Positions 1 through 64,000 of a stretch of DNA of 64,000 bases are shown here, piece after piece. This DNA is from a virus. The DNA lies in the IMG/VR virus record IMGVR_UViG_3300048694_001134, positions 11,656-75,655 of that record. One strand, given 5' to 3'. The notes under the pieces are model-generated. The model had not been told where the DNA came from. It worked only from the letters and a program-made list of their open reading frames with translations, and did no database searches. Numbering within the stretch: the stretch's first letter is position 1; each line of letters starts with the position of its first letter. The translations under genes were made by a program, and so were the position numbers.

Positions 1-2
1 GT

Positions 3-1403
3 AACTCTGCCATTGGCGGTCTCACGAGTGGCGGCGGATATTACATTGCGCAGGCGAATGGATCGACGTTTAGATTGTCTACGACGCAGGCTGGCACAAC
101 TACAATTAACCTCACCTCAGGAAACACTGAGACAGGTCATACGTTTAATAGTATATACAACACGTCAAATAATTCTGGTATCAATCTCAACGGCAACAAC
201 TCAGGCGCCGCGCTACAATATGGTGTGCCACAAGCTCTGAGTACAGGCGACACAGCATATGGAGGTTTTGGATTTCCAAAATACCCAAGCTCAAACTTAG
301 ATAGTATTCTATTTGATGTGCTACGTTTTGAATCAAAAACTATTGGCTCTATTGCATCGTTGATTGGTATTGACCCAGGCGCCGAATACAATATGGACCC
401 GTTTGTTGCAATTATTGAGCCACAGGTATCTGCGTACAATCATCATGATATTGTTTTGACAGTAGATTCCGCAACAGCAACGGGCCGCTTTATTGCAAAA
501 GAGCAAATACAGCAAGCACTTGATAGTGTCGGCCGTCAGATAACCGTTGTTTCGTTTAGCGGCGTGACGGCAAACGGTACTGTTACGGACACGCCTTTTA
601 TTGGTGAGCGTGTTTATCAGAAGTATCCAAACAATGCAATTCGTGCTGACGGTATCGTCAGTGAAGGTTTGTTATCGGGCGGCGCAGGTTCGTTTAAATT
701 AAAGACTTTCTCTGGTGTTTTTGTAAATACGTCAAATAACTCAACGAAACTATACTCACAAACCTCCAATGCTACGGCAAACGTTACTGCGGTGAGCAAT
801 GTAACAATAACTTCCAACGCGCGCGGTATTGTACAGGATACATCAAATACAACCGTGCTTCACATTAAAAGAATAACGCTCGAAAACACTTTTGTCGAGG
901 GAAAGACAATTGTTGGCCGCACGTCAGGTGCGACAGCAAACGTTACAGTAGTTGATGAAAATAGAACAACCGAGGTTATCGGTTTGAATGCAAACGTATC
1001 CGCAAACGTTCAGACTGCACTTGGTGTCGTGACGGATTTGAGCGTGCAGGATTCAGGTTTTGGTTACGTTGACCAAGAACTTGTCACGCTGACAAGCGAG
1101 GACAGCATTTATCAAGTGACAGCTGTTGCATTGTTGGAGAAGCAAGGCGTAGGATCTGGTTACTATGCTTCGACTGGTAGTTTTCTCGATGCAGATAAAA
1201 AGTTGCACGACAATGATTACTATCAAGAATACAGTTACGAAGTTGAAACAAAGGTGCCTTTTGATATGTACGTTGACGTGTTGAAAACAATAACACACGT
1301 CGCCGGTACAAAGATATTTGGTGCTGTAGAAAGCATATCACAAGCCACAATGCCGATGAGTGTCATTGTTGGTGATACGATAAATAAGATAGAAATAAGC
1401 TAA
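3..1403 (+). CDS. Baseplate wedge protein, gp7-like (5'-truncated by window edge)
   Basis: Frame is open from position 3. C-terminal FLDADKKLHDNDYYQEYSYEV...HVAGTKIFG resembles the end of gp7-like wedge proteins of aquatic T4-like phages; lies directly upstream of gp8. Confidence 0.65.
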   Translation, partial: NSAIGGLTSGGGYYIAQANGSTFRLSTTQAGTTTINLTSGNTETGHTFNSIYNTSNNSGINLNGNNSGAALQYGVPQALSTGDTAYGGFGFPKYPSSNLDSILFDVLRFESKTIGSIASLIGIDPGAEYNMDPFVAIIEPQVSAYNHHDIVLTVDSATATGRFIAKEQIQQALDSVGRQITVVSFSGVTANGTVTDTPFIGERVYQKYPNNAIRADGIVSEGLLSGGAGSFKLKTFSGVFVNTSNNSTKLYSQTSNATANVTAVSNVTITSNARGIVQDTSNTTVLHIKRITLENTFVEGKTIVGRTSGATANVTVVDENRTTEVIGLNANVSANVQTALGVVTDLSVQDSGFGYVDQELVTLTSEDSIYQVTAVALLEKQGVGSGYYASTGSFLDADKKLHDNDYYQEYSYEVETKVPFDMYVDVLKTITHVAGTKIFGAVESISQATMPMSVIVGDTINKIEIS

Positions 1404-1412
1404 TTTAAAAAT

Positions 1413-3170
1413 ATGACCCAGTTAATTACAAACTATTTCAGACTCCACAACGTAAAACAGTTCCGCGAGTCAATTAACGAAACAGCCAATAGCACGTACT
1501 ATGTGTTTGCGGGTCAGCACGTGCCTTTTACCGGTGACGTTGTTCCGTCTATCACTAACAGCGTTGATAGTACTTTGTACCATGCTTATGATGAAATGAT
1601 TTTTGGTAAGCGTGTAACCGTGAACGATGTTGCTGCTGTAGTGCCACGTCACAACTGGACATCGGGCGAAGTGTATACACCATATAGAAGTGATTTGTCA
1701 TTGGCGGATAAACCGTTTTACGTTTGTGTAAATGCAGCCTCAGAGTATCATATTTTTAAATGTCTTGATAATAACGGGGGAGCAAACTCGACAGCACAGC
1801 CTACCCGTTCTGAGACAAATCCCGACGATGAGTACTACAGTACCCAAGACGGATACGTGTGGAAGTATATGTACTCCGTAGACAGTACAACGTTTGCAAA
1901 GTTTGCAACACAAGATTTCATGCCTGTCGTGCCAAACGCAAACGTCGTAGGTAACGCGGTATCAGGTGCTATAGATGTGGTTACACTTAGCTACCGCGGA
2001 TCTAACTACAATACCTATCTGACGGGAACATTTACATCGCCTGATCTACGTGTTGGTGGTAACCCGCTGTACTATAACATAGCAAATACAGCTTCCGCTG
2101 CTGGTAACTTTTATAATGGAAGCTTTATGTATATTATATCCGGTACGGGCCAAGGTCAAGGTCGCCGTATTGTAAACTATACAGTTTTGGGTAATTCGAA
2201 GACAGTAGAGATTGAGTCTGCGTTCAATATCAATCCTGATACAACGTCGGTATATGAAATAACACCATATGTTATTGTAACAGGTGACGGAACAAACGCT
2301 GTTGCGCGCGCTCTTGTTAATACATCTGCAGCAAATAGCATCTCACAGATAGAGATTATTAGTCGCGGCCGTGGTTACACTTATGCCTCTGCTATTGTTA
2401 CTGGTAACACGGGTGGTGTGCAAAACGCAGCTGTGCTAAGTGTCGTGATGGGTCCAAAAGGCGGTCATGGATCTGATCCGGAATATGAGCTAGGAGCTTC
2501 ATCACTTCTTCTAAGTGTAAAGTTTGAAAATAGTGAAGGTGCAACAATACCTACGTACAATGGATACAGAACAATTGGTATTTTGAAAGACCCGTTATTT
2601 GCAAACGTCGAACTAACCTTTAACAGTCTGACAGGTGCCTTCAATATAGGAGAGACGGTCCAACAGGCAAACAGCTTGGCAACGGGCGTAGTCACTTCGT
2701 TTGATGGTCTGAATACGCTTGGGTTGACAAATGTGTATGGCACATTCATAAGTAGCGCAGTGGTAACAGGCGCTAACTCATCTGCCACGTGTAATGTTGT
2801 ATCTTACACAATAAACGGTCAGTCAAAATCGTTTACAACGTTTGATCAGCGTCGACGTTATGCCTACACAATGCTGTCTGGTAGCCAGTTTACACAAAAT
2901 GAGTATGTGTATCAGACAGATTCACAGCTAGCTAATGCAATTTTCCATGGCAGTACGTCAACAAATCTTTATTTGACGCACCTAAAAGGCACAATAAATA
3001 CAGGGAATAGTATTATCGGCGTGACGAGTGGGGCTTCGGCAAACGTAACAACCTCATACCCACCCGATGTTGTTGTTGGTTCAGGTGAAGTGATTTATTT
3101 GGAGAACACAGACGCAATAACGCGCTCAAATACCCAATCAGAAACAATCAAAATTATTTTGAGTTTTTAA
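1413..3170 (+). CDS. gp8: Baseplate wedge subunit gp8
   Basis: Motifs VVPRHNWTSG, FKCLDNNGGANSTAQP, DGYVWKYMY, PKGGHGSDP, SGEVIYLEN...ETIKIILSF typical of gp8. Confidence 0.85.
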   Translation: MTQLITNYFRLHNVKQFRESINETANSTYYVFAGQHVPFTGDVVPSITNSVDSTLYHAYDEMIFGKRVTVNDVAAVVPRHNWTSGEVYTPYRSDLSLADKPFYVCVNAASEYHIFKCLDNNGGANSTAQPTRSETNPDDEYYSTQDGYVWKYMYSVDSTTFAKFATQDFMPVVPNANVVGNAVSGAIDVVTLSYRGSNYNTYLTGTFTSPDLRVGGNPLYYNIANTASAAGNFYNGSFMYIISGTGQGQGRRIVNYTVLGNSKTVEIESAFNINPDTTSVYEITPYVIVTGDGTNAVARALVNTSAANSISQIEIISRGRGYTYASAIVTGNTGGVQNAAVLSVVMGPKGGHGSDPEYELGASSLLLSVKFENSEGATIPTYNGYRTIGILKDPLFANVELTFNSLTGAFNIGETVQQANSLATGVVTSFDGLNTLGLTNVYGTFISSAVVTGANSSATCNVVSYTINGQSKSFTTFDQRRRYAYTMLSGSQFTQNEYVYQTDSQLANAIFHGSTSTNLYLTHLKGTINTGNSIIGVTSGASANVTTSYPPDVVVGSGEVIYLENTDAITRSNTQSETIKIILSF

Positions 3171-3179
3171 GAGAAAAAG

Positions 3180-6100
3180 ATGCCATTAGAAAAATCTTAT
3201 AACATAAGTCCGTACTTTGACGATTTCAACCAGGCAAAAGACTTTTATAAAGTACTTTTTAAGCCTGGTGTTGCTGTTCAGACACGCGAACTTAACCAGC
3301 TTCAAACGCTGCTTCAAAGCCAGATCGAGCGGTTTGGGGACCACGTTTTTAAGTCTGGCACGATTGTCAGCGGTGTCAACTTTTCTTATATTCCTGTTTA
3401 TAACTATGTGAAGATTCTTGACGTACAGGGTGATGGCCAACCGTCTGTGCCTCAAGCATATGTCGACTATTTTATCAAGAGCGGTCTTAACCTAACAGCG
3501 CGTATTGTTAACTATGAAGATGGTCTTGAGTCGCGCACGCCCGACTTGAAGACGCTGTATCTACAATACATAAACAGCTCTGATCCCGACACTTCAAACG
3601 GTAATATCTCCTACACGCAGTTTGCACCTGGCGAAACGCTAACAATCTTTAGCAAAAATAACGAAATCTTTAAGTACAACGTTCAGAGTGGTGGTCTTGG
3701 GTTTGCAAATGCTGACTCCCTTGTCATCATGAGCGCTATTGGTATTTCTGGCAACTCAGGCGCTTTTAATGCTGGTGATACGATTACACAAGCCGGCGGT
3801 GCACGTGCGCAGATTCTCTACGTTAATACAACAATTGTTTCAAACACAGTCGTCTTGGGCGTTAAGCCGCTGCTTGATGATTTGACAAATACCGCTGTTA
3901 CATCTACAGCGTGGACATTACAGAAAGGCGTCAACGTTGTCGATGCAAACACCTCTGCAACAGCAAACGTCGTGGCAATATACGGATCTGGTGCGCAGGG
4001 TTATTTAACAACGGATGCGTTGGGTATTGTGCAATCGATTGCGGTTGCGGACGGTGGTAGTGATTATACAATCCTTCCTCACGTGACCATCAAAACAGCA
4101 AACGCAGTTGCATCCTACTCAAACCCCTCTTTAAATGTAGTACCACAAAACTATAAAACAACAATTACCGTTGGTAACAACTCAATCAATTCAGTTGGCA
4201 CGGGTTATGCTTTTGGTGTTTCAGAGGGTGTTATCTACCAAAAGGGACACTTCCTCCGCGTTGATCCACAAATCATAGTTGTGGATAAGTTTACAACATC
4301 ACCAAACAACGTATCTGTTGGTTTCAATACTGTTGAAACAGTAATAACGGCAAGCAGTGATGATACGTTATATGACAACGCCTCAAACACGACAAACTTT
4401 GCAGCACCAGGTGCTGATCGTTTGCAGTTGGTTCCTAAACTTATTAAGAAAACAATCGATGAGGCTTCAGCAAACGCAGAGTTCTTCGTTCTTGCTGAAT
4501 GGAAAGAAGGATTCCCTTATAAAGAAAATCGTTCGACGGTGTATTCAGGGCTAGCAGAAGAATTTGCTAGACGTACGCGTGAATCGGCTGGTGATTATGT
4601 CGGTGATATGTTCAGCGTTACAACGCGCGATAAGAATGTAGCAAACAATAACTATATCAACGTTTTAATTGATCCGGGGTTTGCTTACATTAGTGGATAC
4701 CGTGTATCAACATCATACAACAACTATCTCGATATCAAGCGCTCGCAGACGACCTCGAATTCAAGCAACCACAGTGTTACGGTCAACTATGGTAACTTCC
4801 TTTATGTGAAGGAACTAGCAGGCTTCTTTAAGTTCATAGCCGGCGACACGGTTGAGCTTTACAATACGGCAAAGGGATACGTCACTGCCGGTACAATGAC
4901 AACAAGCGGAAGCATTACTCCTCAAGGTACAAAGATTGGTACAGCTCGTATACGAAGCATTATGTACGACAGTGGTGTAATGGGTACGGCTTCTTGTGTG
5001 TATCGTTTGTATCTGTTTGATATCAACATCAGTGCTGGTTACACGTTCCGTAATGTGCGTTCTGTGTTCTATAACGGTACACCGGAAGATGGTATTTGTG
5101 ACGCCGTTCTTGTGCAAGATCCTACGACAAGTACAAGCATTGCGGTACTACAAGACACAGCAAAAGATCAAATGCTGTTCCCTGTGGGTATCACGGGCGT
5201 TACTTCTATTGACAACGTCACCTACACATATAGAACAGCATCTAATACGTCCCTGACATCGTCAGGTAATATGAGTATTGGTCCTCTTGGTGGTACTGCT
5301 GAACATCCATATACACACGGCGCAACGCTCTCTTCCGTAGAAGAGCGTGATCTGTTCCTTATTCCTCAGTCAAACAACCAAGCGGCAGCAAACCAAACAG
5401 GAACATTTACTGTCACGGCAGGTTCAGCGAACGTAACAGGTACAACCGCTGGATGGACAGCTAATTTTGAACCTGGCGATTTTATTCGTCTAGGTAACAC
5501 ATCAACAGCAAACGACACGGCATCTGCACGTGTTGTTGGCCAGGTCAATGCTATTATTAACAGCACGGCTGTTTCGCTTGTCACAGCACCATCCAACTCC
5601 GTCACGGGCAATGCTGTACTTTTCTTCCCCGCACTCTATCCAATCAATCTTGGTCGTACGGGAAGAACAGCAACAAATTCCTCCGATGGAAAAACGCTTA
5701 CCATTAACGTCAACGCGAGCCTGGCCAGTACAGTAAATGCTATTGCTATTCACAACGTACGACAAGCAAACGCAACGCCTGTGTCAAAAACAGTTAAGCG
5801 TAATTTGTATGTAAAGATTGATACAGCAACAAACGTTAACGGTGTTGAGGGCCCATGGTCGCTTGGTATACCTGGCGTGTTCCGTTTAAAAAATGTTTAC
5901 AAAGCATCGAACTCTTCTGTAACTACATCAAGCACGGATGTGACAAAATACTTCTCCGTTGATGTTGGTGAAGAAGAAAATGCATCTCGCAACGCTCAAT
6001 TAGTTCTTAATATTGGCGCACCGCTGACCATTACATCTGGCGACTTTCTGCTTGCCGAGGTTGATGCGTTTACAACGAACGGTAATGAGGGATTCTTTAC

Positions 6101-7970
6101 ATTTAACTCTTACACAGTTAATGCTACAGCAAACCTGACGCAACTATCTGCAAACTCATCTGCCATTAACCTCCTTGAGTTGCCAGAGGTGTGCACAACA
6201 AAGGGCGTGTACTTTGATACACGTGATGTGATTGATTTCCGTCCATTTGCTTCAAACACTGCTGCGCTTGCCAACACCGTTGGGTCAGCAACGGTGAATC
6301 CGGCAAACACGTTTGCTCTAAGTGGAGATAATCAGTTCTTCCCTGTTCCTGACTCTGTTGTCTCTTTCAATGTTCAATTTTATAACGGTAGAGTTGATAG
6401 AGTGGTTGCGCGGAAAGATGGTACGTTTGAGGTATTAGAGGGAGCGCCAGCTCCTACAAATCCCGTTGCCCCGCCGGAACAACGCGATTCAATGACGCTT
6501 TCTATTTTGAAGGTTCCTCCATACCCTTCAATTCCTTCTGCGTTGAATTCGTTTACAACAGAGTTTGCAGCCAAGCGAACATACAGTCCTAACGGTAGCG
6601 TAAACAAGCGCCTTAGCAATTTCCGCGTAACACAAGTACGTGCACGCGATTCGCGTACATCACAACCACGTCGTTACTCAATGAAGGACATTGGCGCTCT
6701 TGATCGTCGCTTACAAGCTGTTGAATATCAAACTTCCTTGAACCAAGTTGAAGCAGCCGTAAAAGAGTTGACAATTCCAAGCGCAATTGCTCCAACGACA
6801 AATAGATTCAAAAACGGTTTCTTTGTTGATACATTTGATAATTATACAAAGGTTGATACAACACACAAAGAATACGCTGCGACAATTGATCAAGGCCGCG
6901 GTTTCTTGAAACCGCCAACAAGACAAGTGAACTTTGAGTCGCAGTTTGATCGCTCTCATGCAAATACAGCGGCTGGTATTGTTAATGGTGACACGTTGAT
7001 GCTACCGTTCACATCAGTTGTTCTTGTTGATCAAAGCATTAAGAGTAGTGTTATCGGAACGACAGGCCAAAAGTTGCAGTTTGTCGGTGATGGTACAATT
7101 ACTCCTTCTGCCTTTTCCATCCTTGCACGTGGTGAGGTCACACTTGTTGCAGACCCTTCGCCAGCCTCATATGATGGTGGTGGGTACTCAGACAACGGCG
7201 GCGGTGGTATGTCAGGGGAAGGTACTGCTGCTGACGGATCAAGTAGTGACGGTGGTGGCGGTGGCGGCGGTGGCGGCTGTTTCACAGCAGACACCTTAGT
7301 AACGTTGTTTGATAGAACACAGAAACGCATTGCTGATATTGTCGTGGGTGATCTTGTTCTTGATGCGTTTAGCAATACACCAAACAAGGTTATTGGTATC
7401 AAGACAACAGAGTACAAAGCTGGTCGTCAGTTGTTCACAACAAATGATAAGTATGCACCATATATTACAGAGGAACATCCGTTCTTCGATAATGAAGGAA
7501 GTCTGTGCGCTATTTCTGACGTGTGTGAATATCAAGCACCATGGCTTGGTCCCGTCAAGATCGTTGAGGTTGCAAAAGTAGTTGACGTGGAAGCGCCTAT
7601 TACGGTTTATAACCTAATGCTCGAAAACGGGTTCACTCACTATGCAAATGGTCAAAAGGTTCACAACATCGTCGGTAACGGCAATATGTTTATCCTGAAT
7701 ATGCGCGGTTGGCTGTCTGAGGAAGACTACAAAGGATACATTACGCTCCTGGAGGATGCGGGTGAACTTGATGCATGGCCAGCCTCGGCTAAGGCACGTA
7801 TGTACAATATTACCGCAGCAATAAATACTTTTGTCTTGCGTAATGATAACATACTTGGAAGAGTTGTTGGTAAGAGCGTTGCCTGCGCGGTCAAACACAG
7901 AGAAAAGTTACTCCCTGTGTTTGGTCTGTGGTTCCGTTCCGGTGTTCGTAAAATGATATTTGGAAAGTGA
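3180..7970 (+). CDS. VrlC/DUF4815-like baseplate/tail structural protein, N-terminal part, with poly-Gly linker, Hint domain and ~100 aa tail
   Basis: N-terminus SPYFDDF...KVLFKPGVAVQTRELNQLQT, internal APGADRL, RRYSMKDIGALDRRL, NRFKNGFFVDTF are VrlC-like; ends GGGGGGGG-CFTADT...VHN plus tail. Confidence 0.8.
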   Translation: MPLEKSYNISPYFDDFNQAKDFYKVLFKPGVAVQTRELNQLQTLLQSQIERFGDHVFKSGTIVSGVNFSYIPVYNYVKILDVQGDGQPSVPQAYVDYFIKSGLNLTARIVNYEDGLESRTPDLKTLYLQYINSSDPDTSNGNISYTQFAPGETLTIFSKNNEIFKYNVQSGGLGFANADSLVIMSAIGISGNSGAFNAGDTITQAGGARAQILYVNTTIVSNTVVLGVKPLLDDLTNTAVTSTAWTLQKGVNVVDANTSATANVVAIYGSGAQGYLTTDALGIVQSIAVADGGSDYTILPHVTIKTANAVASYSNPSLNVVPQNYKTTITVGNNSINSVGTGYAFGVSEGVIYQKGHFLRVDPQIIVVDKFTTSPNNVSVGFNTVETVITASSDDTLYDNASNTTNFAAPGADRLQLVPKLIKKTIDEASANAEFFVLAEWKEGFPYKENRSTVYSGLAEEFARRTRESAGDYVGDMFSVTTRDKNVANNNYINVLIDPGFAYISGYRVSTSYNNYLDIKRSQTTSNSSNHSVTVNYGNFLYVKELAGFFKFIAGDTVELYNTAKGYVTAGTMTTSGSITPQGTKIGTARIRSIMYDSGVMGTASCVYRLYLFDINISAGYTFRNVRSVFYNGTPEDGICDAVLVQDPTTSTSIAVLQDTAKDQMLFPVGITGVTSIDNVTYTYRTASNTSLTSSGNMSIGPLGGTAEHPYTHGATLSSVEERDLFLIPQSNNQAAANQTGTFTVTAGSANVTGTTAGWTANFEPGDFIRLGNTSTANDTASARVVGQVNAIINSTAVSLVTAPSNSVTGNAVLFFPALYPINLGRTGRTATNSSDGKTLTINVNASLASTVNAIAIHNVRQANATPVSKTVKRNLYVKIDTATNVNGVEGPWSLGIPGVFRLKNVYKASNSSVTTSSTDVTKYFSVDVGEEENASRNAQLVLNIGAPLTITSGDFLLAEVDAFTTNGNEGFFTFNSYTVNATANLTQLSANSSAINLLELPEVCTTKGVYFDTRDVIDFRPFASNTAALANTVGSATVNPANTFALSGDNQFFPVPDSVVSFNVQFYNGRVDRVVARKDGTFEVLEGAPAPTNPVAPPEQRDSMTLSILKVPPYPSIPSALNSFTTEFAAKRTYSPNGSVNKRLSNFRVTQVRARDSRTSQPRRYSMKDIGALDRRLQAVEYQTSLNQVEAAVKELTIPSAIAPTTNRFKNGFFVDTFDNYTKVDTTHKEYAATIDQGRGFLKPPTRQVNFESQFDRSHANTAAGIVNGDTLMLPFTSVVLVDQSIKSSVIGTTGQKLQFVGDGTITPSAFSILARGEVTLVADPSPASYDGGGYSDNGGGGMSGEGTAADGSSSDGGGGGGGGGCFTADTLVTLFDRTQKRIADIVVGDLVLDAFSNTPNKVIGIKTTEYKAGRQLFTTNDKYAPYITEEHPFFDNEGSLCAISDVCEYQAPWLGPVKIVEVAKVVDVEAPITVYNLMLENGFTHYANGQKVHNIVGNGNMFILNMRGWLSEEDYKGYITLLEDAGELDAWPASAKARMYNITAAINTFVLRNDNILGRVVGKSVACAVKHREKLLPVFGLWFRSGVRKMIFGK
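7278..7667 (+). other. Hint (Hedgehog/intein-like) autoprocessing domain, 130 aa
   Basis: Block A CFTADTLVTL, IADIVVGDLV, block B ITEEHPF, block F/G VYNLMLENGFTHYANGQKVHN. Residue +1 is Ile; no endonuclease insert. Confidence 0.9.
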
Positions 7971-7971
7971 A

Positions 7972-8463
7972 ATGGTAATCAAATTTAGTTCGAACCATTT
8001 TTATTTACCAGTATCACCACTGATACGGCTATTCACATGGTCTCGCTACTCTCATTGTGAATTCGTGTTTTCCAATGGAGTATCGGTATTTCCAGCAATG
8101 GAAGTGGGGGTCGTCGTATCAACAAGAAAAAAATACCCAATAGAAACTTTTGTTGAGGTTGACATTACACCGGCGGAAGAACGTATACTTTATCACTGGG
8201 CAAAGATGCAACTTGGTGTACCGTATGATTATACGGCGTTAGCACCATTTAACGTTCTGATCCCACGGAAGAAAAAAAGTTGGAAAGATTCAACAGCGTG
8301 GATGTGTTCAGAATTTTGTGCTTTTGGTTTGGAAAAAATTGGTATACATCTTTTCGACGCCACCAAAAAGAAAATAACACCTGGTGAGCTGTTTAAGAAA
8401 ATAATCATGCACCCCAAGGCTCGTGTGATCGAAAACACTTCTTCATCATTAGTATCAGCTTAA
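7972..8463 (+). CDS. Permuted papain-like (YiiX/permuted NlpC-P60) cysteine amidase/acyltransferase
   Basis: His before Cys: YSHCE...QLGVPYD...WMCSEF. ATG one base after the upstream stop. Confidence 0.8.
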   Translation: MVIKFSSNHFYLPVSPLIRLFTWSRYSHCEFVFSNGVSVFPAMEVGVVVSTRKKYPIETFVEVDITPAEERILYHWAKMQLGVPYDYTALAPFNVLIPRKKKSWKDSTAWMCSEFCAFGLEKIGIHLFDATKKKITPGELFKKIIMHPKARVIENTSSSLVSA

Positions 8464-8474
8464 AGAGAAAACAA

Positions 8475-8897
8475 ATGCCACAAAGAACCAACCCTCGGGT
8501 ACAATTTATATCACGTGAACAGGTTTTTAGATTTGCTGTAAATGCTTTGCAGCCACTAACTATCCATAATTTTTATTTTGAACGCCAATTAGTTGATGCG
8601 TCAAAGCTAAAACCTGTTGGTGGCAAAATTGGTGATATTCTTAAAACGGATGAAAACGGATACGTTGAGTTTGATTACTATTATGATTCGGGTCTTGCTG
8701 GTGGAGAGACTCCTCTAGAACAAGCACAAGCAGCAGCAAACGCTTTGGCAGGCGTTAAGGAAGTCATTCTTACGACGCTTGGGACAGCAACGTTACCAGA
8801 CGATTACGAAACCTTAGCGTTATCATATTTTAGAAGTCATATTCGTGTCTCGGTATACATACCACCTGTAAGCGAATTTGAAGAAGTCGCTGGTTAA
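8475..8897 (+). CDS. VrlC-like protein, middle fragment
   Basis: FISREQVFRFAVNALQPLTIHNFYF...LKTDENG resembles the internal VrlC segment as I recall it. Confidence 0.5.
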   Translation: MPQRTNPRVQFISREQVFRFAVNALQPLTIHNFYFERQLVDASKLKPVGGKIGDILKTDENGYVEFDYYYDSGLAGGETPLEQAQAAANALAGVKEVILTTLGTATLPDDYETLALSYFRSHIRVSVYIPPVSEFEEVAG

Positions 8898-8912
8898 ATA
8901 ATAGGAAAACAA

Positions 8913-10943
8913 ATGGCAGGATTCGACTTAGCTCAAACATTTTTTCTTGATAAAGATGCTGTCCAGGGTGCTGATGTAGCTAGCATTACTGGTGTTGATC
9001 TTTACATATATGGTAAACCAGTCGCAGGAAAGACCAAGTCTGGTATAGACAAACCTGGTATTTCTATCTTTCTTTGTGGATGCAACGAAGATGGCTCTCC
9101 TGATCTAACACTGTTCCATCACACATTCTCAGCACGAGTTGATTACGATAACATTATTGCAGATACGGATGGCGGGGATGCAACGTCATTCATATTCAAT
9201 CAGCCATTGCCAGCACCGACTGATCGCAAATACGCAATTATGATAAAGTTTGACGGTAGTGATCCAGATTTTAAAATTTGGTATAACAAAGCTGGTGAAA
9301 ACATTCTTGGTACCACGCAGAAGACTTCTGTATCATCTGGTAAAGTAGACGGTTCATTGTTCACCATGACTAATGGCAAAAGTCTTACACCGGTCGTAGA
9401 TGCCGATCTATCATTCCGCGTCAAAGTGGCAAAGCACACATCATTGTCAATGACTTTCCTAATAAAGAATCGTCCTTACGAGCTGATGGACGTGACGGAT
9501 AAGGTTGGTATTTTCAAGGGTGGTGAAGACATTTACAAAGTATCAGCTAATGCAGCAGGTACTGTAAGCATCAACGCTGCTTCATTGTCTCTTATTGGTA
9601 ACGGAACAAGCTTCTCCACTCTCAACGTCGGAGATGCGTTTGTTATTACGGACGGTACAACGGATAACACGGAGGTGCGTGTTGTCACTTCAAGAGCAAA
9701 TAACACACTACTAACAATCAACGAACAGCCATCGTTTACAAATGCTGTCGGTAAATATTACAAAACCGCCACAGCAAAAATGTTTTACAGTGATGGTGTC
9801 TCGGATAACATGGTTGTAAATGATTCAACATCAAACAGTACTGTGTACTTTGCAAGCAACGATGTAATCCGTGGTGTTGATTCTCTAGCAGAGGCAAAAA
9901 TAACTTCTATTATTGATTATCAGCTAAACAGCGTTGTCCCTAACTTTACAATAAGAACACCTGGAGGCACAACAGCTGTCTCAACGTTAAATTTTGCAAA
10001 CAATGGTGGTGTAATTGATGCAACGCGACAGGTTGACGCAACACTAGGTCAGCGTATGTTTGTTAATCAGTATGACGCTGTTATGCTTTCAGAAACAAAT
10101 AGAGTGCTTGCGGGTAAATCAAATCCGTTTGCGGGAACACTGACATTTACTACAAACAACCCCTTTGTTTCTCCTTATGTGAGAGAAGAAAACCTTGACT
10201 TGTTCGTCGAGCGTTATAGTATAAACAACATATCAACTAACGAACATAAGGGATCGGGTCTATCGCAGGCTCGTTATATAACCAAGCCCATCGACTTGGC
10301 TGATCAAGTATCAGAAGATATGAAGTTGTACATCCGTGGTTATAGACCAGCAGGAACAACAATAGAAGCATATGCGCGCTTCCACAATAGCGAAGATCCG
10401 GAAAGTATTGATTTGAAAGACTGGACACAGCTTTCCTTTGCCGGCACAGACGTTCCGTACAGTAGCCCTTCAAACATTTACGACTTTAAGGAGTTGCCGT
10501 TTGAGATGCCTCTTTATGGCTCAGGCACAGCAGCAACTGGTACATTCACCGTATCTTCTGCATGTACCGTTATTACGGGAACGAGCGGTACAGTCAATAC
10601 CGACATAGCCGTCGGATCGACGGTGCGTGTATACTCGTCAACATTTACAAACAACTATTTCGTTGATACGGTTGTTGCTTCAAACTCGACCACAATTACG
10701 GTTGCAACTGGCCCAGGATCAAACGCAAGCGTGTTGGGTAGTGGATTTAAGATTGATGTTGTATCTCGTCCGCAAAGTGCCTTCCTCGATGTACAATCGG
10801 GTAATGTATTGACATACTTTAACAAAGCTGGAGCTATCTTTAGAGGCTATGACAAATTCACTGTCAAATTAGTTCTTCTATCAGAAGATGGTATTAGAAT
10901 ACCGTACGTCGATGATGTGCGTGCAATTGCGGTATCAGCATGA
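8913..10943 (+). CDS. VrlC-like protein, C-terminal part
   Basis: DLAQTFF...ITGVDLY at start, ARYITKPIDL and FTVKLVLLS...PYVDDVRAIAVSA at end match the VrlC C-terminal region. Confidence 0.7.
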   Translation: MAGFDLAQTFFLDKDAVQGADVASITGVDLYIYGKPVAGKTKSGIDKPGISIFLCGCNEDGSPDLTLFHHTFSARVDYDNIIADTDGGDATSFIFNQPLPAPTDRKYAIMIKFDGSDPDFKIWYNKAGENILGTTQKTSVSSGKVDGSLFTMTNGKSLTPVVDADLSFRVKVAKHTSLSMTFLIKNRPYELMDVTDKVGIFKGGEDIYKVSANAAGTVSINAASLSLIGNGTSFSTLNVGDAFVITDGTTDNTEVRVVTSRANNTLLTINEQPSFTNAVGKYYKTATAKMFYSDGVSDNMVVNDSTSNSTVYFASNDVIRGVDSLAEAKITSIIDYQLNSVVPNFTIRTPGGTTAVSTLNFANNGGVIDATRQVDATLGQRMFVNQYDAVMLSETNRVLAGKSNPFAGTLTFTTNNPFVSPYVREENLDLFVERYSINNISTNEHKGSGLSQARYITKPIDLADQVSEDMKLYIRGYRPAGTTIEAYARFHNSEDPESIDLKDWTQLSFAGTDVPYSSPSNIYDFKELPFEMPLYGSGTAATGTFTVSSACTVITGTSGTVNTDIAVGSTVRVYSSTFTNNYFVDTVVASNSTTITVATGPGSNASVLGSGFKIDVVSRPQSAFLDVQSGNVLTYFNKAGAIFRGYDKFTVKLVLLSEDGIRIPYVDDVRAIAVSA

Positions 10944-11164
10944 CAGATAAGTTTTTAAAAACACAAGATAGCAGGTTTGTACGAGATCGTAGGTCTACGG
11001 CCATTCTAAATATAGACAAACAAGGGTACGCACACTACCTCAAAGAACGAGAAAAGCATTTGCAACTTTACAAGGCAGTTGATCAGGTTCAGAGCCTGCA
11101 GCAGGAGATGAGTGATATAAAACAGATGCTACAACAATTATTGAACGGGAAGACAAATGGCTAA
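10940..11164 (+). CDS. Small conserved hypothetical protein (coiled-coil C-terminus)
   Basis: ATGA overlap; FVRDRRSTAILN motif like small genes following VrlC in T4-like phages. Confidence 0.65.
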   Translation: MTDKFLKTQDSRFVRDRRSTAILNIDKQGYAHYLKEREKHLQLYKAVDQVQSLQQEMSDIKQMLQQLLNGKTNG

Positions 11165-13031
11165 AGCAATAGCAAACGTTGTTATCGCATCAGATTCCTT
11201 TGCGACGTGGATTGGTATAACCAATCAGATGGCTGATACGTTTACTAATCAAGCATTGACAGCAAACAGCGCCGCAGCGGGCGCTACCGTCACTGGCAAC
11301 TCACAGTTGGTTGGTATTTTTGCAGCTAATACAATTGGTATAGGAACAGCTCTCCGTGGTGGTAACGTTGCAACGTCAGCGAACCTTACCATTACATCTA
11401 ACGCAAGCTTCACTGGCGCTAATCTACACAGCTCCGCAAACGTGTTTTTGAACGCGGCTAATGTTGATGTCAACACAACAATAACCACGCTGCGCGGTGG
11501 TAGTGTTACTGTTACGTCTAATGCATATACAAACGCAGCTAACGTTTTTGTTAATGCGGCAGCGATGACTATTCAAGGCGGACAAGCGACTGTCTCCTCA
11601 AACGTTGATATTAATAACGCAAACACGACTATCCGTGGCGGTCAAGCGTCAATTACGTCAAACACCTATATTCAGGCTGCTAACGTTTATGTGAACGCAG
11701 CTTCTACTATTGCCCTAGGTAACACAACCTTAAAAGGCAACACGTCTGTTAACAACATAGTTCTGACAGGTAACGCAACGTCGACAAACGTTGACTTGAA
11801 TGTGTCCCAATTGACTATTAATGCTGTGTCTATTGCCACCGGTAACACAACGTTGAAAGGCAACACGTCATCAAGTTCAGTCGTATTGACAGGCAACGCA
11901 ACGTCAACAAATCTTGATGTCGCTGTCTCTCAGTTAACCGTGGGTGCAGTTTCTGTATTCACAGGTAATACAACAATCAAAGCAAATAGTACCGTAACAG
12001 TTGCAACAATTGTTGGCAATTCAACGGCAACAAACGTTGCTGTTACCGCAACAGGTTTCAACATCAACGCAGTCACAATTGCAACGGGTAACACGACAAT
12101 TAAAGCAAACAGTTCTCTCTCAAGCGTAGTGTTAACCGCTAATGCAACGGTGAGTAACTTGAATATTAGTGTTGATACACTATCCGTGACGGGTATTGTC
12201 TCTCTAGCAAATACACTCGGCGTTGCTGGTGCCGGCACTGTTAACGGAGCCTTCACTGTTAACAATACAGCAGCTGTTGGCAATACATCAATTACCGGTT
12301 TTGCGAATGTTAGCACAACACTTAACGTCGTTGGTAACGCAACGGTCAATGGTGCGCTGACAGTCAATAATACAGCATCAGTTGGTAATACGACAATTAC
12401 AGGATTTGCAAACGTCAGCTCGACATTGAACGTTACCGCAAACGCAACAGTTAACGGTGCGTTTTTAGTCAACAACGTAGCTGCTGCTGGTAATACTTCT
12501 ATTACGGGGTTCATCAACGTTTCTTCAACAGCAAATATTGGTGGTGTGCTATCAGCGCGCGCTAACGTTGTTGCTAATGGCCAGTTGATTGTATCTAATG
12601 CAGTGTCGGTTGGTAACACAACAATTACAGGTTTCCTCAATGTTTCAAGTACAACAGCGTTAGGCGGTGATGTAACAATTCAGACGGAAATTGTACAAAC
12701 CGTTGTTACTAATACAAACATTGGTAACGCCAATGCTGCCGGTTCATTTACACCTGTTGAGATCTTTAGCTTCCCTATTGGTACGTATCATGGTGCAAAG
12801 ATTCTTTCACGTACAACAACAAGAACTGGTGCCAATACACAAGTTCAAGAGCTTGTAATTGCGCAGAATGAGACAGACGTTACTCTTACATCCTATGCCG
12901 TTGTTGCTGCTCCTGAAGGTGCTAACGTTGGTGTGTATTCAGCAACAATAAATAGCTCAGCTGTTTCAGTTAAATTCCAACAAACAAGCGCTAACACTAG
13001 TGCCAAGTTGTTTGTGCAGTACATAAAATAA
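11157..13031 (+). CDS. Tail-fibre-like protein with N/T/A/V-rich beta repeats
   Basis: SDSFATW N-terminus; repeats GNTTLKGN and VNNTAAVGNTSITGFANVS; C-terminal globular domain. Confidence 0.7.
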   Translation: MAKAIANVVIASDSFATWIGITNQMADTFTNQALTANSAAAGATVTGNSQLVGIFAANTIGIGTALRGGNVATSANLTITSNASFTGANLHSSANVFLNAANVDVNTTITTLRGGSVTVTSNAYTNAANVFVNAAAMTIQGGQATVSSNVDINNANTTIRGGQASITSNTYIQAANVYVNAASTIALGNTTLKGNTSVNNIVLTGNATSTNVDLNVSQLTINAVSIATGNTTLKGNTSSSSVVLTGNATSTNLDVAVSQLTVGAVSVFTGNTTIKANSTVTVATIVGNSTATNVAVTATGFNINAVTIATGNTTIKANSSLSSVVLTANATVSNLNISVDTLSVTGIVSLANTLGVAGAGTVNGAFTVNNTAAVGNTSITGFANVSTTLNVVGNATVNGALTVNNTASVGNTTITGFANVSSTLNVTANATVNGAFLVNNVAAAGNTSITGFINVSSTANIGGVLSARANVVANGQLIVSNAVSVGNTTITGFLNVSSTTALGGDVTIQTEIVQTVVTNTNIGNANAAGSFTPVEIFSFPIGTYHGAKILSRTTTRTGANTQVQELVIAQNETDVTLTSYAVVAAPEGANVGVYSATINSSAVSVKFQQTSANTSAKLFVQYIK

Positions 13032-13042
13032 TAAGGTAAGTA

Positions 13043-14251
13043 ATGGCTGCTAGTAATACAAAATTCAAAGTCGATAACGGATTAGAGGTTGTTGGTACAG
13101 CCAACGTTAGCGGCAACTTCAGAGTTGAAGGTGACTTTGCGGTTGGGGGTAACCTCGCTTTTAGTGGTACGAGCTCGGCCGACTATAAACCTACGACTGA
13201 CGATACGTATGCCCTAGGTAACACATCAACCCGCTGGATTGTATATTCTTCAAAAGGGTTTTTTGGTAATGTAACGTCGACTGGTATTGCACAGCTTACA
13301 AACGCAACGGCAGATGTAATAATTCCAACGTCGAATGCTGCAGCACAGTTTGGTTCTGCTACACGTCTATGGCAAGTGACAGCAAACACTGTTACAGCTG
13401 TAACAACAGCAGTATCTAATACGGAAAGTATTGTTGGAACATCGGCAACATTCAATGCCTTGTCTGGTGTTTCTTCAGCAATAGACTTTATTACAACTAT
13501 TGCAGCACATGGATTTTCTAATGGCGAACTCGTTCAATACCTTGTAGCTGCTGGCAATACAGCTTTGAGTGGACTGACAAATGCGTCCTTCTATTATGTC
13601 ATTTCTGCTAACACGACTGGCTTCCAGCTATCAACAACGTTCGGTGGGTCAAACGTAAACATAACAGCCGGCTCGACAAGCGAGACAGGCCACACGCTTG
13701 TCCCAGTGAGAATCGTACTTTCAAGCAACGGTTCCCTATTTGCACCAGCCGGCGTTGCAAACGTGGGTACACTCCGTGTACTTAATAATGCTGTCGTTAA
13801 TGGTACACTGACAATCGCTAATGCATCAAGTTTTTCTGGCAACGTCGCTGTGGCCGTAGATGCGTTGTTCGTTGATACGGTTAATAAAGTTGTTGGTATC
13901 AAGAACAATTCACCATCCTCAACGGATGCTGTCACGATAACAGGTAACGTCTTTTTCACTGCAGCAAACACTGGACTCAGACTGCGCAGTACAGCAAACA
14001 CCTCACAAAACGCATCAATTGCGTTTATGACGAGTAATACATCCAACAGTCGTCTAACGTTTACGACGTACGATAATTCAAACTCTTCTGTCAAGGATGG
14101 TGGCTTTGCATTCAACTTACAACAGAATGCTAGTTCGACTACGACGGGATTGACGATTGACATGACAAACGTTCAATATAAGGGTGGTAATGTCGTGCAC
14201 GCAGGAAACTTTGGCATTTATAATGTCAGCGGCACACGTGTAGGACCATGA
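13043..14251 (+). CDS. Tail-fibre-like structural protein
   Basis: FKVDNGLEV start, PTTDDTYALGNTSTRW fibre motif, HGFSNGELVQY module. Confidence 0.65.
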   Translation: MAASNTKFKVDNGLEVVGTANVSGNFRVEGDFAVGGNLAFSGTSSADYKPTTDDTYALGNTSTRWIVYSSKGFFGNVTSTGIAQLTNATADVIIPTSNAAAQFGSATRLWQVTANTVTAVTTAVSNTESIVGTSATFNALSGVSSAIDFITTIAAHGFSNGELVQYLVAAGNTALSGLTNASFYYVISANTTGFQLSTTFGGSNVNITAGSTSETGHTLVPVRIVLSSNGSLFAPAGVANVGTLRVLNNAVVNGTLTIANASSFSGNVAVAVDALFVDTVNKVVGIKNNSPSSTDAVTITGNVFFTAANTGLRLRSTANTSQNASIAFMTSNTSNSRLTFTTYDNSNSSVKDGGFAFNLQQNASSTTTGLTIDMTNVQYKGGNVVHAGNFGIYNVSGTRVGP

Positions 14252-14252
14252 A

Positions 14253-16142
14253 ATGGGAAGACCTCTTAGAGCGAAATATAGCGGTGCAGTCGCTATTGGG
14301 GTTCAGGAGATGTCGGATGCAGAGATTGCAGACATCATTCTTCCTAAGCTAGTCAACTATGCAGTAGCTAATCCGGACTCTGTTTATGGGTCAAAATTAA
14401 GAATCAATGGTGCTGGCGCCTATGATGTTAATCGTGGCACGTTCACTGACTATCGCACGTCAAGTTATGGCGGCGCTCATCCAATTACGGTTGATCTTAT
14501 CAACACGTACAACTTTACTCAGAATGAACGTGCACTAACTCCTTCCCTCTCAGCACGTCCTGTTCATTATATCCAAAACGGTAATGAACAGCAAGTTGTT
14601 GAGATGTCTAATTCAGACATTTACGATTACCTTCTTCCTACCATTATCGATACAATGGCGTATCGTTACTGGCTCCTTGACAACATCTATACGCCATCAG
14701 GATTGTCATTTCCAGGTACATGGGTTAGTGTTGGAACTTTTGCAGATACGTATTGGTCCTCAACGTCATTGATAACAGTCAACTACACGCTATGGCAACG
14801 AACAGATACGTTGTCAGTGGGCACGACATACAGACCTCTCAAACAAACAATTGTGAGTGGTGAATCTCGGCTCGTAGAAATGACGGATCTTGAGATAGAA
14901 TCAATGTATGTGTGCATTGGCGAATCAATTCGTACAAAGGGGATAGGTCAATACTCATTTAGTACATCTGCGCCTGGTACTGGTACATGGACATCGGTAG
15001 GATCGGCTATTGACCGTTTGAATATAAATTACGATGTAAACTACACAGGATCGTATGCAGGCACTTACGTTGGTAGTTACACGGGGATCTACGCTGGTAC
15101 GTATCAAAGCACGTTTACCGGCCAATATGGTAACACCTTTACTGCGCTGTACACTGGTATCTACAACCTACTGACACCGTTCACTGGCGGATATGCAGGA
15201 ACGTATCAGCAAGCATTTACAGGAGCATTCTCTGGATCGTACACCGGCGCGTTCAGTGGTTTGTACAATTCTTCATTCAGCGCTGCGTATCAAGGTACAT
15301 ACACGGGTGGATATGCAAACAGCTACACGGGCGCATACAGTGGTAACTACATTATATACTTTACGGGAATATATGCAGGCACATACACTGGTCTGTTTAA
15401 CCGTACAAGTTACACGGGCGCTTACACAAGCGTGTATAGACGCACATTTGGTGGTCGAGAAGAAAACTGGTATGCGTCAAGCTACGCTGGAGCGTATAAC
15501 AGCTTTGCCCTGACATATATTGGTTATTTCACTGGTTCATTCAGACGTACATATGGTAGTAATGAGCAGGGTTATTATTCACAAGCGTTTGTTGGAGCAT
15601 ACGGTCCAGGCGGCACTGTCAGCTATATCGGTTATTATGTTGGCTCGTTTAGACGCACATATGGTAGCAGTGAGCAAGGTTATTATTCGCAAGCGTTTGT
15701 TGGAACATACCGCGGTGTATCGAAATCTTGGACAGGTAATTATGCAGGTGGGTACACGACAGGATACTACACGGGCGTCTATAGTCAGGCTTGGACAGCT
15801 GTTTGGTCCGGAGCATATACACGAGTAGTTAATCAAACATTCACCTCTACGTACAGCGGCGCGTATAGTAAAGCATTCGTAGGATCTTACGCTCAATCAT
15901 TTACCGGTGCTTTCACCGGGATATATACAGGAGCATATTCTTCATTAGTACCATACACGGGAGCTTATAACAGAGTCTACAGTGGCGGGTTCACAGGCGC
16001 TTATACAAGTGCATACTCGGGAGCATACACGGGCGTATATACGCGGGCGTGGACCGGAACGTATACAGGAGTTTACACAGGCCTCACTGCACAAAACACG
16101 CTGCAGACAATGACAAAGAGCTTGTACGTTCGTACAGCTTAA
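14253..16142 (+). CDS. Aromatic-x-Gly-x repeat fibre protein, short paralog (629 aa)
   Basis: Three N-terminal RP...EM(S/T)D.(D/E)I domains, then about 30+29 tetrapeptide units around three central ~36-aa repeats. Confidence 0.8.
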   Translation: MGRPLRAKYSGAVAIGVQEMSDAEIADIILPKLVNYAVANPDSVYGSKLRINGAGAYDVNRGTFTDYRTSSYGGAHPITVDLINTYNFTQNERALTPSLSARPVHYIQNGNEQQVVEMSNSDIYDYLLPTIIDTMAYRYWLLDNIYTPSGLSFPGTWVSVGTFADTYWSSTSLITVNYTLWQRTDTLSVGTTYRPLKQTIVSGESRLVEMTDLEIESMYVCIGESIRTKGIGQYSFSTSAPGTGTWTSVGSAIDRLNINYDVNYTGSYAGTYVGSYTGIYAGTYQSTFTGQYGNTFTALYTGIYNLLTPFTGGYAGTYQQAFTGAFSGSYTGAFSGLYNSSFSAAYQGTYTGGYANSYTGAYSGNYIIYFTGIYAGTYTGLFNRTSYTGAYTSVYRRTFGGREENWYASSYAGAYNSFALTYIGYFTGSFRRTYGSNEQGYYSQAFVGAYGPGGTVSYIGYYVGSFRRTYGSSEQGYYSQAFVGTYRGVSKSWTGNYAGGYTTGYYTGVYSQAWTAVWSGAYTRVVNQTFTSTYSGAYSKAFVGSYAQSFTGAFTGIYTGAYSSLVPYTGAYNRVYSGGFTGAYTSAYSGAYTGVYTRAWTGTYTGVYTGLTAQNTLQTMTKSLYVRTA

Positions 16143-16157
16143 CTATTTTTTGTTTCT

Positions 16158-19100
16158 ATGGCCATAACATCACTTAAGTACAATACAGCGTTAAAGGGAT
16201 TACAGGCAATGTCCAATACGGACGTTGCTAGTTACCTTTCGCCTGTTATTGGAGCATACTTTGCTTCAAACACAAGTGTTGGTTCTCTTGCTGTTGGTTC
16301 AATGGCTAATGGTACATCGATCGGTACATGGGTCGATACTTACCGGACAGACTCGCTCGGTACGCACCCCGTCAATGCTGGTGCTATTACCACAAACAGC
16401 ACAACGCTCTATCAAGATCTTTCCAACTCCTCTTTAAATGAAACGACAGTACGACCTCTTGGGTGGAGTACGAGTAATAACTATTTCAAAGAGTTTACTG
16501 ATACGGATATAAAAGACAATCTTTGTAATGCAGTTTTACAGGGCATGCTTCTTTCCGGCGCAGGCGCATACGTGCTTCAGCCAACGGCTCCTGCTACTGG
16601 TACATGGGCGTCTCGAGGAACGTTAACAAATACGTTAACTACAGGAACAACAAACACAACAACGCTTTGGCAGCGCACAGATAGTACCGCTTCAACGGTT
16701 ACAAGACCTATCAAGTTTGCGGCTGGCGTGCGCGAGATGACTGATGATGATATCAGAACATTAACGCATAAAGTTCGTAACTACATTGTCACAAACGGTA
16801 TTGGACAATATCAGTTATCAGCAACAACGCCTGTAACACCAGGAACATGGGTTCAAGCAGGTAGCGGTTTTGATGATACGCGTTATCAAACTCAAGACCA
16901 AGCATATGCTGGCACGTACCAACAAGCATTCACCGGCGCCTACACAGCAGCGTACACGGGAGCCTATGGTGGGAACTTTACCGGCGTTTACAATCAAACT
17001 TTCTCCGGAACTTACCAACAGGCATTTAGCGCAGCATACACTGGCCTGTACACAGGTGTTTATAGCCAAGCGTTCACAGGAAGCTACACTAACACGTTCA
17101 CGGGCGCTTTTACTGGTGCTTATGTAGGTACGTTCTCCGGAGCATACACAGGTGCTTATTCACGTGTGTTCACTGGCTCATATACAGGCGCATACACTGG
17201 TATATACAGCCAAACGTTTACAGGGTCATACACAGGCAGTTACAATCAAACATTTACTGGCGCTTACACTGGTATCTACAACCAGACGTTTACTGGTACC
17301 TATGCTGGTAATTATCAGCAGACATTTACTGGCGCATACACAGGTAATTATAACCAAACGTTCACGGGCACGTACAGTGGCGGGTACATTGGATATTTTA
17401 CTGGCTCTTACGCTGGCACATATTCAAGCGTGTTCAGTGGTTCATATACCGGTGCTTACACGGGCGTATACAATCAGACGTTCACCGGAGCGTATGCTGG
17501 CAGTTACATAGGATACTTTACTGGTTCTTACGCGGGTACATATTCGCGCGTGTTTAGTGGTTCATATACTGGTACCTATACCGGTGTCTACAATCAAACG
17601 TTCACAGGTGCGTACGCTGGTGGATACGTTGGCTACTTTACTGGCTCTTACGCCGGCACATACTCACGTGTGTTTAGCGGTTCATATACTGGATTGTATT
17701 CTGGCGGATATACTGGTTACTTCACGGGCAACTACACGGGGTATTATACTGGTTACTTTACAGGTAATTACACGGGTGCTTATTCACGTGTGTTTACTGG
17801 AGCGTACGCTGGTGCATATACGGGATATTATACTGGGTACTTCACCGGGTACTATGCAGGATCATATACCCGCGTGTGGACGGGATCGTATGCTGGTACG
17901 TACGGTCAAACATGGACGGGTGTGTATGCTGGCGCTTATGCGCGATCGTGGACGGGCACATATACGGGCTACTTCACGGGCAATTACACTGGTTACTACG
18001 CAGGAGCGTACACGGGGTACTACACTGGTTATTTTACTGGATACTATACAGGGTATTATGCACGTGTAAGCTACACAGGATATTATACTCGAGTATTCAG
18101 TCGCACGTATGGCGGCAACGTTGCGGGTGGTGGCTGGTTTGCAGGTAGTTTTGTTGGTACTTATAACGTCAACGCAGTCTCTTATGTTGGGTATTATACT
18201 CGAGTATTCAGTCGCACGTATGGCGGCAACGTTGCGGGTGGTGGCTGGTTTGCAGGTAGTTTTGTTGGTGCCTATAATGCAACCGGGGCAGTCTACATGG
18301 GCTACTATGTTGGCTCGTTCAGTCGCACGTATGGCGGCAACACTGCGGGCTGGTATTCATCTAGCTACCTTGGTGGTTATCAAAACGTGGCTAAAGCGTT
18401 TGCAGGTAGTTACGCAAGTTCATTTGCCGGTGCGTATACAGGCGCGTACGCAGGAACGTATGCGGGCGCCTATGCACAAAGCTTTGCAGGAACGTATACT
18501 TCATACTTTACAGGTAACTATACTGGTTCGTATTCTCAATACTGGACGGGAACTTATGCTGGAAATTACTCAGCGACTTGGACAGGAACATACGCCGGCG
18601 TATATGCAAATACATTTGTAGGGTATTACACTGGCGTGTACGCAGGTAATTACACGGGAACGTTCTCAGGTATATACGCTGGTGCTTATGCGCAAGCGTT
18701 CGCTGGTTTGTATGCTGGCACATATGCACAGGTGTTCACAGGAACATATGCTGGCGCATATGTTGGTAACTACACTGGTAGCTTCACTGGCGCGTACGCT
18801 GGTGCGTACGCTCAAACGTTTACAGGTATCTATAGCGGTGGTTATGTGGGTGCATTCACAGGCCAATACAGCGGCGCCTATATTGGTAACTATACAGGTA
18901 GCTTCACCGGCGCATATGCAGGAGCTTATGCACAATCATTCACTGGGTCATACAGCGGCGGTTATGTTGGCTCGTTTACCGGACAGTACAGCGGCGCCTA
19001 TATTGGCAACTATACCGGTAGCTTTACTGGCGCGTATGCCGGCGCGTATGCGCAGACATTCACCGGACTGTATAGTGGTGGCTACGTTGGTACGTTTACT

Positions 19101-19610
19101 GGTCAGTATAGTGGTGGTTATGTCGGCACATTCTCCGGACTCTATAGCGGCGGCTACGTTGGCTCCTTCACTGGTCAGTATAGTGGTGGTTATGTTGGCA
19201 CGTTTAGTGGCGCCTATGTGGGAAATTACTCACAATCCTACACCGGTATATACGCTGGTGCGTATGTTGGTAATTACACAGGAACGTTTACAGGAAGCTT
19301 TGTTGGCAACTACCAAAGTACATTTACCGGTATTTACTCCAACACATTTTCCGCAGCATATGTTGGGTCTTATGTTGGCTCGTTCACCGGACAGTACTCA
19401 GGCTCATATGGTAATGCATGGACAGGAGCGTTTACAGGCTTGTACACGGGTCAGTTCACAGGAATTTACACGGGACTATATACCGGGGTATATTCAACAG
19501 CATATTCAGGCGCTTATGTTGGGTCGTTCACCGGTTCGTATACAGGGTTGACTATCATTTCAAGTCCTGAGACAATATCAACGATAAAACTTTGGGTAAG
19601 GATAGCATGA
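16158..19610 (+). CDS. Aromatic-x-Gly-x repeat fibre protein, long paralog (1150 aa)
   Basis: Same N-terminal domains; 97+96 tetrapeptide units around three central repeats. Confidence 0.8.
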   Translation: MAITSLKYNTALKGLQAMSNTDVASYLSPVIGAYFASNTSVGSLAVGSMANGTSIGTWVDTYRTDSLGTHPVNAGAITTNSTTLYQDLSNSSLNETTVRPLGWSTSNNYFKEFTDTDIKDNLCNAVLQGMLLSGAGAYVLQPTAPATGTWASRGTLTNTLTTGTTNTTTLWQRTDSTASTVTRPIKFAAGVREMTDDDIRTLTHKVRNYIVTNGIGQYQLSATTPVTPGTWVQAGSGFDDTRYQTQDQAYAGTYQQAFTGAYTAAYTGAYGGNFTGVYNQTFSGTYQQAFSAAYTGLYTGVYSQAFTGSYTNTFTGAFTGAYVGTFSGAYTGAYSRVFTGSYTGAYTGIYSQTFTGSYTGSYNQTFTGAYTGIYNQTFTGTYAGNYQQTFTGAYTGNYNQTFTGTYSGGYIGYFTGSYAGTYSSVFSGSYTGAYTGVYNQTFTGAYAGSYIGYFTGSYAGTYSRVFSGSYTGTYTGVYNQTFTGAYAGGYVGYFTGSYAGTYSRVFSGSYTGLYSGGYTGYFTGNYTGYYTGYFTGNYTGAYSRVFTGAYAGAYTGYYTGYFTGYYAGSYTRVWTGSYAGTYGQTWTGVYAGAYARSWTGTYTGYFTGNYTGYYAGAYTGYYTGYFTGYYTGYYARVSYTGYYTRVFSRTYGGNVAGGGWFAGSFVGTYNVNAVSYVGYYTRVFSRTYGGNVAGGGWFAGSFVGAYNATGAVYMGYYVGSFSRTYGGNTAGWYSSSYLGGYQNVAKAFAGSYASSFAGAYTGAYAGTYAGAYAQSFAGTYTSYFTGNYTGSYSQYWTGTYAGNYSATWTGTYAGVYANTFVGYYTGVYAGNYTGTFSGIYAGAYAQAFAGLYAGTYAQVFTGTYAGAYVGNYTGSFTGAYAGAYAQTFTGIYSGGYVGAFTGQYSGAYIGNYTGSFTGAYAGAYAQSFTGSYSGGYVGSFTGQYSGAYIGNYTGSFTGAYAGAYAQTFTGLYSGGYVGTFTGQYSGGYVGTFSGLYSGGYVGSFTGQYSGGYVGTFSGAYVGNYSQSYTGIYAGAYVGNYTGTFTGSFVGNYQSTFTGIYSNTFSAAYVGSYVGSFTGQYSGSYGNAWTGAFTGLYTGQFTGIYTGLYTGVYSTAYSGAYVGSFTGSYTGLTIISSPETISTIKLWVRIA
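16905..19550 (+). repeat. Coding 12-nt-period repeat region, (Y/F/W)-x-G-x
   Basis: Strict 12-nt spacing of aromatic codons: 16905 to 18057 is 96x12 nt; 18399 to 19539 is 95x12 nt. Confidence 0.95.
18081..18269 (+). repeat. Exact 78-nt direct repeat (18081-18158 and 18192-18269)
   Basis: tattatactcgagtattcagtcgcacg...gttttgttggt occurs twice with a 111-nt period. Confidence 0.95.
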
Positions 19611-20059
19611 AGAGAACCATAAAAAACCCGCATTGGGTCAATAATGCAAGAACAGTAATGTCGGCTGAGTTTCACTACGATGATGGAAGAGTGATTACGG
19701 CGGTTATCAATTCTAACGAAACAAACAATCCCGACTATCAAGAGATACGTGCAACGTTCTCTGAAGCAGAGCTGGAACAGAATACACAAAACAATATTCG
19801 TAAAATCCAGGGCGACAGGGATCGTCAAAAGGCGCAGGAAGAAGCTCAAAAGGAACGTGAGCGTCAGGAGCGGTTGTTCCAGGTTAAACTTGCTGCCTTT
19901 GAAGTTGATGCTATTAAGAATACCACAAATAAAGCTTTGAAGTCAGCACTCCGCCGTTCGAAAAGCGATTTTGAAGTATATGCAATGGCAGCAGCAATTA
20001 TCCTTGACTCGGTACAAAATCCTCCCGCTCAAACTGACGAGCCGTCAGAGGAACAATAA
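19607..20059 (+). CDS. Hypothetical protein, possible fibre assembly chaperone
   Basis: ATGA overlap with the repeat gene; IKNPHWVNNART start loosely resembles tail-fibre assembly proteins; coiled-coil middle. Confidence 0.45.
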   Translation: MKRTIKNPHWVNNARTVMSAEFHYDDGRVITAVINSNETNNPDYQEIRATFSEAELEQNTQNNIRKIQGDRDRQKAQEEAQKERERQERLFQVKLAAFEVDAIKNTTNKALKSALRRSKSDFEVYAMAAAIILDSVQNPPAQTDEPSEEQ

Positions 20060-20778
20060 TGACTGATCTTCGTAATGGTTTTTTGATCGTAGCCTCAAAG
20101 GATCCCGGCTACGTGATTGGTGCAAATTTTCTCGCTGCAAGTATAAAGGATTTCTATCCTGAAGCACATATTACCATGTTTGTCACTCCCGATTTACGAA
20201 CCCGGGTTGATGATAGCGTGTTTGATTTAGTCGTTAGTGAGGATGTCCCTTCACACATAAGAACGAAGCTGTACGCTCTATCACAAACGCCTTACACGGA
20301 ACTAACTTGTTACGTTGATGCTGACATGGAATGCATGCATGAAGATGTACGCAACATTTGGAATGAAATGCCAAACGATTGCGATATTTTGATTACAAAA
20401 ATTAGACCATATAATGGAAAAGAAGATAAGTGGCCTGGTGGCACCACAATCCCCAAGGGTCGCATGACTTACCACGGCGGCTTCTTTCTCTACCGTTCAA
20501 ACGAACAAACAAAATACTTCATGGAAAGGTGGTGGCAAGATTACGTCAAGCAGCGCGCCGAGCCATGGCCATACAATGAGGATGAAATACCAAAATCATT
20601 TGCTCAATGGGATCAATTTACTTTTTGGAAGTTGATGAACGAGGACAATCTCCCAATCAACGTTCAGGTATTCAATGACGACGCTAGGTGGAATTTTGTC
20701 AATGGGTACTATCTGACCGAGACGCAACAGCCGATCGTTTTTTATCATCACACACTACCGCATAGAGTTGGCCAATGA
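20059..20778 (+). CDS. Glycosyltransferase, GT-A fold (GT8-like)
   Basis: TKLYALSQTPY..TCYVDAD (DxD), HGGFFLY, WDQFTF, RWNF, late His. Confidence 0.75.
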   Translation: MTDLRNGFLIVASKDPGYVIGANFLAASIKDFYPEAHITMFVTPDLRTRVDDSVFDLVVSEDVPSHIRTKLYALSQTPYTELTCYVDADMECMHEDVRNIWNEMPNDCDILITKIRPYNGKEDKWPGGTTIPKGRMTYHGGFFLYRSNEQTKYFMERWWQDYVKQRAEPWPYNEDEIPKSFAQWDQFTFWKLMNEDNLPINVQVFNDDARWNFVNGYYLTETQQPIVFYHHTLPHRVGQ

Positions 20779-21383
20779 AAACTATTGAAATAAACAACAA
20801 AGACCTAAAAGTAATCCTTGACAAGTTTCTACAACAGCTATTATTGCAAGATCGATCAAACTATCCCTACGGCCGTTCAGATATAACTCCGGAGTATGCA
20901 TGTGGTAATGAATACTTGCATCACATGCAAAATAAACCGGTTGATGGCTTTCCGGAAAAAACGTATGGTGTTGATCTCTCACGTCATATCCCACCCAACT
21001 TGAAAGAAGCATTGAAGACGCTAGATCAAGAGTTGCTTGCTTGGTCGGGATCGAGGAACAACGCTGTCAAGATGTTGTATCCTAAAGGTGGGTACATGGG
21101 ATGGCATCACAACGCCAATGCGGCTGGCTACAACATCCTTCTTTCATGGTCAAAGGATGGAAAGGGATATTTTAGATACCAAGATCCGCTGACGAAAGAA
21201 ATCGTAACAATGCAAGATACGCCGGGATGGACTTGTAAAGTTGGATACTACGGTCCTTGGAATGAACCTGATAGAATTTATTGGCATTGTGCAAACGCAG
21301 AAAACGAAGAAAGATTGACGCTGGGTTATATTATTCCTCATGAGGGAATGTGGGAAGACATGATAGACGATATTCAGAGCTGA
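20775..21383 (+). CDS. 2OG-Fe(II) oxygenase-like double-stranded beta-helix protein
   Basis: YPKGGYMGWHHN...YWHCA...RLTLGY pattern. Confidence 0.65.
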   Translation: MKTIEINNKDLKVILDKFLQQLLLQDRSNYPYGRSDITPEYACGNEYLHHMQNKPVDGFPEKTYGVDLSRHIPPNLKEALKTLDQELLAWSGSRNNAVKMLYPKGGYMGWHHNANAAGYNILLSWSKDGKGYFRYQDPLTKEIVTMQDTPGWTCKVGYYGPWNEPDRIYWHCANAENEERLTLGYIIPHEGMWEDMIDDIQS

Positions 21384-22186
21384 CGTAGGAGCATGTCGCG
21401 GCCAATCTCTTTGCGAATATCTTCCCGCTGCTCTGTAGTGCCGTTGAACGCCTCTTCAAATCTTGAATAATAGCTTTTGTAACCGTTAGATACAAAATCG
21501 TCTATATCTTCCTGTGTTGTTGGCCCATTGAAAAGAACAATTGGTACTGAGTCTTTGTATACCTCATATTCTTCTGGCGATGACATAATTCGTTTTACTT
21601 TCCTATCGATATCATACAGAAAAGAATAAAAGCAATCCTCAGGAAGGCCACCTCTGATTTTATGTTCATAAAAAAGAAAGCCATCCATTCCTCTCCAGTA
21701 TTTTTTTAAGAAGGCTTGCTTGTTTTCTATGAATGATGACCATAAATGATTTGTTGTTCCTGGTATCCAGAACATGCAGCTCGAGTTGATGGTGTGATCA
21801 AGGTATGGTGGTTCTATATCCTTACGTCTTAAAGATTTCCAAACAGCATTAATTGTTTTAAAGGTGCTTGTTTCTTTTGAACGGTTGATAAACCCGTCAA
21901 TGTTTTTCTTAATTACAATGTCAAGATCAAAGAAAAACGTCGGATTATTATTAATCTTTAACGCAAACTCGTCGCTGAGAAGAAACAGTTTGTTAAAAAC
22001 AATTGGATGTAGATCAAAGTCAACGTATGGTATAACTTTGATTTCTGGGTGCAGACCGACAGGATCATCTGTATAACAGAAAAACTTAAATGGCTGCGAC
22101 ACAAAAGCGCTGCACATGCCGTGCAGCTTGTTTGCATAAATACTGCCATACTTCGATCCAATCTTCACACAAACGATGTTTATCAT
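21374..22186 (-). CDS. Glycosyltransferase, GT-A fold
   Basis: CVKIGSKYG..YANKL, FFCYTDD, FFDLDIVI (DxD), INSSCMFW, VLFNG. Confidence 0.75.
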   Translation of the reverse strand: MINIVCVKIGSKYGSIYANKLHGMCSAFVSQPFKFFCYTDDPVGLHPEIKVIPYVDFDLHPIVFNKLFLLSDEFALKINNNPTFFFDLDIVIKKNIDGFINRSKETSTFKTINAVWKSLRRKDIEPPYLDHTINSSCMFWIPGTTNHLWSSFIENKQAFLKKYWRGMDGFLFYEHKIRGGLPEDCFYSFLYDIDRKVKRIMSSPEEYEVYKDSVPIVLFNGPTTQEDIDDFVSNGYKSYYSRFEEAFNGTTEQREDIRKEIGRDMLLRQL

Positions 22187-22214
22187 CACAATTTAACTTT
22201 TTAGAGGTGCAAAT

Positions 22215-22823
22215 ATGTACATTGTAGGAACAGGTCGCTCAGGTTCTACAGCTTTCACAATCCACAAGGCATTAGAAGCTGGCGTTCCTTTCAAGGGTGA
22301 AATAAATTATTTCCCAGCAATTGCTGGGCCTAACCCATCTCGTCCCGTTTGGAAGCGTGATTTCCACGAAACAGGTATTCAACCAACATATACCGTTGAT
22401 GAATATCTCGATGCGTGGGACAACTTATCCGATCCCAATTCTATGTATCTCGTGTCTGCACAGAGTGGTGATGTTTCTGTTTGGGCTGGCGCGTCTGCAT
22501 TCATTACGCGTAAGAACATCCGCAACGCAATGCTTTCTCACGCAAACCTTCTAATAAAGAGCTACTATGGCAACACACCGGTTGTTCGTCCTTACCATTT
22601 CATTAGACAAGCCGTTGAAAGAAACTTTATCACGACATGCTTGATGCTCAAGTTCTGCGCCAAACACAACAAGACCATTACATGGTACGAGGATGTGTTT
22701 GAAAAGACAACCACATACAGCGCTTTCAACGATTGGCCACATAGACAAGAACTTCTTACGTTCCTTGACGAACTCATTGCAGAATTCCGGCCGGAACTAC
22801 TGAACCAGAATATCGTTGTGTAA
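22215..22823 (+). CDS. Sulfotransferase-like P-loop protein (Stf0-like)
   Basis: 5'-PSB-like IVGTGRSGST, 3'-PB-like TRKNIRNAMLS, WYED. Confidence 0.55.
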   Translation: MYIVGTGRSGSTAFTIHKALEAGVPFKGEINYFPAIAGPNPSRPVWKRDFHETGIQPTYTVDEYLDAWDNLSDPNSMYLVSAQSGDVSVWAGASAFITRKNIRNAMLSHANLLIKSYYGNTPVVRPYHFIRQAVERNFITTCLMLKFCAKHNKTITWYEDVFEKTTTYSAFNDWPHRQELLTFLDELIAEFRPELLNQNIVV

Positions 22824-23440
22824 TGTTTAGTTATCTTTGTAATGTTTCTGATGTTCTACGCACACTACCAAAGCATCAGATAGATGATTTTGCTGATTCG
22901 TTTAGTAAGACACAATACAGATCGAAAAAGTGGTTAGTTGAAACACTGGCCCAAACAAAACTCCCCTCATCACCGTCTATATTAATATTAGGCGGATGGT
23001 ATGGGAGTTTTCTTGTTCCTATGTTGCAACAACAGTACCCCGAGTGCTCCATTCTTTTAACTGACAAACAAAGTGAGCCCCTCTCCGTTGCAGAATACCT
23101 ACATGACGCGCGATACAGCGGCACGTCAAAAATAAGAATGGGTGTTGTTGATGTCGAGCAGAATTTGCAACGCGTGCAGAATCAAAGTTTTGATGTTGTT
23201 ATAAACACGTCCTGTGAACACATGACCAACCTCCACAATATCAAAGTTGCAAACGAGGATGCTCTGTATGTGTTTCAAGCGTGCGATGAAAAAGATGATC
23301 CCGGCCATATCAACCCTATACAAACAACGGATGATCTGGTGAAGCAATGTAAACTGACCAACATCATTTTTCGGGGTAGGTTGGATCTTGGTCACAAGAA
23401 CAGACTAATGATCATTGGCAAAAAGCAACAGATTTTGTAA
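22823..23440 (+). CDS. Class I SAM-dependent methyltransferase
   Basis: ILILGGWYG motif I, LLTD, DVVINTSCEHM. Confidence 0.75.
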   Translation: MFSYLCNVSDVLRTLPKHQIDDFADSFSKTQYRSKKWLVETLAQTKLPSSPSILILGGWYGSFLVPMLQQQYPECSILLTDKQSEPLSVAEYLHDARYSGTSKIRMGVVDVEQNLQRVQNQSFDVVINTSCEHMTNLHNIKVANEDALYVFQACDEKDDPGHINPIQTTDDLVKQCKLTNIIFRGRLDLGHKNRLMIIGKKQQIL

Positions 23441-23441
23441 A

Positions 23442-23449
23442 TATAAATA
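23442..23449 (+). promoter_or_regulatory. T4-type late promoter TATAAATA
   Basis: Exact consensus in the intergenic gap upstream of structural genes; gp55 is encoded in the window. Confidence 0.8.
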
Positions 23450-23482
23450 CCGCGATAATACTATTATAAGCGGAATTGGTAC

Positions 23483-23815
23483 ATGGCAATCAAAGCAAAT
23501 CTTGTCATTGATCAGGGAACAGACTATTCAACATCTATAAACCTAACGGATGATGATGGAAATCTTGTCGATTTGACAGGGTACTCAGCTAGTTCTCAGA
23601 TTAGAAAGACACCATCATCATCAAATGCAGTTAGTTTCAGCGTTTCTGTCGCCGAGGCGCAGGGGCTGGTTCTTTTGTCTTTGACTGATCAACAAACATC
23701 AAATCTAGTGCCGGGTAGATATGTTTATGACGTTTTGCTTACAAATAACAACAACAATCTAACTTCACGTATTTTAGAAGGAATTGTTACTGTGACGCCG
23801 GGAGTAACGAGATGA
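23483..23815 (+). CDS. Small virion structural protein
   Basis: ANLVIDQGTDY...DLTGYSASSQIRK...GRYVYDV...RILEGIVTVTPGVT family of T4-like phages. Confidence 0.7.
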   Translation: MAIKANLVIDQGTDYSTSINLTDDDGNLVDLTGYSASSQIRKTPSSSNAVSFSVSVAEAQGLVLLSLTDQQTSNLVPGRYVYDVLLTNNNNNLTSRILEGIVTVTPGVTR

Positions 23816-24033
23816 CAGCTATTGTTGTGAAAGTTACAAATGGTCAGTTACAAGCCAGCTCACCAGTTACATTAAAGAACACAATTCAAGCGGATGCCAA
23901 TAGACGATTAGATGGTCTTTTGGATGTGACAGCCGATACTGCGAATACGCCAGTAAATAGCACCCTCGTTTATGATCCGTCAACAGACAAATACGTTGTA
24001 AAATTACTAGACCTAGACGGGGGAACATTTTAA
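23812..24033 (+). CDS. Small structural protein ending LDGGTF
   Basis: ATGA overlap; LDGLLDV, TLVYD, C-terminal LDGGTF. Confidence 0.6.
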   Translation: MTAIVVKVTNGQLQASSPVTLKNTIQADANRRLDGLLDVTADTANTPVNSTLVYDPSTDKYVVKLLDLDGGTF

Positions 24034-26919
24034 ATGGCAAACCAAATTCAAATAAAGAGAAGTAACACCACGGCATTGCCTGCAAGCCTTGCCGTCGGTG
24101 AACTTGCGTACTCTGGAAACGGTGAGGTACTATTCATTGGTAGCGTGAACGGGGTTGCCAACTCAGCAAACGTCGTTGCCATTGGTGGTGTCCGTAACCC
24201 AGGTACATTGACAGCAAACCAAGCACTCGTTGCTAACTCAACGAGCTGGATAGATGCAATTCAAACAACAAAGCTGATTGTTGGACCCGTCGGCACAACA
24301 GTAAACGTTGCTTCGATATCAACTCAATCTAACAGCTCTCAACTTGGTGCAACGGCAGGTGGATCAAATACTGAGCTTGTTTCTTCATGGGCTGTTAAGA
24401 ACTACGTTGACACACGTACGGGCGTTGTAACGGCGGGTCAGGTCGTATACGCAAACTCGACTGGCGGGCTTTCTGGTGATGCAGGGTTTACGTTTGTTGC
24501 TGCAACAGACGCGCTTACAGTTAACGGATCTATTCTTGTCGGTGCAAACGTTGTTACAAACACAACAGCTTTGTACGTTGGTAACTCTACATCCAACTCC
24601 GTTCTTTCTCAGGGCAGCTTGGTTCTTTCGAACGGCACCGGAACAGTAACAGTCAACCTTTCACAGATATCCGTTGGATCAAACGTCGTTGCAAACGCTA
24701 CTGCCGTATATGTTGGCAACTCAACTGTTAATGCAGTTCAAAGTCAGACAGGCGTTGTTGTTACAAGCGCAACAACCACGACCACGGTTAATACGACACA
24801 AGTTTCCGTAGGTGCAAACGTTGTTGCAAATACAACTGGTATACTGGTTGGTAACAGCACCGTCAATGCTACCGTTGTTTCAACACTCATCCAGGCGGCG
24901 AACAGTACCGGAACAGCAAACATTACACCGACAGCATTTGTTGTTGGTATTGCGACCGTCAACTCAACGGCCGTTTCCGTTGGAGCGAACGTTACTCTTA
25001 ACGCGACAACGCTGTTCATGGGTAACAGCACTGTTAACACAACACTGACAGCAGGCAACCTACAACTCAAGGGTACAATGTTGACAGTAAGCAACGTCAC
25101 CATTGACGGTGATGCTGTTCTTGTTGGCAACTCAACTGTCAATGCTTACACAAACAGTTCGTTCATTACTGTACGTAACGCATCAAGCTCGTCAAACGTC
25201 ACACCGACATCCATTGACGTTGGAACAAGTAGAGTTAACACCACGGTCGTTGCTGCTGGCGCGAACGTTATTGCTAATACTACAGCGTTGTATATTGGTA
25301 ACTCGACTGTCAATGCTGTTGCTACGCAGGTTGGGTTCACTGTTACGAACGGTACAGTCACCTCCGTTGTCAACACTTCTCAAGCATCCGTGGGTGCAAA
25401 CGTTGTTGCTAACACGACAGCGGTATATGTTGGTAACTCGACCGTCAACGCAGTTCAAAGTCAAACCGGTGTTGTTGTTGCAAGTGCTACTCAAACAACA
25501 ACAGTCAACAACACAGTAGTTGCTGTTGGTGCAAACGTTGTTGCAAACTCAACACAGTTGCTCGTTGGTAACACGACAGTTAACGCGTCGATCACGTCAA
25601 CACAAATAAGAGTAGCAAACAGTACAGCGTCTGCAAACGTTAACCCTAATGCCGTCTTGGTTGGTACGTCTGTTGTTAACACAATAGCTCTTGCAGCTGG
25701 TGCAAACGTTATTGCTAACACAACGGCGTTGTATGTTGGCAACTCGACTGTCAATGCGGTTACGACTCAGACTGGCACCTCATGGGCGTCAGCTACTCAA
25801 ACAACTGTTGCTAACAACACAGTAGTTGCGGTCGGTGCGAACGTTATTGCAAACGCGACGGCTTTGTTTGTCGGCAATTCAACCGTTAATGCCGTCACAA
25901 CACAAGTTGGCACATCTTATCAAACAGCTACACAGACGGTTGTTGTTAACAACAGCGTAGTCTCCGTCGGTGCAAACGTTATTGCAAACGCAACGGCTGT
26001 GTTTGTTGGTAACAGCACAGTTAATACGGTAATTACTGGCATTGGTCTAACGTCAGGTAACTCCGTCGTTAACACTACAACAATCGCTGTAGGCGCAAAC
26101 GTTGTTGTCAATACATCAGCAGCGTCGATTGGTAATTCGACGGTAAACGTCCAGATTACACAATCGTCTATTACCACTACCAATGCAACAGCAACGTTTG
26201 GTAACACGACGGTTAATGGTTTTGCAAACGTAGCAACAACACTTAACGTCGTTGCTAACGCATCGTTCGGTGCAAACGTCTCTGTTACAAATAACATTAC
26301 CGCTAACCAAATGGCGGTCGGTGACTTGAGCGTCTCTGGTAACTTGAACGTTACTGGTACGCTGACAACAATTAATGCTAACAACATTACCGTTACAGAT
26401 CCGTTGATTCAGTTGGGTACGAATAATAACGTATCAGACTTGTTGGATATTGGTGTCTATGGTAATTATGGTCTCGACGCAAATACAAACAACCATAGAC
26501 ACGCTGGTATCTTCCGTGATGCGAGTGATAGCGGTGTTTGGAAGTTGTTCGATGGTTTGTTGGCTGCGCCAACGACAACCATTGATACAGCAAACAACAC
26601 CTACAATCCTGCTACGCTTCAGGCGTTCCTCAAGACAGGTGGCACAGGTCTAACTGGTTTCATTGCCAACTCAACATCGATTACGTTGACGGCAAACAGT
26701 ACAATGAACGTCAACATAACGGCAAATACGTTGTCGTTGTCAACCCCGCTACCAGGTACATCCGGTGGTCTTGGTTTGAATACGTTCACAGCGGAAGACA
26801 TTCTTGTTGCTAACAGCACAAACGGATTCCGTAAACTGAGCAAGGGTTCGGAAGGAACTGTTCTTCAGATTTCCGGCGGCGTGGTCGCTTACAGTACACT
26901 TGATGGTGGCACATATTAA
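24034..26919 (+). CDS. Long tail-fibre-like protein with VGANVxANxTAxxVGNSTVN repeats
   Basis: N-terminal IQIKRS...LAVGELAY module, many ~45-aa repeats, VTDPLIQL/DIGVYG/GIFRDASD region, ends LDGGTY. Confidence 0.75.
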   Translation: MANQIQIKRSNTTALPASLAVGELAYSGNGEVLFIGSVNGVANSANVVAIGGVRNPGTLTANQALVANSTSWIDAIQTTKLIVGPVGTTVNVASISTQSNSSQLGATAGGSNTELVSSWAVKNYVDTRTGVVTAGQVVYANSTGGLSGDAGFTFVAATDALTVNGSILVGANVVTNTTALYVGNSTSNSVLSQGSLVLSNGTGTVTVNLSQISVGSNVVANATAVYVGNSTVNAVQSQTGVVVTSATTTTTVNTTQVSVGANVVANTTGILVGNSTVNATVVSTLIQAANSTGTANITPTAFVVGIATVNSTAVSVGANVTLNATTLFMGNSTVNTTLTAGNLQLKGTMLTVSNVTIDGDAVLVGNSTVNAYTNSSFITVRNASSSSNVTPTSIDVGTSRVNTTVVAAGANVIANTTALYIGNSTVNAVATQVGFTVTNGTVTSVVNTSQASVGANVVANTTAVYVGNSTVNAVQSQTGVVVASATQTTTVNNTVVAVGANVVANSTQLLVGNTTVNASITSTQIRVANSTASANVNPNAVLVGTSVVNTIALAAGANVIANTTALYVGNSTVNAVTTQTGTSWASATQTTVANNTVVAVGANVIANATALFVGNSTVNAVTTQVGTSYQTATQTVVVNNSVVSVGANVIANATAVFVGNSTVNTVITGIGLTSGNSVVNTTTIAVGANVVVNTSAASIGNSTVNVQITQSSITTTNATATFGNTTVNGFANVATTLNVVANASFGANVSVTNNITANQMAVGDLSVSGNLNVTGTLTTINANNITVTDPLIQLGTNNNVSDLLDIGVYGNYGLDANTNNHRHAGIFRDASDSGVWKLFDGLLAAPTTTIDTANNTYNPATLQAFLKTGGTGLTGFIANSTSITLTANSTMNVNITANTLSLSTPLPGTSGGLGLNTFTAEDILVANSTNGFRKLSKGSEGTVLQISGGVVAYSTLDGGTY

Positions 26920-26936
26920 AAAGTGAAAGGTTTATA

Positions 26937-27449
26937 ATGGAAGCTGAATTTGTTAATGTCTTTGTGCAAAAGCAGAAAGACATGATGAATGATTTATTAT
27001 CTCGACTAGTAATGTTGGATACCCGAGCAACGCTTGCAGAAGCTAAACTCAAAGACACCACTGAAACAAACATACAGCTTCAGGAGGAGATGGGTAGGTT
27101 GCATCAAGCGCTTGCGCAATCAAAAAATGACGTTAATGATTTGCAACTGCAAAATCAACGACATGAACGGGTGCAAGCTGAGCTGCATGCGCGGCTTGAC
27201 GTTCAGCTACCGTCGAGAAATGAACTTGATGTTGCTTTGGAGAAAGCACGTGTTGCTGAGGAAGAGAAGAACAAACTACAAAAGCTATACAAAGATTTAG
27301 AAGTGAAAAACAGTGTATTGCAAATGAAAGTAATTAGCTCAGCTTCGATGAAACCGGAATTCATTGCCTCGAGTCCTGCTCCCGTTCAACAAAAACAAAC
27401 AGCGGTTAAGCCAAAAGTTCAAACAAAAAGAAGACAAGCTAAGTCTTAA
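26937..27449 (+). CDS. Coiled-coil hypothetical protein
   Basis: 170-aa heptad-rich ORF with RBS aaagg. Confidence 0.6.
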   Translation: MEAEFVNVFVQKQKDMMNDLLSRLVMLDTRATLAEAKLKDTTETNIQLQEEMGRLHQALAQSKNDVNDLQLQNQRHERVQAELHARLDVQLPSRNELDVALEKARVAEEEKNKLQKLYKDLEVKNSVLQMKVISSASMKPEFIASSPAPVQQKQTAVKPKVQTKRRQAKS

Positions 27450-27479
27450 ATAAGACGACAATCCTAGATAGGAGCTATC

Positions 27480-28190
27480 ATGGCAAATAAATTACAAATT
27501 AAAAGAACATCGGTATCAGGTCGGGCACCAAACACAACAAACGCCGCAAACACAACATACATCGATGCAGGCGAGCTTGCGTTAAACTTAGCAGATGGTA
27601 AGTTGTTTAGCTCGAACGGAGCTGGGCTTATCGAGTTTGGTACAGGGACGCCCGTATACGATTCGACGGGTACGTTGCTAACAAACACGTATATGACATA
27701 CGTTGCAATGGGTGCATTGCAAACAAACGTAACTCCAGCAACAGATAACATTATATCCGTAGGTCAGATTCTCTATCGTTTTGCAGATGGTTACTTTGCT
27801 GGTACTCTTTCTGTCGGCAACACGTCCGTCAATACACAGATAACAAGCAGTAAAGTCACAACACCTTACCTGACACTAACGGGCGCCGGTAATGCAGCAT
27901 TGATTGATACAACAAACAGCAATGCATCGTATGCAAACGGAGCAGCAGTGCACTTCCCCAACTTTTCAGGAATGATTATTGTCAATAACACCGGTACAAC
28001 AGGACAGGTTGCACTACATCTTTGTGGTGGGGGCTCTGTCGGTGTTTTGGGATATAGCGGCACCGGTGTTCCACACAAGACGGGCACAATCACATCCAAC
28101 GTAACAAACAACGGTTATACTTGGGTCAACGATAGTGGTGCAACGGACACCTTTAGCTTTGCCGTAATCAAGACACGTGCCGGCGCCTAA
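27480..28190 (+). CDS. Short fibre-like protein
   Basis: Same N-terminal module LQIKRTS...AGELALNLADGKLF as the 24034 gene. Confidence 0.65.
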   Translation: MANKLQIKRTSVSGRAPNTTNAANTTYIDAGELALNLADGKLFSSNGAGLIEFGTGTPVYDSTGTLLTNTYMTYVAMGALQTNVTPATDNIISVGQILYRFADGYFAGTLSVGNTSVNTQITSSKVTTPYLTLTGAGNAALIDTTNSNASYANGAAVHFPNFSGMIIVNNTGTTGQVALHLCGGGSVGVLGYSGTGVPHKTGTITSNVTNNGYTWVNDSGATDTFSFAVIKTRAGA

Positions 28191-28215
28191 TCCTAAATAA
28201 GCAAAAGGAGTAGAT

Positions 28216-28959
28216 ATGGCCGTTCCAGCAACAAGATCACAATTCAAAGAATACTGCCTGCGTAAGTTGGGCAAACCCGTCATTGAAATTAACGTTGATG
28301 ATGATCAGGTTGAGGACCGTATTGACGAGGCAATCCGTTATTACTGGGATTACCATTTCGATGGTACGGAGAAGGTGTACTACAAACACCAAGTATCTCA
28401 GCAAGATATAGACAATAGATATATCACTCTTCCCGAAAACATTATTGGTGCTGTCCGGGTATTTCCTATTGGGGACCCGTCAATCCGTTCGGATGATATG
28501 TTTAATATCCGTTACCAGATTGCTCTCAACGACCTGTACACACTGACTGCTTACTCGATGTTGCCATACTATATGGCCATGCAGCACCTCGCTTTAATTT
28601 CTGAATTCCTTGTTGGCCAACAACCGATTCGATATAGTCGCCACCGCGACCGCTTGTACATTGATACCAAGTGGACAAATTATAACGTTGGCGACTTCCT
28701 TTTAATCGAAGCGTATGAAGTTCTTGATCCTGATACGTTTAGTGATATGTGGGCCGATCGTTGGCTGCAGAACTACGCAACAGCAAAGATCAAGTACCAG
28801 TGGGGGTCAAATCTGACAAAGTTTACCGGTATGCAGTTACCAGGTGGTGTACAGTTCAACGGTGAAAAGATATTTGACGATGCTAAAACAGAAATCGAAG
28901 TGATGGAAAAAGAAATGATTTCCAGTTACTCATTGCCAGTAATGGACATGATAGGATAA
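28216..28959 (+). CDS. gp13: Neck protein gp13
   Basis: YCLRKLGKPVIEINVDDDQVEDRIDEA, QWGSNLTKF.GMQLPGGV. Confidence 0.95.
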   Translation: MAVPATRSQFKEYCLRKLGKPVIEINVDDDQVEDRIDEAIRYYWDYHFDGTEKVYYKHQVSQQDIDNRYITLPENIIGAVRVFPIGDPSIRSDDMFNIRYQIALNDLYTLTAYSMLPYYMAMQHLALISEFLVGQQPIRYSRHRDRLYIDTKWTNYNVGDFLLIEAYEVLDPDTFSDMWADRWLQNYATAKIKYQWGSNLTKFTGMQLPGGVQFNGEKIFDDAKTEIEVMEKEMISSYSLPVMDMIG

Positions 28960-28962
28960 GTT

Positions 28963-29733
28963 TTGGCAACCAACTTCTTTTTCAACAACTTCCAAAACAG
29001 CGGTGAGCAGCTGTTAATAGAAAATCTGATTATAGAATCTATCAAGATCTATGGTCACGATGTCTATTTCATACGTCGAAGAACTCGTAACGTGGATAAG
29101 ATCTTCAATGAAGATCCACTACATGAGTACACAGACGCGGTACTGGTGGAGATGTACATAAAGAACGTTGATGGGTTTGGCGGGGATGGTGATTTCTTGT
29201 CTAAATTCAATTTACAAATTCGTGATCAAATAACCTTTTCAATTGCACGCCGCACGTTTGCGGATGAAGTCGGTTCTGTAGCAACCGCACCGCCGACCGC
29301 TGATTTGTCCGTGGAACAGCTCGCAACGATAGAACGCGACCGTCCGCTTGAAGGTGATTTAATATATTTTCCATTGAATAAGAAGCTTTTTGAAATAAAA
29401 TTTGTCGAGCATGAAGCTATATTTTATCAGATGGGAGCTCTTCAAACATACGATCTGCGCTGTGAGTTGTTCGAGTACAACAATGAATACTTTGATACAG
29501 GAATATTGGAAATCGATAGAATGTCCGATTCCTATTCTCTTTCTTCAGACCTCTTTGGTTTGATGACAGAGTCGGGACTGTTTATTACCGATGAAGAAGG
29601 ACATCCGTTGCTTTTAGAATCGTATGATATTGTTGAGAATGATCCTACAGCGGATAACGAAATAATAGAAGTAGAGGCAGACGGTATTATTGATTTTACC
29701 GAACGTGATCCTTTCAGTGAAGGAACATACTAA
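28963..29733 (+). CDS. gp14: Neck protein gp14 (TTG start)
   Basis: EQLLIENLIIESIKIYG, RPLEGDLIYFP, CELFEY, DFTERDPF. Confidence 0.93.
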   Translation: MATNFFFNNFQNSGEQLLIENLIIESIKIYGHDVYFIRRRTRNVDKIFNEDPLHEYTDAVLVEMYIKNVDGFGGDGDFLSKFNLQIRDQITFSIARRTFADEVGSVATAPPTADLSVEQLATIERDRPLEGDLIYFPLNKKLFEIKFVEHEAIFYQMGALQTYDLRCELFEYNNEYFDTGILEIDRMSDSYSLSSDLFGLMTESGLFITDEEGHPLLLESYDIVENDPTADNEIIEVEADGIIDFTERDPFSEGTY

Positions 29734-30529
29734 TGCTAGGCCATACATTCTATCACGGGCTTGTACGAAAGTATGTTGCGTTGTTTGGAACGCTTTTCAA
29801 TGACATTCACATTAACCGTCCTGATCCAGACAAAAATATAACACATTCGATCAAAGTACCAATCTCCTACGGACCAAGAGAAAAAACGCTTGCTCGTGTA
29901 ACGGCAGATCCAGACTTGAATAAAATGCCAGCAATCCAGCTGCCCCGCATGTCGTTTGAGTTGCTTGATATGACATACGCTACCAGTCGTAAACTTAATA
30001 CGCTCGGCAAACGATACAAAGTGGATCCTGGTTCTCCTAATGACTTGAAGTATCAATACAATCCAGTACCGTACGATCTTCGCTTTTCACTCTCCATCAT
30101 GGTGAAGAATACAGACGATGGTACCCGTATAGTGGAGCAAATACTTCCCTACTTTACACCCGAGTGGACAACGACGGTACATTTAATTCCAGAGATGGAC
30201 ATTGTTATGGATATACCGATCGTGCTTACAGACGTTTCTGTGAGTGATGATTACGAAGGTAACTTTGAACAAAGAAGAGCTGTTATATGGACGTTGAACT
30301 TTACCTTAAAGGGGTATTTGTTTGGTCCTGTACGTCGAGGTGGTGTAATCAAGTTTACAGAAACAAATATATACAACAGCCTGGCAGCAAATGTTCAACT
30401 GCAGACCGTCGGTATACAGCCCGGCCTGACAGCTAATGGACAACCTACATCAAACGCAAATACAAGCGTTGGTATTGAGTCAATTGATGCACAGGATAAT
30501 TTTGGATATGTTGTTACGATTACAGAACC

Positions 30530-30533
<4 letters not shown>
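29733..30533 (+). CDS. gp15: Tail sheath stabiliser/terminator gp15
   Basis: FGTLFNDI, KVPISYGPREK, LPRMSFE, EQILPYFTP. Confidence 0.95.
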
Positions 30534-32591
<2,058 letters not shown>

Positions 32592-32604
32592 GAAAACCCA
32601 GAAT

Positions 32605-32612
32605 TATAAATA
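32605..32612 (+). promoter_or_regulatory. T4-type late promoter TATAAATA
   Basis: Exact consensus upstream of gp18. Confidence 0.85.
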
Positions 32613-32666
32613 CCAGGAACCAAACTTTCGTTTCTAAAATAATAATACCTCAGAGGGGAGATAAAC

Positions 32667-34736
32667 ATGCCATTTCAAGTTAGTCCTGGCGTAAATGTAT
32701 CTGAAATTGATCTGACCACAGTCGTCCCCGCTGTTTCTACTACAGAAGGTGCTCTCGCCGGTGTATTCCGTTGGGGCCCAGTAGAAAAGCGCACTCTCGT
32801 CGACTCAGAAGCAAATTTAGCTGCAAGATTTGGTAAGCCAACCAATCATAATGCCGAAACATTCTTCACAGCAGCAAACTTTTTGTCTTACGGCAACAAG
32901 CTGTACATTGCTCGTGTAGCCAATACCACTTCTTCTAACACTTCCGTTGTTGTTCGTAACGCTGTTGCAAACATCGCGGCTATCAGTGATCTGAATGATT
33001 TTATTATTAAAAATGACGATCACTACGAAACAAAAACATTCTCTGCTGATTTGGATGCAAAGTATGTTGCAAAATATCCAGGGGCACTTGGTAACTCACT
33101 AAAGATTTCCGTCTGCGATTCCGCAGCCGGCTACACTTCGACAGCAAACCTCGATAACGGTGGCGGTAACCTAAGCTCCTCACTTGGTAACGTTAGCATC
33201 TCCGTCGGTCAGAGCAACGTTGTTGTTAACATTGCTGTTGGTAACGGTGTTATTGCAAACGCAACAACCTACGCAAATACACTAGCAACTGGTATTACTG
33301 TTGGCGACTACATTCAAGTCGGCAACTCATCTATCGGTCTTCAATACATGAAGGTTGCTTCTGTTAGTAACGTCTCTAACACGTCTTCCGTAGCCACGTT
33401 CACAATTGTAACAGAAGATATCTACAGCCTTGCGCAAGATTATTCAACAACAAGCGGTCTTACACGTAAATGGGAGTACTTCAACGTTGTTGATAAGGCT
33501 CCTGGCACATCCGTATATCAATCAACTTTTGGTGCTAACACGTCAGCGATCGATGAGATCCACGTCGTCGTGGTTGATGAAAATGGTGCATTCACAGGCG
33601 TACCTGGAACAGTGTTGGAAGTGTTCTCTTCTATGTCTCGTGCAACAGATGCAAAGACAGAAGACGGAGCAACAAACTTCTGGCAAACTGTTATCAACCA
33701 AACGTCAAATTATGTCTGGTGGACAAATGAGCGCTCTGGTGCAACAAGCGCAGCAGCTGCTTCTCTAGCATCACCTTCTACAACAACGCCTCTGACTCTT
33801 ACCTTCCAAGGCGGCTCAGACGGTCTTGATGAAAACAACGTTGCAGTAGGTACCGTGTTGGCGGGTTACGACCTGTTTGCATCTGCTGAGGATGTTGACG
33901 TGTCGCTCGTTCTTACAGGCGTTTCTCGTGGCGGTACAAACGGCGAGCAAATTGCTAACTACCTGATCGACAACGTTGCAGAGCGTCGTAAAGATTGCGT
34001 CGTGTTTGTGTCTCCACAAAAAGCTGACGTTGTTAACAACGCAGGAAACGAAGCAAGCGATACTGTTACTTTCCGTAACTCTCTACGCAGCACCTCTTAT
34101 GCTGTACTGGATTCCGGTTACAAATATCAGTACGACAAATACAACGATTTGTATCGTTGGATTCCTCTGAACGGCGACGTCGCAGGTCTCTGTGTACGTA
34201 CTGATGAGCAGCGTGACGCATGGTGGTCTCCAGCTGGTTTCAACCGTGGTCAAGTTAAGAACATTGTTAAGCTCGCTTTCAACCCACGTCAAGCGGATCG
34301 CGATATTCTTTACAAAGCGGGCGTTAACCCTGTCGTTACGTTCCCTGGACAAGGTACTGTATTGTACGGCGACAAGACGTTGCTTGCAAAACCAAGCGCA
34401 TTCGACCGTATCAACGTTCGTCGCTTGTTTATTGTCTTGGAAAAAGCGATTGCAACAGCTACTAAGTTTACACTGTTCGAATTCAACGATGATTTTACTC
34501 GTGCTCAGTTCCGTAATCTCGTTGAGCCGTTCCTACGTGATGTCCAAGGACGTCGCGGTATCTACGACTTCAAGGTGATTTGTGACACAACAAACAATAC
34601 CGGTGAAGTAATTGATCGCAATGAGTTTATTGGTGACATCTATGTCAAGCCAGCAAAGAGTATCAACTTTATCCAGTTGAACTTTGTTGCTGTAAGAACA
34701 GGTGTTGAGTTCTCCGAAATTGTCGGTCAGTTTTAA
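32667..34736 (+). CDS. gp18: Tail sheath protein gp18
   Basis: SPGVNVSEIDLT, WSPAGFNRG, FDRINVRRLF, KPAKSINFI. Confidence 0.97.
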   Translation: MPFQVSPGVNVSEIDLTTVVPAVSTTEGALAGVFRWGPVEKRTLVDSEANLAARFGKPTNHNAETFFTAANFLSYGNKLYIARVANTTSSNTSVVVRNAVANIAAISDLNDFIIKNDDHYETKTFSADLDAKYVAKYPGALGNSLKISVCDSAAGYTSTANLDNGGGNLSSSLGNVSISVGQSNVVVNIAVGNGVIANATTYANTLATGITVGDYIQVGNSSIGLQYMKVASVSNVSNTSSVATFTIVTEDIYSLAQDYSTTSGLTRKWEYFNVVDKAPGTSVYQSTFGANTSAIDEIHVVVVDENGAFTGVPGTVLEVFSSMSRATDAKTEDGATNFWQTVINQTSNYVWWTNERSGATSAAAASLASPSTTTPLTLTFQGGSDGLDENNVAVGTVLAGYDLFASAEDVDVSLVLTGVSRGGTNGEQIANYLIDNVAERRKDCVVFVSPQKADVVNNAGNEASDTVTFRNSLRSTSYAVLDSGYKYQYDKYNDLYRWIPLNGDVAGLCVRTDEQRDAWWSPAGFNRGQVKNIVKLAFNPRQADRDILYKAGVNPVVTFPGQGTVLYGDKTLLAKPSAFDRINVRRLFIVLEKAIATATKFTLFEFNDDFTRAQFRNLVEPFLRDVQGRRGIYDFKVICDTTNNTGEVIDRNEFIGDIYVKPAKSINFIQLNFVAVRTGVEFSEIVGQF

Positions 34737-34764
34737 TAATAAATAAAACAAAGGAGAACAAAAC

Positions 34765-35316
34765 ATGGCGTTTAATGTAAACGAAATTAGAAGTCAACTT
34801 GCGCTTGGCGGCGCACGTGGCAATCTGTTCCAAGTTACATTCACCAATCCAGCGAACGGCATTGCAGATATTAAGGTGCCGTTCATGGTGAGATCTACAT
34901 CTATTCCTGAGTCAACGCTCGGTACTATTGAAGTGCCGTACTTTGGTCGTAAGGTAAGATTAGCTGGTGATCGTACATTTGGCGATTGGTCCGTCACAGT
35001 CATCAACGATGAAGACTTCCTAATCCGCAATGCAATGGAAGAATGGTCAAGCAAGATTAACTCTAATCAAACGAACCTCCGTGGGTTTGGCGCTGCTTCC
35101 CCTCTTCTATATAAATCAACAGCGGAAGTAACACAATTCTCAAAGACTGGTGTACCGATCCGTTCGTATAAATTCAATGGTATTTTCCCATCGAACATTT
35201 CATCAATTGACCTCAACTGGGGCGATACGGATTCGATTGAGGAATTCAACGTAACCTTCCAGTACGACTGGTGGGAAGTGAGTGGTGGCGTTACCGGCGA
35301 CGGTGGCGGAGCTTAA
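34765..35316 (+). CDS. gp19: Tail tube protein gp19
   Basis: GGARGNLF, AGDRTFGDWSVTVINDEDF, IEEFNVTFQY. Confidence 0.95.
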   Translation: MAFNVNEIRSQLALGGARGNLFQVTFTNPANGIADIKVPFMVRSTSIPESTLGTIEVPYFGRKVRLAGDRTFGDWSVTVINDEDFLIRNAMEEWSSKINSNQTNLRGFGAASPLLYKSTAEVTQFSKTGVPIRSYKFNGIFPSNISSIDLNWGDTDSIEEFNVTFQYDWWEVSGGVTGDGGGA

Positions 35317-35317
35317 T

Positions 35318-35350
35318 AAGAGCGAGCGCTTTAACGGCGCTCATTCTTTT
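35318..35350 (+). terminator. Probable hairpin/terminator after gp19
   Basis: GAGCGC-tttaacg-GCGCTC stem followed by attctttt. Confidence 0.5.
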
Positions 35351-35361
35351 ATGGAGTAAAT

Positions 35362-36957
35362 ATGGCAAATTTCTTTGGCTTCGAGATCCGCCGCGCGGAT
35401 CCGGAGAAAGAGCAGGACAAACAACCTTCCTTTGCACCAGAAGTTCATGACGATGGTGCTGTCGTTGTTGCTGCCGGTGGTGCCTATGGAACGTATATTG
35501 ATTTACAAGGTGCAGCAAGAACGGAAGCGGAGCTTGTAACAAAGTACCGTGAAATGTCCATGCACCCGGAAGTAGAACGTGCGGTAACGGACGTCCTCAA
35601 TGAAGCAATTATTGTTGAAGATAAGCAAAAGATTGTTCAGATAAATCTTGACGATGTGAAGTTGTCTTCTAATATTAAAAAGCTGATAACGACGGAATTT
35701 GAAAATATCCTCAATCTGCTGAACTTCAATAAATCTGCTTTCGATATTTTTAAGCGCTGGTACATCGACGGTCGTATCTACTACCATATTATTATTGATA
35801 CGAGCAAACCATCTGATGGTATAAAAGAGCTTCGTTATATTGATCCTCGTAAGCTGCGTAAGATACGTGAGATTAAGCGCAAGCGTGACAAGCAAGCAAA
35901 CGTGACAATGACACAAACTCACCAAGAGTATTTTGTGTACAACGAACGTGGGTTTCAAAATAAGGCCGGCGAGATAGGCACAAACTCAGCTGTACAAGGT
36001 CTTAAGATTGCTACTGATAGTATTGTGCATGTTACTTCTGGTGTACTTGATCCAAACAATACGGTTGTCCTTTCCTTCCTGCATCAAGCGATCAAACCTC
36101 TCAATCAATTAAGAGCGTTGGAAGATGCAACTATTGTATACCGTATATCACGCGCGCCTGAGCGCCGTATATTCTACATTGACGTTGGCAACTTACCAAA
36201 AATGAAAGCTGAGCAGTATCTACGCGATATGATGCAACGTCATAAAAACAAGGTTGTGTATGACGCATCGACAGGCGAGGTGCGCGACGATCGTAAGTTC
36301 ATGACGATGCTTGAAGATTACTGGCTACCGCGCCGTGAAGGTAGTCGTGGAACGGAGATAACAACTTTGCCAGCAGGCCAAAACCTAGGTGAGCTTGCAG
36401 ACGTTGAGTATTTCCAAAAGAAACTGTACGAGTCATTGAATGTTCCTGCTACCCGTTTGCAATCGGAAGGCACATTTAATTTTGGTCAAGATTCGGAAGT
36501 ATCTCGTGATGAAATGAAGTTTGTCAAATTTATTGATAGACTCCGTACTCGTTTCAACGAGTTGTTCCTTGTTGCATTAGAAAAGCAATTGATTTTGAAA
36601 AACGTCATGACAGAAGACGACTGGGAGTCAATTGCTAGTAACATTACTTTCGACTATGCAAAAGACAACTATTTTGAACAACAAAAAATATCTATTGTAT
36701 TGCGTGACAGATTGAACACGCTTATACAAATTCAACCATTTGTCGGCATGTATTATTCGAACGAATGGGTACGCAAGAATGTTCTTTATCAATCTGATGA
36801 AGAGATTGAAGAAATGGATGAGCAATCCGTGAGCGAGCAAGAAAACCCTCTATACCAGCAACAAGCCGCTGGTGAAGGAAATGCACCGCAAGATCAAGCG
36901 CCAGGTGGACCTCAAGGTGGTGTTAGTTCTGTTGCACCGGGTGAACAGAATAACTAA
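35362..36957 (+). CDS. gp20: Portal protein gp20
   Basis: YRISRAPERRIFYIDVGNLPK, EDYWLPRREG, TEITTLP. Confidence 0.97.
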   Translation: MANFFGFEIRRADPEKEQDKQPSFAPEVHDDGAVVVAAGGAYGTYIDLQGAARTEAELVTKYREMSMHPEVERAVTDVLNEAIIVEDKQKIVQINLDDVKLSSNIKKLITTEFENILNLLNFNKSAFDIFKRWYIDGRIYYHIIIDTSKPSDGIKELRYIDPRKLRKIREIKRKRDKQANVTMTQTHQEYFVYNERGFQNKAGEIGTNSAVQGLKIATDSIVHVTSGVLDPNNTVVLSFLHQAIKPLNQLRALEDATIVYRISRAPERRIFYIDVGNLPKMKAEQYLRDMMQRHKNKVVYDASTGEVRDDRKFMTMLEDYWLPRREGSRGTEITTLPAGQNLGELADVEYFQKKLYESLNVPATRLQSEGTFNFGQDSEVSRDEMKFVKFIDRLRTRFNELFLVALEKQLILKNVMTEDDWESIASNITFDYAKDNYFEQQKISIVLRDRLNTLIQIQPFVGMYYSNEWVRKNVLYQSDEEIEEMDEQSVSEQENPLYQQQAAGEGNAPQDQAPGGPQGGVSSVAPGEQNN

Positions 36958-36975
36958 ATAAAATGGAGAAAAAAG

Positions 36976-37221
36976 ATGAGTGAAAAACAATTTACTATTG
37001 CTGACATGATTAACGCTGCACGTGCGGAAAGTCCAAGCGAATTTGAAACAGCATTTAACTCAATGATTGTTGATCGAGTGGCAGACGTTGTTGATGTAGC
37101 AAAAGAAGTTATTGCTCGAGATTACTTTAATGCTGATGAGGAGCAATCATCAGAAGAAGAAAAAGAGGAAACCCCTGATGAAAACATTGAAGCAGATATT
37201 GGAAGCGGCGAAGAAGCCTGA
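36976..37221 (+). CDS. Small acidic prohead core protein (gp67-like)
   Basis: Position after gp20, about 80 aa, very acidic C-terminus. Confidence 0.55.
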   Translation: MSEKQFTIADMINAARAESPSEFETAFNSMIVDRVADVVDVAKEVIARDYFNADEEQSSEEEKEETPDENIEADIGSGEEA

Positions 37222-38047
37222 AGTTCCACAACCATCAGCTCCTATTGAGCCTGACTCTATTACTGCGTTTGTTCCTAAAACAAAAGATGAAAAGCGCTTT
37301 ATGGACAAGCACGTAGTCCAAAAAAAGGATGACGCGAATGGTAACGGTGATGATGTTTTTAGAGCATCAAATATTAATTACAGCGACCGTACACCAACAC
37401 GTCATGGATACAATGCTGGTGAAGATCAAAAAGTGTATGAGGAAAAGAACGTGAAAACTTTAGCACAGGTTCTAGGTGAAAAGCATTTGACCCCAGCGGA
37501 AAAAAAGAAGCGTGAAGATATTGCTCAGGGAATTGAAAAGTCGAGCCCAGGTATGTCAATGGGCAAGAAAATGGCAATTGCTACTGCAAAAGCAAAACAA
37601 GTCGCTGAAGAAGTTGAAGATTTGGATGAAGCAGTACGTCACGAACAATACGCAACATACCATGCAGGTGTTAAGGATATGTTGAAGAAGATTGGTGAGC
37701 ATGTTGACGGCCACAAAGAAGCAGCAATGTCACCAACGGAATATAATAAAGAAAAGGGTGCAAGCATGCACTCTGGCCACGTGTATGCAATGAAGAACCT
37801 TCATCGCACACTTCAAGACATGCATGATGACCTGCAGCAAGCAGTTGAATATGCTAAGCCACCGAAGCCTATCAAAATGAAAGAAGAGCTCGATCTTTTT
37901 GCTTGCTTCAGTGAAGAAACAAAAAAACAAGTCGAGCAAGTATTTGAGCAGCTTGATGATGATAACAAACAAATCATTATTGAAATGATTGAAGCAGAAG
38001 ATTACGACACAGTTGTTGAAGTTGTTCAGGAGGTGCTAAATGCCTGA
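37178..38047 (+). CDS. Hypothetical head-associated/internal protein
   Basis: Start MKTLKQILE after RBS gagg; charged modular protein between gp20 and gp21. Confidence 0.55.
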   Translation: MKTLKQILEAAKKPEVPQPSAPIEPDSITAFVPKTKDEKRFMDKHVVQKKDDANGNGDDVFRASNINYSDRTPTRHGYNAGEDQKVYEEKNVKTLAQVLGEKHLTPAEKKKREDIAQGIEKSSPGMSMGKKMAIATAKAKQVAEEVEDLDEAVRHEQYATYHAGVKDMLKKIGEHVDGHKEAAMSPTEYNKEKGASMHSGHVYAMKNLHRTLQDMHDDLQQAVEYAKPPKPIKMKEELDLFACFSEETKKQVEQVFEQLDDDNKQIIIEMIEAEDYDTVVEVVQEVLNA

Positions 38048-38306
38048 TGTAATCAAACTTAAAGGACCTACTGTCACTCTTACAACAACAGCAAACGCTG
38101 TCGGTAATGCGACTATTGTTCGTATTGTTCATAGCAGTGCTGGTAACGCGGATCGTATTCTAACTCAATCATATGCAAATGGTACGGCAATTGCAAATAC
38201 ATACCTTCTTGCCGGCGAGACGTTGTATCTTTTGAAAGGTACAACAGATACGCTAAAGACTGATAACGGTACAGACGTTTTTGCAACACCGGTTGCTTAC
38301 AGTTAA
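38040..38306 (+). CDS. Small beta-rich hypothetical protein
   Basis: RBS ggagg, 88 aa, fills the gap before gp21. Confidence 0.6.
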   Translation: MPDVIKLKGPTVTLTTTANAVGNATIVRIVHSSAGNADRILTQSYANGTAIANTYLLAGETLYLLKGTTDTLKTDNGTDVFATPVAYS

Positions 38307-38314
38307 GGACTAAC

Positions 38315-38974
38315 ATGAAGCTGATCACGGAATTAAACGAAGAAGTTAAGTATTTGATCGAAGAGCGCGAAGGCAAGAAGCACGTATACGTGGAAGGTGT
38401 TATTATGCAAGGCAACATTGTTAACCGCAATGGTCGCATGTATGGAATTAATATCTTGGAAAAAGAAATGGGCCGCTACAACGAGCAGTACGTTTCGAAG
38501 AACCGCGCGTATGGTGAGCTTGGTCATCCATCTGGTCCGACTATCAACCTTGAGCGTGCATGTATCATGTTTAAGAAGTTGTATCGTGAAGATAATAACA
38601 TTCTTGGCCGTGCAAAGGTTCTCGATACTCCAATGGGTAACATTGTCAAGGGATTAATTAGTGAAGGCGCTTCGCTGGGTATTTCATCTCGTGGCATGGG
38701 CAGTATAAAAGAAACAAAAGACGGTATCATGGAAGTACAAGATGACTTCTTCCTTGCAACGGCAGGTGATATTGTTGCGGACCCTTCAGCTCCGGATGCT
38801 TTTGTGCGAGGAATTATGGAAGGTGTTGAGTGGGTTTGGGATAACGGTCTTCTCAAAGCCCAGAGACTAGAACAATTCAAGGAACAAATTAATCGTGGCG
38901 CTCGTCAGAGAATATCTGAGGAGACAGCAATTAATGTATTTAAACAGTTCCTCTCTGACCTTTCGAAAAGTTAA
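38315..38974 (+). CDS. gp21: Prohead protease gp21
   Basis: NRNGRMY, GELGHP, GISSRGMGS, DIVADPSAPDAFV. Confidence 0.96.
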   Translation: MKLITELNEEVKYLIEEREGKKHVYVEGVIMQGNIVNRNGRMYGINILEKEMGRYNEQYVSKNRAYGELGHPSGPTINLERACIMFKKLYREDNNILGRAKVLDTPMGNIVKGLISEGASLGISSRGMGSIKETKDGIMEVQDDFFLATAGDIVADPSAPDAFVRGIMEGVEWVWDNGLLKAQRLEQFKEQINRGARQRISEETAINVFKQFLSDLSKS

Positions 38975-38977
38975 TTT

Positions 38978-38985
38978 TATAAATA
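38978..38985 (+). promoter_or_regulatory. T4-type late promoter TATAAATA
   Basis: Exact consensus upstream of gp22. Confidence 0.85.
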
Positions 38986-39009
38986 AATAAAAATCATAAG
39001 GAGCTTTAA

Positions 39010-40035
39010 ATGACTGTTAACAAAAAACAATTGGAAGAAAAGGTCCAAACCGGCGGAGGCGCTACTGGTGTTTCACACACAGCTGATCCTGTCGACAAGA
39101 AGGCTACTCTTCCTGCTTCCAATCTTGGCAACGGCGAGTCAATGAATACTATTGCTCACATCCAGCCAGGCGAAGGTGAGCAAGATACAGATACGGAAAA
39201 CAACGTTAAGACAACAAAAGACGCAGCAGGTTCAAACAAGGCCTCTGTTGCTATGAAGGGCAGCGATGCAACTCCTGGCCAGTCTTACAGTTTTGTTCCT
39301 AACAGTGTTAAGGAAGACATCGACGCTATGTTCAATGGTAGCGAGCTGTCAGAAGACTTCAAAGAAAAAGCAACAACAATTTTTGAAGCAGCTGTTGTCG
39401 CTAAAGTAAATGAAGCTGTTACAGATTTGGAAGAGCAGTACAATACCGCTCTTGCAGAGGAAGTTGCTCGTATTGAAGACGAGATTACAAACAAAATTGA
39501 TCAGTACATGGATTATGTTGCTGAACAATGGCTTGAGCAAAACCAGGTTGCTGTCGAAGCATCTCTAAGAACAGAAATTACAGAGAGTTTTATTAACGAT
39601 CTGAAGTCTCTATTTGAACAACACAACATTAACGTCCCAGAAGACAAATTCGAAGTCGTTGAAGAGTTGAGAGATGAAGTAGCATCCGTTCAAGCACGCT
39701 TGGATCAAGTCATGGAAGAAAACATGGCTCTGAAGAACGACTTGAACGAAGCAGCACGCACGCAAATTCTTGCAGATGTTGCTGAAGGTCTTGCCGCTAC
39801 TCAAGCAGAAAAGCTGACTGCTCTTGCAGAAGGTGTCGAGTTTGATACAGCTGAAAGCTATCGTAAGAAGTTGGAAATTGTCAAAGAGAACTATTTCCCT
39901 TCTGAGAAGCCTGTTGCTGGTGCTAAAGCTCTCATGGAACAAGTGGAAGAAAGCAGCGAACAACCAGCTTCGGCTCCTGCCAATAGCATTGTGTCACAAT
40001 ACGCAAAAGCTATTTCCAGAACGGTTAAAAAATAA
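39010..40035 (+). CDS. gp22: Prohead core scaffold gp22
   Basis: LSEDFKEKATTIFEAAV, YMDYVAEQWL, KENYF. Confidence 0.93.
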   Translation: MTVNKKQLEEKVQTGGGATGVSHTADPVDKKATLPASNLGNGESMNTIAHIQPGEGEQDTDTENNVKTTKDAAGSNKASVAMKGSDATPGQSYSFVPNSVKEDIDAMFNGSELSEDFKEKATTIFEAAVVAKVNEAVTDLEEQYNTALAEEVARIEDEITNKIDQYMDYVAEQWLEQNQVAVEASLRTEITESFINDLKSLFEQHNINVPEDKFEVVEELRDEVASVQARLDQVMEENMALKNDLNEAARTQILADVAEGLAATQAEKLTALAEGVEFDTAESYRKKLEIVKENYFPSEKPVAGAKALMEQVEESSEQPASAPANSIVSQYAKAISRTVKK

Positions 40036-40040
40036 TTCTT

Positions 40041-40048
40041 TATAAATA
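40041..40048 (+). promoter_or_regulatory. T4-type late promoter TATAAATA
   Basis: Exact consensus upstream of gp23. Confidence 0.85.
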
Positions 40049-40089
40049 AAAATATCCAACTTAACTACAACAAGAAGGGGAAGAAGAAA

Positions 40090-41439
40090 ATGTACCTTAA
40101 TGAAGAAATTCAACAAAAGTGGGCTCCTGTATTGAACCACGACGATCTTCCAAAGATCGAAAGTGCTCACAAGCGTAGCGTCGTCGCTACTTTGCTTGAG
40201 AATACAGAAAAAGCTCTGATGGAAGCTTCCGGCCAAGCTCCTGGCAGCCAGATGCTTACCGAGTCGCCAATTCCTGTCAACAACGGTGTTGCAGGTGGTG
40301 CAGGTAACGTTGCAACTTTCGATCCTGTGCTTATCAGCCTGGTTCGTCGTGCAATGCCTAACCTGATCGCTTACGACATTTGCGGCGTTCAGCCAATGAC
40401 TGGTCCTACCGGTCTGATTTTCGCAATGCGTTCACAATACGCTAATACCACAGCAATGACTGGTGAGAACTTCTACAACGAAGTTAACACAGCATACAGC
40501 TCTGTTACCTCTGGTGCAAACACCCTTGGTCAGAAGCATGTTGGTGGTGTTCCTGGTTCAACAAGCCAAACTTCTAACCTCGCTTCTAGCGGCGTTTACA
40601 ACTTTGGTTCTGGTATGTCTACAGCACAGGCAGAAGCTCTGGGTACTACAAGCAATACTGCATTCCCACAAATGGGTTTCAGCATTGACAAAGTTACCGT
40701 CACTGCTAAGAGCCGTGCACTGAAGGCTGAGTACACAATGGAACTCGCACAAGATCTGAAGGCAATTCACGGTCTTGATGCTGAGACAGAACTCAGCAAC
40801 ATTCTGACCGGTGAAATCCTTGCTGAAATTAACCGCGAAGTTGTTCGCACAATTAACGTAACTGCAACCCAAGGTGCTTCTTCTGGTACCACAACCGCTG
40901 GTGTGTTTGACCTTGACGTCGACGCTAACGGCCGTTGGTCTGTTGAGAAGTTCAAGGGTCTGATGTTCCAAATCGAACGTGAAGCCAACGCTATTGCTAA
41001 GGCAACCCGTCGCGGTAAGGGTAACATCATCATCTGCTCAAGCGATGTTGCATCCGCTCTGCAGATGGCTGGTGTCCTTGATTACACTCCTGCTCTGAAC
41101 AGCAACAACCTCCAGATCGATGACACAGGCAACACGTTTGCTGGTGTTCTGAACGGTCGTATGAAGGTTTACATCGATCCATATGCAACTGGCAACTACA
41201 TGACCATTGGTTATAAAGGTTCGTCTGCATTTGACGCTGGTCTGTTCTACTGCCCATACGTTCCTCTGCAAATGGTTCGTGCTGTTGATCAAGACAGCTT
41301 CGCACCTAAGATTGGTTTCAAGACCCGCTATGGCATGGTTGCAAACCCATTCGCAGAAGGTCTGACACTAGGCGCTGGTGCTCTGACAAAAGACAGCAAC
41401 GTCTACTATCGCCGTATCATCGTCGAAAACTTGCTGTAA
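40090..41439 (+). CDS. gp23: Major capsid protein gp23
   Basis: LVRRAMPNLIAYDICGVQPMTGPTGLIFAMR, SRALKAEYTMELAQDLKAIHGLDAE, PKIGFKTRYG. Confidence 0.98.
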   Translation: MYLNEEIQQKWAPVLNHDDLPKIESAHKRSVVATLLENTEKALMEASGQAPGSQMLTESPIPVNNGVAGGAGNVATFDPVLISLVRRAMPNLIAYDICGVQPMTGPTGLIFAMRSQYANTTAMTGENFYNEVNTAYSSVTSGANTLGQKHVGGVPGSTSQTSNLASSGVYNFGSGMSTAQAEALGTTSNTAFPQMGFSIDKVTVTAKSRALKAEYTMELAQDLKAIHGLDAETELSNILTGEILAEINREVVRTINVTATQGASSGTTTAGVFDLDVDANGRWSVEKFKGLMFQIEREANAIAKATRRGKGNIIICSSDVASALQMAGVLDYTPALNSNNLQIDDTGNTFAGVLNGRMKVYIDPYATGNYMTIGYKGSSAFDAGLFYCPYVPLQMVRAVDQDSFAPKIGFKTRYGMVANPFAEGLTLGAGALTKDSNVYYRRIIVENLL

Positions 41440-41474
41440 TATTACAATTACAACAGACAGCATTACGATGCTTC

Positions 41475-41501
41475 AAAGGGGATCTTCGGATCCCCTTTTT
41501 T
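41475..41501 (+). terminator. Rho-independent terminator with cUUCGg tetraloop
   Basis: GGGGATC-TTCG-GATCCCC followed by a T-tract after gp23. Confidence 0.93.
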
Positions 41502-41531
41502 ATTGGATAAATAGAACAGTGAGGACATAAC

Positions 41532-42056
41532 ATGAGCGCTATCGACAATCAACCATCCAATCCATCGTTTCTTTCACCACTTGGATATTCTTTACAGATA
41601 AAGAAGTGTCCTGGTGTTAACTTCTTTGTTCAAGAGGTAGCAATCCCTAGCGTTGCGTTGGGAACGGCCGATGCGGAGACCCCGTTCACAAAGATTCCGT
41701 TTCCAGGTACACGGCTGACATTTGGTAACTTACAAGTTACGTTCAAGGTCGATGAGGACATGAAGAACTATCTTGAGATCTACTCGTGGCTCAGAGCAAT
41801 TGGCTTTCCGGATAATTTTGCACAATATAGTAACATAGCAGGAGCAAACATTACTTCCGGTGATGGGGTGTTTTCTGATATCTCGTTACTTGTGACAACG
41901 AGTGCAAAGAACCCAAACATGCTCGTTACATTCTATGATTGCTTCCCTGTTGACCTTTCAGAATTAAAGTTTGATAGTACATCTGCTGATGTGGAATACT
42001 TAACAGCCACAGTGGCTTTTGCAAACCGTCGTTTTGATATACAGCAGATAATTTGA
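41532..42056 (+). CDS. gp3: Tail completion protein gp3
   Basis: FLSPLGY, VNFFVQ, FKVDEDMKNYLEIYSW, FPVDLS; usual position after gp23. Confidence 0.85.
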   Translation: MSAIDNQPSNPSFLSPLGYSLQIKKCPGVNFFVQEVAIPSVALGTADAETPFTKIPFPGTRLTFGNLQVTFKVDEDMKNYLEIYSWLRAIGFPDNFAQYSNIAGANITSGDGVFSDISLLVTTSAKNPNMLVTFYDCFPVDLSELKFDSTSADVEYLTATVAFANRRFDIQQII

Positions 42057-42060
42057 TATA

Positions 42061-42495
42061 ATGAAATTTGATGATATTATGGATCTGTGGCAGCAAGATG
42101 CTAACATGGATAACAGTGAGCTTGGTGAAGAAAGTTTAAAGATTCCTCTCCTCCATCACAAGTATTATAAGATGCTTGTCAATGAAGGTCTAATGTTAAA
42201 AAAGTACGAGCAAGATTACAAAGCTCTGTACAGAATTAAGTTTGAATACTATATGGGCGTTCTAGATGAAGATACGCTACGGGAACGTCAATGGGAGCCG
42301 TTTCAACTCAAGGTGTTGAAACAAGACCTAAGTACCTATATCGATAGCGACATCGACATGCAAGCTATTCAAGCAAAGATGGATATCCAGAAACAAAAGA
42401 TCTCGTTTTTGGAATCAGTGGTAAAGATAATATCTAACAGAGGCTTCCTAATTAAGAATGCAATTGATTGGGAGCGGTTCAAGGTAGGTGGATGA
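42061..42495 (+). CDS. uvsY: Recombination mediator UvsY
   Basis: ESLKIPLLHHKY, RGFLIKNAIDW. Confidence 0.9.
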   Translation: MKFDDIMDLWQQDANMDNSELGEESLKIPLLHHKYYKMLVNEGLMLKKYEQDYKALYRIKFEYYMGVLDEDTLRERQWEPFQLKVLKQDLSTYIDSDIDMQAIQAKMDIQKQKISFLESVVKIISNRGFLIKNAIDWERFKVGG

Positions 42496-43967
42496 GTGAA
42501 ATAATACGTGTAACGAAGTTCAATGACGTTCACATAAAATTACATTGTGATGCAAGTGTAGCATACGAACTAAACGAGTACTTTACATTTTCTGTTCCAG
42601 GTGCTCGCTTTTCTCCCGCGTTTAAAAATAAGATGTGGGATGGTAAGATTCGTTTGTTCCATTTGATGCGTCAAACGTTATACGTTGGCCTACTTGAAAA
42701 AGTTAAACAGTTTGCAAACGATAGAGGATATCAAATCACTTATGATGATCTATCAGATTTTGGAGATAACGTATTCCCTTTAGCTGCAGCACAGCAGCAT
42801 GTCGCAGAATCAGAGTTATCAATAACACCACGTGATTATCAATATGAAGCATTTCTTCACGCAATACGAAAGAAGCGTGCTGTCCTTCTATCTCCAACTG
42901 CGTCGGGTAAATCGCTAATTATTTTTCTTATTACGTCTTACCTTATTGCAAAGAAAGTATTGATCATTGTACCGACCACAGGTCTTGTACATCAAATGGC
43001 AAGCGACTTTGAAGATTATGGTTGCCCTCCGGATATTATACATAAGATTTTTTCCGGTCAAGAAAAAGCAACAAACGCCTTCATAACTATTACGACATGG
43101 CAAAGCATATACAAATTACCAGCTAAGTGGTTTGATCAATACGGCTGCGTGATTGGAGACGAGGCACACACGTTCAAAGCTAAATGTCTTGTCGACATTA
43201 TGGAGAAATTAACAAAGTGTGAATACAAGTATGGGTTCACTGGTACGCTTGATGGGACGCAAACAAACAAACTCGTGCTCGAGGGACTGTTCGGTCCGGT
43301 AAAAGTAGTCACTACCACAGCGGAGCTAATGGAGCAAAAAACAGTTGCACAAATGACAATAAAGGCAATTGTTCTCTCGTACCCGGATCAAACGAGACAG
43401 TCGTTTGCAAACCGTAAGCCAAAAATGACTTACAAAGAAGAGCTCTTATATTTGTTGCAAAAGAAAAGTCGCAGCAACTTTATTGCTGGCCTTGTTTCTT
43501 CGCTGCCAAATAACACTTTACTGTTGTTTAATAACATTGATCATGGTAAAATGCTAATGCAGTTAATTCAGTCGAAAGATCCTTCCCGCAAAGTGTTTTT
43601 TGTTTATGGTGGGGTCGAGGGGTTGGAGCGTGAGCAAATACGAAAGTATGTTGAAGAGAATAAAAACGTTATTGTCGTTGCTTCGTACAAAACATTTGCT
43701 ACTGGTACGAATATAAAGAACCTACATAATGTTGTTTTTGGTAGTCCTAGTAAATCACGTATACGTGTACTGCAATCGATAGGTCGCGGTCTGCGGACAA
43801 GCAGCGAAAAGTCAGAAGCTATGTTATATGATGTTGCTGATGATTTGTCGTGGAAGTCATATCAGAACCATACGATCAAACATTTTTCTGAGCGTATTCA
43901 AATGTACAATCAGGAAAAATTTGATTATAAGATCTTTACTGTTCAACTGAAAGAGAGCGGCACATGA
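42492..43967 (+). CDS. uvsW: DNA helicase UvsW
   Basis: WDGKIRLF, SPTASGKS, GDEAH, LQSIGRGLR. Confidence 0.95.
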   Translation: MSEIIRVTKFNDVHIKLHCDASVAYELNEYFTFSVPGARFSPAFKNKMWDGKIRLFHLMRQTLYVGLLEKVKQFANDRGYQITYDDLSDFGDNVFPLAAAQQHVAESELSITPRDYQYEAFLHAIRKKRAVLLSPTASGKSLIIFLITSYLIAKKVLIIVPTTGLVHQMASDFEDYGCPPDIIHKIFSGQEKATNAFITITTWQSIYKLPAKWFDQYGCVIGDEAHTFKAKCLVDIMEKLTKCEYKYGFTGTLDGTQTNKLVLEGLFGPVKVVTTTAELMEQKTVAQMTIKAIVLSYPDQTRQSFANRKPKMTYKEELLYLLQKKSRSNFIAGLVSSLPNNTLLLFNNIDHGKMLMQLIQSKDPSRKVFFVYGGVEGLEREQIRKYVEENKNVIVVASYKTFATGTNIKNLHNVVFGSPSKSRIRVLQSIGRGLRTSSEKSEAMLYDVADDLSWKSYQNHTIKHFSERIQMYNQEKFDYKIFTVQLKESGT

Positions 43968-44356
43968 TAGTAATACTCAAACTAACAAATACGCAAGAAG
44001 TCGTCGGAGAACTAATTGATAGTTCGCCAACGGTTGTTCATCTCAAACGTCCTCTTCTAATCAATTATAGATATTACATAGCAGGTACACCTTCCGTTTC
44101 GTTTGCTCGTTACGCAATGTTTTCCGCTAATGAACAGATGTCTTTTCAAAGACAACACATTCTTAACGAGATTGAAGCACGCTCGAGTTTCGTAAATGTA
44201 TATGAGCGCCAAGCGGATTACTTTTTTACTGAACATGAAAAGGGTATAGATGCGGAGCTGGATTCGTTTGCTGAACGGGGCAACGAGCAGCAGGATACAG
44301 ATCAATTGAAAAAACTTTTGGAGATGATGCCAGTTGATGGCGCACAAGTGAACTAA
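43964..44356 (+). CDS. Conserved hypothetical protein (Sm-like start)
   Basis: ILKLTNTQEVVGE; coupled between uvsW and gp55. Confidence 0.6.
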   Translation: MIVILKLTNTQEVVGELIDSSPTVVHLKRPLLINYRYYIAGTPSVSFARYAMFSANEQMSFQRQHILNEIEARSSFVNVYERQADYFFTEHEKGIDAELDSFAERGNEQQDTDQLKKLLEMMPVDGAQVN

Positions 44357-44892
44357 TGGCTACACACTACGTTGATAACAAACAGCTCTACGCTGTCATA
44401 ATTGATTATAAGACTCGAGTCGCACAAGCAGAAGCAACTAATACAGCACCACCGCAGATACCCAATTACGTGGGTGAATGTATTTTACAGATTGCAAAGC
44501 GTCTTTCTACAAAACCAAACTTTATTAACTACTCCTATCGAGAGGAAATGATCAGTGACGGGATTGAAAATTGTGTTTCTTATTTTGATAATTTTGATCC
44601 TAGTAAAAGTGATAACCCATTTGCGTACTTTACACAGATCATTTACTACGCCTTCCTTAGACGTATCCAAAAGGAAAAGAAACAAGTATATGTGAAGCAT
44701 AAACTATCTGAGCATAGTATGCTGTTCAATGAACTAGTTGAACTAAGTGATGATCCTGACTTCAACTTTAGCCCAACTGATTTCGATAGCGAGAATGTTT
44801 CTGATTTCATCAAAGCGTTTGAAGAAAACATTAACAAGAAAAAGATTAAGCGAAAGAAGGGACTCGATGCATTTCTTGAGGAGGAACAATAA
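44356..44892 (+). CDS. gp55: Late transcription sigma factor gp55
   Basis: HYVDNK, NYSYREEMISDGIENC, NPFAYFTQIIYYAFLRRI. Confidence 0.96.
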   Translation: MATHYVDNKQLYAVIIDYKTRVAQAEATNTAPPQIPNYVGECILQIAKRLSTKPNFINYSYREEMISDGIENCVSYFDNFDPSKSDNPFAYFTQIIYYAFLRRIQKEKKQVYVKHKLSEHSMLFNELVELSDDPDFNFSPTDFDSENVSDFIKAFEENINKKKIKRKKGLDAFLEEEQ

Positions 44893-45950
44893 TGAAAGTT
44901 GCGCTTCTTGGCGATACGCATATTGGTGCTCGTAACGACAGCCCATCGTTCCACAAACACTTTGCAAAGTTTTATAATGAAGTATTCTTTCCCTATCTTG
45001 AACAACACAACATCTTACACGTGGTTCAACTTGGTGATGTATTTGACCGACGCAAATACATTAACTTTAACTCGTTGAAACAAAGTCGTGAATATCTGTT
45101 TGATCGGCTCAACAAGGACTATCAGACGTGGATGCTCGTTGGTAATCACGACACGTATTTCAAAGACACAAATAATGTCAACTCGCTAGAGTTGCTACTT
45201 GATGGATACTATAACATAACACCGGTGCATCATTGCATGGATGTGATGTTTGAGGATGTTCCCTTCTTGCTTGTTCCTTGGTGGTGTCAGGATAACAATC
45301 AACATATAACCGATACACTAACACAGACGAGCGCAACTCATGTGATAGGACATTTTGAAATCGACGGATTCGAGATGTACAAAGGATCCGTACATCAAGG
45401 TGGTACAACAAAGAAGCTGTTTGAAAACTTTGAAGCGGTGTACTCAGGCCACTTCCATCACCGTTCATCTCATGGAAACATTCACTATCTTGGTACGCCA
45501 TATGAAATGACGTGGTCAGATTATGATGACCAAAAAGGATTTCATGTTTTTGATACAGACACAAGAGAGCTCACATTTATACCAAATCCTTCCTCGATCT
45601 TCCACAAGATACACTATGATGATACTGATCGTCAAATAAGTGATGTTGTCAACATTGATTTTAGTAAGTACAATGAGACTTTTGTAAAGTTGATTGTGCG
45701 GAACAAAACTAATCCATACTGCTTTGATATGTTTGTTGATAAGTTAGAGAAAGCGGGCGTGTACAATGTACAGGTTGTTGATGATCATTTTCATATGGAT
45801 ACTATTGATGATAGTGACATCACAAGCGATGCAGAGGACACTCTCACAATCCTTACAAAATTTGTGAATCAGATTGATTCACCTGTCGATAAGAAGCAAC
45901 TAGAGTCGCTAATGATTACTCTATACAATGAAGCATTATCCGTTGAATGA
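44892..45950 (+). CDS. gp47: Recombination endonuclease gp47 (Mre11/SbcD-like)
   Basis: GDTHIG, LGDVFDRR, GNHD, SGHFH. Confidence 0.95.
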   Translation: MKVALLGDTHIGARNDSPSFHKHFAKFYNEVFFPYLEQHNILHVVQLGDVFDRRKYINFNSLKQSREYLFDRLNKDYQTWMLVGNHDTYFKDTNNVNSLELLLDGYYNITPVHHCMDVMFEDVPFLLVPWWCQDNNQHITDTLTQTSATHVIGHFEIDGFEMYKGSVHQGGTTKKLFENFEAVYSGHFHHRSSHGNIHYLGTPYEMTWSDYDDQKGFHVFDTDTRELTFIPNPSSIFHKIHYDDTDRQISDVVNIDFSKYNETFVKLIVRNKTNPYCFDMFVDKLEKAGVYNVQVVDDHFHMDTIDDSDITSDAEDTLTILTKFVNQIDSPVDKKQLESLMITLYNEALSVE

Positions 45951-47662
45951 TTATATTTAAAACGATACGTTGGAAAAACCTTCTAAGCACGGGAAACGCA
46001 TTTACAGAAATATCCCTCAACACTCATAATCAAACATTGATCGTGGGTGAGAACGGCGCAGGCAAGTCAACAATACTTGACGCACTTTCTTTTGCTTTAT
46101 ATGGCAAACCTTTCCGAAAAGTTAATAAAGGTCAGTTGATTAACTCTATTAACAACAAAGGGCTTGTTGTTGAGTGTGAATTTGGTATTGGTAGCAAAAA
46201 CTATTTGGTTCGACGTGGTGCAAAACCAAACTTGTTTGAAATACAAGTAGACGGCACATCTCTGAATCAGGATGCATCAGCTAACGATTTCCAAGAGATG
46301 CTAGAGAAGCATATCCTCAAGCTAAGTCATAAAACGTTTTCACAAGTTGTTGTTTTGGGAAGTGCTTCGTTTGTTCCGTTTATGCAACTAGCTGCACAGC
46401 CACGGCGCGAAGTGATCGAGGACTTATTAGACATCCAAGTGTTCACAACAATGAACGTTTTGTTGAAAGATAAAATTACATCCAATAGAAGTCAAATTAC
46501 AGATGTCGATTATAAGACTCACAGTACAGAAGAAAAAATAGAGATTGAGGCTTCACACCTTTCAACGCTTGAGCAAAACAATGACGCTCTTAAAAAGCAG
46601 AAGATGCTACAGATTAGTGAATACATAAAGCAGGTGAATGATGTTAGTGAACAAACAACTAAACTATTGCGCGAGATTGCCGAACTATCAAGTACTATTG
46701 CAGATCAAGACAAGGTACGGTCAAGGCTGGAGAAAGTCGGCACGTTGGCAAGACAAATTCGTAGCCGACGCGATTCGATTATCAAAGAGGCAGAATTCTT
46801 TGATGTCAATCACGACTGTCCAACTTGTCGTCAAGGCATTGCCGTGGAACACAGGACCCAGATCGTTGAAGAAGCAAATGCAAAACTTGCTGAAATTGAA
46901 CAGGGTGAACAAAAGATTACAGAAGAACTGGACCGTCTTAATACAAGACTCACCGACATCTCAAATATACTCACTGCCATATCTTCTAAACAAACCGAAG
47001 CGCATACGCATCAAATTAGGTCCGCCCAGCTCGAGCAGTTTATTCAATCCATCAAGGGAGAGCTCGACCAGCTGAATGAGACAAAACAATTTGATACAAC
47101 TAAGACATCTTTAAAGGAACTTAAACGTACTTTAGGAAACTTAAAAGAAGAAAAAGAACAGCTGGTCAATCAAAGAGCTGTTCTTGATGTTGCTGGTGTT
47201 CTCTTGAAAGATGCTGGTATAAAAACAAAAATTATTCGTCAGTACATCCCAGTTATTAACAAATTGATTAATAAGTACTTAGCGGCAATGGACTTCTTTG
47301 TCAACTTTGAGCTAAACGAAAACTTTGAGGAAACAATCAAATCTCGCTTTAGGGATGAGTTTAGTTATGCGTCGTTTAGTGAGGGTGAGAAATCAAGAAT
47401 TGATCTCGCCTTGTTGTTTACATGGCGTGCTGTTTCTAGATTGCGTAACAGTGCAAGTACAAATTTGTTGATTCTTGATGAGGTGTTTGATGGCTCTTTG
47501 GACACGCAAGGTAACGAAGAGCTATTAAAGATACTTCAAACGGTGACGGAAGGTAATAATGTGTTTGTCATATCTCATAAAACGGATGCTTACCTTGATA
47601 AGTTTGAGCGTGTATTGAAATTCCAAAAACAAAAGAACTTTAGTGTAATGGTAGAATCATGA
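45947..47662 (+). CDS. gp46: Recombination ATPase gp46 (Rad50/SbcC-like)
   Basis: GENGAGKST, CPTC hook, FSEGEK, LILDEVFD. Confidence 0.96.
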   Translation: MIIFKTIRWKNLLSTGNAFTEISLNTHNQTLIVGENGAGKSTILDALSFALYGKPFRKVNKGQLINSINNKGLVVECEFGIGSKNYLVRRGAKPNLFEIQVDGTSLNQDASANDFQEMLEKHILKLSHKTFSQVVVLGSASFVPFMQLAAQPRREVIEDLLDIQVFTTMNVLLKDKITSNRSQITDVDYKTHSTEEKIEIEASHLSTLEQNNDALKKQKMLQISEYIKQVNDVSEQTTKLLREIAELSSTIADQDKVRSRLEKVGTLARQIRSRRDSIIKEAEFFDVNHDCPTCRQGIAVEHRTQIVEEANAKLAEIEQGEQKITEELDRLNTRLTDISNILTAISSKQTEAHTHQIRSAQLEQFIQSIKGELDQLNETKQFDTTKTSLKELKRTLGNLKEEKEQLVNQRAVLDVAGVLLKDAGIKTKIIRQYIPVINKLINKYLAAMDFFVNFELNENFEETIKSRFRDEFSYASFSEGEKSRIDLALLFTWRAVSRLRNSASTNLLILDEVFDGSLDTQGNEELLKILQTVTEGNNVFVISHKTDAYLDKFERVLKFQKQKNFSVMVES

Positions 47663-48180
47663 TAATGAATCTTGTGAAAAGTGATGATGTGATCCTTCGT
47701 ACTCCAGCATCCGCGTTCGACTTCTCAAATCCACCACACGATCCGTCACAACTTGCACGGGACTTGTTTGAAACGATGCTTGAGCACAAAGAAAGCAGCT
47801 TATCAGCCCCTCAGTGTGGATTACCATACAAAGTATTAGTCATAAGCGCAAACCCTGGACTAGCTTGTTTTAACCCGCGTATAATCGATGTATCCCAGGA
47901 ACAAATTCTCCTCGAAGAACGGTGCGTGTCTTTCCCACACCTTTTCTTGAATGTCAAGCGGCCTCGACGCATTAAGGTCCGCTACACGCAAGCTAATGGA
48001 GAAACAGTTACACAAACATACGATGGTCTCACTTCTCGCTTGTTTCAACATGAGGTTGACCATTTGAATGGTATTGTGTATACTAACCGCGCAAATAAAA
48101 TTCACCTTGAACGCGCATTGCGAAAAAAGAAGGAGCTAGATCGTATGGTAAAAAAAGCTGAGGCAAGAGGTCTTGCATGA
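47659..48180 (+). CDS. def: Peptide deformylase-like protein with degenerate motifs
   Basis: QHEVDHLNG intact; motif 1 reads ESSLSAPQ and motif 2 ERCVS. Confidence 0.8.
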   Translation: MIMNLVKSDDVILRTPASAFDFSNPPHDPSQLARDLFETMLEHKESSLSAPQCGLPYKVLVISANPGLACFNPRIIDVSQEQILLEERCVSFPHLFLNVKRPRRIKVRYTQANGETVTQTYDGLTSRLFQHEVDHLNGIVYTNRANKIHLERALRKKKELDRMVKKAEARGLA

Positions 48181-48935
48181 ACGTAGTTATATTTGGTAAT
48201 GGAAAGGTCGGCAAGGCTACCGATCTTACAATGAAGTTGAATGCCGACTTCCATGATCCATACAAAGGATTGGTAGTCAATGACTTTTCAAAGTATGATA
48301 TTGCTATTATTTGTGTATCGTCTTTGAATGATGGTCCTTATGATCATGATGCAATATATCAATGCCTCGACACACTTAATAAAGCTGCGTTCGCAGGAAC
48401 TATTGCAATTCGCTGCACAGTTTCACCAGTATTCCTACGAGCGTGGGATATTCAATTCCCCAACTTGAAGATGATTCACTTTCCCGAGTTTATGAAACAA
48501 GGTGACGAGGAATATCTCGATAAGCCATGGATTCTTGTTCTTGGCGGTGATATGAAACTGACTGTACCGTTTGGAAAGTGGCTTGTCGATAATGGTTACG
48601 GTCATGAAGAGCAATGGCATTTTTGCACGAAGGTTGAGAGCGCGTTGATCAAGTTGCATCAAAACGCTGGACTGGCGTTGAAGGTTGTTTACGCAAATAT
48701 TATGTACGAGGCGTGTGAAGCGTTTGGAGCTGATTATGAAGTTGTCAGAAAAGGTGTCGCTGCTGATGTTCGTGTTGGGCCAGGTCACCTACAGGTTCCT
48801 GGAGAACATGGCTTTGGTTTTGCTGGTCATTGCTTGCCTAAAGATTTGAGATGTTTAGACAGGGTTGCTTTTAATAGAGGGTTCTGGGAAAATGTACTTC
48901 ATGTTAATGAAGAGTTAGGGAAAAAGAATGTCTAA
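48177..48935 (+). CDS. Short UDP-glucose/GDP-mannose dehydrogenase family protein
   Basis: GNGKVG Rossmann, PEF, KLHQN, catalytic GFAGHCLPKD; lacks the usual C-terminal domain. Confidence 0.8.
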   Translation: MNVVIFGNGKVGKATDLTMKLNADFHDPYKGLVVNDFSKYDIAIICVSSLNDGPYDHDAIYQCLDTLNKAAFAGTIAIRCTVSPVFLRAWDIQFPNLKMIHFPEFMKQGDEEYLDKPWILVLGGDMKLTVPFGKWLVDNGYGHEEQWHFCTKVESALIKLHQNAGLALKVVYANIMYEACEAFGADYEVVRKGVAADVRVGPGHLQVPGEHGFGFAGHCLPKDLRCLDRVAFNRGFWENVLHVNEELGKKNV

Positions 48936-49836
48936 ACAAATTGCGTATAGCGAGATCTTTCATTCGATTCAGGGCGAAGGACATTATTGTGGCCGGCCAA
49001 CGGCCTGGCTAAGATTCTTTCTTTGCAACCTACAGTGCGATGGTTTTGGTCAGAAGGATCCTACAGACCCTTCAACGTATGTGTTACCTTACAAGATGAT
49101 CAAGGTGGAGGACTATAAGAAGTTAGAAGATCTACCTGTGTGGAAGTATGGCTGTGATTCTTCTTATTCGTGGTCAGCAAAGTTTAAGCACTTACAACAT
49201 AAGCATACAGCGGCTGAAATTTGCGATCGTATTCGCCAGTCAATGTATCATCCTAATAACCCTGAGGGACTATTCAATAAGTCTGACGGGACAGAACAAC
49301 ATCTTTGCTTCACGGGCGGTGAGCCTTTAATGAAGCATGCACAGATGGCAGCAATTGATATTGTTGATCACTTTGTAAGTGAGGGTGATTATCCTCATTA
49401 TATGACCTGGGAAACGAATGGTACACAGCCACTGACGTCAGAGTTTGCGAATTACTTTGGTGACTACGCTGGTGAGGTGTTCTTCTCTGTATCGCCGAAG
49501 CTGTGGAGAACATCCGGTGAGAAACCAGAAGATGCAATTAAACCAGAGATTGTTAGATCATACACAGAAATATCTTCGTGGGGACAACTAAAGTTTGTCG
49601 TCAACGGAACGGAAGAATCATGGAACGAGCTAGAGGAAACTGTAGCTAAGTTCCGCGAAGCAGGCGTGACATATCCTGTCTGGATTATGGGTGTTGGTGC
49701 AACACTTGAAGCTCAGAAGGGAACCGAAGCTGGTTATATCGGCGAAGCGAAGATTGCTACAGAAGCATTCAAGCGTGGTTACAACTATTCCTCACGTGTG
49801 CATGTGCATATATGGGGAAACACAATGGGAACTTAA
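48928..49836 (+). CDS. queE: 7-carboxy-7-deazaguanine synthase QueE (radical SAM)
   Basis: EIFHSIQGEG, CNLQC...GCDS, TGGEPL, ETNGT, VSPKL, RVHVHIW. Confidence 0.9.
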   Translation: MSKQIAYSEIFHSIQGEGHYCGRPTAWLRFFLCNLQCDGFGQKDPTDPSTYVLPYKMIKVEDYKKLEDLPVWKYGCDSSYSWSAKFKHLQHKHTAAEICDRIRQSMYHPNNPEGLFNKSDGTEQHLCFTGGEPLMKHAQMAAIDIVDHFVSEGDYPHYMTWETNGTQPLTSEFANYFGDYAGEVFFSVSPKLWRTSGEKPEDAIKPEIVRSYTEISSWGQLKFVVNGTEESWNELEETVAKFREAGVTYPVWIMGVGATLEAQKGTEAGYIGEAKIATEAFKRGYNYSSRVHVHIWGNTMGT

Positions 49837-49837
49837 T

Positions 49838-50365
49838 ATGTGGGACTCAACACTAGGCAATAGACCAATTCAATACAAATACACATCGACGAAAGAATAT
49901 GTCGATGCATTTCCGTGTGCATACCGTCAGTGGAGAGCTGATAGTCATTGCAATTTGATTCATGGCTATAGTTTTAGCATGAAGTTTTATTTTGGAACAA
50001 ACGATCTCGATGTCCGTAATTGGGCTGCGGATTATGGTGGCCTGAAGGACTTGAAGAAGATTCTAGAGGATCAGTTTGATCACACCCTCTTGGTTGCGGA
50101 GGATGATCCTTACCTATCAGTGTATGAAGAGTTAGCAAACAAGAACTTGGCCAAGCTAACTGTCCTTCCGAAACTAGGTTGTGAGGGATTGGCTGACCAA
50201 CTTTACAAGTTTGTTAATGGTGTTTATATTCCAGACCATTGGGGTCCTGGTGAAGCAGAGCGTCTATGGTGCTATCGTGTCGAGGTTCGTGAGACACAGG
50301 CCAACATGGCGTTTAGAGAAGGACATCGCGAATGGAATGAAGACCTCTTTGAGGACGTGAGGTAA
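49838..50365 (+). CDS. queD: 6-carboxytetrahydropterin synthase QueD
   Basis: HCNLIHGYS, DYGGLK, FDHTLL, EVRET. Confidence 0.88.
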   Translation: MWDSTLGNRPIQYKYTSTKEYVDAFPCAYRQWRADSHCNLIHGYSFSMKFYFGTNDLDVRNWAADYGGLKDLKKILEDQFDHTLLVAEDDPYLSVYEELANKNLAKLTVLPKLGCEGLADQLYKFVNGVYIPDHWGPGEAERLWCYRVEVRETQANMAFREGHREWNEDLFEDVR

Positions 50366-50370
50366 TCAAC

Positions 50371-50580
50371 ATGGCGTTCAAACAGTTTAGTTGGGTTCCT
50401 GATGGAACTTACGACCACCTCAACTTTTTTGTTCGTTATGTAATTGTTGACGGTAACGCGAAAACAGTTATTTCAAAGATATGGGTTGACAAAGGTGGTC
50501 CAGATCATGTATCATTGGAATTGAAACAACCATGGGGATCGTTTCCTGATTTTCCACCAAAGCCAGAAAAGAAAGGTTAA
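50371..50580 (+). CDS. Hypothetical protein
   Basis: RBS gaggt; fills the gap between queD and folE. Confidence 0.5.
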   Translation: MAFKQFSWVPDGTYDHLNFFVRYVIVDGNAKTVISKIWVDKGGPDHVSLELKQPWGSFPDFPPKPEKKG

Positions 50581-50581
50581 T

Positions 50582-51286
50582 ATGGCAGTAGATTGTAATG
50601 AGCACGGTGAATACTTTTCAGACGTTGTTCGTAGACGCTTGAAAGAATCAAACAAACGCTTTTGGGCAAGTGATAACATCTCCGATGTACTACAGGAGAG
50701 GGAACTGCCAATGCTTGTTGAAGAGCTTACGGATAAGTTTCAAGGGGTGCTCAAATCCCTCGTCATTGACACAGACAATGATCCCAACTCACATGATACT
50801 GCGCGTCGTCTTGCGAAGATGTATGTTTACGAACTGATGGCAGGTCGGTACGAGCCACGTCCATCTGCTACTGCATTTCCCAATGAGGGCCCAGATCGCT
50901 TTGAAGGAATGCTTGTTGTTCGTGCTGAGCTGGTATCGATGTGTTCACATCACCATCAGCCAGTGAAGGGAACAGCTATCATTGGTATTATTCCTACAGG
51001 CGAGGTAATTGGTCTTTCAAAGTATGCGCGTATTGCACAGTGGTGCGCCCGCCGCGGTACGCTCCAAGAAGATCTTGCTAATCAGATTGCTAGGGAAATT
51101 ATGAGAGCCACAGATACTGAGAACTGTGCTGTGTATGTCCAAGCTACTCATGGGTGTATGGAGAACCGTGGTGTTATGGCTCATTCAAGTTTGACTCAGA
51201 CGTGTGTGGTACATGGTTTGTTCCATAATGACTCCGTCAAGTCAGAATTTATGTCGCACGTTAAGTTACAACTATTGAGCAAGTAA
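50582..51286 (+). CDS. folE: GTP cyclohydrolase I FolE
   Basis: SMCSHHHQP, IGLSKYAR, LQE, HGCMENRG. Confidence 0.93.
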   Translation: MAVDCNEHGEYFSDVVRRRLKESNKRFWASDNISDVLQERELPMLVEELTDKFQGVLKSLVIDTDNDPNSHDTARRLAKMYVYELMAGRYEPRPSATAFPNEGPDRFEGMLVVRAELVSMCSHHHQPVKGTAIIGIIPTGEVIGLSKYARIAQWCARRGTLQEDLANQIAREIMRATDTENCAVYVQATHGCMENRGVMAHSSLTQTCVVHGLFHNDSVKSEFMSHVKLQLLSK

Positions 51287-51648
51287 TGGCTAAGGTATAC
51301 TTTTGTAAGTTTACAGACAAGACATCAAAGAAAGTATTCTACAAATTCGGTCACACGAAATACAGCGATGTACTGAAACGTTTTAATACTCAGTTTGATG
51401 AGCGATACGGTCTTTTTGACATTAAATGTGTTGCAAGCATTGCGGGGGATTTACATTGGTGTATTGAGATAGAAGAACTACTGAAGACGTTGTTTCCGAA
51501 GAACATCTGGCTTGAGGAGTTTTTTAACGATGAAAGAACGTGGGATGATTTCTCAGGCATTACAGAGATAGTTGAATTGGATGACACACAGTACACAAGA
51601 ATTTGTAAGGCGTTTTATAGACTTAAGGCGTTACGATATGGACAATGA
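51286..51648 (+). CDS. Hypothetical protein, weak GIY-YIG/T5orf172-like
   Basis: VYF...FYKFGHT...KRF...IEE..., GITEI. Confidence 0.4.
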   Translation: MAKVYFCKFTDKTSKKVFYKFGHTKYSDVLKRFNTQFDERYGLFDIKCVASIAGDLHWCIEIEELLKTLFPKNIWLEEFFNDERTWDDFSGITEIVELDDTQYTRICKAFYRLKALRYGQ

Positions 51649-52024
51649 TAATTTTAGTTTTATTTGGGTGACGTTCCAGAAGGAAGGCATCCACAAATAT
51701 CCCGCGGCCGCTACAGACCCAAGACTGGCTACGGGTGATTGGTTGGATGTCAGCTTTCTTGGAACGCCACACAGACACATCTTTCACTTTCGCGTAGAGA
51801 TGGAAGTGTTTCATGATGATCGCGATGTTGAATTTATTCAAGCAAAGCGTATAATGGAGCGTTGGTACTCTGACGGCACGTTGCAACTTGACTATAAGTC
51901 TTGTGAGATGATGGCGAAAGAGTTACACAAGAAGTGCGCTGCACAATGGCCAGACCGCACATATGTGATCGAAGTCTCCGAGGACGGAGAGAACGGTTGT
52001 CGCATTTATTTCCCGAAAGGTTGA
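51638..52024 (+). CDS. Second T-fold QueD paralog, DpdL-like (putative CDG decarboxylase)
   Basis: EGIH, LGTPHRHIF (LxxxHRHxF), SCEMMA, EVSEDGENG; located in the deazaguanine cluster. Confidence 0.65.
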   Translation: MDNDNFSFIWVTFQKEGIHKYPAAATDPRLATGDWLDVSFLGTPHRHIFHFRVEMEVFHDDRDVEFIQAKRIMERWYSDGTLQLDYKSCEMMAKELHKKCAAQWPDRTYVIEVSEDGENGCRIYFPKG

Positions 52025-52026
52025 TC

Positions 52027-52884
52027 TTGATTAACTTCTGCCACATCTCACCCACAGCTTATCTCGATAAGTACACTAAGAGTAACGGAGCGCACTTGCT
52101 TCTTGCCCACTTGGTTGAAGAGGATTCACAATATCGCGATTACTATGCGAACCTCAACGACAACAAGTACAAGATTATGGATAACAGTGCTTTCGAGATG
52201 TTTAAGCTCGGACGTCCGATGTATGAGTCGTCAAAGCTGATTGAAATGGGCAAGGCATGCAATGCAAATTGCATCGTGCTTTCCGATTACCCCAAGCAAC
52301 CTTCACGAGTGACAGTGGAAGCCGCTAAGCGGTTGATCCCCGAGTTTAAGACGGAGGGATTTGATACTTTCTTCGTGCCGCAAAGCGAGCTTGGTGACAT
52401 GGTCGATCTTGTTAATGCTATAGAGTGGGCTCTTAACAATGATAACATTGACTTGATCGGCATGTCAATTTTAGCTGCACCGATTGCATGTGGTGTTGAC
52501 GAAACAACGTTTGAGGGTGGTAAACGTAGCGATGCATACAAGATGCAACGTTATCTTTCGCGACTCTCTGTGTTTAGAGAACTTGAACGCCGAAAACTAT
52601 TGACAGACCGAGCGAAGAAACGCTTCCATTGTCTTGGCATGGTTGATGGCCCGAAAGAAATTAACCTTTTACGAGAATACAGTGACTTTATCTTCTCCTG
52701 GGACTCTAGTGCTGCTGTTTGGGCTGGTATCAACGGTATTGCGTTTGATGCTTCGCCTACTGGTCTTCAGAATGGCAAGTTCGAAAAAGAAGTAGATTTC
52801 CACTATCAAGGTGAGCACAGCGCGAAGCTCGTATTTGATAATATTCATTACATCGATTGCATGGCGACAGGATCATGGCGCTAA
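52027..52884 (+). CDS. TGT-fold transglycosylase, DpdA-like (possibly DpdA3 type)
   Basis: IMDNSAF, LSD, FHCLG, SWDSS match TGT/DpdA catalytic Asp motifs; TTG start after aaagg (start approximate). Confidence 0.65.
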   Translation: MINFCHISPTAYLDKYTKSNGAHLLLAHLVEEDSQYRDYYANLNDNKYKIMDNSAFEMFKLGRPMYESSKLIEMGKACNANCIVLSDYPKQPSRVTVEAAKRLIPEFKTEGFDTFFVPQSELGDMVDLVNAIEWALNNDNIDLIGMSILAAPIACGVDETTFEGGKRSDAYKMQRYLSRLSVFRELERRKLLTDRAKKRFHCLGMVDGPKEINLLREYSDFIFSWDSSAAVWAGINGIAFDASPTGLQNGKFEKEVDFHYQGEHSAKLVFDNIHYIDCMATGSWR

Positions 52885-53447
52885 AGGTAATTGCATTAAC
52901 GGGTCCTAAGGGATCTGGCAAGGATACGGTTGGTGCTCTTATAAAAGAGACGTATAAGCAGTATGACCCGGAAACAATTGCATTTGCTGATCCGGTCAAG
53001 CAAGCGGTAAGACACATCTTTAACTTAGGCGACGAGAGTGCTTATAGCTACGATCGTTTGAAGCGCGCAACATTGAAGTTGAAAGATGAAGAGTGCTTCT
53101 ATACGATAGAGGGCCGCCGACTGGTTCGTGAGATTGGTATGTTGATGCGGTCTTACGATGAGAAACAATTTACACAATACGTGTTTGATACGATCAGCAA
53201 ACGCCCCGATCGCTTGTGGATTATTACAGACATGCGGTTTGATAACGAGTACTCTTTTGTTAAGAGTCGACTGAATGCAAAGATGATTAAGATTATTCGA
53301 CCAAAGTATGACTATGACGGTCATATTACGGAGCGAGCTTTTGACGATCATCTCGTTGACAAAGTCCTCATGAATGATGGAGACTTACAATATTTAAAAT
53401 ATAGAACAGTGAGTGTTATGAGTAGTATTATGGAGAGCTGGCAATGA
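52875..53447 (+). CDS. Deoxynucleoside monophosphate kinase (T4 gp1-like)
   Basis: GPKGSGKDT, FADPVK, ITDMRFDNE, HITE. Confidence 0.88.
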   Translation: MALKVIALTGPKGSGKDTVGALIKETYKQYDPETIAFADPVKQAVRHIFNLGDESAYSYDRLKRATLKLKDEECFYTIEGRRLVREIGMLMRSYDEKQFTQYVFDTISKRPDRLWIITDMRFDNEYSFVKSRLNAKMIKIIRPKYDYDGHITERAFDDHLVDKVLMNDGDLQYLKYRTVSVMSSIMESWQ

Positions 53448-54061
53448 AGCATATTATGGGTCCGCAGAGTCGATCGACTCTGACAAACGTCAAAGAGGGT
53501 GACGTCCAACCAAACGCAGTTGACTTACGATTGGGTAAGGTGTTTAAGATGTCACAGTCGACGTTTATTATCGATGAGCGCGATAAGAAGCACCGCGGCT
53601 CCTTTGAAGTTCAACCAGATGCAGGAGGATACTATAACCTCCCAGAAGGGCACTATGAGGTGATTATGGAGAACATGATTACCGTAGGCGATAACGAAGC
53701 AGGATGGGTGATTACGCGTTCCACGCTGAACCGTAATGGAGTATTCTTAACATCAGGGCTTTATGATACGGGGTATGACGGGGTAATGGCTGGTGTTATG
53801 CATGTGACGGTTGGTCCAATGCGTATTCAGCGCGGTACTCGTATTGGACAGTACCTTTCTTTCAACGCTGAGGCACTCCACAAGTACGATGGCAGCTATG
53901 GCAAGGGCAAGGCTCATGATGAAAAGTATCAAGCTGAGGCATATGCACAGCAAGAGGCATTGAAAGAGCTTGGTGTACCCATTGACGAACAATTGCAAGT
54001 AGAGGCACCTGTGAAGCGTGGTCGTGGGCGTCCTGTCGGATCAACAAAGAAAAAGGATTGA
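53444..54061 (+). CDS. Trimeric dUTPase/dCTP deaminase family protein with C-terminal AT-hook
   Basis: QPNAVDLRL, RSTLNRNG, YDTGYDG, RIGQ, YDGSY; tail KRGRGRPVGS. Confidence 0.8.
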   Translation: MKHIMGPQSRSTLTNVKEGDVQPNAVDLRLGKVFKMSQSTFIIDERDKKHRGSFEVQPDAGGYYNLPEGHYEVIMENMITVGDNEAGWVITRSTLNRNGVFLTSGLYDTGYDGVMAGVMHVTVGPMRIQRGTRIGQYLSFNAEALHKYDGSYGKGKAHDEKYQAEAYAQQEALKELGVPIDEQLQVEAPVKRGRGRPVGSTKKKD

Positions 54062-54063
54062 TA

Positions 54064-54915
54064 ATGTTTGAAATTAAAGTGCCGATCACCGATCTGCAAA
54101 AGAAGAAACTGTTTGTTGCAACTCCTATGTACGGTGGGATGTGTGCAGGTATGTACACTCGTAGCATTGCTGATCTGGCAGCTATTTGTGCAAAGTATAA
54201 TATTCAATTGCAACTGTACTACTTGTTCAATGAGTCGTTGATTACACGAGCTCGTAACTACTGCGTCGATGAGTTTTTGCGTTCAGATGCAACCCATATG
54301 ATGTTTATTGACAGCGACATTGGATTCAATCCGAATGACGTCATTGCACTGATGGCATTGCAGTCTGATGACAGCCCATATGATGTTATCGGCGGTCCAT
54401 ATCCTAAGAAGTGCATTAGTTGGGAGAAGATTAAGATTGCTGTGGACAAGGGTGTCGCGGATGAAGATCCTAATGTCCTTGAAAAGTTTGTTGGTGATTA
54501 CGTGTTTAACCCTAAAGGTGGACAGAAGGAGATTCCGATTGGCCAGCCGGTCGAGGTGATGGAGATTGGTACTGGCTTCATGATGATTCGTCGTGCGACG
54601 TTTGAAAAATACAAGGAAGCGTATCCTCACCTTTCCTATAAGCCAGATCATATCCGCACAGCAGCGTTTGATGGTTCACGTGAAATCCATGCATACTTTG
54701 ATTGTATTATCGATCCCGTAAGCAAGCGTTACCTGTCAGAAGATTATATGTTCTGCTATAACGTTGAGAAGATGGGTTCCAAGGTTTGGCTGTGCCCATG
54801 GATGAGTATGAACCATGTTGGTAGTTATGTGTTTGGTGGAAGTCTTGCAGACCTGGCATCGATTGGTGCACCTGCAACCGCTGACGCTAATCAGTTGGGA
54901 AAGAACAAGAAATGA
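54064..54915 (+). CDS. GT-A fold glycosyltransferase-like protein
   Basis: FVATPMYGG, ESLITRARN, FIDSDI (DxD), GTGFMMI, LSEDYMFC. Confidence 0.75.
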   Translation: MFEIKVPITDLQKKKLFVATPMYGGMCAGMYTRSIADLAAICAKYNIQLQLYYLFNESLITRARNYCVDEFLRSDATHMMFIDSDIGFNPNDVIALMALQSDDSPYDVIGGPYPKKCISWEKIKIAVDKGVADEDPNVLEKFVGDYVFNPKGGQKEIPIGQPVEVMEIGTGFMMIRRATFEKYKEAYPHLSYKPDHIRTAAFDGSREIHAYFDCIIDPVSKRYLSEDYMFCYNVEKMGSKVWLCPWMSMNHVGSYVFGGSLADLASIGAPATADANQLGKNKK

Positions 54916-55574
54916 AACTAGAGAATCGTACAATGCAAATTCTTAAAAACTTTGCATTGATTAACCCTTCAATGTTGTTTAGAGAAGGAACTGTTCAGTC
55001 AACAATTGCTGCGCAGAAAACGATCCTTGCAAGGACAACGCTCCGTGAGACGCTTCCTCGTGAGTTTGCCGTGTTCGACCTCTCACGCTTTTTAGGTGTG
55101 TTGTCTCTCTTTACTGAGCCGGAGTTGGAGTTCGATGATACACGTGTGCTCGTTAAGCAGGGACGTCAAAAGGTCGAATACACATATGCAGATCCAGACC
55201 TGATTGTTGCTCCTCCGTCCAAGACACCAAAGGTAGATAATCCTGAAGTGTGTTTTAACCTTAGTGGCGAAGCTCTGCAGTCAACAATTCGTGCTCTTGG
55301 TGCCCTTCAATCGACACACATTATCGTTGAGGGTGATGGTGAGAATATATTGCTTGGTGTTGGAAAACCCTCCGATCCGACAAGCGATACGTTCAAGATT
55401 GATGTTGGTTTGAGTAATCATTCATTTAAGTTTGCATTCAAAGCAGAGAACATTAAAATCCTACCAGGCGATTATGAGGTTCAGATATCCTCAAAAAACA
55501 TTGCACACTTTAAGTGTAGTGATGTAGAATACTGGATTATGGCAGATGCCAATCATTCCTCTTTTAGCGAGTGA
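54912..55574 (+). CDS. gp45: Sliding clamp gp45
   Basis: ILKNFALINPS, FAVFDLSRFL, ENIKILPGDYEV. Confidence 0.93.
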   Translation: MKLENRTMQILKNFALINPSMLFREGTVQSTIAAQKTILARTTLRETLPREFAVFDLSRFLGVLSLFTEPELEFDDTRVLVKQGRQKVEYTYADPDLIVAPPSKTPKVDNPEVCFNLSGEALQSTIRALGALQSTHIIVEGDGENILLGVGKPSDPTSDTFKIDVGLSNHSFKFAFKAENIKILPGDYEVQISSKNIAHFKCSDVEYWIMADANHSSFSE

Positions 55575-55576
55575 AG

Positions 55577-56515
55577 ATGAGAGAAGACTTTCTGTGGGTG
55601 GAGAAATACCGCCCGCGCACCATTGCCGATACAATCCTACCAGAGACACTGAAACAAACGTTTCAGAAGTTTGTAGATGAGGGTTCTGTTCCTAATATGT
55701 TGCTTACTGGCCGTGCTGGTGTTGGCAAAACCACTGTTGCACGTGCTCTTTTGGATCAGCTCAATGCTGATTACATTATTATTAACAGTAGTATGCACGG
55801 TAATATTGATACTCTTCGTACCGATATTCTTAATTTTGCTTCTACCGTTAGTTTTTCTGGAGGCCGTAAGTATGTTATTCTAGATGAGGCAGACTACCTC
55901 AATGCGAACAGCACTCAGCCAGCCTTGCGCAATTTTATTGAGTCGTACAGTAAGAACTGTGGATTCATCCTCACATGCAACTTCAAAAACAAGTTGATTG
56001 AGCCATTGTGGTCACGGTGTAGTGTTGTTGATTTTGTCATTCCAAAAGAAGAAAAGCCAAAGCTTGCTGTTCAGTTTTACCGTCGCGTTGTTGATATTCT
56101 CTCACGCGAACAGGTTGAATTTGAACCAAAGGCAGTTGCTGGATTGATTGAGAAACACTTTCCCGACTGGCGCCGATGCCTCAACGAACTACAACGATAT
56201 GCAGCAACGGGAAAGATTGACGTCGGGGTTCTTGCATCGTTGCAGGATGAATCGTTTAACCAGCTTATTGGGTTTTTGAAGAACAAAGAATTTACAAATG
56301 TCCGTAAGTGGGTTGGTGAGAATTCAGATGTTGATGCCCCAACGTTCTTCCGTAAGTTCTATGATCACGCGCACACGTTGATGGATTCGCCGTCCGTTGC
56401 CCAGCTCGTCCTCATACTCTCTAAATACCAATATCAAGCTGCGTTTGTTGTTGACCATGAAATCAACCTTGCAGCCTGCCTGACAGAAATCATGGTTGAG
56501 TGTACATTTAACTGA
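55577..56515 (+). CDS. gp44: Clamp loader large subunit gp44
   Basis: LWVEKYRP, GRAGVGKTT, ILDEAD, SRC. Confidence 0.96.
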   Translation: MREDFLWVEKYRPRTIADTILPETLKQTFQKFVDEGSVPNMLLTGRAGVGKTTVARALLDQLNADYIIINSSMHGNIDTLRTDILNFASTVSFSGGRKYVILDEADYLNANSTQPALRNFIESYSKNCGFILTCNFKNKLIEPLWSRCSVVDFVIPKEEKPKLAVQFYRRVVDILSREQVEFEPKAVAGLIEKHFPDWRRCLNELQRYAATGKIDVGVLASLQDESFNQLIGFLKNKEFTNVRKWVGENSDVDAPTFFRKFYDHAHTLMDSPSVAQLVLILSKYQYQAAFVVDHEINLAACLTEIMVECTFN

Positions 56516-56522
56516 GGTGGTA

Positions 56523-56693
56523 ATGCTAGACGAAAATATCCCCGATCCGATTTGGCACAGAAACATTAGCTTTATAAAAAGCGGACTGCGCATTGTTGCA
56601 GGCCTTTTTCTTTTGCTCTCTCATAGCTTTGTTGGAGCAGGGATCTTTTTGATTGCTGCGGAAGTTCTTGGTATTGTTGAAGAACTTGTGTAA
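56523..56693 (+). CDS. Small membrane protein
   Basis: ISFIKSGLRI...AEVLGIVEEL, hydrophobic; RBS gaggt. Confidence 0.55.
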   Translation: MLDENIPDPIWHRNISFIKSGLRIVAGLFLLLSHSFVGAGIFLIAAEVLGIVEELV

Positions 56694-57253
56694 TGTTTAC
56701 ACGTGAGAGTCTTGTCTATGAGCAGTTGTTCTCAGTACAAGAAGTCGACGCGTTTTGTGATAGATACAGGGATGCGTCTTTCGAACCAGCTGTCATACGA
56801 AACAGGCAGAACATAGATGTAGCAGATCATAGCAAACGAAAGTCTGATAGAATCTATCTACCGTTTCAAACGCAAGACTCATTCATATCAAAGCTGACAT
56901 CATTTGTAGTTCGAAGAAACGAAATACACTTTAAGTATCCCAATCTTTACTACACAAACGATTGGGAACTTCTCAGATATGGTCCTGGTGATTTCTTTAA
57001 GAGACACCATGACAGAATAAGTGAGCAGCACGGACCATTTGTGTCTGCTGTCGTCTACCTACAAAATCAAGAAGAGTTTGAAGGCGGCCAAACACTTTTC
57101 TACAATGATCACAGTACATCAAGTACGTTTACAATTGATCAGAAGAAGGGATATGTTGTCCTCTACCCCTCAAACATATACCATGAAGTGACACCATTAA
57201 CAAAAGGAACGAGGCTGACGCTAGTCAACTTCTTCTCGCATAACAAAAGATGA
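56693..57253 (+). CDS. 2OG-Fe(II) oxygenase (prolyl-hydroxylase-like)
   Basis: RYGPGDFFKRHHD, FEGGQT, HEVTP.TKGTR. Confidence 0.88.
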   Translation: MFTRESLVYEQLFSVQEVDAFCDRYRDASFEPAVIRNRQNIDVADHSKRKSDRIYLPFQTQDSFISKLTSFVVRRNEIHFKYPNLYYTNDWELLRYGPGDFFKRHHDRISEQHGPFVSAVVYLQNQEEFEGGQTLFYNDHSTSSTFTIDQKKGYVVLYPSNIYHEVTPLTKGTRLTLVNFFSHNKR

Positions 57254-57537
57254 AAACAATAATTTTAGGTATATTTGATTGGATAAAGAATGATTGGCAT
57301 TCTAATCGCGTTCGGTTTGCTCTTGAGTTGCTTGCTTGGGCTATTAGCATTGGCTGCAGTATCACAATGGCCCTCACCGTGCCAAGTCCCCCTCTTCTCA
57401 CGTTGTATCCTATTTGGATTACTGGCTGTTCAATCTATGCTTGGGCTGCTTATACTCGAAAGTCATTTGGCATGTTGGCTAACTACCTCTTGCTCACTAC
57501 AATAGATTCTATTGGGTTAATTAGGATGCTGACCTGA
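57250..57537 (+). CDS. Small multi-pass membrane protein
   Basis: Three hydrophobic segments; ATGA overlap. Confidence 0.6.
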   Translation: MKTIILGIFDWIKNDWHSNRVRFALELLAWAISIGCSITMALTVPSPPLLTLYPIWITGCSIYAWAAYTRKSFGMLANYLLLTTIDSIGLIRMLT

Positions 57538-57686
57538 TGTGGAGACTTTGGGCAAAGGCGATTGGAGAAAAGGCTTCGGAAAATCAGCAAGAGGCAGATA
57601 TGGTTGCGATCATTCGTACCATCTTAGTTGTTAGTTATTTTGTTACAAACTGCTTCATTGTAGCAGGCGTCATAAGGCATTGGTAA
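57537..57686 (+). CDS. 49-aa membrane protein (not in ORF track)
   Basis: Translated by hand: MWRLWAKAIGEKA...VTNCFIVAGVIRHW; TGATG and TAATG coupling on either side. Confidence 0.75.
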   Translation: MWRLWAKAIGEKASENQQEADMVAIIRTILVVSYFVTNCFIVAGVIRHW

Positions 57687-58096
57687 TGAACCCGTTTGAT
57701 TTTGTTAATAGTATCAACTACACAAAAAAGGATCTACTGAGAGATCCTGAAGTTTCGGAAACATCATACGTTCCATACGTGATAAACAAGTCGCTTTCTT
57801 ATTTTCCAGAAACAATTCTGTATGCAAATGAGATGAACCGCGTGCAGGCTGATAATAAACTCCAATATCACTATCTTCTAAATACTGTTCGACCTGGTAA
57901 AAGGTTCGCAAAGTGGGTGAAGAAAGAAGATGTTGAAAGTATAGAGCTTGTGAAATTATTTTATGGATACAGCACAGAGAAGGCACAACAAGCGCTGACC
58001 GTACTAACAGCATCAAACCTACACTACATAAAACAAAAACTACAGCGTGGTGGGAATGATGATAAAACTGGAGACATTAGTAGAGGTCAAACTTAA
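57686..58096 (+). CDS. gp62: Clamp loader small subunit gp62
   Basis: PFDFVNSIN, YVPYVINKSLSYF, ANEMN, YGYS.EKA. Confidence 0.92.
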   Translation: MNPFDFVNSINYTKKDLLRDPEVSETSYVPYVINKSLSYFPETILYANEMNRVQADNKLQYHYLLNTVRPGKRFAKWVKKEDVESIELVKLFYGYSTEKAQQALTVLTASNLHYIKQKLQRGGNDDKTGDISRGQT

Positions 58097-58454
58097 TATA
58101 GACGAAGACTTCTTGAAAGTACGTGAAACTCTTTCGCGTATTGGCGTTGCATCAAAGAAGGATAAAGTACTGTATCAGTCGTGTCATATTCTTCACAAAC
58201 AAGGCTTGTATTATATTGTACACTTCAAAGAGTTGTTTGCTCTGGATGGTAAGCCATCAAACTTTGCTGAGGAAGATATAGCGCGTCGTAATACAATTTC
58301 TAATCTATTGGCTGAGTGGGGACTTGTGACGCTAGTGGAAAAAGAAAAGACATCGGCACCTGTTGCACCGATGTCTCAAATAAAGATCATACCATACAAA
58401 GAGAAGAACGAATGGAGTCTTGTTACCAAATATAACATTGGTCGCAAGGCATAA
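58056..58454 (+). CDS. regA: Translational repressor RegA
   Basis: DFLKVRETLSRIG, LYQSCHILHKQG.YYIVHFKELF. Confidence 0.96.
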   Translation: MMIKLETLVEVKLNIDEDFLKVRETLSRIGVASKKDKVLYQSCHILHKQGLYYIVHFKELFALDGKPSNFAEEDIARRNTISNLLAEWGLVTLVEKEKTSAPVAPMSQIKIIPYKEKNEWSLVTKYNIGRKA

Positions 58455-58589
58455 TTACCGTTTCACCTCTTCCTGCTGAACAATCGCTAGCGGTGGGACT
58501 GGGTTGCCGTCAACTGCTTTTTGTATTTTACCAGCTGACCACCAACCCCACGATGTCATAAACCCTATCAAAAAGTATACTGTATACAT
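58455..58589 (-). CDS. 44-aa membrane-anchored peptide (not in ORF track)
   Basis: Translated by hand: MYTVYFLIGFMTSWGWWSAGKIQKAVDG...EEVKR; ATG overlaps the upstream stop and its stop abuts the regA stop. Confidence 0.55.
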   Translation of the reverse strand: MYTVYFLIGFMTSWGWWSAGKIQKAVDGNPVPPLAIVQQEEVKR

Positions 58590-59173
58590 TATTTTGCTAG
58601 AGGGTTATCAATAGCTTTTTGAATCTTGTTATCGACTTCCTTCTTCAAAGCTTCAACATCACGACTTATCTCACGGCGCGCCTCTGCCATTTCCTTACGG
58701 ACAGCGTTGACTTCAGTACGTGCCTTGTCTAGGTCCTCACGTACATCCTTGCGTGCTTGTTTCATCTCAGCCTCTGTCTCACGTTGTGCTTGCTTCACAC
58801 TACGCTCAACTTGTTCAGTGACGGTCTCGTTACGACGAATGTCGTTCTTTAGATCGGTCTTGATATCACGTGTGTAGTCAGCAGCCTTAGAACTATTTTG
58901 TTCAATAACGGCAAGGCGCTTATCAAACTCAGATAGATCTGGTGCTGTATACTCAGCGATCTTCTTTTTCATACCAACGTAGTCTTTATATACTTCGAAA
59001 GCACCATACAGACCACCAAGTAATGAAGATACGAGTGTGAAAGCAACCATCAGTTTAGCAGGTGTGAATTCGTATCCACCAATACTGATGACCGTATCTT
59101 TGCTTGCATACTTTTTAACGGCTGCTTCAGCCTCATCAATTTTAGCATTAACGTCTTTAATTTCTTCTGCCAT
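58589..59173 (-). CDS. Single-TM coiled-coil protein
   Basis: TM LMVAFTLVSSLLGGLYGAF, long heptad region, ends DNPL. Confidence 0.75.
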   Translation of the reverse strand: MAEEIKDVNAKIDEAEAAVKKYASKDTVISIGGYEFTPAKLMVAFTLVSSLLGGLYGAFEVYKDYVGMKKKIAEYTAPDLSEFDKRLAVIEQNSSKAADYTRDIKTDLKNDIRRNETVTEQVERSVKQAQRETEAEMKQARKDVREDLDKARTEVNAVRKEMAEARREISRDVEALKKEVDNKIQKAIDNPLAK

Positions 59174-59190
59174 TTTAATTTCCTTTTAGT

Positions 59191-60789
59191 TTATCTTTCA
59201 TATTGTGAATCGACCATTTCTTTCCATCTCAATTCGTTAGCACCACTTAAGCGCCGCTGAGCGTTACGGTTGTCAATGACGGGTTTGAGGTAAGCACGTG
59301 CCACTTCTGCAGACAATGAGTCGGGAATCATTGCTTGTTGATACCCGCTGAACCCAGGAACATACCCCATCAAGCCAACCAACAACCCCTGTTGTGCTGT
59401 TTGAGCTTCAAGTGTAGTTGCCTTACCAGCATTCTTTGCAATCTCGACAGCCTTGGCAGCTACTTCCTTCTTAGCATCAACCTTACTGTCACCGGACTTC
59501 TTTTCAACCTTAGCAACTTCCGTATCAGTCTTCTTTTGATCTTGTGCCTTCTCTTCTTGTTTAGCAGCAGGAGGAGGAGGTGGTGGGGCAGCAGCAGCGT
59601 TTGCGGCTGTGGCTACTGGTGAGGCTCCAGGCGGCGGAGGTGGCGGTTGATTAACAACAGACGTAACAGAAGTTACGGATGTCGCAGATGTTGTTGAAGG
59701 AGTACTTAGTACGCTATCGACAGTTGAGTTAACAACGGTGACTTTTGCTGGGTCTGCTTTTGCAACTTCAACGGTCGTTGTCAGTTGTGAGTTGACTGCA
59801 GTCGTAACAGCAGGGTCAAGATTTGTTAGATACTTGATTGCATATGCTGTAGCATATCCTTCACACTTTGTGCTGTATAGAGAATCCTTTATACACTGAG
59901 CATTGAGGTATGCTTGATCGTAACCAGGACAATCAGTAGCGTATAGAGGATCTAGTGTACATTGTTGGTTCTTGTACGCAACTGCGTACCCGGGACAATC
60001 GGTAGCTGAAAGCGGGTCTGCGGCACATTGTTGTGTTTTGTAAGCTGCAGCATAGCCAGGACATGATGCGCTGTAGAGAGGATTTGCTGTACATTGTTGT
60101 GTTAGGTACGCAGCCTCATACCCAGGACATGATGGACTACTTAGAGGGTTGACGGAGCACTGATCGAACGTGTAGTTAACAGATAAGCTAATGTTCTTTA
60201 CTTGCGGTCCATAGTACCCTGCCCAAAATCTATCGTCCTTACCGGTAAAACTTAGATTGAAAGAATTGATTGTTGAAACGAGTAATGGATCTGTAAAAGA
60301 CTCAGCACCGCTTACACGTGTCCATCCGTCTGTTGTTTTTCCCATTGTCCAGTTCTTTGTGTGCAGAGCTGTACCGTCTGTACCATTGAATACGACCTGA
60401 GCCGTCAAAGAACCGCGAGAGTAATCTTGATTCAAGTAGTCCCAAGAATAGTTATAACCTAACCATGTCATACCGCTATTCTTGAGAGCGGTGCTTAGCG
60501 CATAGTTGTAGTTGATTGTTGCTTGGGAATACCCAAACATAAACGTGCCAGATGTTGTATTGTACCCTGGCTGGCTACCACCGGTTGTCCCACCTCCCGT
60601 TGAGGTAGTCGTAGTGAACCCCGACCACGTGTAGGGTGGTGTTGTTCCTGTTGGTACATTCAACGGATTAACTGTTGAGTATACCAGGTTGGGTGATGTG
60701 AGATTACCGGTCGGTAGGTTGCTCGTTGGCGTTTGAGCGGAACAGATTAGTGAACCAATTGCCAGAAGAGTTGCTATTATCTTTTTCAT
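59191..60789 (-). CDS. Exported protein with five 22-aa two-Cys repeats and Pro-rich linker
   Basis: Signal peptide MKKIIATLLAIGSLICSA; QCxxxPLxxxxCPGY repeats; PPPPP tracts. Confidence 0.8.
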   Translation of the reverse strand: MKKIIATLLAIGSLICSAQTPTSNLPTGNLTSPNLVYSTVNPLNVPTGTTPPYTWSGFTTTTSTGGGTTGGSQPGYNTTSGTFMFGYSQATINYNYALSTALKNSGMTWLGYNYSWDYLNQDYSRGSLTAQVVFNGTDGTALHTKNWTMGKTTDGWTRVSGAESFTDPLLVSTINSFNLSFTGKDDRFWAGYYGPQVKNISLSVNYTFDQCSVNPLSSPSCPGYEAAYLTQQCTANPLYSASCPGYAAAYKTQQCAADPLSATDCPGYAVAYKNQQCTLDPLYATDCPGYDQAYLNAQCIKDSLYSTKCEGYATAYAIKYLTNLDPAVTTAVNSQLTTTVEVAKADPAKVTVVNSTVDSVLSTPSTTSATSVTSVTSVVNQPPPPPPGASPVATAANAAAAPPPPPPAAKQEEKAQDQKKTDTEVAKVEKKSGDSKVDAKKEVAAKAVEIAKNAGKATTLEAQTAQQGLLVGLMGYVPGFSGYQQAMIPDSLSAEVARAYLKPVIDNRNAQRRLSGANELRWKEMVDSQYER

Positions 60790-61258
60790 TTACCACCTTT
60801 AGTGTGCCTGGCTTACGTTGCGGAGTTGCATCCCACTCCTGTTTAGCAGATTCACCAATCTTGCCGTTGATTGGGCAAGGTGTACCAGCATCCATCATTG
60901 CTTGGAAAACCCGTTCATCTTGACACATTGTTGCCACTGCTGCCACTTTCATTCCCATATCAAAGAGAGTCTTAGAAAGTTTTAGTCGTTCACAATTCAT
61001 GTCACGTGTTGTGAAACCAGATGAAAAACCTAAGATTTGCGTTTGAACGGCGCCGGACACACCAACCGTACATAGATCGGAGTTGATAGATGTGATTGCA
61101 GGAGCAATTGCTGATGGAGGCGGAGACTTAACTGTTGTCTCGCTGATTGAATTTGATGTGCTTCTCGAAGTCGAGTCAGTCACTATTGGCTCTGCTTGTG
61201 CGCTAGCCCATGATGCAAACATAACAAAAAGCACCAAAAACGGTAACTTTTTGAACAT
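60704..61258 (-). CDS. Exported four-Cys protein
   Basis: Signal peptide MFKKLPFLVLFVMFASWASA; PPPSAIAP, DLC, NCERLKL, MCQD, GTPCP. Confidence 0.78.
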   Translation of the reverse strand: MFKKLPFLVLFVMFASWASAQAEPIVTDSTSRSTSNSISETTVKSPPPSAIAPAITSINSDLCTVGVSGAVQTQILGFSSGFTTRDMNCERLKLSKTLFDMGMKVAAVATMCQDERVFQAMMDAGTPCPINGKIGESAKQEWDATPQRKPGTLKVVNEKDNSNSSGNWFTNLFRSNANEQPTDR

Positions 61259-61278
61259 TTCTTTTCCTTTTCGTAATG

Positions 61279-61307
61279 TTGACCATATCTTTTGGACGTG
61301 GTACAAT
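61279..61307 (+). promoter_or_regulatory. Sigma70-type (early) promoter
   Basis: TTGACC-17 bp-TACAAT with extended -10 TG. Confidence 0.65.
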
Positions 61308-61313
61308 ATGCAA

Positions 61314-61619
61314 ATGCTTAAATTTAACGAAACCCCAGACGGATACGTCTTCAGTATCAATAACAAACACCTTGCCGTTGGTGTATATGAGGGAGGTGGA
61401 TTCCATCTTCTTCATGATGACCAACTCGTAACATACAGCAACGCAATGGAGGCGTTCTCACACTTACGGTCTATTTATGAACCATCGACTCCTAGCCCGG
61501 ACACAATGAATTTATTCCTGACTCCAGCTCGAGCCATTGACAATATGTCAAAGTTCAAGTATAATGAGATTCTCAAAGACATTCCTAAAGAGGTATTCCA
61601 TGCCAATCTTCCTAATTAA
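61314..61619 (+). CDS. Hypothetical protein
   Basis: ORF after the promoter; start could be 61308 or 61314. Confidence 0.55.
   Translation: MLKFNETPDGYVFSINNKHLAVGVYEGGGFHLLHDDQLVTYSNAMEAFSHLRSIYEPSTPSPDTMNLFLTPARAIDNMSKFKYNEILKDIPKEVFHANLPN
61537..61565 (+). promoter_or_regulatory. Perfect sigma70 consensus promoter
   Basis: TTGACA (61537-61542)-17 bp-TATAAT (61560-61565), 35 nt before the next start. Confidence 0.85.
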
Positions 61620-61893
61620 TACTTTGTCAACTTTCCGTATGAAGTATGCTATTGAAGCCAAAACGCTTGAGCATGCAATGGATGAGCTAGTGTGTACAGA
61701 ACATGATCGTAGCTTTGATGAAGTTACACAGCGGTGGCTTGGAGAGCAGATCATGGATGCTCAGGTGGTAACAAAAGAGCAGTTGCAAGACATGCTCAAA
61801 CAATTGGCAGACGATAGAAACGAAAGTAGCTCCTATTGGATGGGAGAAAAACTAATTCACAAGGTGCAATATGAAAATTCAAGTAGTGAGTGA
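61600..61893 (+). CDS. Hypothetical protein
   Basis: RBS gaggt; MPIFLINTLSTFRMKYAIEA. Confidence 0.7.
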   Translation: MPIFLINTLSTFRMKYAIEAKTLEHAMDELVCTEHDRSFDEVTQRWLGEQIMDAQVVTKEQLQDMLKQLADDRNESSSYWMGEKLIHKVQYENSSSE

Positions 61894-62803
61894 TATCCAT
61901 CTCGAGTTTGGTCCAATCTCGATTGAAAATGCTGGCGACACGGATGTGCTCATCCTTAGTGGGGACATCTGTGTTGTTAAGGATCTAGCAGAGCGTGACT
62001 CATACAACATCAGAGGTGAAAATGACAAATCTAATAAATTCCATACGTTCTTTCAAGAATGCTGTGCTAGATTCCCTCATGTCGTCTATGTCATGGGGAA
62101 CCATGAACATTATCACGGTGATTTCAATGTTTCTGCTAGAGACATTCGTGATCGCCTTGGTTATCTGGTCAATCTGCACTTCCTAGAAAAAGAAAGTGTT
62201 ATGATCAATGACATTTTGTTTATTGGTGGTACGTTGTGGACGGATATGAACAAAGAGGATCCAATCACTCTTTCACGTATCCGTCACGTGATGAATGATT
62301 ACCAAATCATCGATGACTCGTCGGAGATGGTTAATTACAAGGCATACATTCCCAAGGACAAGCCTGAGGGTGTCACCGATCATCAGTGGCTCAATGAGAC
62401 TCCTCACGAGGATCGCCACCGCGTTGAATTCAAACAACGTCCTAGTTCTTTTTCTCCGCAGAAGTCTGTCGAGGAACACAAGGCCATGCTTGCTTTCATC
62501 AAGAATGAGATTGCAAGAGTTGGTGCGGAGACTAAGGTTGTAGTTGTTGGCCACCACTCCCCATCAAAGGCTTCAACGAAGCCTCGGTACGAGAAAGAAG
62601 TAATTGTGAACGGTGCTTATAGTTCGGATCTATCTGAATTAATTCTCGATCACCCACAGATCAAGTTGTGGACTCATGGTCATACGCACCACGAGTTTGA
62701 TTACATGATTGGTTCTACGCGTATCTTCTGCAATCCTCGTGGTTACATTGGATACGAAGGTCAAGCAGACACGTTTGATTTCCGCAAGGTCGTTGAAGTA
62801 TGA
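61871..62803 (+). CDS. Calcineurin-like metallophosphoesterase
   Basis: SDIHLE, GDI, GNHEHY, HH.P, HGHTH, NPRGY. Confidence 0.9.
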   Translation: MKIQVVSDIHLEFGPISIENAGDTDVLILSGDICVVKDLAERDSYNIRGENDKSNKFHTFFQECCARFPHVVYVMGNHEHYHGDFNVSARDIRDRLGYLVNLHFLEKESVMINDILFIGGTLWTDMNKEDPITLSRIRHVMNDYQIIDDSSEMVNYKAYIPKDKPEGVTDHQWLNETPHEDRHRVEFKQRPSSFSPQKSVEEHKAMLAFIKNEIARVGAETKVVVVGHHSPSKASTKPRYEKEVIVNGAYSSDLSELILDHPQIKLWTHGHTHHEFDYMIGSTRIFCNPRGYIGYEGQADTFDFRKVVEV

Positions 62804-63225
62804 CCGATTGGAATCAGCGGTTTATGGATCTCGCCCACCACGTCGCGGGTTGGTCAAAAGACCCGTCGACGAAGGTGGGTGCCGTTATTGTTAATGATAA
62901 GAGGCAAGTACTCAGTATGGGGTACAATGGGTTTCCAAGAGGTGTACATGATTGTAAAGAACGATACAGTGACAGACCTACAAAACTTAAATTTGTCGCT
63001 CATGCGGAGCGCAATGCTCTGGACAACGCCTATATTGATGTTGACGGCGCCACTCTTTATTCTACCTTATACCCTTGCTCTGACTGTGCAAAGGGAATTA
63101 TTCAACGTGGAATCAAAAGAGTAGTTACGTCGAAAGATTGGTACGACCAACAAGCTAAAATTTTTAGTTTTGACATTTCCGAGACAATGTTTAAAGAGGC
63201 AGACGTGGAAGTATGTCTAGTATAA
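62800..63225 (+). CDS. dCMP deaminase
   Basis: SKDPSTKVGA, GYNGFPRG, HAERNA, PCSDC. Confidence 0.93.
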   Translation: MTDWNQRFMDLAHHVAGWSKDPSTKVGAVIVNDKRQVLSMGYNGFPRGVHDCKERYSDRPTKLKFVAHAERNALDNAYIDVDGATLYSTLYPCSDCAKGIIQRGIKRVVTSKDWYDQQAKIFSFDISETMFKEADVEVCLV

Positions 63226-64000
63226 ACTACAACGACCTTAATACAAGAGGGTTCGTTGTAGTGCCTAACGTACTTGATAGACCAGCAATTGATAATATAC
63301 TGGTTGACTACTACAGAGCCAGAAAAGCGTTTGAAAGCAGTGGTAACTCCAACCAAAACTATAACATGCTTACTGGAGGGCCACATAAGGCTGTTCCGAA
63401 ATTAGCAACGGTTGTTGATGAAATTAATAAAACAACAAACGCCAACATTGATCTTATATCGGGTATTGGTAGTTATTTTGATAATTCACTGCTTCGTTTT
63501 GAGTGGCATCAAGATCATGAGCCATATTATATGTGGCAGATTGCGAAAGAATATCTCAACTTTTGGATTCCATTGATAAAGGAAGACACAAGTAAGGCCA
63601 ATATCCGCGTCGTTCCTTTTGACAAGCTACCGCCTGATGTATTTGATCAATACATTTTTAATCGTGGCGCACAAATGTTCGAATCGTCAGATACATCGAC
63701 AATTATAAAAAACGATAACGAAGAGACGCGCACGGTTGTAGAAGGTCTCTTGTTCAATGAAATATGTGAGGTACCAACTCTGAGGGAAGGCGATGCTTTG
63801 ATTATGCGTGGAGACTTAGTACACGCAACGGAGATATCTAATATTCACAGAGTAGCCGTTAGTATAAAAGCTCTTGATTGTCACGACCGCGTCGTCACCA
63901 AAGAAAAGTTCTTTAACGGAAGTAAATCAAAGCAAACTACAATATTAAAGAACAAAAATGATTATGCGTACCACGTGAAGAAGTTTCAAGAGGAGAAGGC
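63213..64000 (+). CDS. PhyH-like 2OG-Fe(II) dioxygenase (3'-truncated; not in ORF track)
   Basis: Translated by hand: RGFVVVPNVL, WHQD, LNFWIPL, GDALIMRGDLVHAT; appears open to the window end. Confidence 0.75.
   Translation, partial: MSSINYNDLNTRGFVVVPNVLDRPAIDNILVDYYRARKAFESSGNSNQNYNMLTGGPHKAVPKLATVVDEINKTTNANIDLISGIGSYFDNSLLRFEWHQDHEPYYMWQIAKEYLNFWIPLIKEDTSKANIRVVPFDKLPPDVFDQYIFNRGAQMFESSDTSTIIKNDNEETRTVVEGLLFNEICEVPTLREGDALIMRGDLVHATEISNIHRVAVSIKALDCHDRVVTKEKFFNGSKSKQTTILKNKNDYAYHVKKFQEEK

Follow-up and report, generated by a model that had tools for sequence, protein, structure and literature searches.

The window, by which we mean the whole stretch of 64,000 nucleotides that was analysed, carries an ORF at 3180-7970 (+) that encodes the VrlC/DUF4815 baseplate protein of an uncultured T4-like phage. 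This ORF, the gene directly behind it and the two genes that follow were divided into these features:

3180-7151, plus strand: VrlC/DUF4815 body, the N-terminal VrlC fragment and carrier of the cassette (Pfam, phrog, Cr30 alignment)
7152-7277, plus strand: acidic Gly/Ser-rich flexible linker, 42 aa (aa 1325-1366) (translation, DNA)
7278-7667, plus strand: Hint domain, 130 aa, with Cys1-Phe, block B TEEH and terminal Val-His-Asn (AlphaFold2, Foldseek, VIA, conservation)
7668-7970, plus strand: basic helical C-terminal tail, 100 aa, from Ile+1 to Lys, then TGA (AlphaFold2, charge, library matches)
7972-8463, plus strand: permuted NlpC/P60 cysteine enzyme of YiiX/YaeF type, 163 aa, His28...Cys112 (start, phrog, fold, conservation)
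8475-8897, plus strand: middle VrlC fragment, 140 aa (where the baseplate protein resumes beyond the cassette)
8913-10943, plus strand: C-terminal VrlC fragment, 676 aa (phrog_358, Cr30 gp251)

The carrier body matched Pfam DUF4815 (E 8e-49) and phrog_358 (E 7e-179), and Caulobacter phage Cr30 gp250 was 33% identical to the carrier over aa 337-1289. Baseplate wedge genes lie upstream of it, and VrlC has been described as a baseplate component (PMC4621102, PMC7029224). The remainder of VrlC follows the enzyme gene in two pieces. Shared motifs make the middle fragment a homologue of the N-terminal part of Cr30 gp251 and of an internal stretch of P0003, and its identity was 85% in the close relative L002 and 46% in L017. 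The C-terminal fragment covers positions 1703-2054 of the 2056 in the phrog_358 profile and is 28% identical to aa 135-786 of Cr30 gp251. Both ORFs (8475 and 8913) open with VrlC sequence, and there is no Hint part in either. The residue after Met in such downstream fragments is P, P, P, A or T, with none conserved. Cr30 has the same VrlC split, and its VrlC stops at the equivalent point without a Hint and without a tail.

The arrangement resembles the fractured genes with split inteins (Dassa 2009, PMC2677866), in which a long gene is broken, a Hint lies at the break and a free-standing gene lies between. A split-intein fractured gene was rejected for the window: ORF 3180-7970 holds the entire Hint with all its blocks (130 aa), and the inserted gene encodes a cysteine enzyme, not a homing endonuclease.

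The Hint begins at nt 7278 (Cys1367-Phe), and its +1 residue is Ile. Its Pfam matches were weak (Hint E 6e-4, Vint E 6e-3) and missed the gathering scores of Hint (19.7 bits, cut-off 29.7), Vint (16.9, cut-off 27) and Hom_end_hint (12.9, cut-off 32.1); some members of the Hint+tail family do pass the Pfam Hint cut-offs. Homologues spanning the whole 230 aa of Hint and tail were found at E 1e-113 to 5e-52, with 22 clusters below 1e-30. The AlphaFold2 model of Hint and tail had a pLDDT of 88 and a pTM of 0.82, and the Hint part had a pLDDT above 90. Foldseek matched the Hint model to BUBL BIL2 (6y75, E 8e-10), and VIA gave Z 16.1 for 6tmm, 14.8 for the Clostridium thermocellum BIL (2lwy) and 12.0 for Hedgehog (1at0). 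The 27 best VIA chains (Z 8 or more), with Z from 16.1 to 8.8, were all Hint domains, from inteins, BIL, Vint and Hedgehog. The full-length homologues and the match of the model to solved Hint domains rule out a chance motif match, and by Cys1, TxxH and fold the window Hint belongs to the Hint superfamily. The first-pass annotation had read a linker, a 130-aa Hint (Cys1, TxxH, terminal HN), a +1 Ile and a 100-aa tail from the letters alone. All of these were found in frame where it had put them, and the comparison with BIL-type Hints that it drew agrees with the nearest folds, which are BIL domains including Tetrahymena BUBL BIL2 (Foldseek, VIA).

Cys1 was present in all 24 complete sequences of the family, and T-E-x-H was invariant or nearly so in 25 sequences. 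The terminal Asn was found in 25/25, and the penultimate His was not conserved (H in 2/25). The +1 residue was Ile in 19 of the 25 and Met in the other 6, never Cys, Ser or Thr, so that the Hint cannot splice canonically; the first-pass annotation had not expected such splicing either. A canonical (class 1) intein was rejected on the lack of a +1 nucleophile and on the tail, which did not occur without the Hint among the best 150 library matches. The residue pattern is that of an A-type BIL: Cys1, a C-terminal Asn, no +1 nucleophile, and variable, non-housekeeping virion carriers. We also identified a sister family of Hint+tail proteins, here called family 2, that has Ser or Thr in place of the terminal Asn and is found on VrlC and on gp5-like hubs. 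The enzyme gene is absent from family 2. Both Hint+tail families were absent from 50,697 GenBank phage records.

The linker of the window ends in nine Gly that abut Cys1367-Phe, with mixed GGT and GGC codons. Across the family, Gly was found at -2 to -4 in about 20 of 23 sequences, and the linker charge ranged from 0 to -8 and was negative in 23/25. The -1 residue was G (9), E (8), S (4), A or P, and the strict Gly-Gly C-terminus, or GG-C rule, that had been proposed for this junction is thus not conserved.

The tail (coding 7668-7967) has a net charge of +5 and no transmembrane segment. Other tails of the family are similar, with net charges of +1 to +11 (+5 or more in 24/25) and no transmembrane segment. 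AlphaFold2 predicted five or more helices (model residues 151-241, pLDDT 66-96), packed onto the Hint as a compact bundle in a single monomer model (pTM 0.82). There is no conserved Lys in the tail. No relatives of it were detected by sequence, family or fold, and a search with the tail alone returned just the window protein and its close relative P0002. Among the best 150 matches in a library of 1.84 billion representatives there were no tail-only matches. All 20 of these matches that reached the C-terminal part of the tail ended at the protein C-terminus, and they started at the Hint Cys1, except for one 5′-truncated fragment that started ten residues in.

These data bear on a non-canonical splicing of the A-type BIL kind, which would make the Hint an intein-like passenger. 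Asn cyclisation would free the tail, the α-amine of Ile would attack the thioester, and the Hint would be excised to leave VrlC-polyGly-tail as the mature product. The retention of Cys1, TxxH and the terminal Asn with a +1 residue that is never a nucleophile fits such a scheme, as does the similarity to the C. thermocellum BIL (Z 14.8), which reportedly ligates without a nucleophilic side chain. But no Hint-less "empty" allele occurred among the best 150 of the 1.84 billion representatives, Ser or Thr replaces the Asn in family 2, and the strictly linked enzyme would be left without a role. We therefore regard splicing of this kind as improbable.

The enzyme gene has its ATG at 7972, 1 nt past the VrlC stop TGA, with GGAAAG upstream. 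Its homologues begin with MKI(K/R)F, and ATG 7972 is most likely the true start, while TTG 7960 is probably not. From this arrangement, the enzyme is predicted to be translationally coupled to the VrlC-Hint-tail ORF. H28 (in SHCE) and C112 (in WMCSEF) were invariant in 41 sequences, together with S113 and E114, and H28 and C112 were conserved in distant phage homologues too. Y85 and Y87 of a PYDYT motif were nearly invariant. The AlphaFold2 model (pLDDT 85) matched YiiX 2if6 by Foldseek (E 1e-5, probability 1.0), and by VIA the nearest structures were YiiX 2if6 (Z 15.1, rmsd 2.4, 135 aa) and BcPPNE 3kw0 (Z 13.9, rmsd 2.4, 138 aa). The His-before-Cys papain-like neighbour of the first-pass annotation was borne out by these matches and by the invariant pair. 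Remoter matches were MARTX RID (Z 7.0), PLAAT4 (Z 6.3) and DeSI 2wp7 (Z 5.1). The enzyme matched phrog_1128 (E 4e-22), and its family profile matched 3kw0 (E 0.0025) and 2if6. No Pfam match was found at E up to 10, PF05708 included, and NCBIfam PRK11479 gave 16.4 bits against a cut-off of 279.

The enzyme shares the core fold and the order of His before Cys with YaeF/YiiX proteins (MEROPS C92; 2if6, 3kw0, LnsA), and the motifs SHCE and WxCSE are common to it and its phage homologues. It differs in an extra basic loop, PRxKKxWKD, which is specific to the Hint-linked subfamily. Also unlike chromosomal YiiX/YaeF, it is tied to a Hint+tail gene and has no PF05708 match. Previous studies have indicated that YaeF/YiiX-like C92 proteins have a conserved catalytic Tyr and a hydrophobic S1 pocket, in which YiiX binds a fatty acid (PMC3142127), and that LnsA forms part of a lipoprotein N-acyl transferase (PMC7387801).

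Two other types had been suggested for the enzyme, LRAT and DeSI/PPPDE. Neither fits well, with Z 6.3 for the former against about 15 for the YiiX/YaeF type, and 5.1 for the latter against 15.1 for YiiX. The enzyme and the DeSI/PPPDE isopeptidases have a superfamily in common, and no sign of membership of that family was seen. The related idea of a counter-defence deconjugase, which would strip host ubiquitin-like tags from tail proteins, draws on the permuted papain fold common to DeSI/PPPDE isopeptidases (2wp7, Z 5.1). However, the enzyme is far nearer to YiiX and BcPPNE (Z 15.1 and 13.9) than to DeSI, PADLOC gave no match to defence or anti-defence models, and the coupling to one Hint+tail family would be left unexplained. 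The cassette is also found on fibre-like proteins, and we consider the counter-ubiquitin role extremely unlikely.

In all 34 complete loci, the enzyme gene lies 0-23 nt past the tail or overlaps it by ATGA. At 90% identity these loci form 20 clusters, and at 70% they form 9. From the side of the enzyme, all homologues of at least 48% identity with upstream sequence (nine loci and the window) were preceded by a Hint-tail; a further homologue in this range, in L060, stops at the contig end and was left out of this count. None of the 29 homologues of at most 33% identity had a Hint-tail upstream. The co-occurrence of Hint and enzyme, which had been proposed as a check, was thus complete both ways for this Hint+tail family and enzyme subfamily, and independence was not seen. 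The adjacency could in part result from joint transfer, and the wider enzyme family is found in unrelated contexts, such as after DnaB-like helicase genes and after tail-fibre genes.

The carriers of the Hint+tail are unrelated to each other: DUF4815/VrlC proteins, Gly-rich fibre-like proteins (Gly_rich_2) and an S8 peptidase fusion. The module is always at the carrier C-terminus, behind a Gly-rich linker. VrlC carriers are cut at two different junctions, and L095, which uses the other junction, has kept the enzyme. Behind the Gly-rich fibre carriers there is no "other half". The Hint+tail and the enzyme form a single mobile two-gene cassette, newly recognised here. Its architecture, folds, conserved residues, strict linkage and movement between carriers are observed, whereas cleavage, the way in which the thioester is resolved and the substrate of the enzyme are inferred.

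One explanation of these carriers is a self-removing assembly module. The Hint+tail would act as an intramolecular chaperone that aids the folding or docking of oligomeric fibre or baseplate proteins and is then cut off, and the enzyme would be a co-transferred moron with an unrelated, envelope-directed function. All carriers, including VrlC, the gp5-like hubs and the Gly-rich fibres, are fibrous or oligomeric virion proteins, and on each of them the module sits at the C-terminus after a flexible linker. Enzymes of the broader family stand alone in many phages; in Ralstonia phage RSA1 the gene for one has the fibre genes on one side and the gene of the sheath directly behind it, at the P2 Z/fun moron site. 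Peptidase S74-type chaperone domains, found at the C-terminus of phage tailspikes and fibres, are likewise self-cleaving, sit on fibrous adhesion or baseplate proteins and are exchanged between carriers, although they differ from a Hint in fold, use a Ser-Lys dyad instead of a Cys thioester and have no partner enzyme. Against such a module, the 34/34 linkage with translational coupling, on different carriers and in nine deep clusters, would be difficult to account for if the two parts had no function in common. In the model, the tail also packs against the Hint as a compact bundle and does not form an oligomerising coiled coil, which is a weak argument given the monomer model. The assembly module appears very doubtful to us.

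We favour, by a little over even confidence, a conserved and mobile two-gene maturation cassette at the C-termini of baseplate and fibre proteins of phages, in which the Hint most likely frees the virion protein at the poly-Gly/Cys junction and the enzyme acts on the product or an intermediate. The first part of the cassette would be the acidic poly-Gly linker, the BIL-like Hint and the obligatory helical region, all encoded within the ORF of the virion protein. Every active Hint performs an N-to-S acyl shift. Such a shift at Cys1 would give a thioester at the last bond of the virion protein, (G/E/S)-Cys, and its resolution would separate the mature VrlC fragment from the Hint and tail. The invariant terminal Asn may also split the Hint from the tail via a succinimide. 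The second part would be the coupled YiiX/YaeF-type enzyme with its intact His/Cys pair, using a product or intermediate of the first. Since its relatives YiiX, LnsA, MARTX RID and PLAAT4 handle acyl groups, we propose acyl chemistry for it, most likely acyl transfer or acyl hydrolysis as in the characterised relatives. Candidate targets are the thioester, the freed N-terminus of the tail and the polybasic end of the tail. Family 2, which lacks both the Asn and the enzyme, indicates that Hint modules do not as a rule depend on the enzyme. Asn and enzyme were seen to go together in a single clade only.

A nucleophile other than water, as in Hog or BUBL proteins, might attack the thioester on the long poly-Gly arm: the head group of a lipid, or an amine that belongs to a neighbouring baseplate protein or to the VrlC fragment that comes next. 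In that case the tail would be a recognition region and the YiiX-type enzyme an acyltransferase or relay thiol, and the virion protein would be lipidated or covalently cross-linked without ATP. The G-CF junction, the Hint and the C-terminal region of about 100 aa mirror the layout of Hedgehog (1at0, Z 12.0). BUBL BIL2, the best structural match, forms Lys isopeptide bonds (PMC8616854), and the enzyme has acyltransferases with lipid pockets among its relatives (PMC3142127, PMC7387801). The cassette was also found at two distinct VrlC fission points. However, the tail has no conserved Lys and the downstream fragments no conserved N-terminal residue, no "other half" lies downstream of the Gly-rich fibre carriers, and Cr30 has the same VrlC split without a Hint. 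The -1 residue is variable and includes Glu, nothing homologous to a sterol or adduct-recognition region was detected in the tail, and family 2 works without the enzyme. A transfer of this kind is possible but, in our judgement, unlikely. We rate as rather unlikely its more specific form, an ATP-independent conjugation device in which the Hint loads the C-terminus of a baseplate or fibre protein as a thioester on the poly-Gly arm and the enzyme, docked on the tail, passes the acyl group to a lipid or an amine of a neighbouring virion protein. The acceptor would possibly be the next fragment of the split VrlC, so that the baseplate is lipidated or covalently stitched; in a variant, the enzyme would fatty-acylate the tail peptide released by Asn cleavage.

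Compared with Hedgehog/Hog proteins, the window protein has the same Gly/Cys-Phe junction, although its -1 residue varies across the family, and the same order of a Hint and a short helical C-terminal region (1at0, Z 12.0), and under the maturation reading proposed here its N-terminal cargo would likewise be freed by thioester chemistry. It differs in that the terminal Asn, absent in Hedgehog, is invariant (25/25), in the presence of a partner cysteine enzyme, and in a tail without detected homology to the sterol-recognition region. Cholesterol would not be available, since the host is bacterial.

The closest likeness is to A-type BILs and BUBL BIL2 (2lwy, 6tmm/6y75), which are mini-Hints of about 130-150 aa with Cys1, TxxH, a C-terminal Asn and no +1 nucleophile, housed in variable, non-housekeeping proteins. 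The thioester of a BIL is resolved by cleavage or by ligation to an amine, and Tetrahymena BUBL BIL2 makes isopeptide bonds without ATP (PMC8616854). Unlike a BIL, Hints of the window type are always followed by a dedicated helical region of 100 aa and by a gene of its own for a YiiX-type enzyme, they always form the C-terminal end of a phage virion protein, and the Pfam Hint scores of the window Hint are sub-threshold. Pretoxin-HINT (PF07591) proteins are similar in having a Hint before a short C-terminal domain and a small gene directly downstream, and several weaker homologues of the window Hint carry PF07591. A pretoxin-HINT toxin module was nonetheless rejected, as the window has no PF07591 match, its tail belongs to no toxin family and the downstream gene is of a catalytic and not an immunity type.

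Hint domains are known as inteins, Hedgehog processing domains, BILs and pretoxin modules. The locus would mark a previously undescribed two-gene protein-maturation cassette. It would add phage virion maturation to the roles of Hint domains and give them two fixed partners that are new: a helical region private to this Hint, and a cysteine enzyme of the permuted papain type. To our knowledge, the bacterial YaeF/YiiX family has almost no assigned function, and the constant neighbour of one of its subfamilies offers a concrete substrate hypothesis. If the thioester were passed on and not hydrolysed, bacterial viruses would have a way to lipidate or ligate proteins without ATP, and the cassette, with about 230 aa plus 160 aa, would be a compact portable tool. 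It also marks sites where VrlC, a very large baseplate gene, was broken up, and these fission sites bear on the evolution of modular phage adsorption machines.

The Hint of L002 has a 1-nt deletion, and this locus was counted against the maturation-cassette reading.

We describe a Hint autoprocessing domain with two obligatory partners, a C-terminal tail and a cysteine enzyme, in a new biological setting. In our literature search, no paper reported Hint domains attached to VrlC, hub or fibre proteins, and none reported a YiiX-type enzyme as the partner of a Hint. The source contig (IMG/VR, viral) is 75.7 kb long, with an estimated completeness of 43%, and the window's phage is a T4-like myovirus. 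The features concerned are as follows.

Features of the window around the Hint-bearing protein
75-3170: baseplate wedge genes; terminase and sheath genes lie farther along
3180-7970: ORF of the VrlC/DUF4815 baseplate protein, 1596 aa (Pfam E 8e-49; phrog_358 E 7e-179)
7278: Cys1367-Phe of the Hint (130 aa; block TEEH, terminal VHN)
7031-7417, reverse strand: ORF of 128 aa with a poly-Pro run, antisense to the Gly-rich linker and almost certainly non-coding

The closest named relatives of this VrlC are VrlC proteins encoded by Caulobacter phage Cr30 and by rhizobial, Stenotrophomonas, pelagi- and cyanophages. VrlC has been described as a component of double-layered baseplates, where it substitutes for T4 gp7 (PMC4621102, PMC7029224).

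All the features described in the first-pass annotation were present: an acidic Gly/Ser linker (42 aa, 3′ of the VrlC body, its final nine Gly encoded by mixed GGT/GGC codons), Cys-Phe, the 130-aa Hint with TEEH and VHN, Ile at +1, and a tail of 100 aa. Despite a Pfam match that stayed below threshold, the identity of the Hint is beyond doubt, because homologues align across the entire 230 aa of Hint and tail, the AlphaFold2 model of this region scores well (pLDDT 88, pTM 0.82), and the model matches solved Hint domains. Its top fold match was Tetrahymena BUBL BIL2 (Foldseek E 8e-10; VIA structure-comparison Z 16.1, rmsd 2.6 over 134 aa), followed in VIA by the C. thermocellum BIL (Z 14.8), Vint and mini-inteins (about Z 12–13) and Hedgehog (Z 12.0). 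The tail is predicted to be a helix bundle. It matched no family in Pfam or NCBIfam; its best score against the ESM Atlas was 0.84, under the useful range, and a wide VIA search returned only generic helical bundles (Z ≤4.8). A word-based search with the tail only matched just the window's own protein and one homologue (P0002), and the tail-only alignment was too variable for scanning collections.

Hint and tail of the window's type (family 1) were found in about 22 clusters of a 50%-identity representative library, every time at the extreme C-terminus of the protein. One copy only was found in the window's own 75.7-kb contig. Neither this family nor a sister family (family 2) had a match among 50,697 GenBank phage records, or in a prokaryote set of one genome per species covering 185,579 species. 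The window, IMG/VR contigs and metagenome contigs together gave 34 complete loci, which fall into 20 clusters when grouped at 90% identity and into 9 at 70%; two further loci that run into a contig edge were kept outside this set. The carrier is VrlC cut after its N-terminal part in the window, L002 and L092–94, and VrlC cut after its middle part in L095 (the locus of P0003). Others are Gly_rich_2 fibre-like proteins of 695–1051 aa and an S8 peptidase/Gly-rich fusion. Between loci with different carriers, homology begins in the linker and stops at the enzyme stop codon, which argues that linker, Hint, tail and enzyme travel as a single unit.

The enzyme gene lay 0–23 nt past the tail, or overlapped it by ATGA, in all 34 complete loci. 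Conversely, every enzyme homologue of at least 48% identity with upstream sequence available had a Hint-tail immediately upstream. The Hint-tail of family 1 and this enzyme subfamily, whose independent distribution would have spoken against a joint cassette, therefore co-occur in both directions. The 29 enzyme homologues of ≤33% identity had no Hint within 3.5 kb. That the enzyme is only a fellow traveller of the Hint would agree with these distant homologues; given the linkage in 34 of 34 loci, we hold it to be very unlikely.

The closest IMG/VR relative, L002 (69% identity in Hint-tail), carries a 1-nt deletion (gcaatg to gcatg, L002:8225-8235) that shifts the frame inside the Hint, which reflects either an error in sequencing or decay of this copy. 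The Hint is intact in the NCBI-derived P0002 and in loci L092 and L093.

The probable start codon of the enzyme gene is ATG 7972, one base past the stop codon of the VrlC ORF, giving a protein of 163 aa with invariant His28 (SHCE) and Cys112 (WMCSEF). No curated sequence model matched it at threshold. Its model (pLDDT 85) matched the fold of E. coli YiiX (Z 15.1) and B. cereus BcPPNE (Z 13.9) far better than other permuted papain-like proteins (TseH 9.4, MARTX RID 7.0, PLAAT4 6.3, DeSI 5.1, CLN5 4.1), and on this structural comparison we assign it to the YaeF/YiiX-type permuted NlpC/P60 enzymes.

The enzyme also has remote homologues (about 30% identity, phrog_1128), which stand alone in many phages (L001, L063-L089); the phrog_1128 annotation, ‘enoyl-CoA hydratase-like’, looks like a misnomer. 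In P2-like Ralstonia phages (RSA1 ORF26, L001, record 18310-18774) such a homologue has the tail-fibre genes on one side and the sheath gene on the other; in T4-like contigs it is found 3′ of a DnaB-like helicase gene.

Strict or near-strict conservation within family 1 is seen at Cys1-Phe, T-E-x-H, the motif LCA(I/M)S, APW, ANG and Val-x-Asn. The Hint has 130 aa in nearly all members, and its penultimate His is seldom conserved. Cys1 is preceded by G, E, S, A or P, and ahead of that residue stand at least three Gly; the activated Gly-Gly end that had been proposed is thus no rule. The tails have a charge of +1 to +11 (at least +5 in 24 of 25) and a strongly basic last helix, and no membrane-spanning segment was found in them. 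The +1 residue is Ile or Met throughout the family and never a nucleophile. A canonical intein was rejected, since a +1 nucleophile, an empty allele and an endonuclease are all lacking; so was a split intein or fractured gene, the Hint being complete and the downstream ORFs having no Hint part. Splicing of the tail onto the carrier by the Hint is improbable in our judgement.

Several peculiarities were seen in this family. The LCA(I/M)S motif is specific to it. About 10 of 25 linkers (among them P0034, P0035, P0036, P0043 and P0045) hold one pair of Cys and no others, spaced by a few residues in the acidic Gly/Ser stretch ahead of the poly-Gly. P0031 (676 aa) and P0033 (364 aa) are tandem Hint-Hint-tail proteins, with the extra Hint directly ahead of the family-1 Hint; the first ends in VHN-K-G-(E) and the second starts with Cys-Phe one to three residues on. 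P0050 (387 aa) has a C5 DNA-methylase motif (GGFPC), and its sequence continues directly into the Cys-Phe of a Hint whose second half, with the tail, is of family 1. It may represent a true methylase intein that has recombined with the cassette, or else an assembly chimera.

Common to families 1 and 2 is a Cys1 Hint that follows poly-Gly and terminates an oligomeric tail protein. Family 2 has polyGly|CF(T/L), a block B of T-x-N-H, and a C-terminal G-T-(T/H)-(S/T) replacing Asn. Its helical tail is similar in length to that of family 1, and no significant homology between the two tails was detected (hhalign probability 3.8%). The carriers are VrlC (L011, L017, L020), a gp5-like central hub (L012, L013, L015, L016, L019) and other proteins, and no YiiX-type gene was found near these loci. 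In L017 the VrlC arrangement is as in the window (N-fragment with Hint-tail, then fragments of 140 and 676 aa), the enzyme being absent. Terminal Asn and enzyme are found in family 1 only, a correlation that is not independent evidence because this is a single clade.

The gp5-like hub/spike proteins of marine-type T4-like phages (e.g. L013:1316-3034) end in polyGly|Cys, the family-2 Hint and a hydrophobic-basic helical tail. Their genes, without a partner enzyme, lie directly 5′ of gp25- and gp6-like baseplate genes.

In Hint domains, a thioester replaces the peptide bond that precedes Cys1. Where +1 is no nucleophile, this leads to cleavage on the N-terminal side or to attack by a different nucleophile, which is cholesterol in Hedgehog and the freed alpha-amine in A-type BILs; a terminal Asn can cleave the C-terminal side through cyclisation. 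Permuted NlpC/P60 enzymes form acyl-thioester intermediates. The attacking nucleophile is a lysine in BUBL BIL2 (PMC8616854), and the studied permuted NlpC/P60 members either bind fatty acyl groups or transfer them (PMC3142127, PMC7387801).

In the cassette, the catalytic set of the Hint is intact and terminal, the accessory region is obligatory, and the enzyme is strictly linked, with its Cys/His pair intact. We lean slightly towards a maturation device, in which cleavage by the Hint at polyGly|Cys would release the virion protein, with the enzyme acting on a product or an intermediate of this reaction. That the thioester is passed on, as in Hedgehog and BUBL BIL2, instead of being simply hydrolysed seems unlikely. 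A role against host ubiquitin-like tagging, also raised in the first-pass annotation, found no support, as defence and anti-defence models gave no match, and it is extremely improbable.

The break points of the VrlC gene vary among phages. The window's VrlC (3180-10943) consists of three ORFs, namely N, a 140-aa middle and a 676-aa C part. That of Cr30 (L051) has two, N and middle+C, without Hint or enzyme, so the split between N and middle is common to Cr30 and the window. VrlC of L095 is divided into N+middle and C, and in many cyanophages it is an undivided single gene (about 2056 aa). In the window, the break that carries the Hint cassette is the one between N and middle; in L095 it is the one between middle and C.

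Follow-up and report, generated by a model that had tools for sequence, protein, structure and literature searches.

Gene Layout and Genomic Setting

The DNA analyzed here, referred to as the window, is a stretch of 64,000 nt that corresponds to positions 11,656 to 75,655 of IMG/VR record IMGVR_UViG_3300048694_001134. The gene at 16158–19610 encodes a protein of 1150 amino acids (P0001) and, like the other features described below, is found on the + strand. Its translation is divided into a base, an outgoing arm, a tip, a returning arm, and a closing strand, and the same layout is found in the orthologs. The base (16158–16904) comprises residues 1–249 and consists of three tandem repeats, the third of which is broken off after approximately residue 249; this region is modeled by AlphaFold2 with pLDDT values of 88–98. 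Arm 1 (16905–18068) includes residues 250–637 and was parsed without a single indel into 97 units of the form (Y/F/W)-(T/S/A)-G-x. The tip (18069–18398) spans residues 638–747 and contains S638 followed by repeats of 37, 37, and 35 residues; a period of 111 nt was detected with TRF at 18084–18354. An R-T-Y-G-G-N turn appears in each of the three tip repeats and resembles the tight turn seen in short members of the family.

Arm 2 (18399–19550) extends from residue 748 to residue 1131 and was parsed into 96 units, with an F/W pattern that mirrors that of arm 1 as judged by shuffling. Residues 1132–1150 (ending in K-L-W-V-R-I-A) and the stop codon (19551–19610) provide the closing strand of the third base repeat, for which the pLDDT values are 96–98. 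The arms of 97 and 96 units and the three-repeat center had been described in an earlier note on this DNA and were reproduced by the parsing, except that the end given there for arm 1 (18071) includes one extra residue, S638. Two tandem super-repeats of 120 nt were also identified with TRF, one in arm 1 at 17355–17692 and the other in arm 2 at 18753–19108, at a mirrored distance from the tip.

A shorter paralog of the same design (629 amino acids) is encoded upstream at 14253–16142 and has approximately 31 and 30 arm units together with a three-repeat tip. One two-residue bulge ending in Pro is found on each of its arms, separated from the base by 12 units on one arm and 11 on the other. The gene for P0001 lies within a T4-like baseplate and fiber module, where it is flanked by baseplate wedge genes and other fiber-like genes. 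From this gene neighborhood we infer that P0001 is a virion fiber of an uncultured marine T4-like myovirus, and its location and function are both assigned on that basis. A conserved downstream ORF of 155 amino acids was compared with the annotated tail assembly chaperone of Phage C48C1 and found to be unrelated. A megablast search of the upstream region against the GenBank phage collection returned nothing.

Base Domain and the Interrupted Repeat

Each base repeat is built from a helix, a G-T-W/F strand, a hairpin, and an L-W-x-R/K strand. The helix and the two sequence motifs are shared by the three repeats and are conserved in alignment A2, and the L-W-x-R C-terminus is almost invariant across the family. 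The three tandem repeats were predicted by AlphaFold2 to form one compact domain, with pLDDT values above 90 for P0001 as well as for P0028, a family member of 389 amino acids. In the P0001 model, the strand at residues 238–255 is paired with the strand at residues 1123–1148, again with pLDDT values above 90. Some family members in alignment A2 are nearly free of the insert. Because of these members and the predicted pairing of strands 238–255 and 1123–1148, the arms and tip can be placed inside the third base repeat, in agreement with the earlier proposal of an insertion in its loop. The insert splits a folded domain, and therefore its two ends must meet.

The base model was compared with known structures using VIA-align. 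The only matches above a Z-score of 5, obtained with two independent models, were β-prisms of the MABP type. Alignments with 2qp2, 8b6v, 3tow, and 6sb1 gave modest Z-scores of 5.3–7.4 (all below 8), rmsd values of 3.5–5.4 Å over 113–121 residues, and sequence identities of 8–11%. For the P0028 model these matches rank above all other chains, still at Z-scores below 8, and a Foldseek search of the same model against the PDB returned no match at E ≤ 0.001. The modeled base shows a modest resemblance to an MABP-type β-prism, with three repeat units within one chain. Z-scores below 8 and identities of 8–11% are too low to demonstrate common ancestry with the MABP proteins.

Mirror Register of the Two Arms

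The amino acid composition of the arms is highly restricted: D, E, K, H, P, C, and M are absent, the first position of each unit is aromatic in 100% of cases, and the third position is Gly in approximately 78%. This composition fits long regular strands. There are 31 units initiated by F or W on each arm. When the units are numbered from the center, 28 of the 31 coincide at an offset of zero, and W is opposite W at indices 13 and 16, exactly as had been counted by hand. Other offsets of the mirror comparison gave at most 19 coincidences, the next best being ±3 with 17–19. A direct, nonmirrored comparison of the arms provided no more than 18, and the ceiling was 17 when an arm was compared with its own mirror image. 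None of 100,000 unit shuffles reached 28 coincidences. When the order of the gaps between F units was shuffled instead and the best of 11 offsets was taken, the value of 28 was again reached in 0 of 100,000 trials, with a null mean of 14.2 and a maximum of 23.

The note had also reported covariation between facing partners. The co-occurrences are present: YAQx-F is opposite FTG(N/S) in six of six cases, YNQT is adjacent to FTGQ in four of six, and YS(R/S)V-F is opposite FTGA in three of five. Units with a residue other than Gly at the third position number 23 and 17 on the two arms, and these share no index at all. A periodicity of 10 units common to both arms confounds the comparison, and the co-occurrences alone are no proof of residue contact. 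All of the covarying pairs listed in the note are compatible with one register at the level of residues (position 3 against position 4 of the neighboring unit, position 1 against position 2), which the four-residue GGxN turn of the short members would also imply. This assignment was dropped because it is confounded by the shared periodicity.

Arm Lengths across the Family

The P0001 protein and four orthologs from viral metagenomes have 97/96, 116/115, 123/123, 128/126, and 164/163 arm units. The mirrored F/W matches in the four orthologs are 34/39, 38/43, 42/44, and 51/53, with null maxima of 26–38. Between the window protein and its closest ortholog (L003) there is a net change of +19 units on each arm, and the distances from indel to tip are alike on the two arms. 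The three-repeat tip is also found in L003, as in the 629-residue paralog, and the pairing of a short gene with a long one is kept across the ortholog loci L003–L007. The upstream paralogs at the orthologous loci have 34/34, 25/27, and 37/40 arm units.

More distant members have arms of 34/34 (three proteins), 23/23, 19/19, 20/20, 13/13, 10/10, 9/9, 15/14, 13/12, and 11/10 units. Arm lengths in the family are matched from about 5 to 164 units, an approximately 30-fold range, and the equality of the arms anticipated for homologs held over all of it. The insert of the shortest members is a plain hairpin, closed by a tight turn of the YYGGxN type (Y-Y/F-G-G-x-N). Two-residue bulges were found at mirrored heights in several members; these are individual cases, and a family-wide bulge test was too noisy. 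A crude parse of the arms of 37 members gave r = 0.70 and a Spearman coefficient of 0.61 (p = 5e-5), with outliers that are artifacts of the parsing heuristic. The evidence for arm equality rests mainly on strict uninterrupted runs of units rather than on this crude parse.

The N-terminal 249 residues retrieved 338 metagenome clusters at 50% identity. Among GenBank phages searched with tblastn, the sole true relative was found in Phage C48C1 (Kyanoviridae), a protein of 3347 amino acids labeled as a hypothetical protein; two further matches were to the repeats only. P0001 matched no PHROG family at E ≤ 0.001. Searches of PDB sequences with phmmer gave nothing at E ≤ 1 for the N-terminal 249 residues and low-complexity noise only for the arm segment. 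The Pfam profile PF13441 (Gly-zipper_YMGG, 45 residues) accumulated 59.7 bits summed over the repeats, and none of the stretches passes by itself; this match was rejected as compositional. No description of the family or of its architecture was found in the full-text literature, the coverage of which is incomplete, and this provides weak evidence of novelty.

Structure Predictions for the Arms and Hairpin Root

Full-length P0001 was modeled with AlphaFold2 from an alignment of 85 sequences. The arms were returned mostly as coil with pLDDT values of approximately 30, and no usable model of them was obtained. The smaller P0028, with 15/14 units, was modeled with confidence only in its base and hairpin root. 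The hairpin root has pLDDT values above 90 in both proteins, and the distal strand pieces of P0028, which are of low confidence, share the register sum of the root. A complex prediction with three copies of P0008 (316 amino acids, alignment A2) gave an ipSAE of 0.00 and is uninformative on oligomerization either way.

Proposed Architecture and Alternatives

At the level of sequence, these comparisons demonstrate that the chain folds back, that its arms are in register, that the insert splits a base repeat, and that arm lengths match throughout the family. The chain very probably runs outward for approximately 390 residues, passes through a small tip, and returns with the two arms antiparallel and in register. 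The out-and-back chain advanced in the earlier note is well supported by the shuffles, the equal arms of the homologs, the mirrored F/W patterns of four orthologs, and the matched indels.

In the proposed mechanism, a single chain would first build a compact base in which three tandem repeats are arranged as a pseudo-threefold MABP-like β-prism. The hairpin of the third repeat would be hugely extended, with arm 1 leading off from the base. Three mini-hairpins would make up a tip of three lobes, and arm 2 would then come back antiparallel and in register before the chain supplies the prism with its last strand. Within each unit, the aromatic residue and Gly would point to one side of the strand, and the small residue (T, S, or A) and the variable residue to the opposite side. 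At intervals of 3 to 3.3 units, Y gives way to F or W, and it does so at matching heights on the two arms. Each chain would form its own two-stranded β-ribbon, with a length of approximately 130 nm if extended and up to approximately 215 nm in the 164-unit ortholog. The base would anchor the ribbon to the baseplate or tail, and the ribbon would keep the tip far off the particle for the first contact with the host. The ribbon geometry, the single-chain state, the site of attachment, and the role in receptor binding are what we infer beyond the topology.

The chances are about even that P0001 is a single-chain fold-back fiber of this kind, with a prism base, a 97-unit arm out, a three-lobed tip, a 96-unit arm back, and an extended two-stranded ribbon. 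A more specific version is put forward tentatively and falls somewhat short of even chances. It comprises a free-standing continuous two-stranded antiparallel β-ribbon of 130–215 nm per chain, with a Tyr/Gly checkerboard, F/W as a register code, and tuning of length by compensating indels. To our knowledge, there is no solved precedent for an isolated two-stranded ribbon longer than 100 nm, which counts against the ribbon. Phage fibers are usually trimers, which counts against a single-chain ribbon as well. The arms, uncharged and rich in aromatic residues, look prone to self-association, and this also argues against an isolated ribbon. In addition, the F/W spacing of 12–13.3 residues could be read as the core stripe of a bundle or as the coil period of a solenoid. 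The AlphaFold2 result for the arms and the modest β-prism match weigh against the proposal too.

An alternative is a bundle with the same fold-back, in which the hairpins of at least three chains would surround a common axis, as in the six-stranded needle of T4 gp37, and the F/W units, once per ribbon turn, would form a buried seam. In its favor, trimers are typical of phage fibers, and the needle of gp37 is likewise an out-and-back segment that interrupts a collar domain. The arms carry no charge and are aromatic, F/W recurs every 12–13.3 residues on both arms at matching heights, as expected of a core stripe, and a lone ribbon of such length seems fragile. This arrangement is regarded as possible, if rather unlikely, since three repeats are already present in the base of one chain and the long hairpin is carried by just one of them; the threefold arrangement is therefore internal, and three chains are not required. 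The arms also lack His altogether, and with it any His-x-His metal site, and P0001 has no relation in sequence to the gp37 families. A cross-β solenoid, in which the arms are co-wound as a double-start β-helix of approximately 12–13 residues per arm per turn with a stacked F/W ladder, would be a rod of approximately 30 nm versus 130 nm for the ribbon. The recurrence of F/W at 3 to 3.3 units (12–13.3 residues), at equal index on both arms, does resemble an aromatic ladder, and Gly at every fourth residue and the lack of charges would suit it. We consider it improbable: all of the units are alike (YxGx) with no separate turn motif, three aromatic residues per 12-residue coil are probably too bulky for the core given the smallest β-helix geometry, the F/W spacing alternates 12/12/16 and varies between orthologs, and the short members resemble simple hairpins closed by a single tight turn.

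The repeats could also be a disordered, sticky region of low complexity with unpaired arms, the symmetry of which derives from duplication history. The low AlphaFold2 confidence in the arms and a composition like that of prion-like regions rich in Y, G, S, T, Q, and N speak for this reading. This explanation is judged very improbable. Duplication history does not account for the equality of the arms in more than 20 proteins that differ widely in length, the mirroring of irregular F/W patterns in five orthologs, the matched indels and bulges, or the absence of any frame-breaking indel from runs of up to 656 residues. The insert also splits a folded domain, and its ends must meet.

Implications

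The protein belongs to a large uncharacterized family of 338 clusters with no Pfam or PHROG entry, found in marine T4-like phages within the module for host recognition. The family provides a clean rule from sequence to architecture, with matched arm lengths, mirrored irregularities, and indels on one arm offset on the opposite arm; the matching of the arms is a coevolution of length and not of residues. Should the shaft prove to be an extended ribbon, few phage fibers would be longer or thinner, and a far reach would be gained from very little protein. The length of the shaft would then be at least that of the whole T4 long tail fiber, with approximately one-seventh of the residues and no conventional core. 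Such a ribbon would represent a new class of protein fiber and a natural template for designed β-ribbon materials. The arms expose a blind spot of structure predictors (AlphaFold2 pLDDT of approximately 30), and an experimental structure would be directly informative.

Comparison with Known Systems

The central sheet of Borrelia OspA and the E-G5 rods of staphylococcal SasG/Aap are thin, elongated, monomeric β-structures that have no conventional hydrophobic core, and thus thin β-rods can be stable. They differ from P0001 in that they are three-stranded, modular, tens of nanometers long, and unrelated in sequence, and none is one continuous two-stranded hairpin. The T4 gp5 β-helix, the repeats of gp12 and gp34, and the adenovirus triple β-spiral are likewise repetitive, Gly-containing, β-rich fibers or needles. 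Those triple-stranded folds are assembled from three parallel one-way chains with periods of 8 to approximately 15 residues, whereas in the proposal for P0001 a single chain forms both arms, which are antiparallel and repeat every 4 residues. A collagen-like phage fiber (G-X-Y) was rejected, given that Gly in the P0001 arms occurs at every fourth residue and position 1 is aromatic in 100% of the units.

T4 gp37 and, by its gene neighborhood, P0001 belong to the tail-fiber repertoire of T4-like myoviruses. The structure of the gp37 distal tip, which binds the receptor, is PDB entry 2XGF. In gp37, collar domain D10 is split into residues 811–881 and 1010–1026 with the needle domain (D11) between them (PMC6957217). 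As in P0001, a segment is inserted in a split globular domain, and the chain goes to a distal tip and comes back antiparallel; in P0001 the split proximal domain, distal tip, and antiparallel return are read from the split repeat, the equal arms, and the mirrored register. The gp37 needle is approximately 15 nm long with approximately 64 residues per arm, whereas the P0001 arms contain 388 and 384 residues, and up to 656 are found in an ortholog. Trimerization is obligate in gp37, and its seven Fe ions are coordinated by His, whereas no His is found among the 772 arm residues of P0001 or in the arms of the four orthologs, and the His-x-His motif is accordingly absent. The P0001 arms are also a strict tetrapeptide repeat, and the domain that they split is a three-repeat prism formed by one chain, where gp37 has a trimeric collar. 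Searches of PHROG, Pfam, and PDB sequences (phmmer) did not place P0001 in the gp37/gp12 collar or long-tail-fiber families.

The MABP β-prisms (MPEG1/perforin-2, Plu-MACPF 2qp2, Mpf2Ba1 8b6v, and MVB12B 3tow) are the best and almost the only structural matches to the base. Like them, the base has three internally repeated units within one compact modeled domain, as seen in its motifs and the AlphaFold2 prediction. The β-prism of MPEG1 carries an "extraordinary elongated β-hairpin" that is used in membrane contact (PMC6753088). The hairpins of these proteins are tens of residues long, in contrast to hundreds in P0001, and the domains are accessories of pore-formers or ESCRT and not of virion fibers. 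With the gp37 needle also running out and back and an elongated hairpin in MPEG1, the earlier suggestion that such an architecture is undescribed was too strong. The novelty of P0001 lies in its scale, its tetrapeptide chemistry, and a base of three repeats built from a single chain.

Arms and Mirrored Register of the Fibre Protein

The whole finding lies inside a single ORF (16158–19610, + strand) that encodes a protein of 1150 amino acids. Arm 1 (aa 250–637) is composed of 97 consecutive four-residue units, each initiated by Y, F, or W, and arm 2 (aa 748–1131) of 96 units of the same kind; both arms are free of indels. The centre is formed by S638 followed by three repeats of 37, 37, and 35 residues. 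F or W initiates 31 units on each arm, and 28 of these coincide when the units are indexed from the centre, with W opposite W at indices 13 and 16. The mirror comparison at other offsets gives no more than 19 F/W matches, the direct-orientation comparison of the arms no more than 18, and the comparison of an arm with its own mirror no more than 17. The 28 matches were reached in 0 of 100,000 unit shuffles and in 0 of 100,000 shuffles of the inter-F gap order, where the 3/3/4 spacing was preserved and the best of 11 offsets was permitted (mean 14.2, maximum 23 matches). The earlier note, which had proposed mirror-symmetric arms with F/W in register, counted the units and F/W residues correctly, and by both shuffle tests the register is far beyond chance. 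The arms also carry 120-nt tandem super-repeats, one per arm, at mirrored distances from the tip.

All units (100%) have an aromatic residue at position 1, and Gly occupies position 3 in ~78%; T, S, or A fills position 2, and position 4 varies among small residues. Positions 1 and 3 would lie on one face of a beta-strand. The residues D, E, K, H, P, C, and M are absent from the 772 arm residues, and R is the sole charged residue type. Y gives way to F or W every 3 to 3.3 units (12–13.3 residues), at equal height on both arms. From beta-sheet geometry, this spacing would correspond to approximately a complete turn of a two-stranded ribbon with strong twist, and therefore all of the F/W residues would point one way.

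Family Members and Matched Arm Lengths

When 1.84 billion representatives were searched with the N-terminal 249 residues (the base), 338 clusters matched at E ≤ 0.001, and a word-indexed search also provided four proteins. In the ESM Atlas, the closest clusters consist of viral hypothetical proteins, and the family has no Pfam or PHROG entry. The short members contain, in order, a conserved G-T-W...D-T-R strand (third base repeat), a YxGx run, a tight Y-Y/F-G-G-x-N turn, a second run of equal length, and G-x-T-V...L-W-x-R; a few family members are nearly without the insert. The C-terminal L-W-x-R motif is nearly invariant in complete members, and all three tip repeats of the long protein have an R-T-Y-G-G-N turn that resembles the tight turn of the short members. 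Strict aromatic runs are equal on the two arms at 23/23, 34/34 (n = 3), 19/19, 20/20, 13/13, 10/10, and 9/9 units, and near-equal at 15/14, 13/12, 11/10, 25/27, 22/20, and 37/40 units.

Six related IMG/VR loci were retrieved, four of which carry a complete orthologue. The arms of these four contain 116/115, 123/123, 128/126, and 164/163 units with zero frame-breaking indels, and 34/39, 38/43, 42/44, and 51/53 F/W mirror matches against null maxima of 26–38. Alignment of the window arms with those of the closest orthologue (L003) gives a net +19 units on either arm. Both arms show a one-unit indel (~22 units from the tip on one arm, ~18 on the other), a 10–13-unit insertion within the zone of 10-unit period, and a 7–10-unit insertion ~68–70 units from the tip.

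A shorter paralogue of similar design (629 aa, 14253–16142) lies directly upstream of the fibre gene, and the short and long gene pair is kept in 5/5 related contigs. The paralogues of the window and L003 have a two-residue bulge per arm at matched heights (12 units from the base on one arm, 11 on the other); the bulges are 11 and 11 units from the base in the paralogue of the related locus L005, and at 49 and 48 residues in family member P0076. The member from Phage C48C1 (Kyanoviridae; OQ984149.1, 141011–151054), annotated as hypothetical, is 3347 aa long and contains many separate YxGx runs (≤70 units) with Y-x-R-x-R-x-S runs between them, a pattern that suggests several hairpins, nested or serial.

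Genomic Neighbourhood

The source record is an IMG/VR virus of 75.6 kb with an estimated completeness of 43%. Genes for a gp8-like subunit of the baseplate wedge and for a DUF4815 protein of 1596 aa (3180–7970, +) lie 5′ of the fibre gene, and additional wedge-like and fibre-like proteins are encoded around it. The gp8-like protein shares 31–36% identity with its counterparts in Caulobacter phage Cr30, Sinorhizobium phiM12-like phages, and T4-like cyanophages. From these identities and the surrounding wedge and fibre genes, the region is assigned to an uncultured T4-like myovirus, as its module for tail fibres and baseplate; the location and function of the fibre protein in the virion are putative. 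A very weak Hint-module match at ~aa 1365–1395 of the DUF4815 protein (E 0.005) is below the cut-off and probably noise. The 167-aa ORF at 7960–8463 (+), which separates baseplate from fibre genes, matches an enoyl-CoA hydratase/carnitine racemase-like PHROG family (E 3.5e-22) and is odd company for structural genes.

Three long, extremely N/T/S/V/A-rich proteins of 624, 402, and 961 aa (11157–13031, 13043–14251, and 24034–26919, all +) contain repeats such as VGNSTVN and GNTT(L/I)KGN. Pfam gave no family for them and PHROGs none that is informative; they probably form further fibres, with repeats of another, one-way type. A K/E/R-rich ORF of 155 aa (19592–20059, +) shares its first 19 nt with the 3′ end of the fibre gene and is kept at the equivalent place after the 164-unit orthologue (59% identity). 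Its product, for which neither Pfam nor PHROGs gave a family, is a candidate fibre-specific chaperone; comparison with the annotated tail assembly chaperone of Phage C48C1 gave no relationship. A group of small enzyme-like genes lies immediately 3′ of the fibre genes (20059–23440), including weak glycosyltransferase matches, one below Pfam cut-offs (20059–20778) and one to a PHROG glycosyltransferase (21374–22189, minus strand, E 9e-8). Because Thr, Ser, and Tyr are very abundant in the arms, decoration of the virion is conceivable.

Predicted Fold and Form of the Shaft

AlphaFold2 with family alignments gave a base pLDDT of 88–98. Strand 238–255 pairs with 1123–1148 in the fibre protein, and 239–259 with 359–387 in the 389-aa member P0028, and thus both ends of the insert come together at a hairpin root. 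The only base matches above Z 5 are the MABP-type beta-prisms 2qp2, 8b6v, 3tow, and 6sb1 (Z 5.3–7.4, ~115 residues, both models); a Foldseek search of the P0028 model against the PDB gave no match at E ≤ 0.001. The three tandem sequence repeats fit a single-chain pseudo-threefold prism.

Past the first few units the pLDDT falls to ~30–45, and the shaft is therefore without a usable model. The chain very probably folds back with its arms in register, a reading with about as much support as sequence can give; a disordered region is unlikely, as is a compact solenoid shaft. A serious rival is a bundle of hairpins such as that of T4 gp37. One ribbon per chain is favoured because a single chain supplies the whole threefold base, and of the three hairpins in that base just one is long. 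With an extended shaft, the base-to-tip distance would be ~128 nm (388 residues × 0.33 nm), or ~215 nm for the orthologue with 164 units. From its position and context, the charged tip with its three lobes is a putative receptor binder.

Comparison with Known Fibres and Hairpins

The halves of the T4 long fibre measure 70 and 74 nm (PMC3004832). The T4 gp37 needle is inserted in the split collar domain D10 (residues 811–881 and 1010–1026) and is a trimer with seven His-bound Fe ions (PMC6957217). At ~150 by 25 Å, it shares the topological idea at about one-eighth of the length here, with unlike chemistry. The earlier note knew of no description of such an architecture, which is accordingly too strong a claim. 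A literature search found no description of the fibre family itself. An elongated hairpin also extends from the MABP prism of MPEG1, where it touches the membrane (PMC6753088). The reality of the fibre design is strongly supported, and it is apparently undescribed, a new variation on the theme of fold-back fibres; should the shaft be a free two-stranded ribbon, it would represent a new fibre class.
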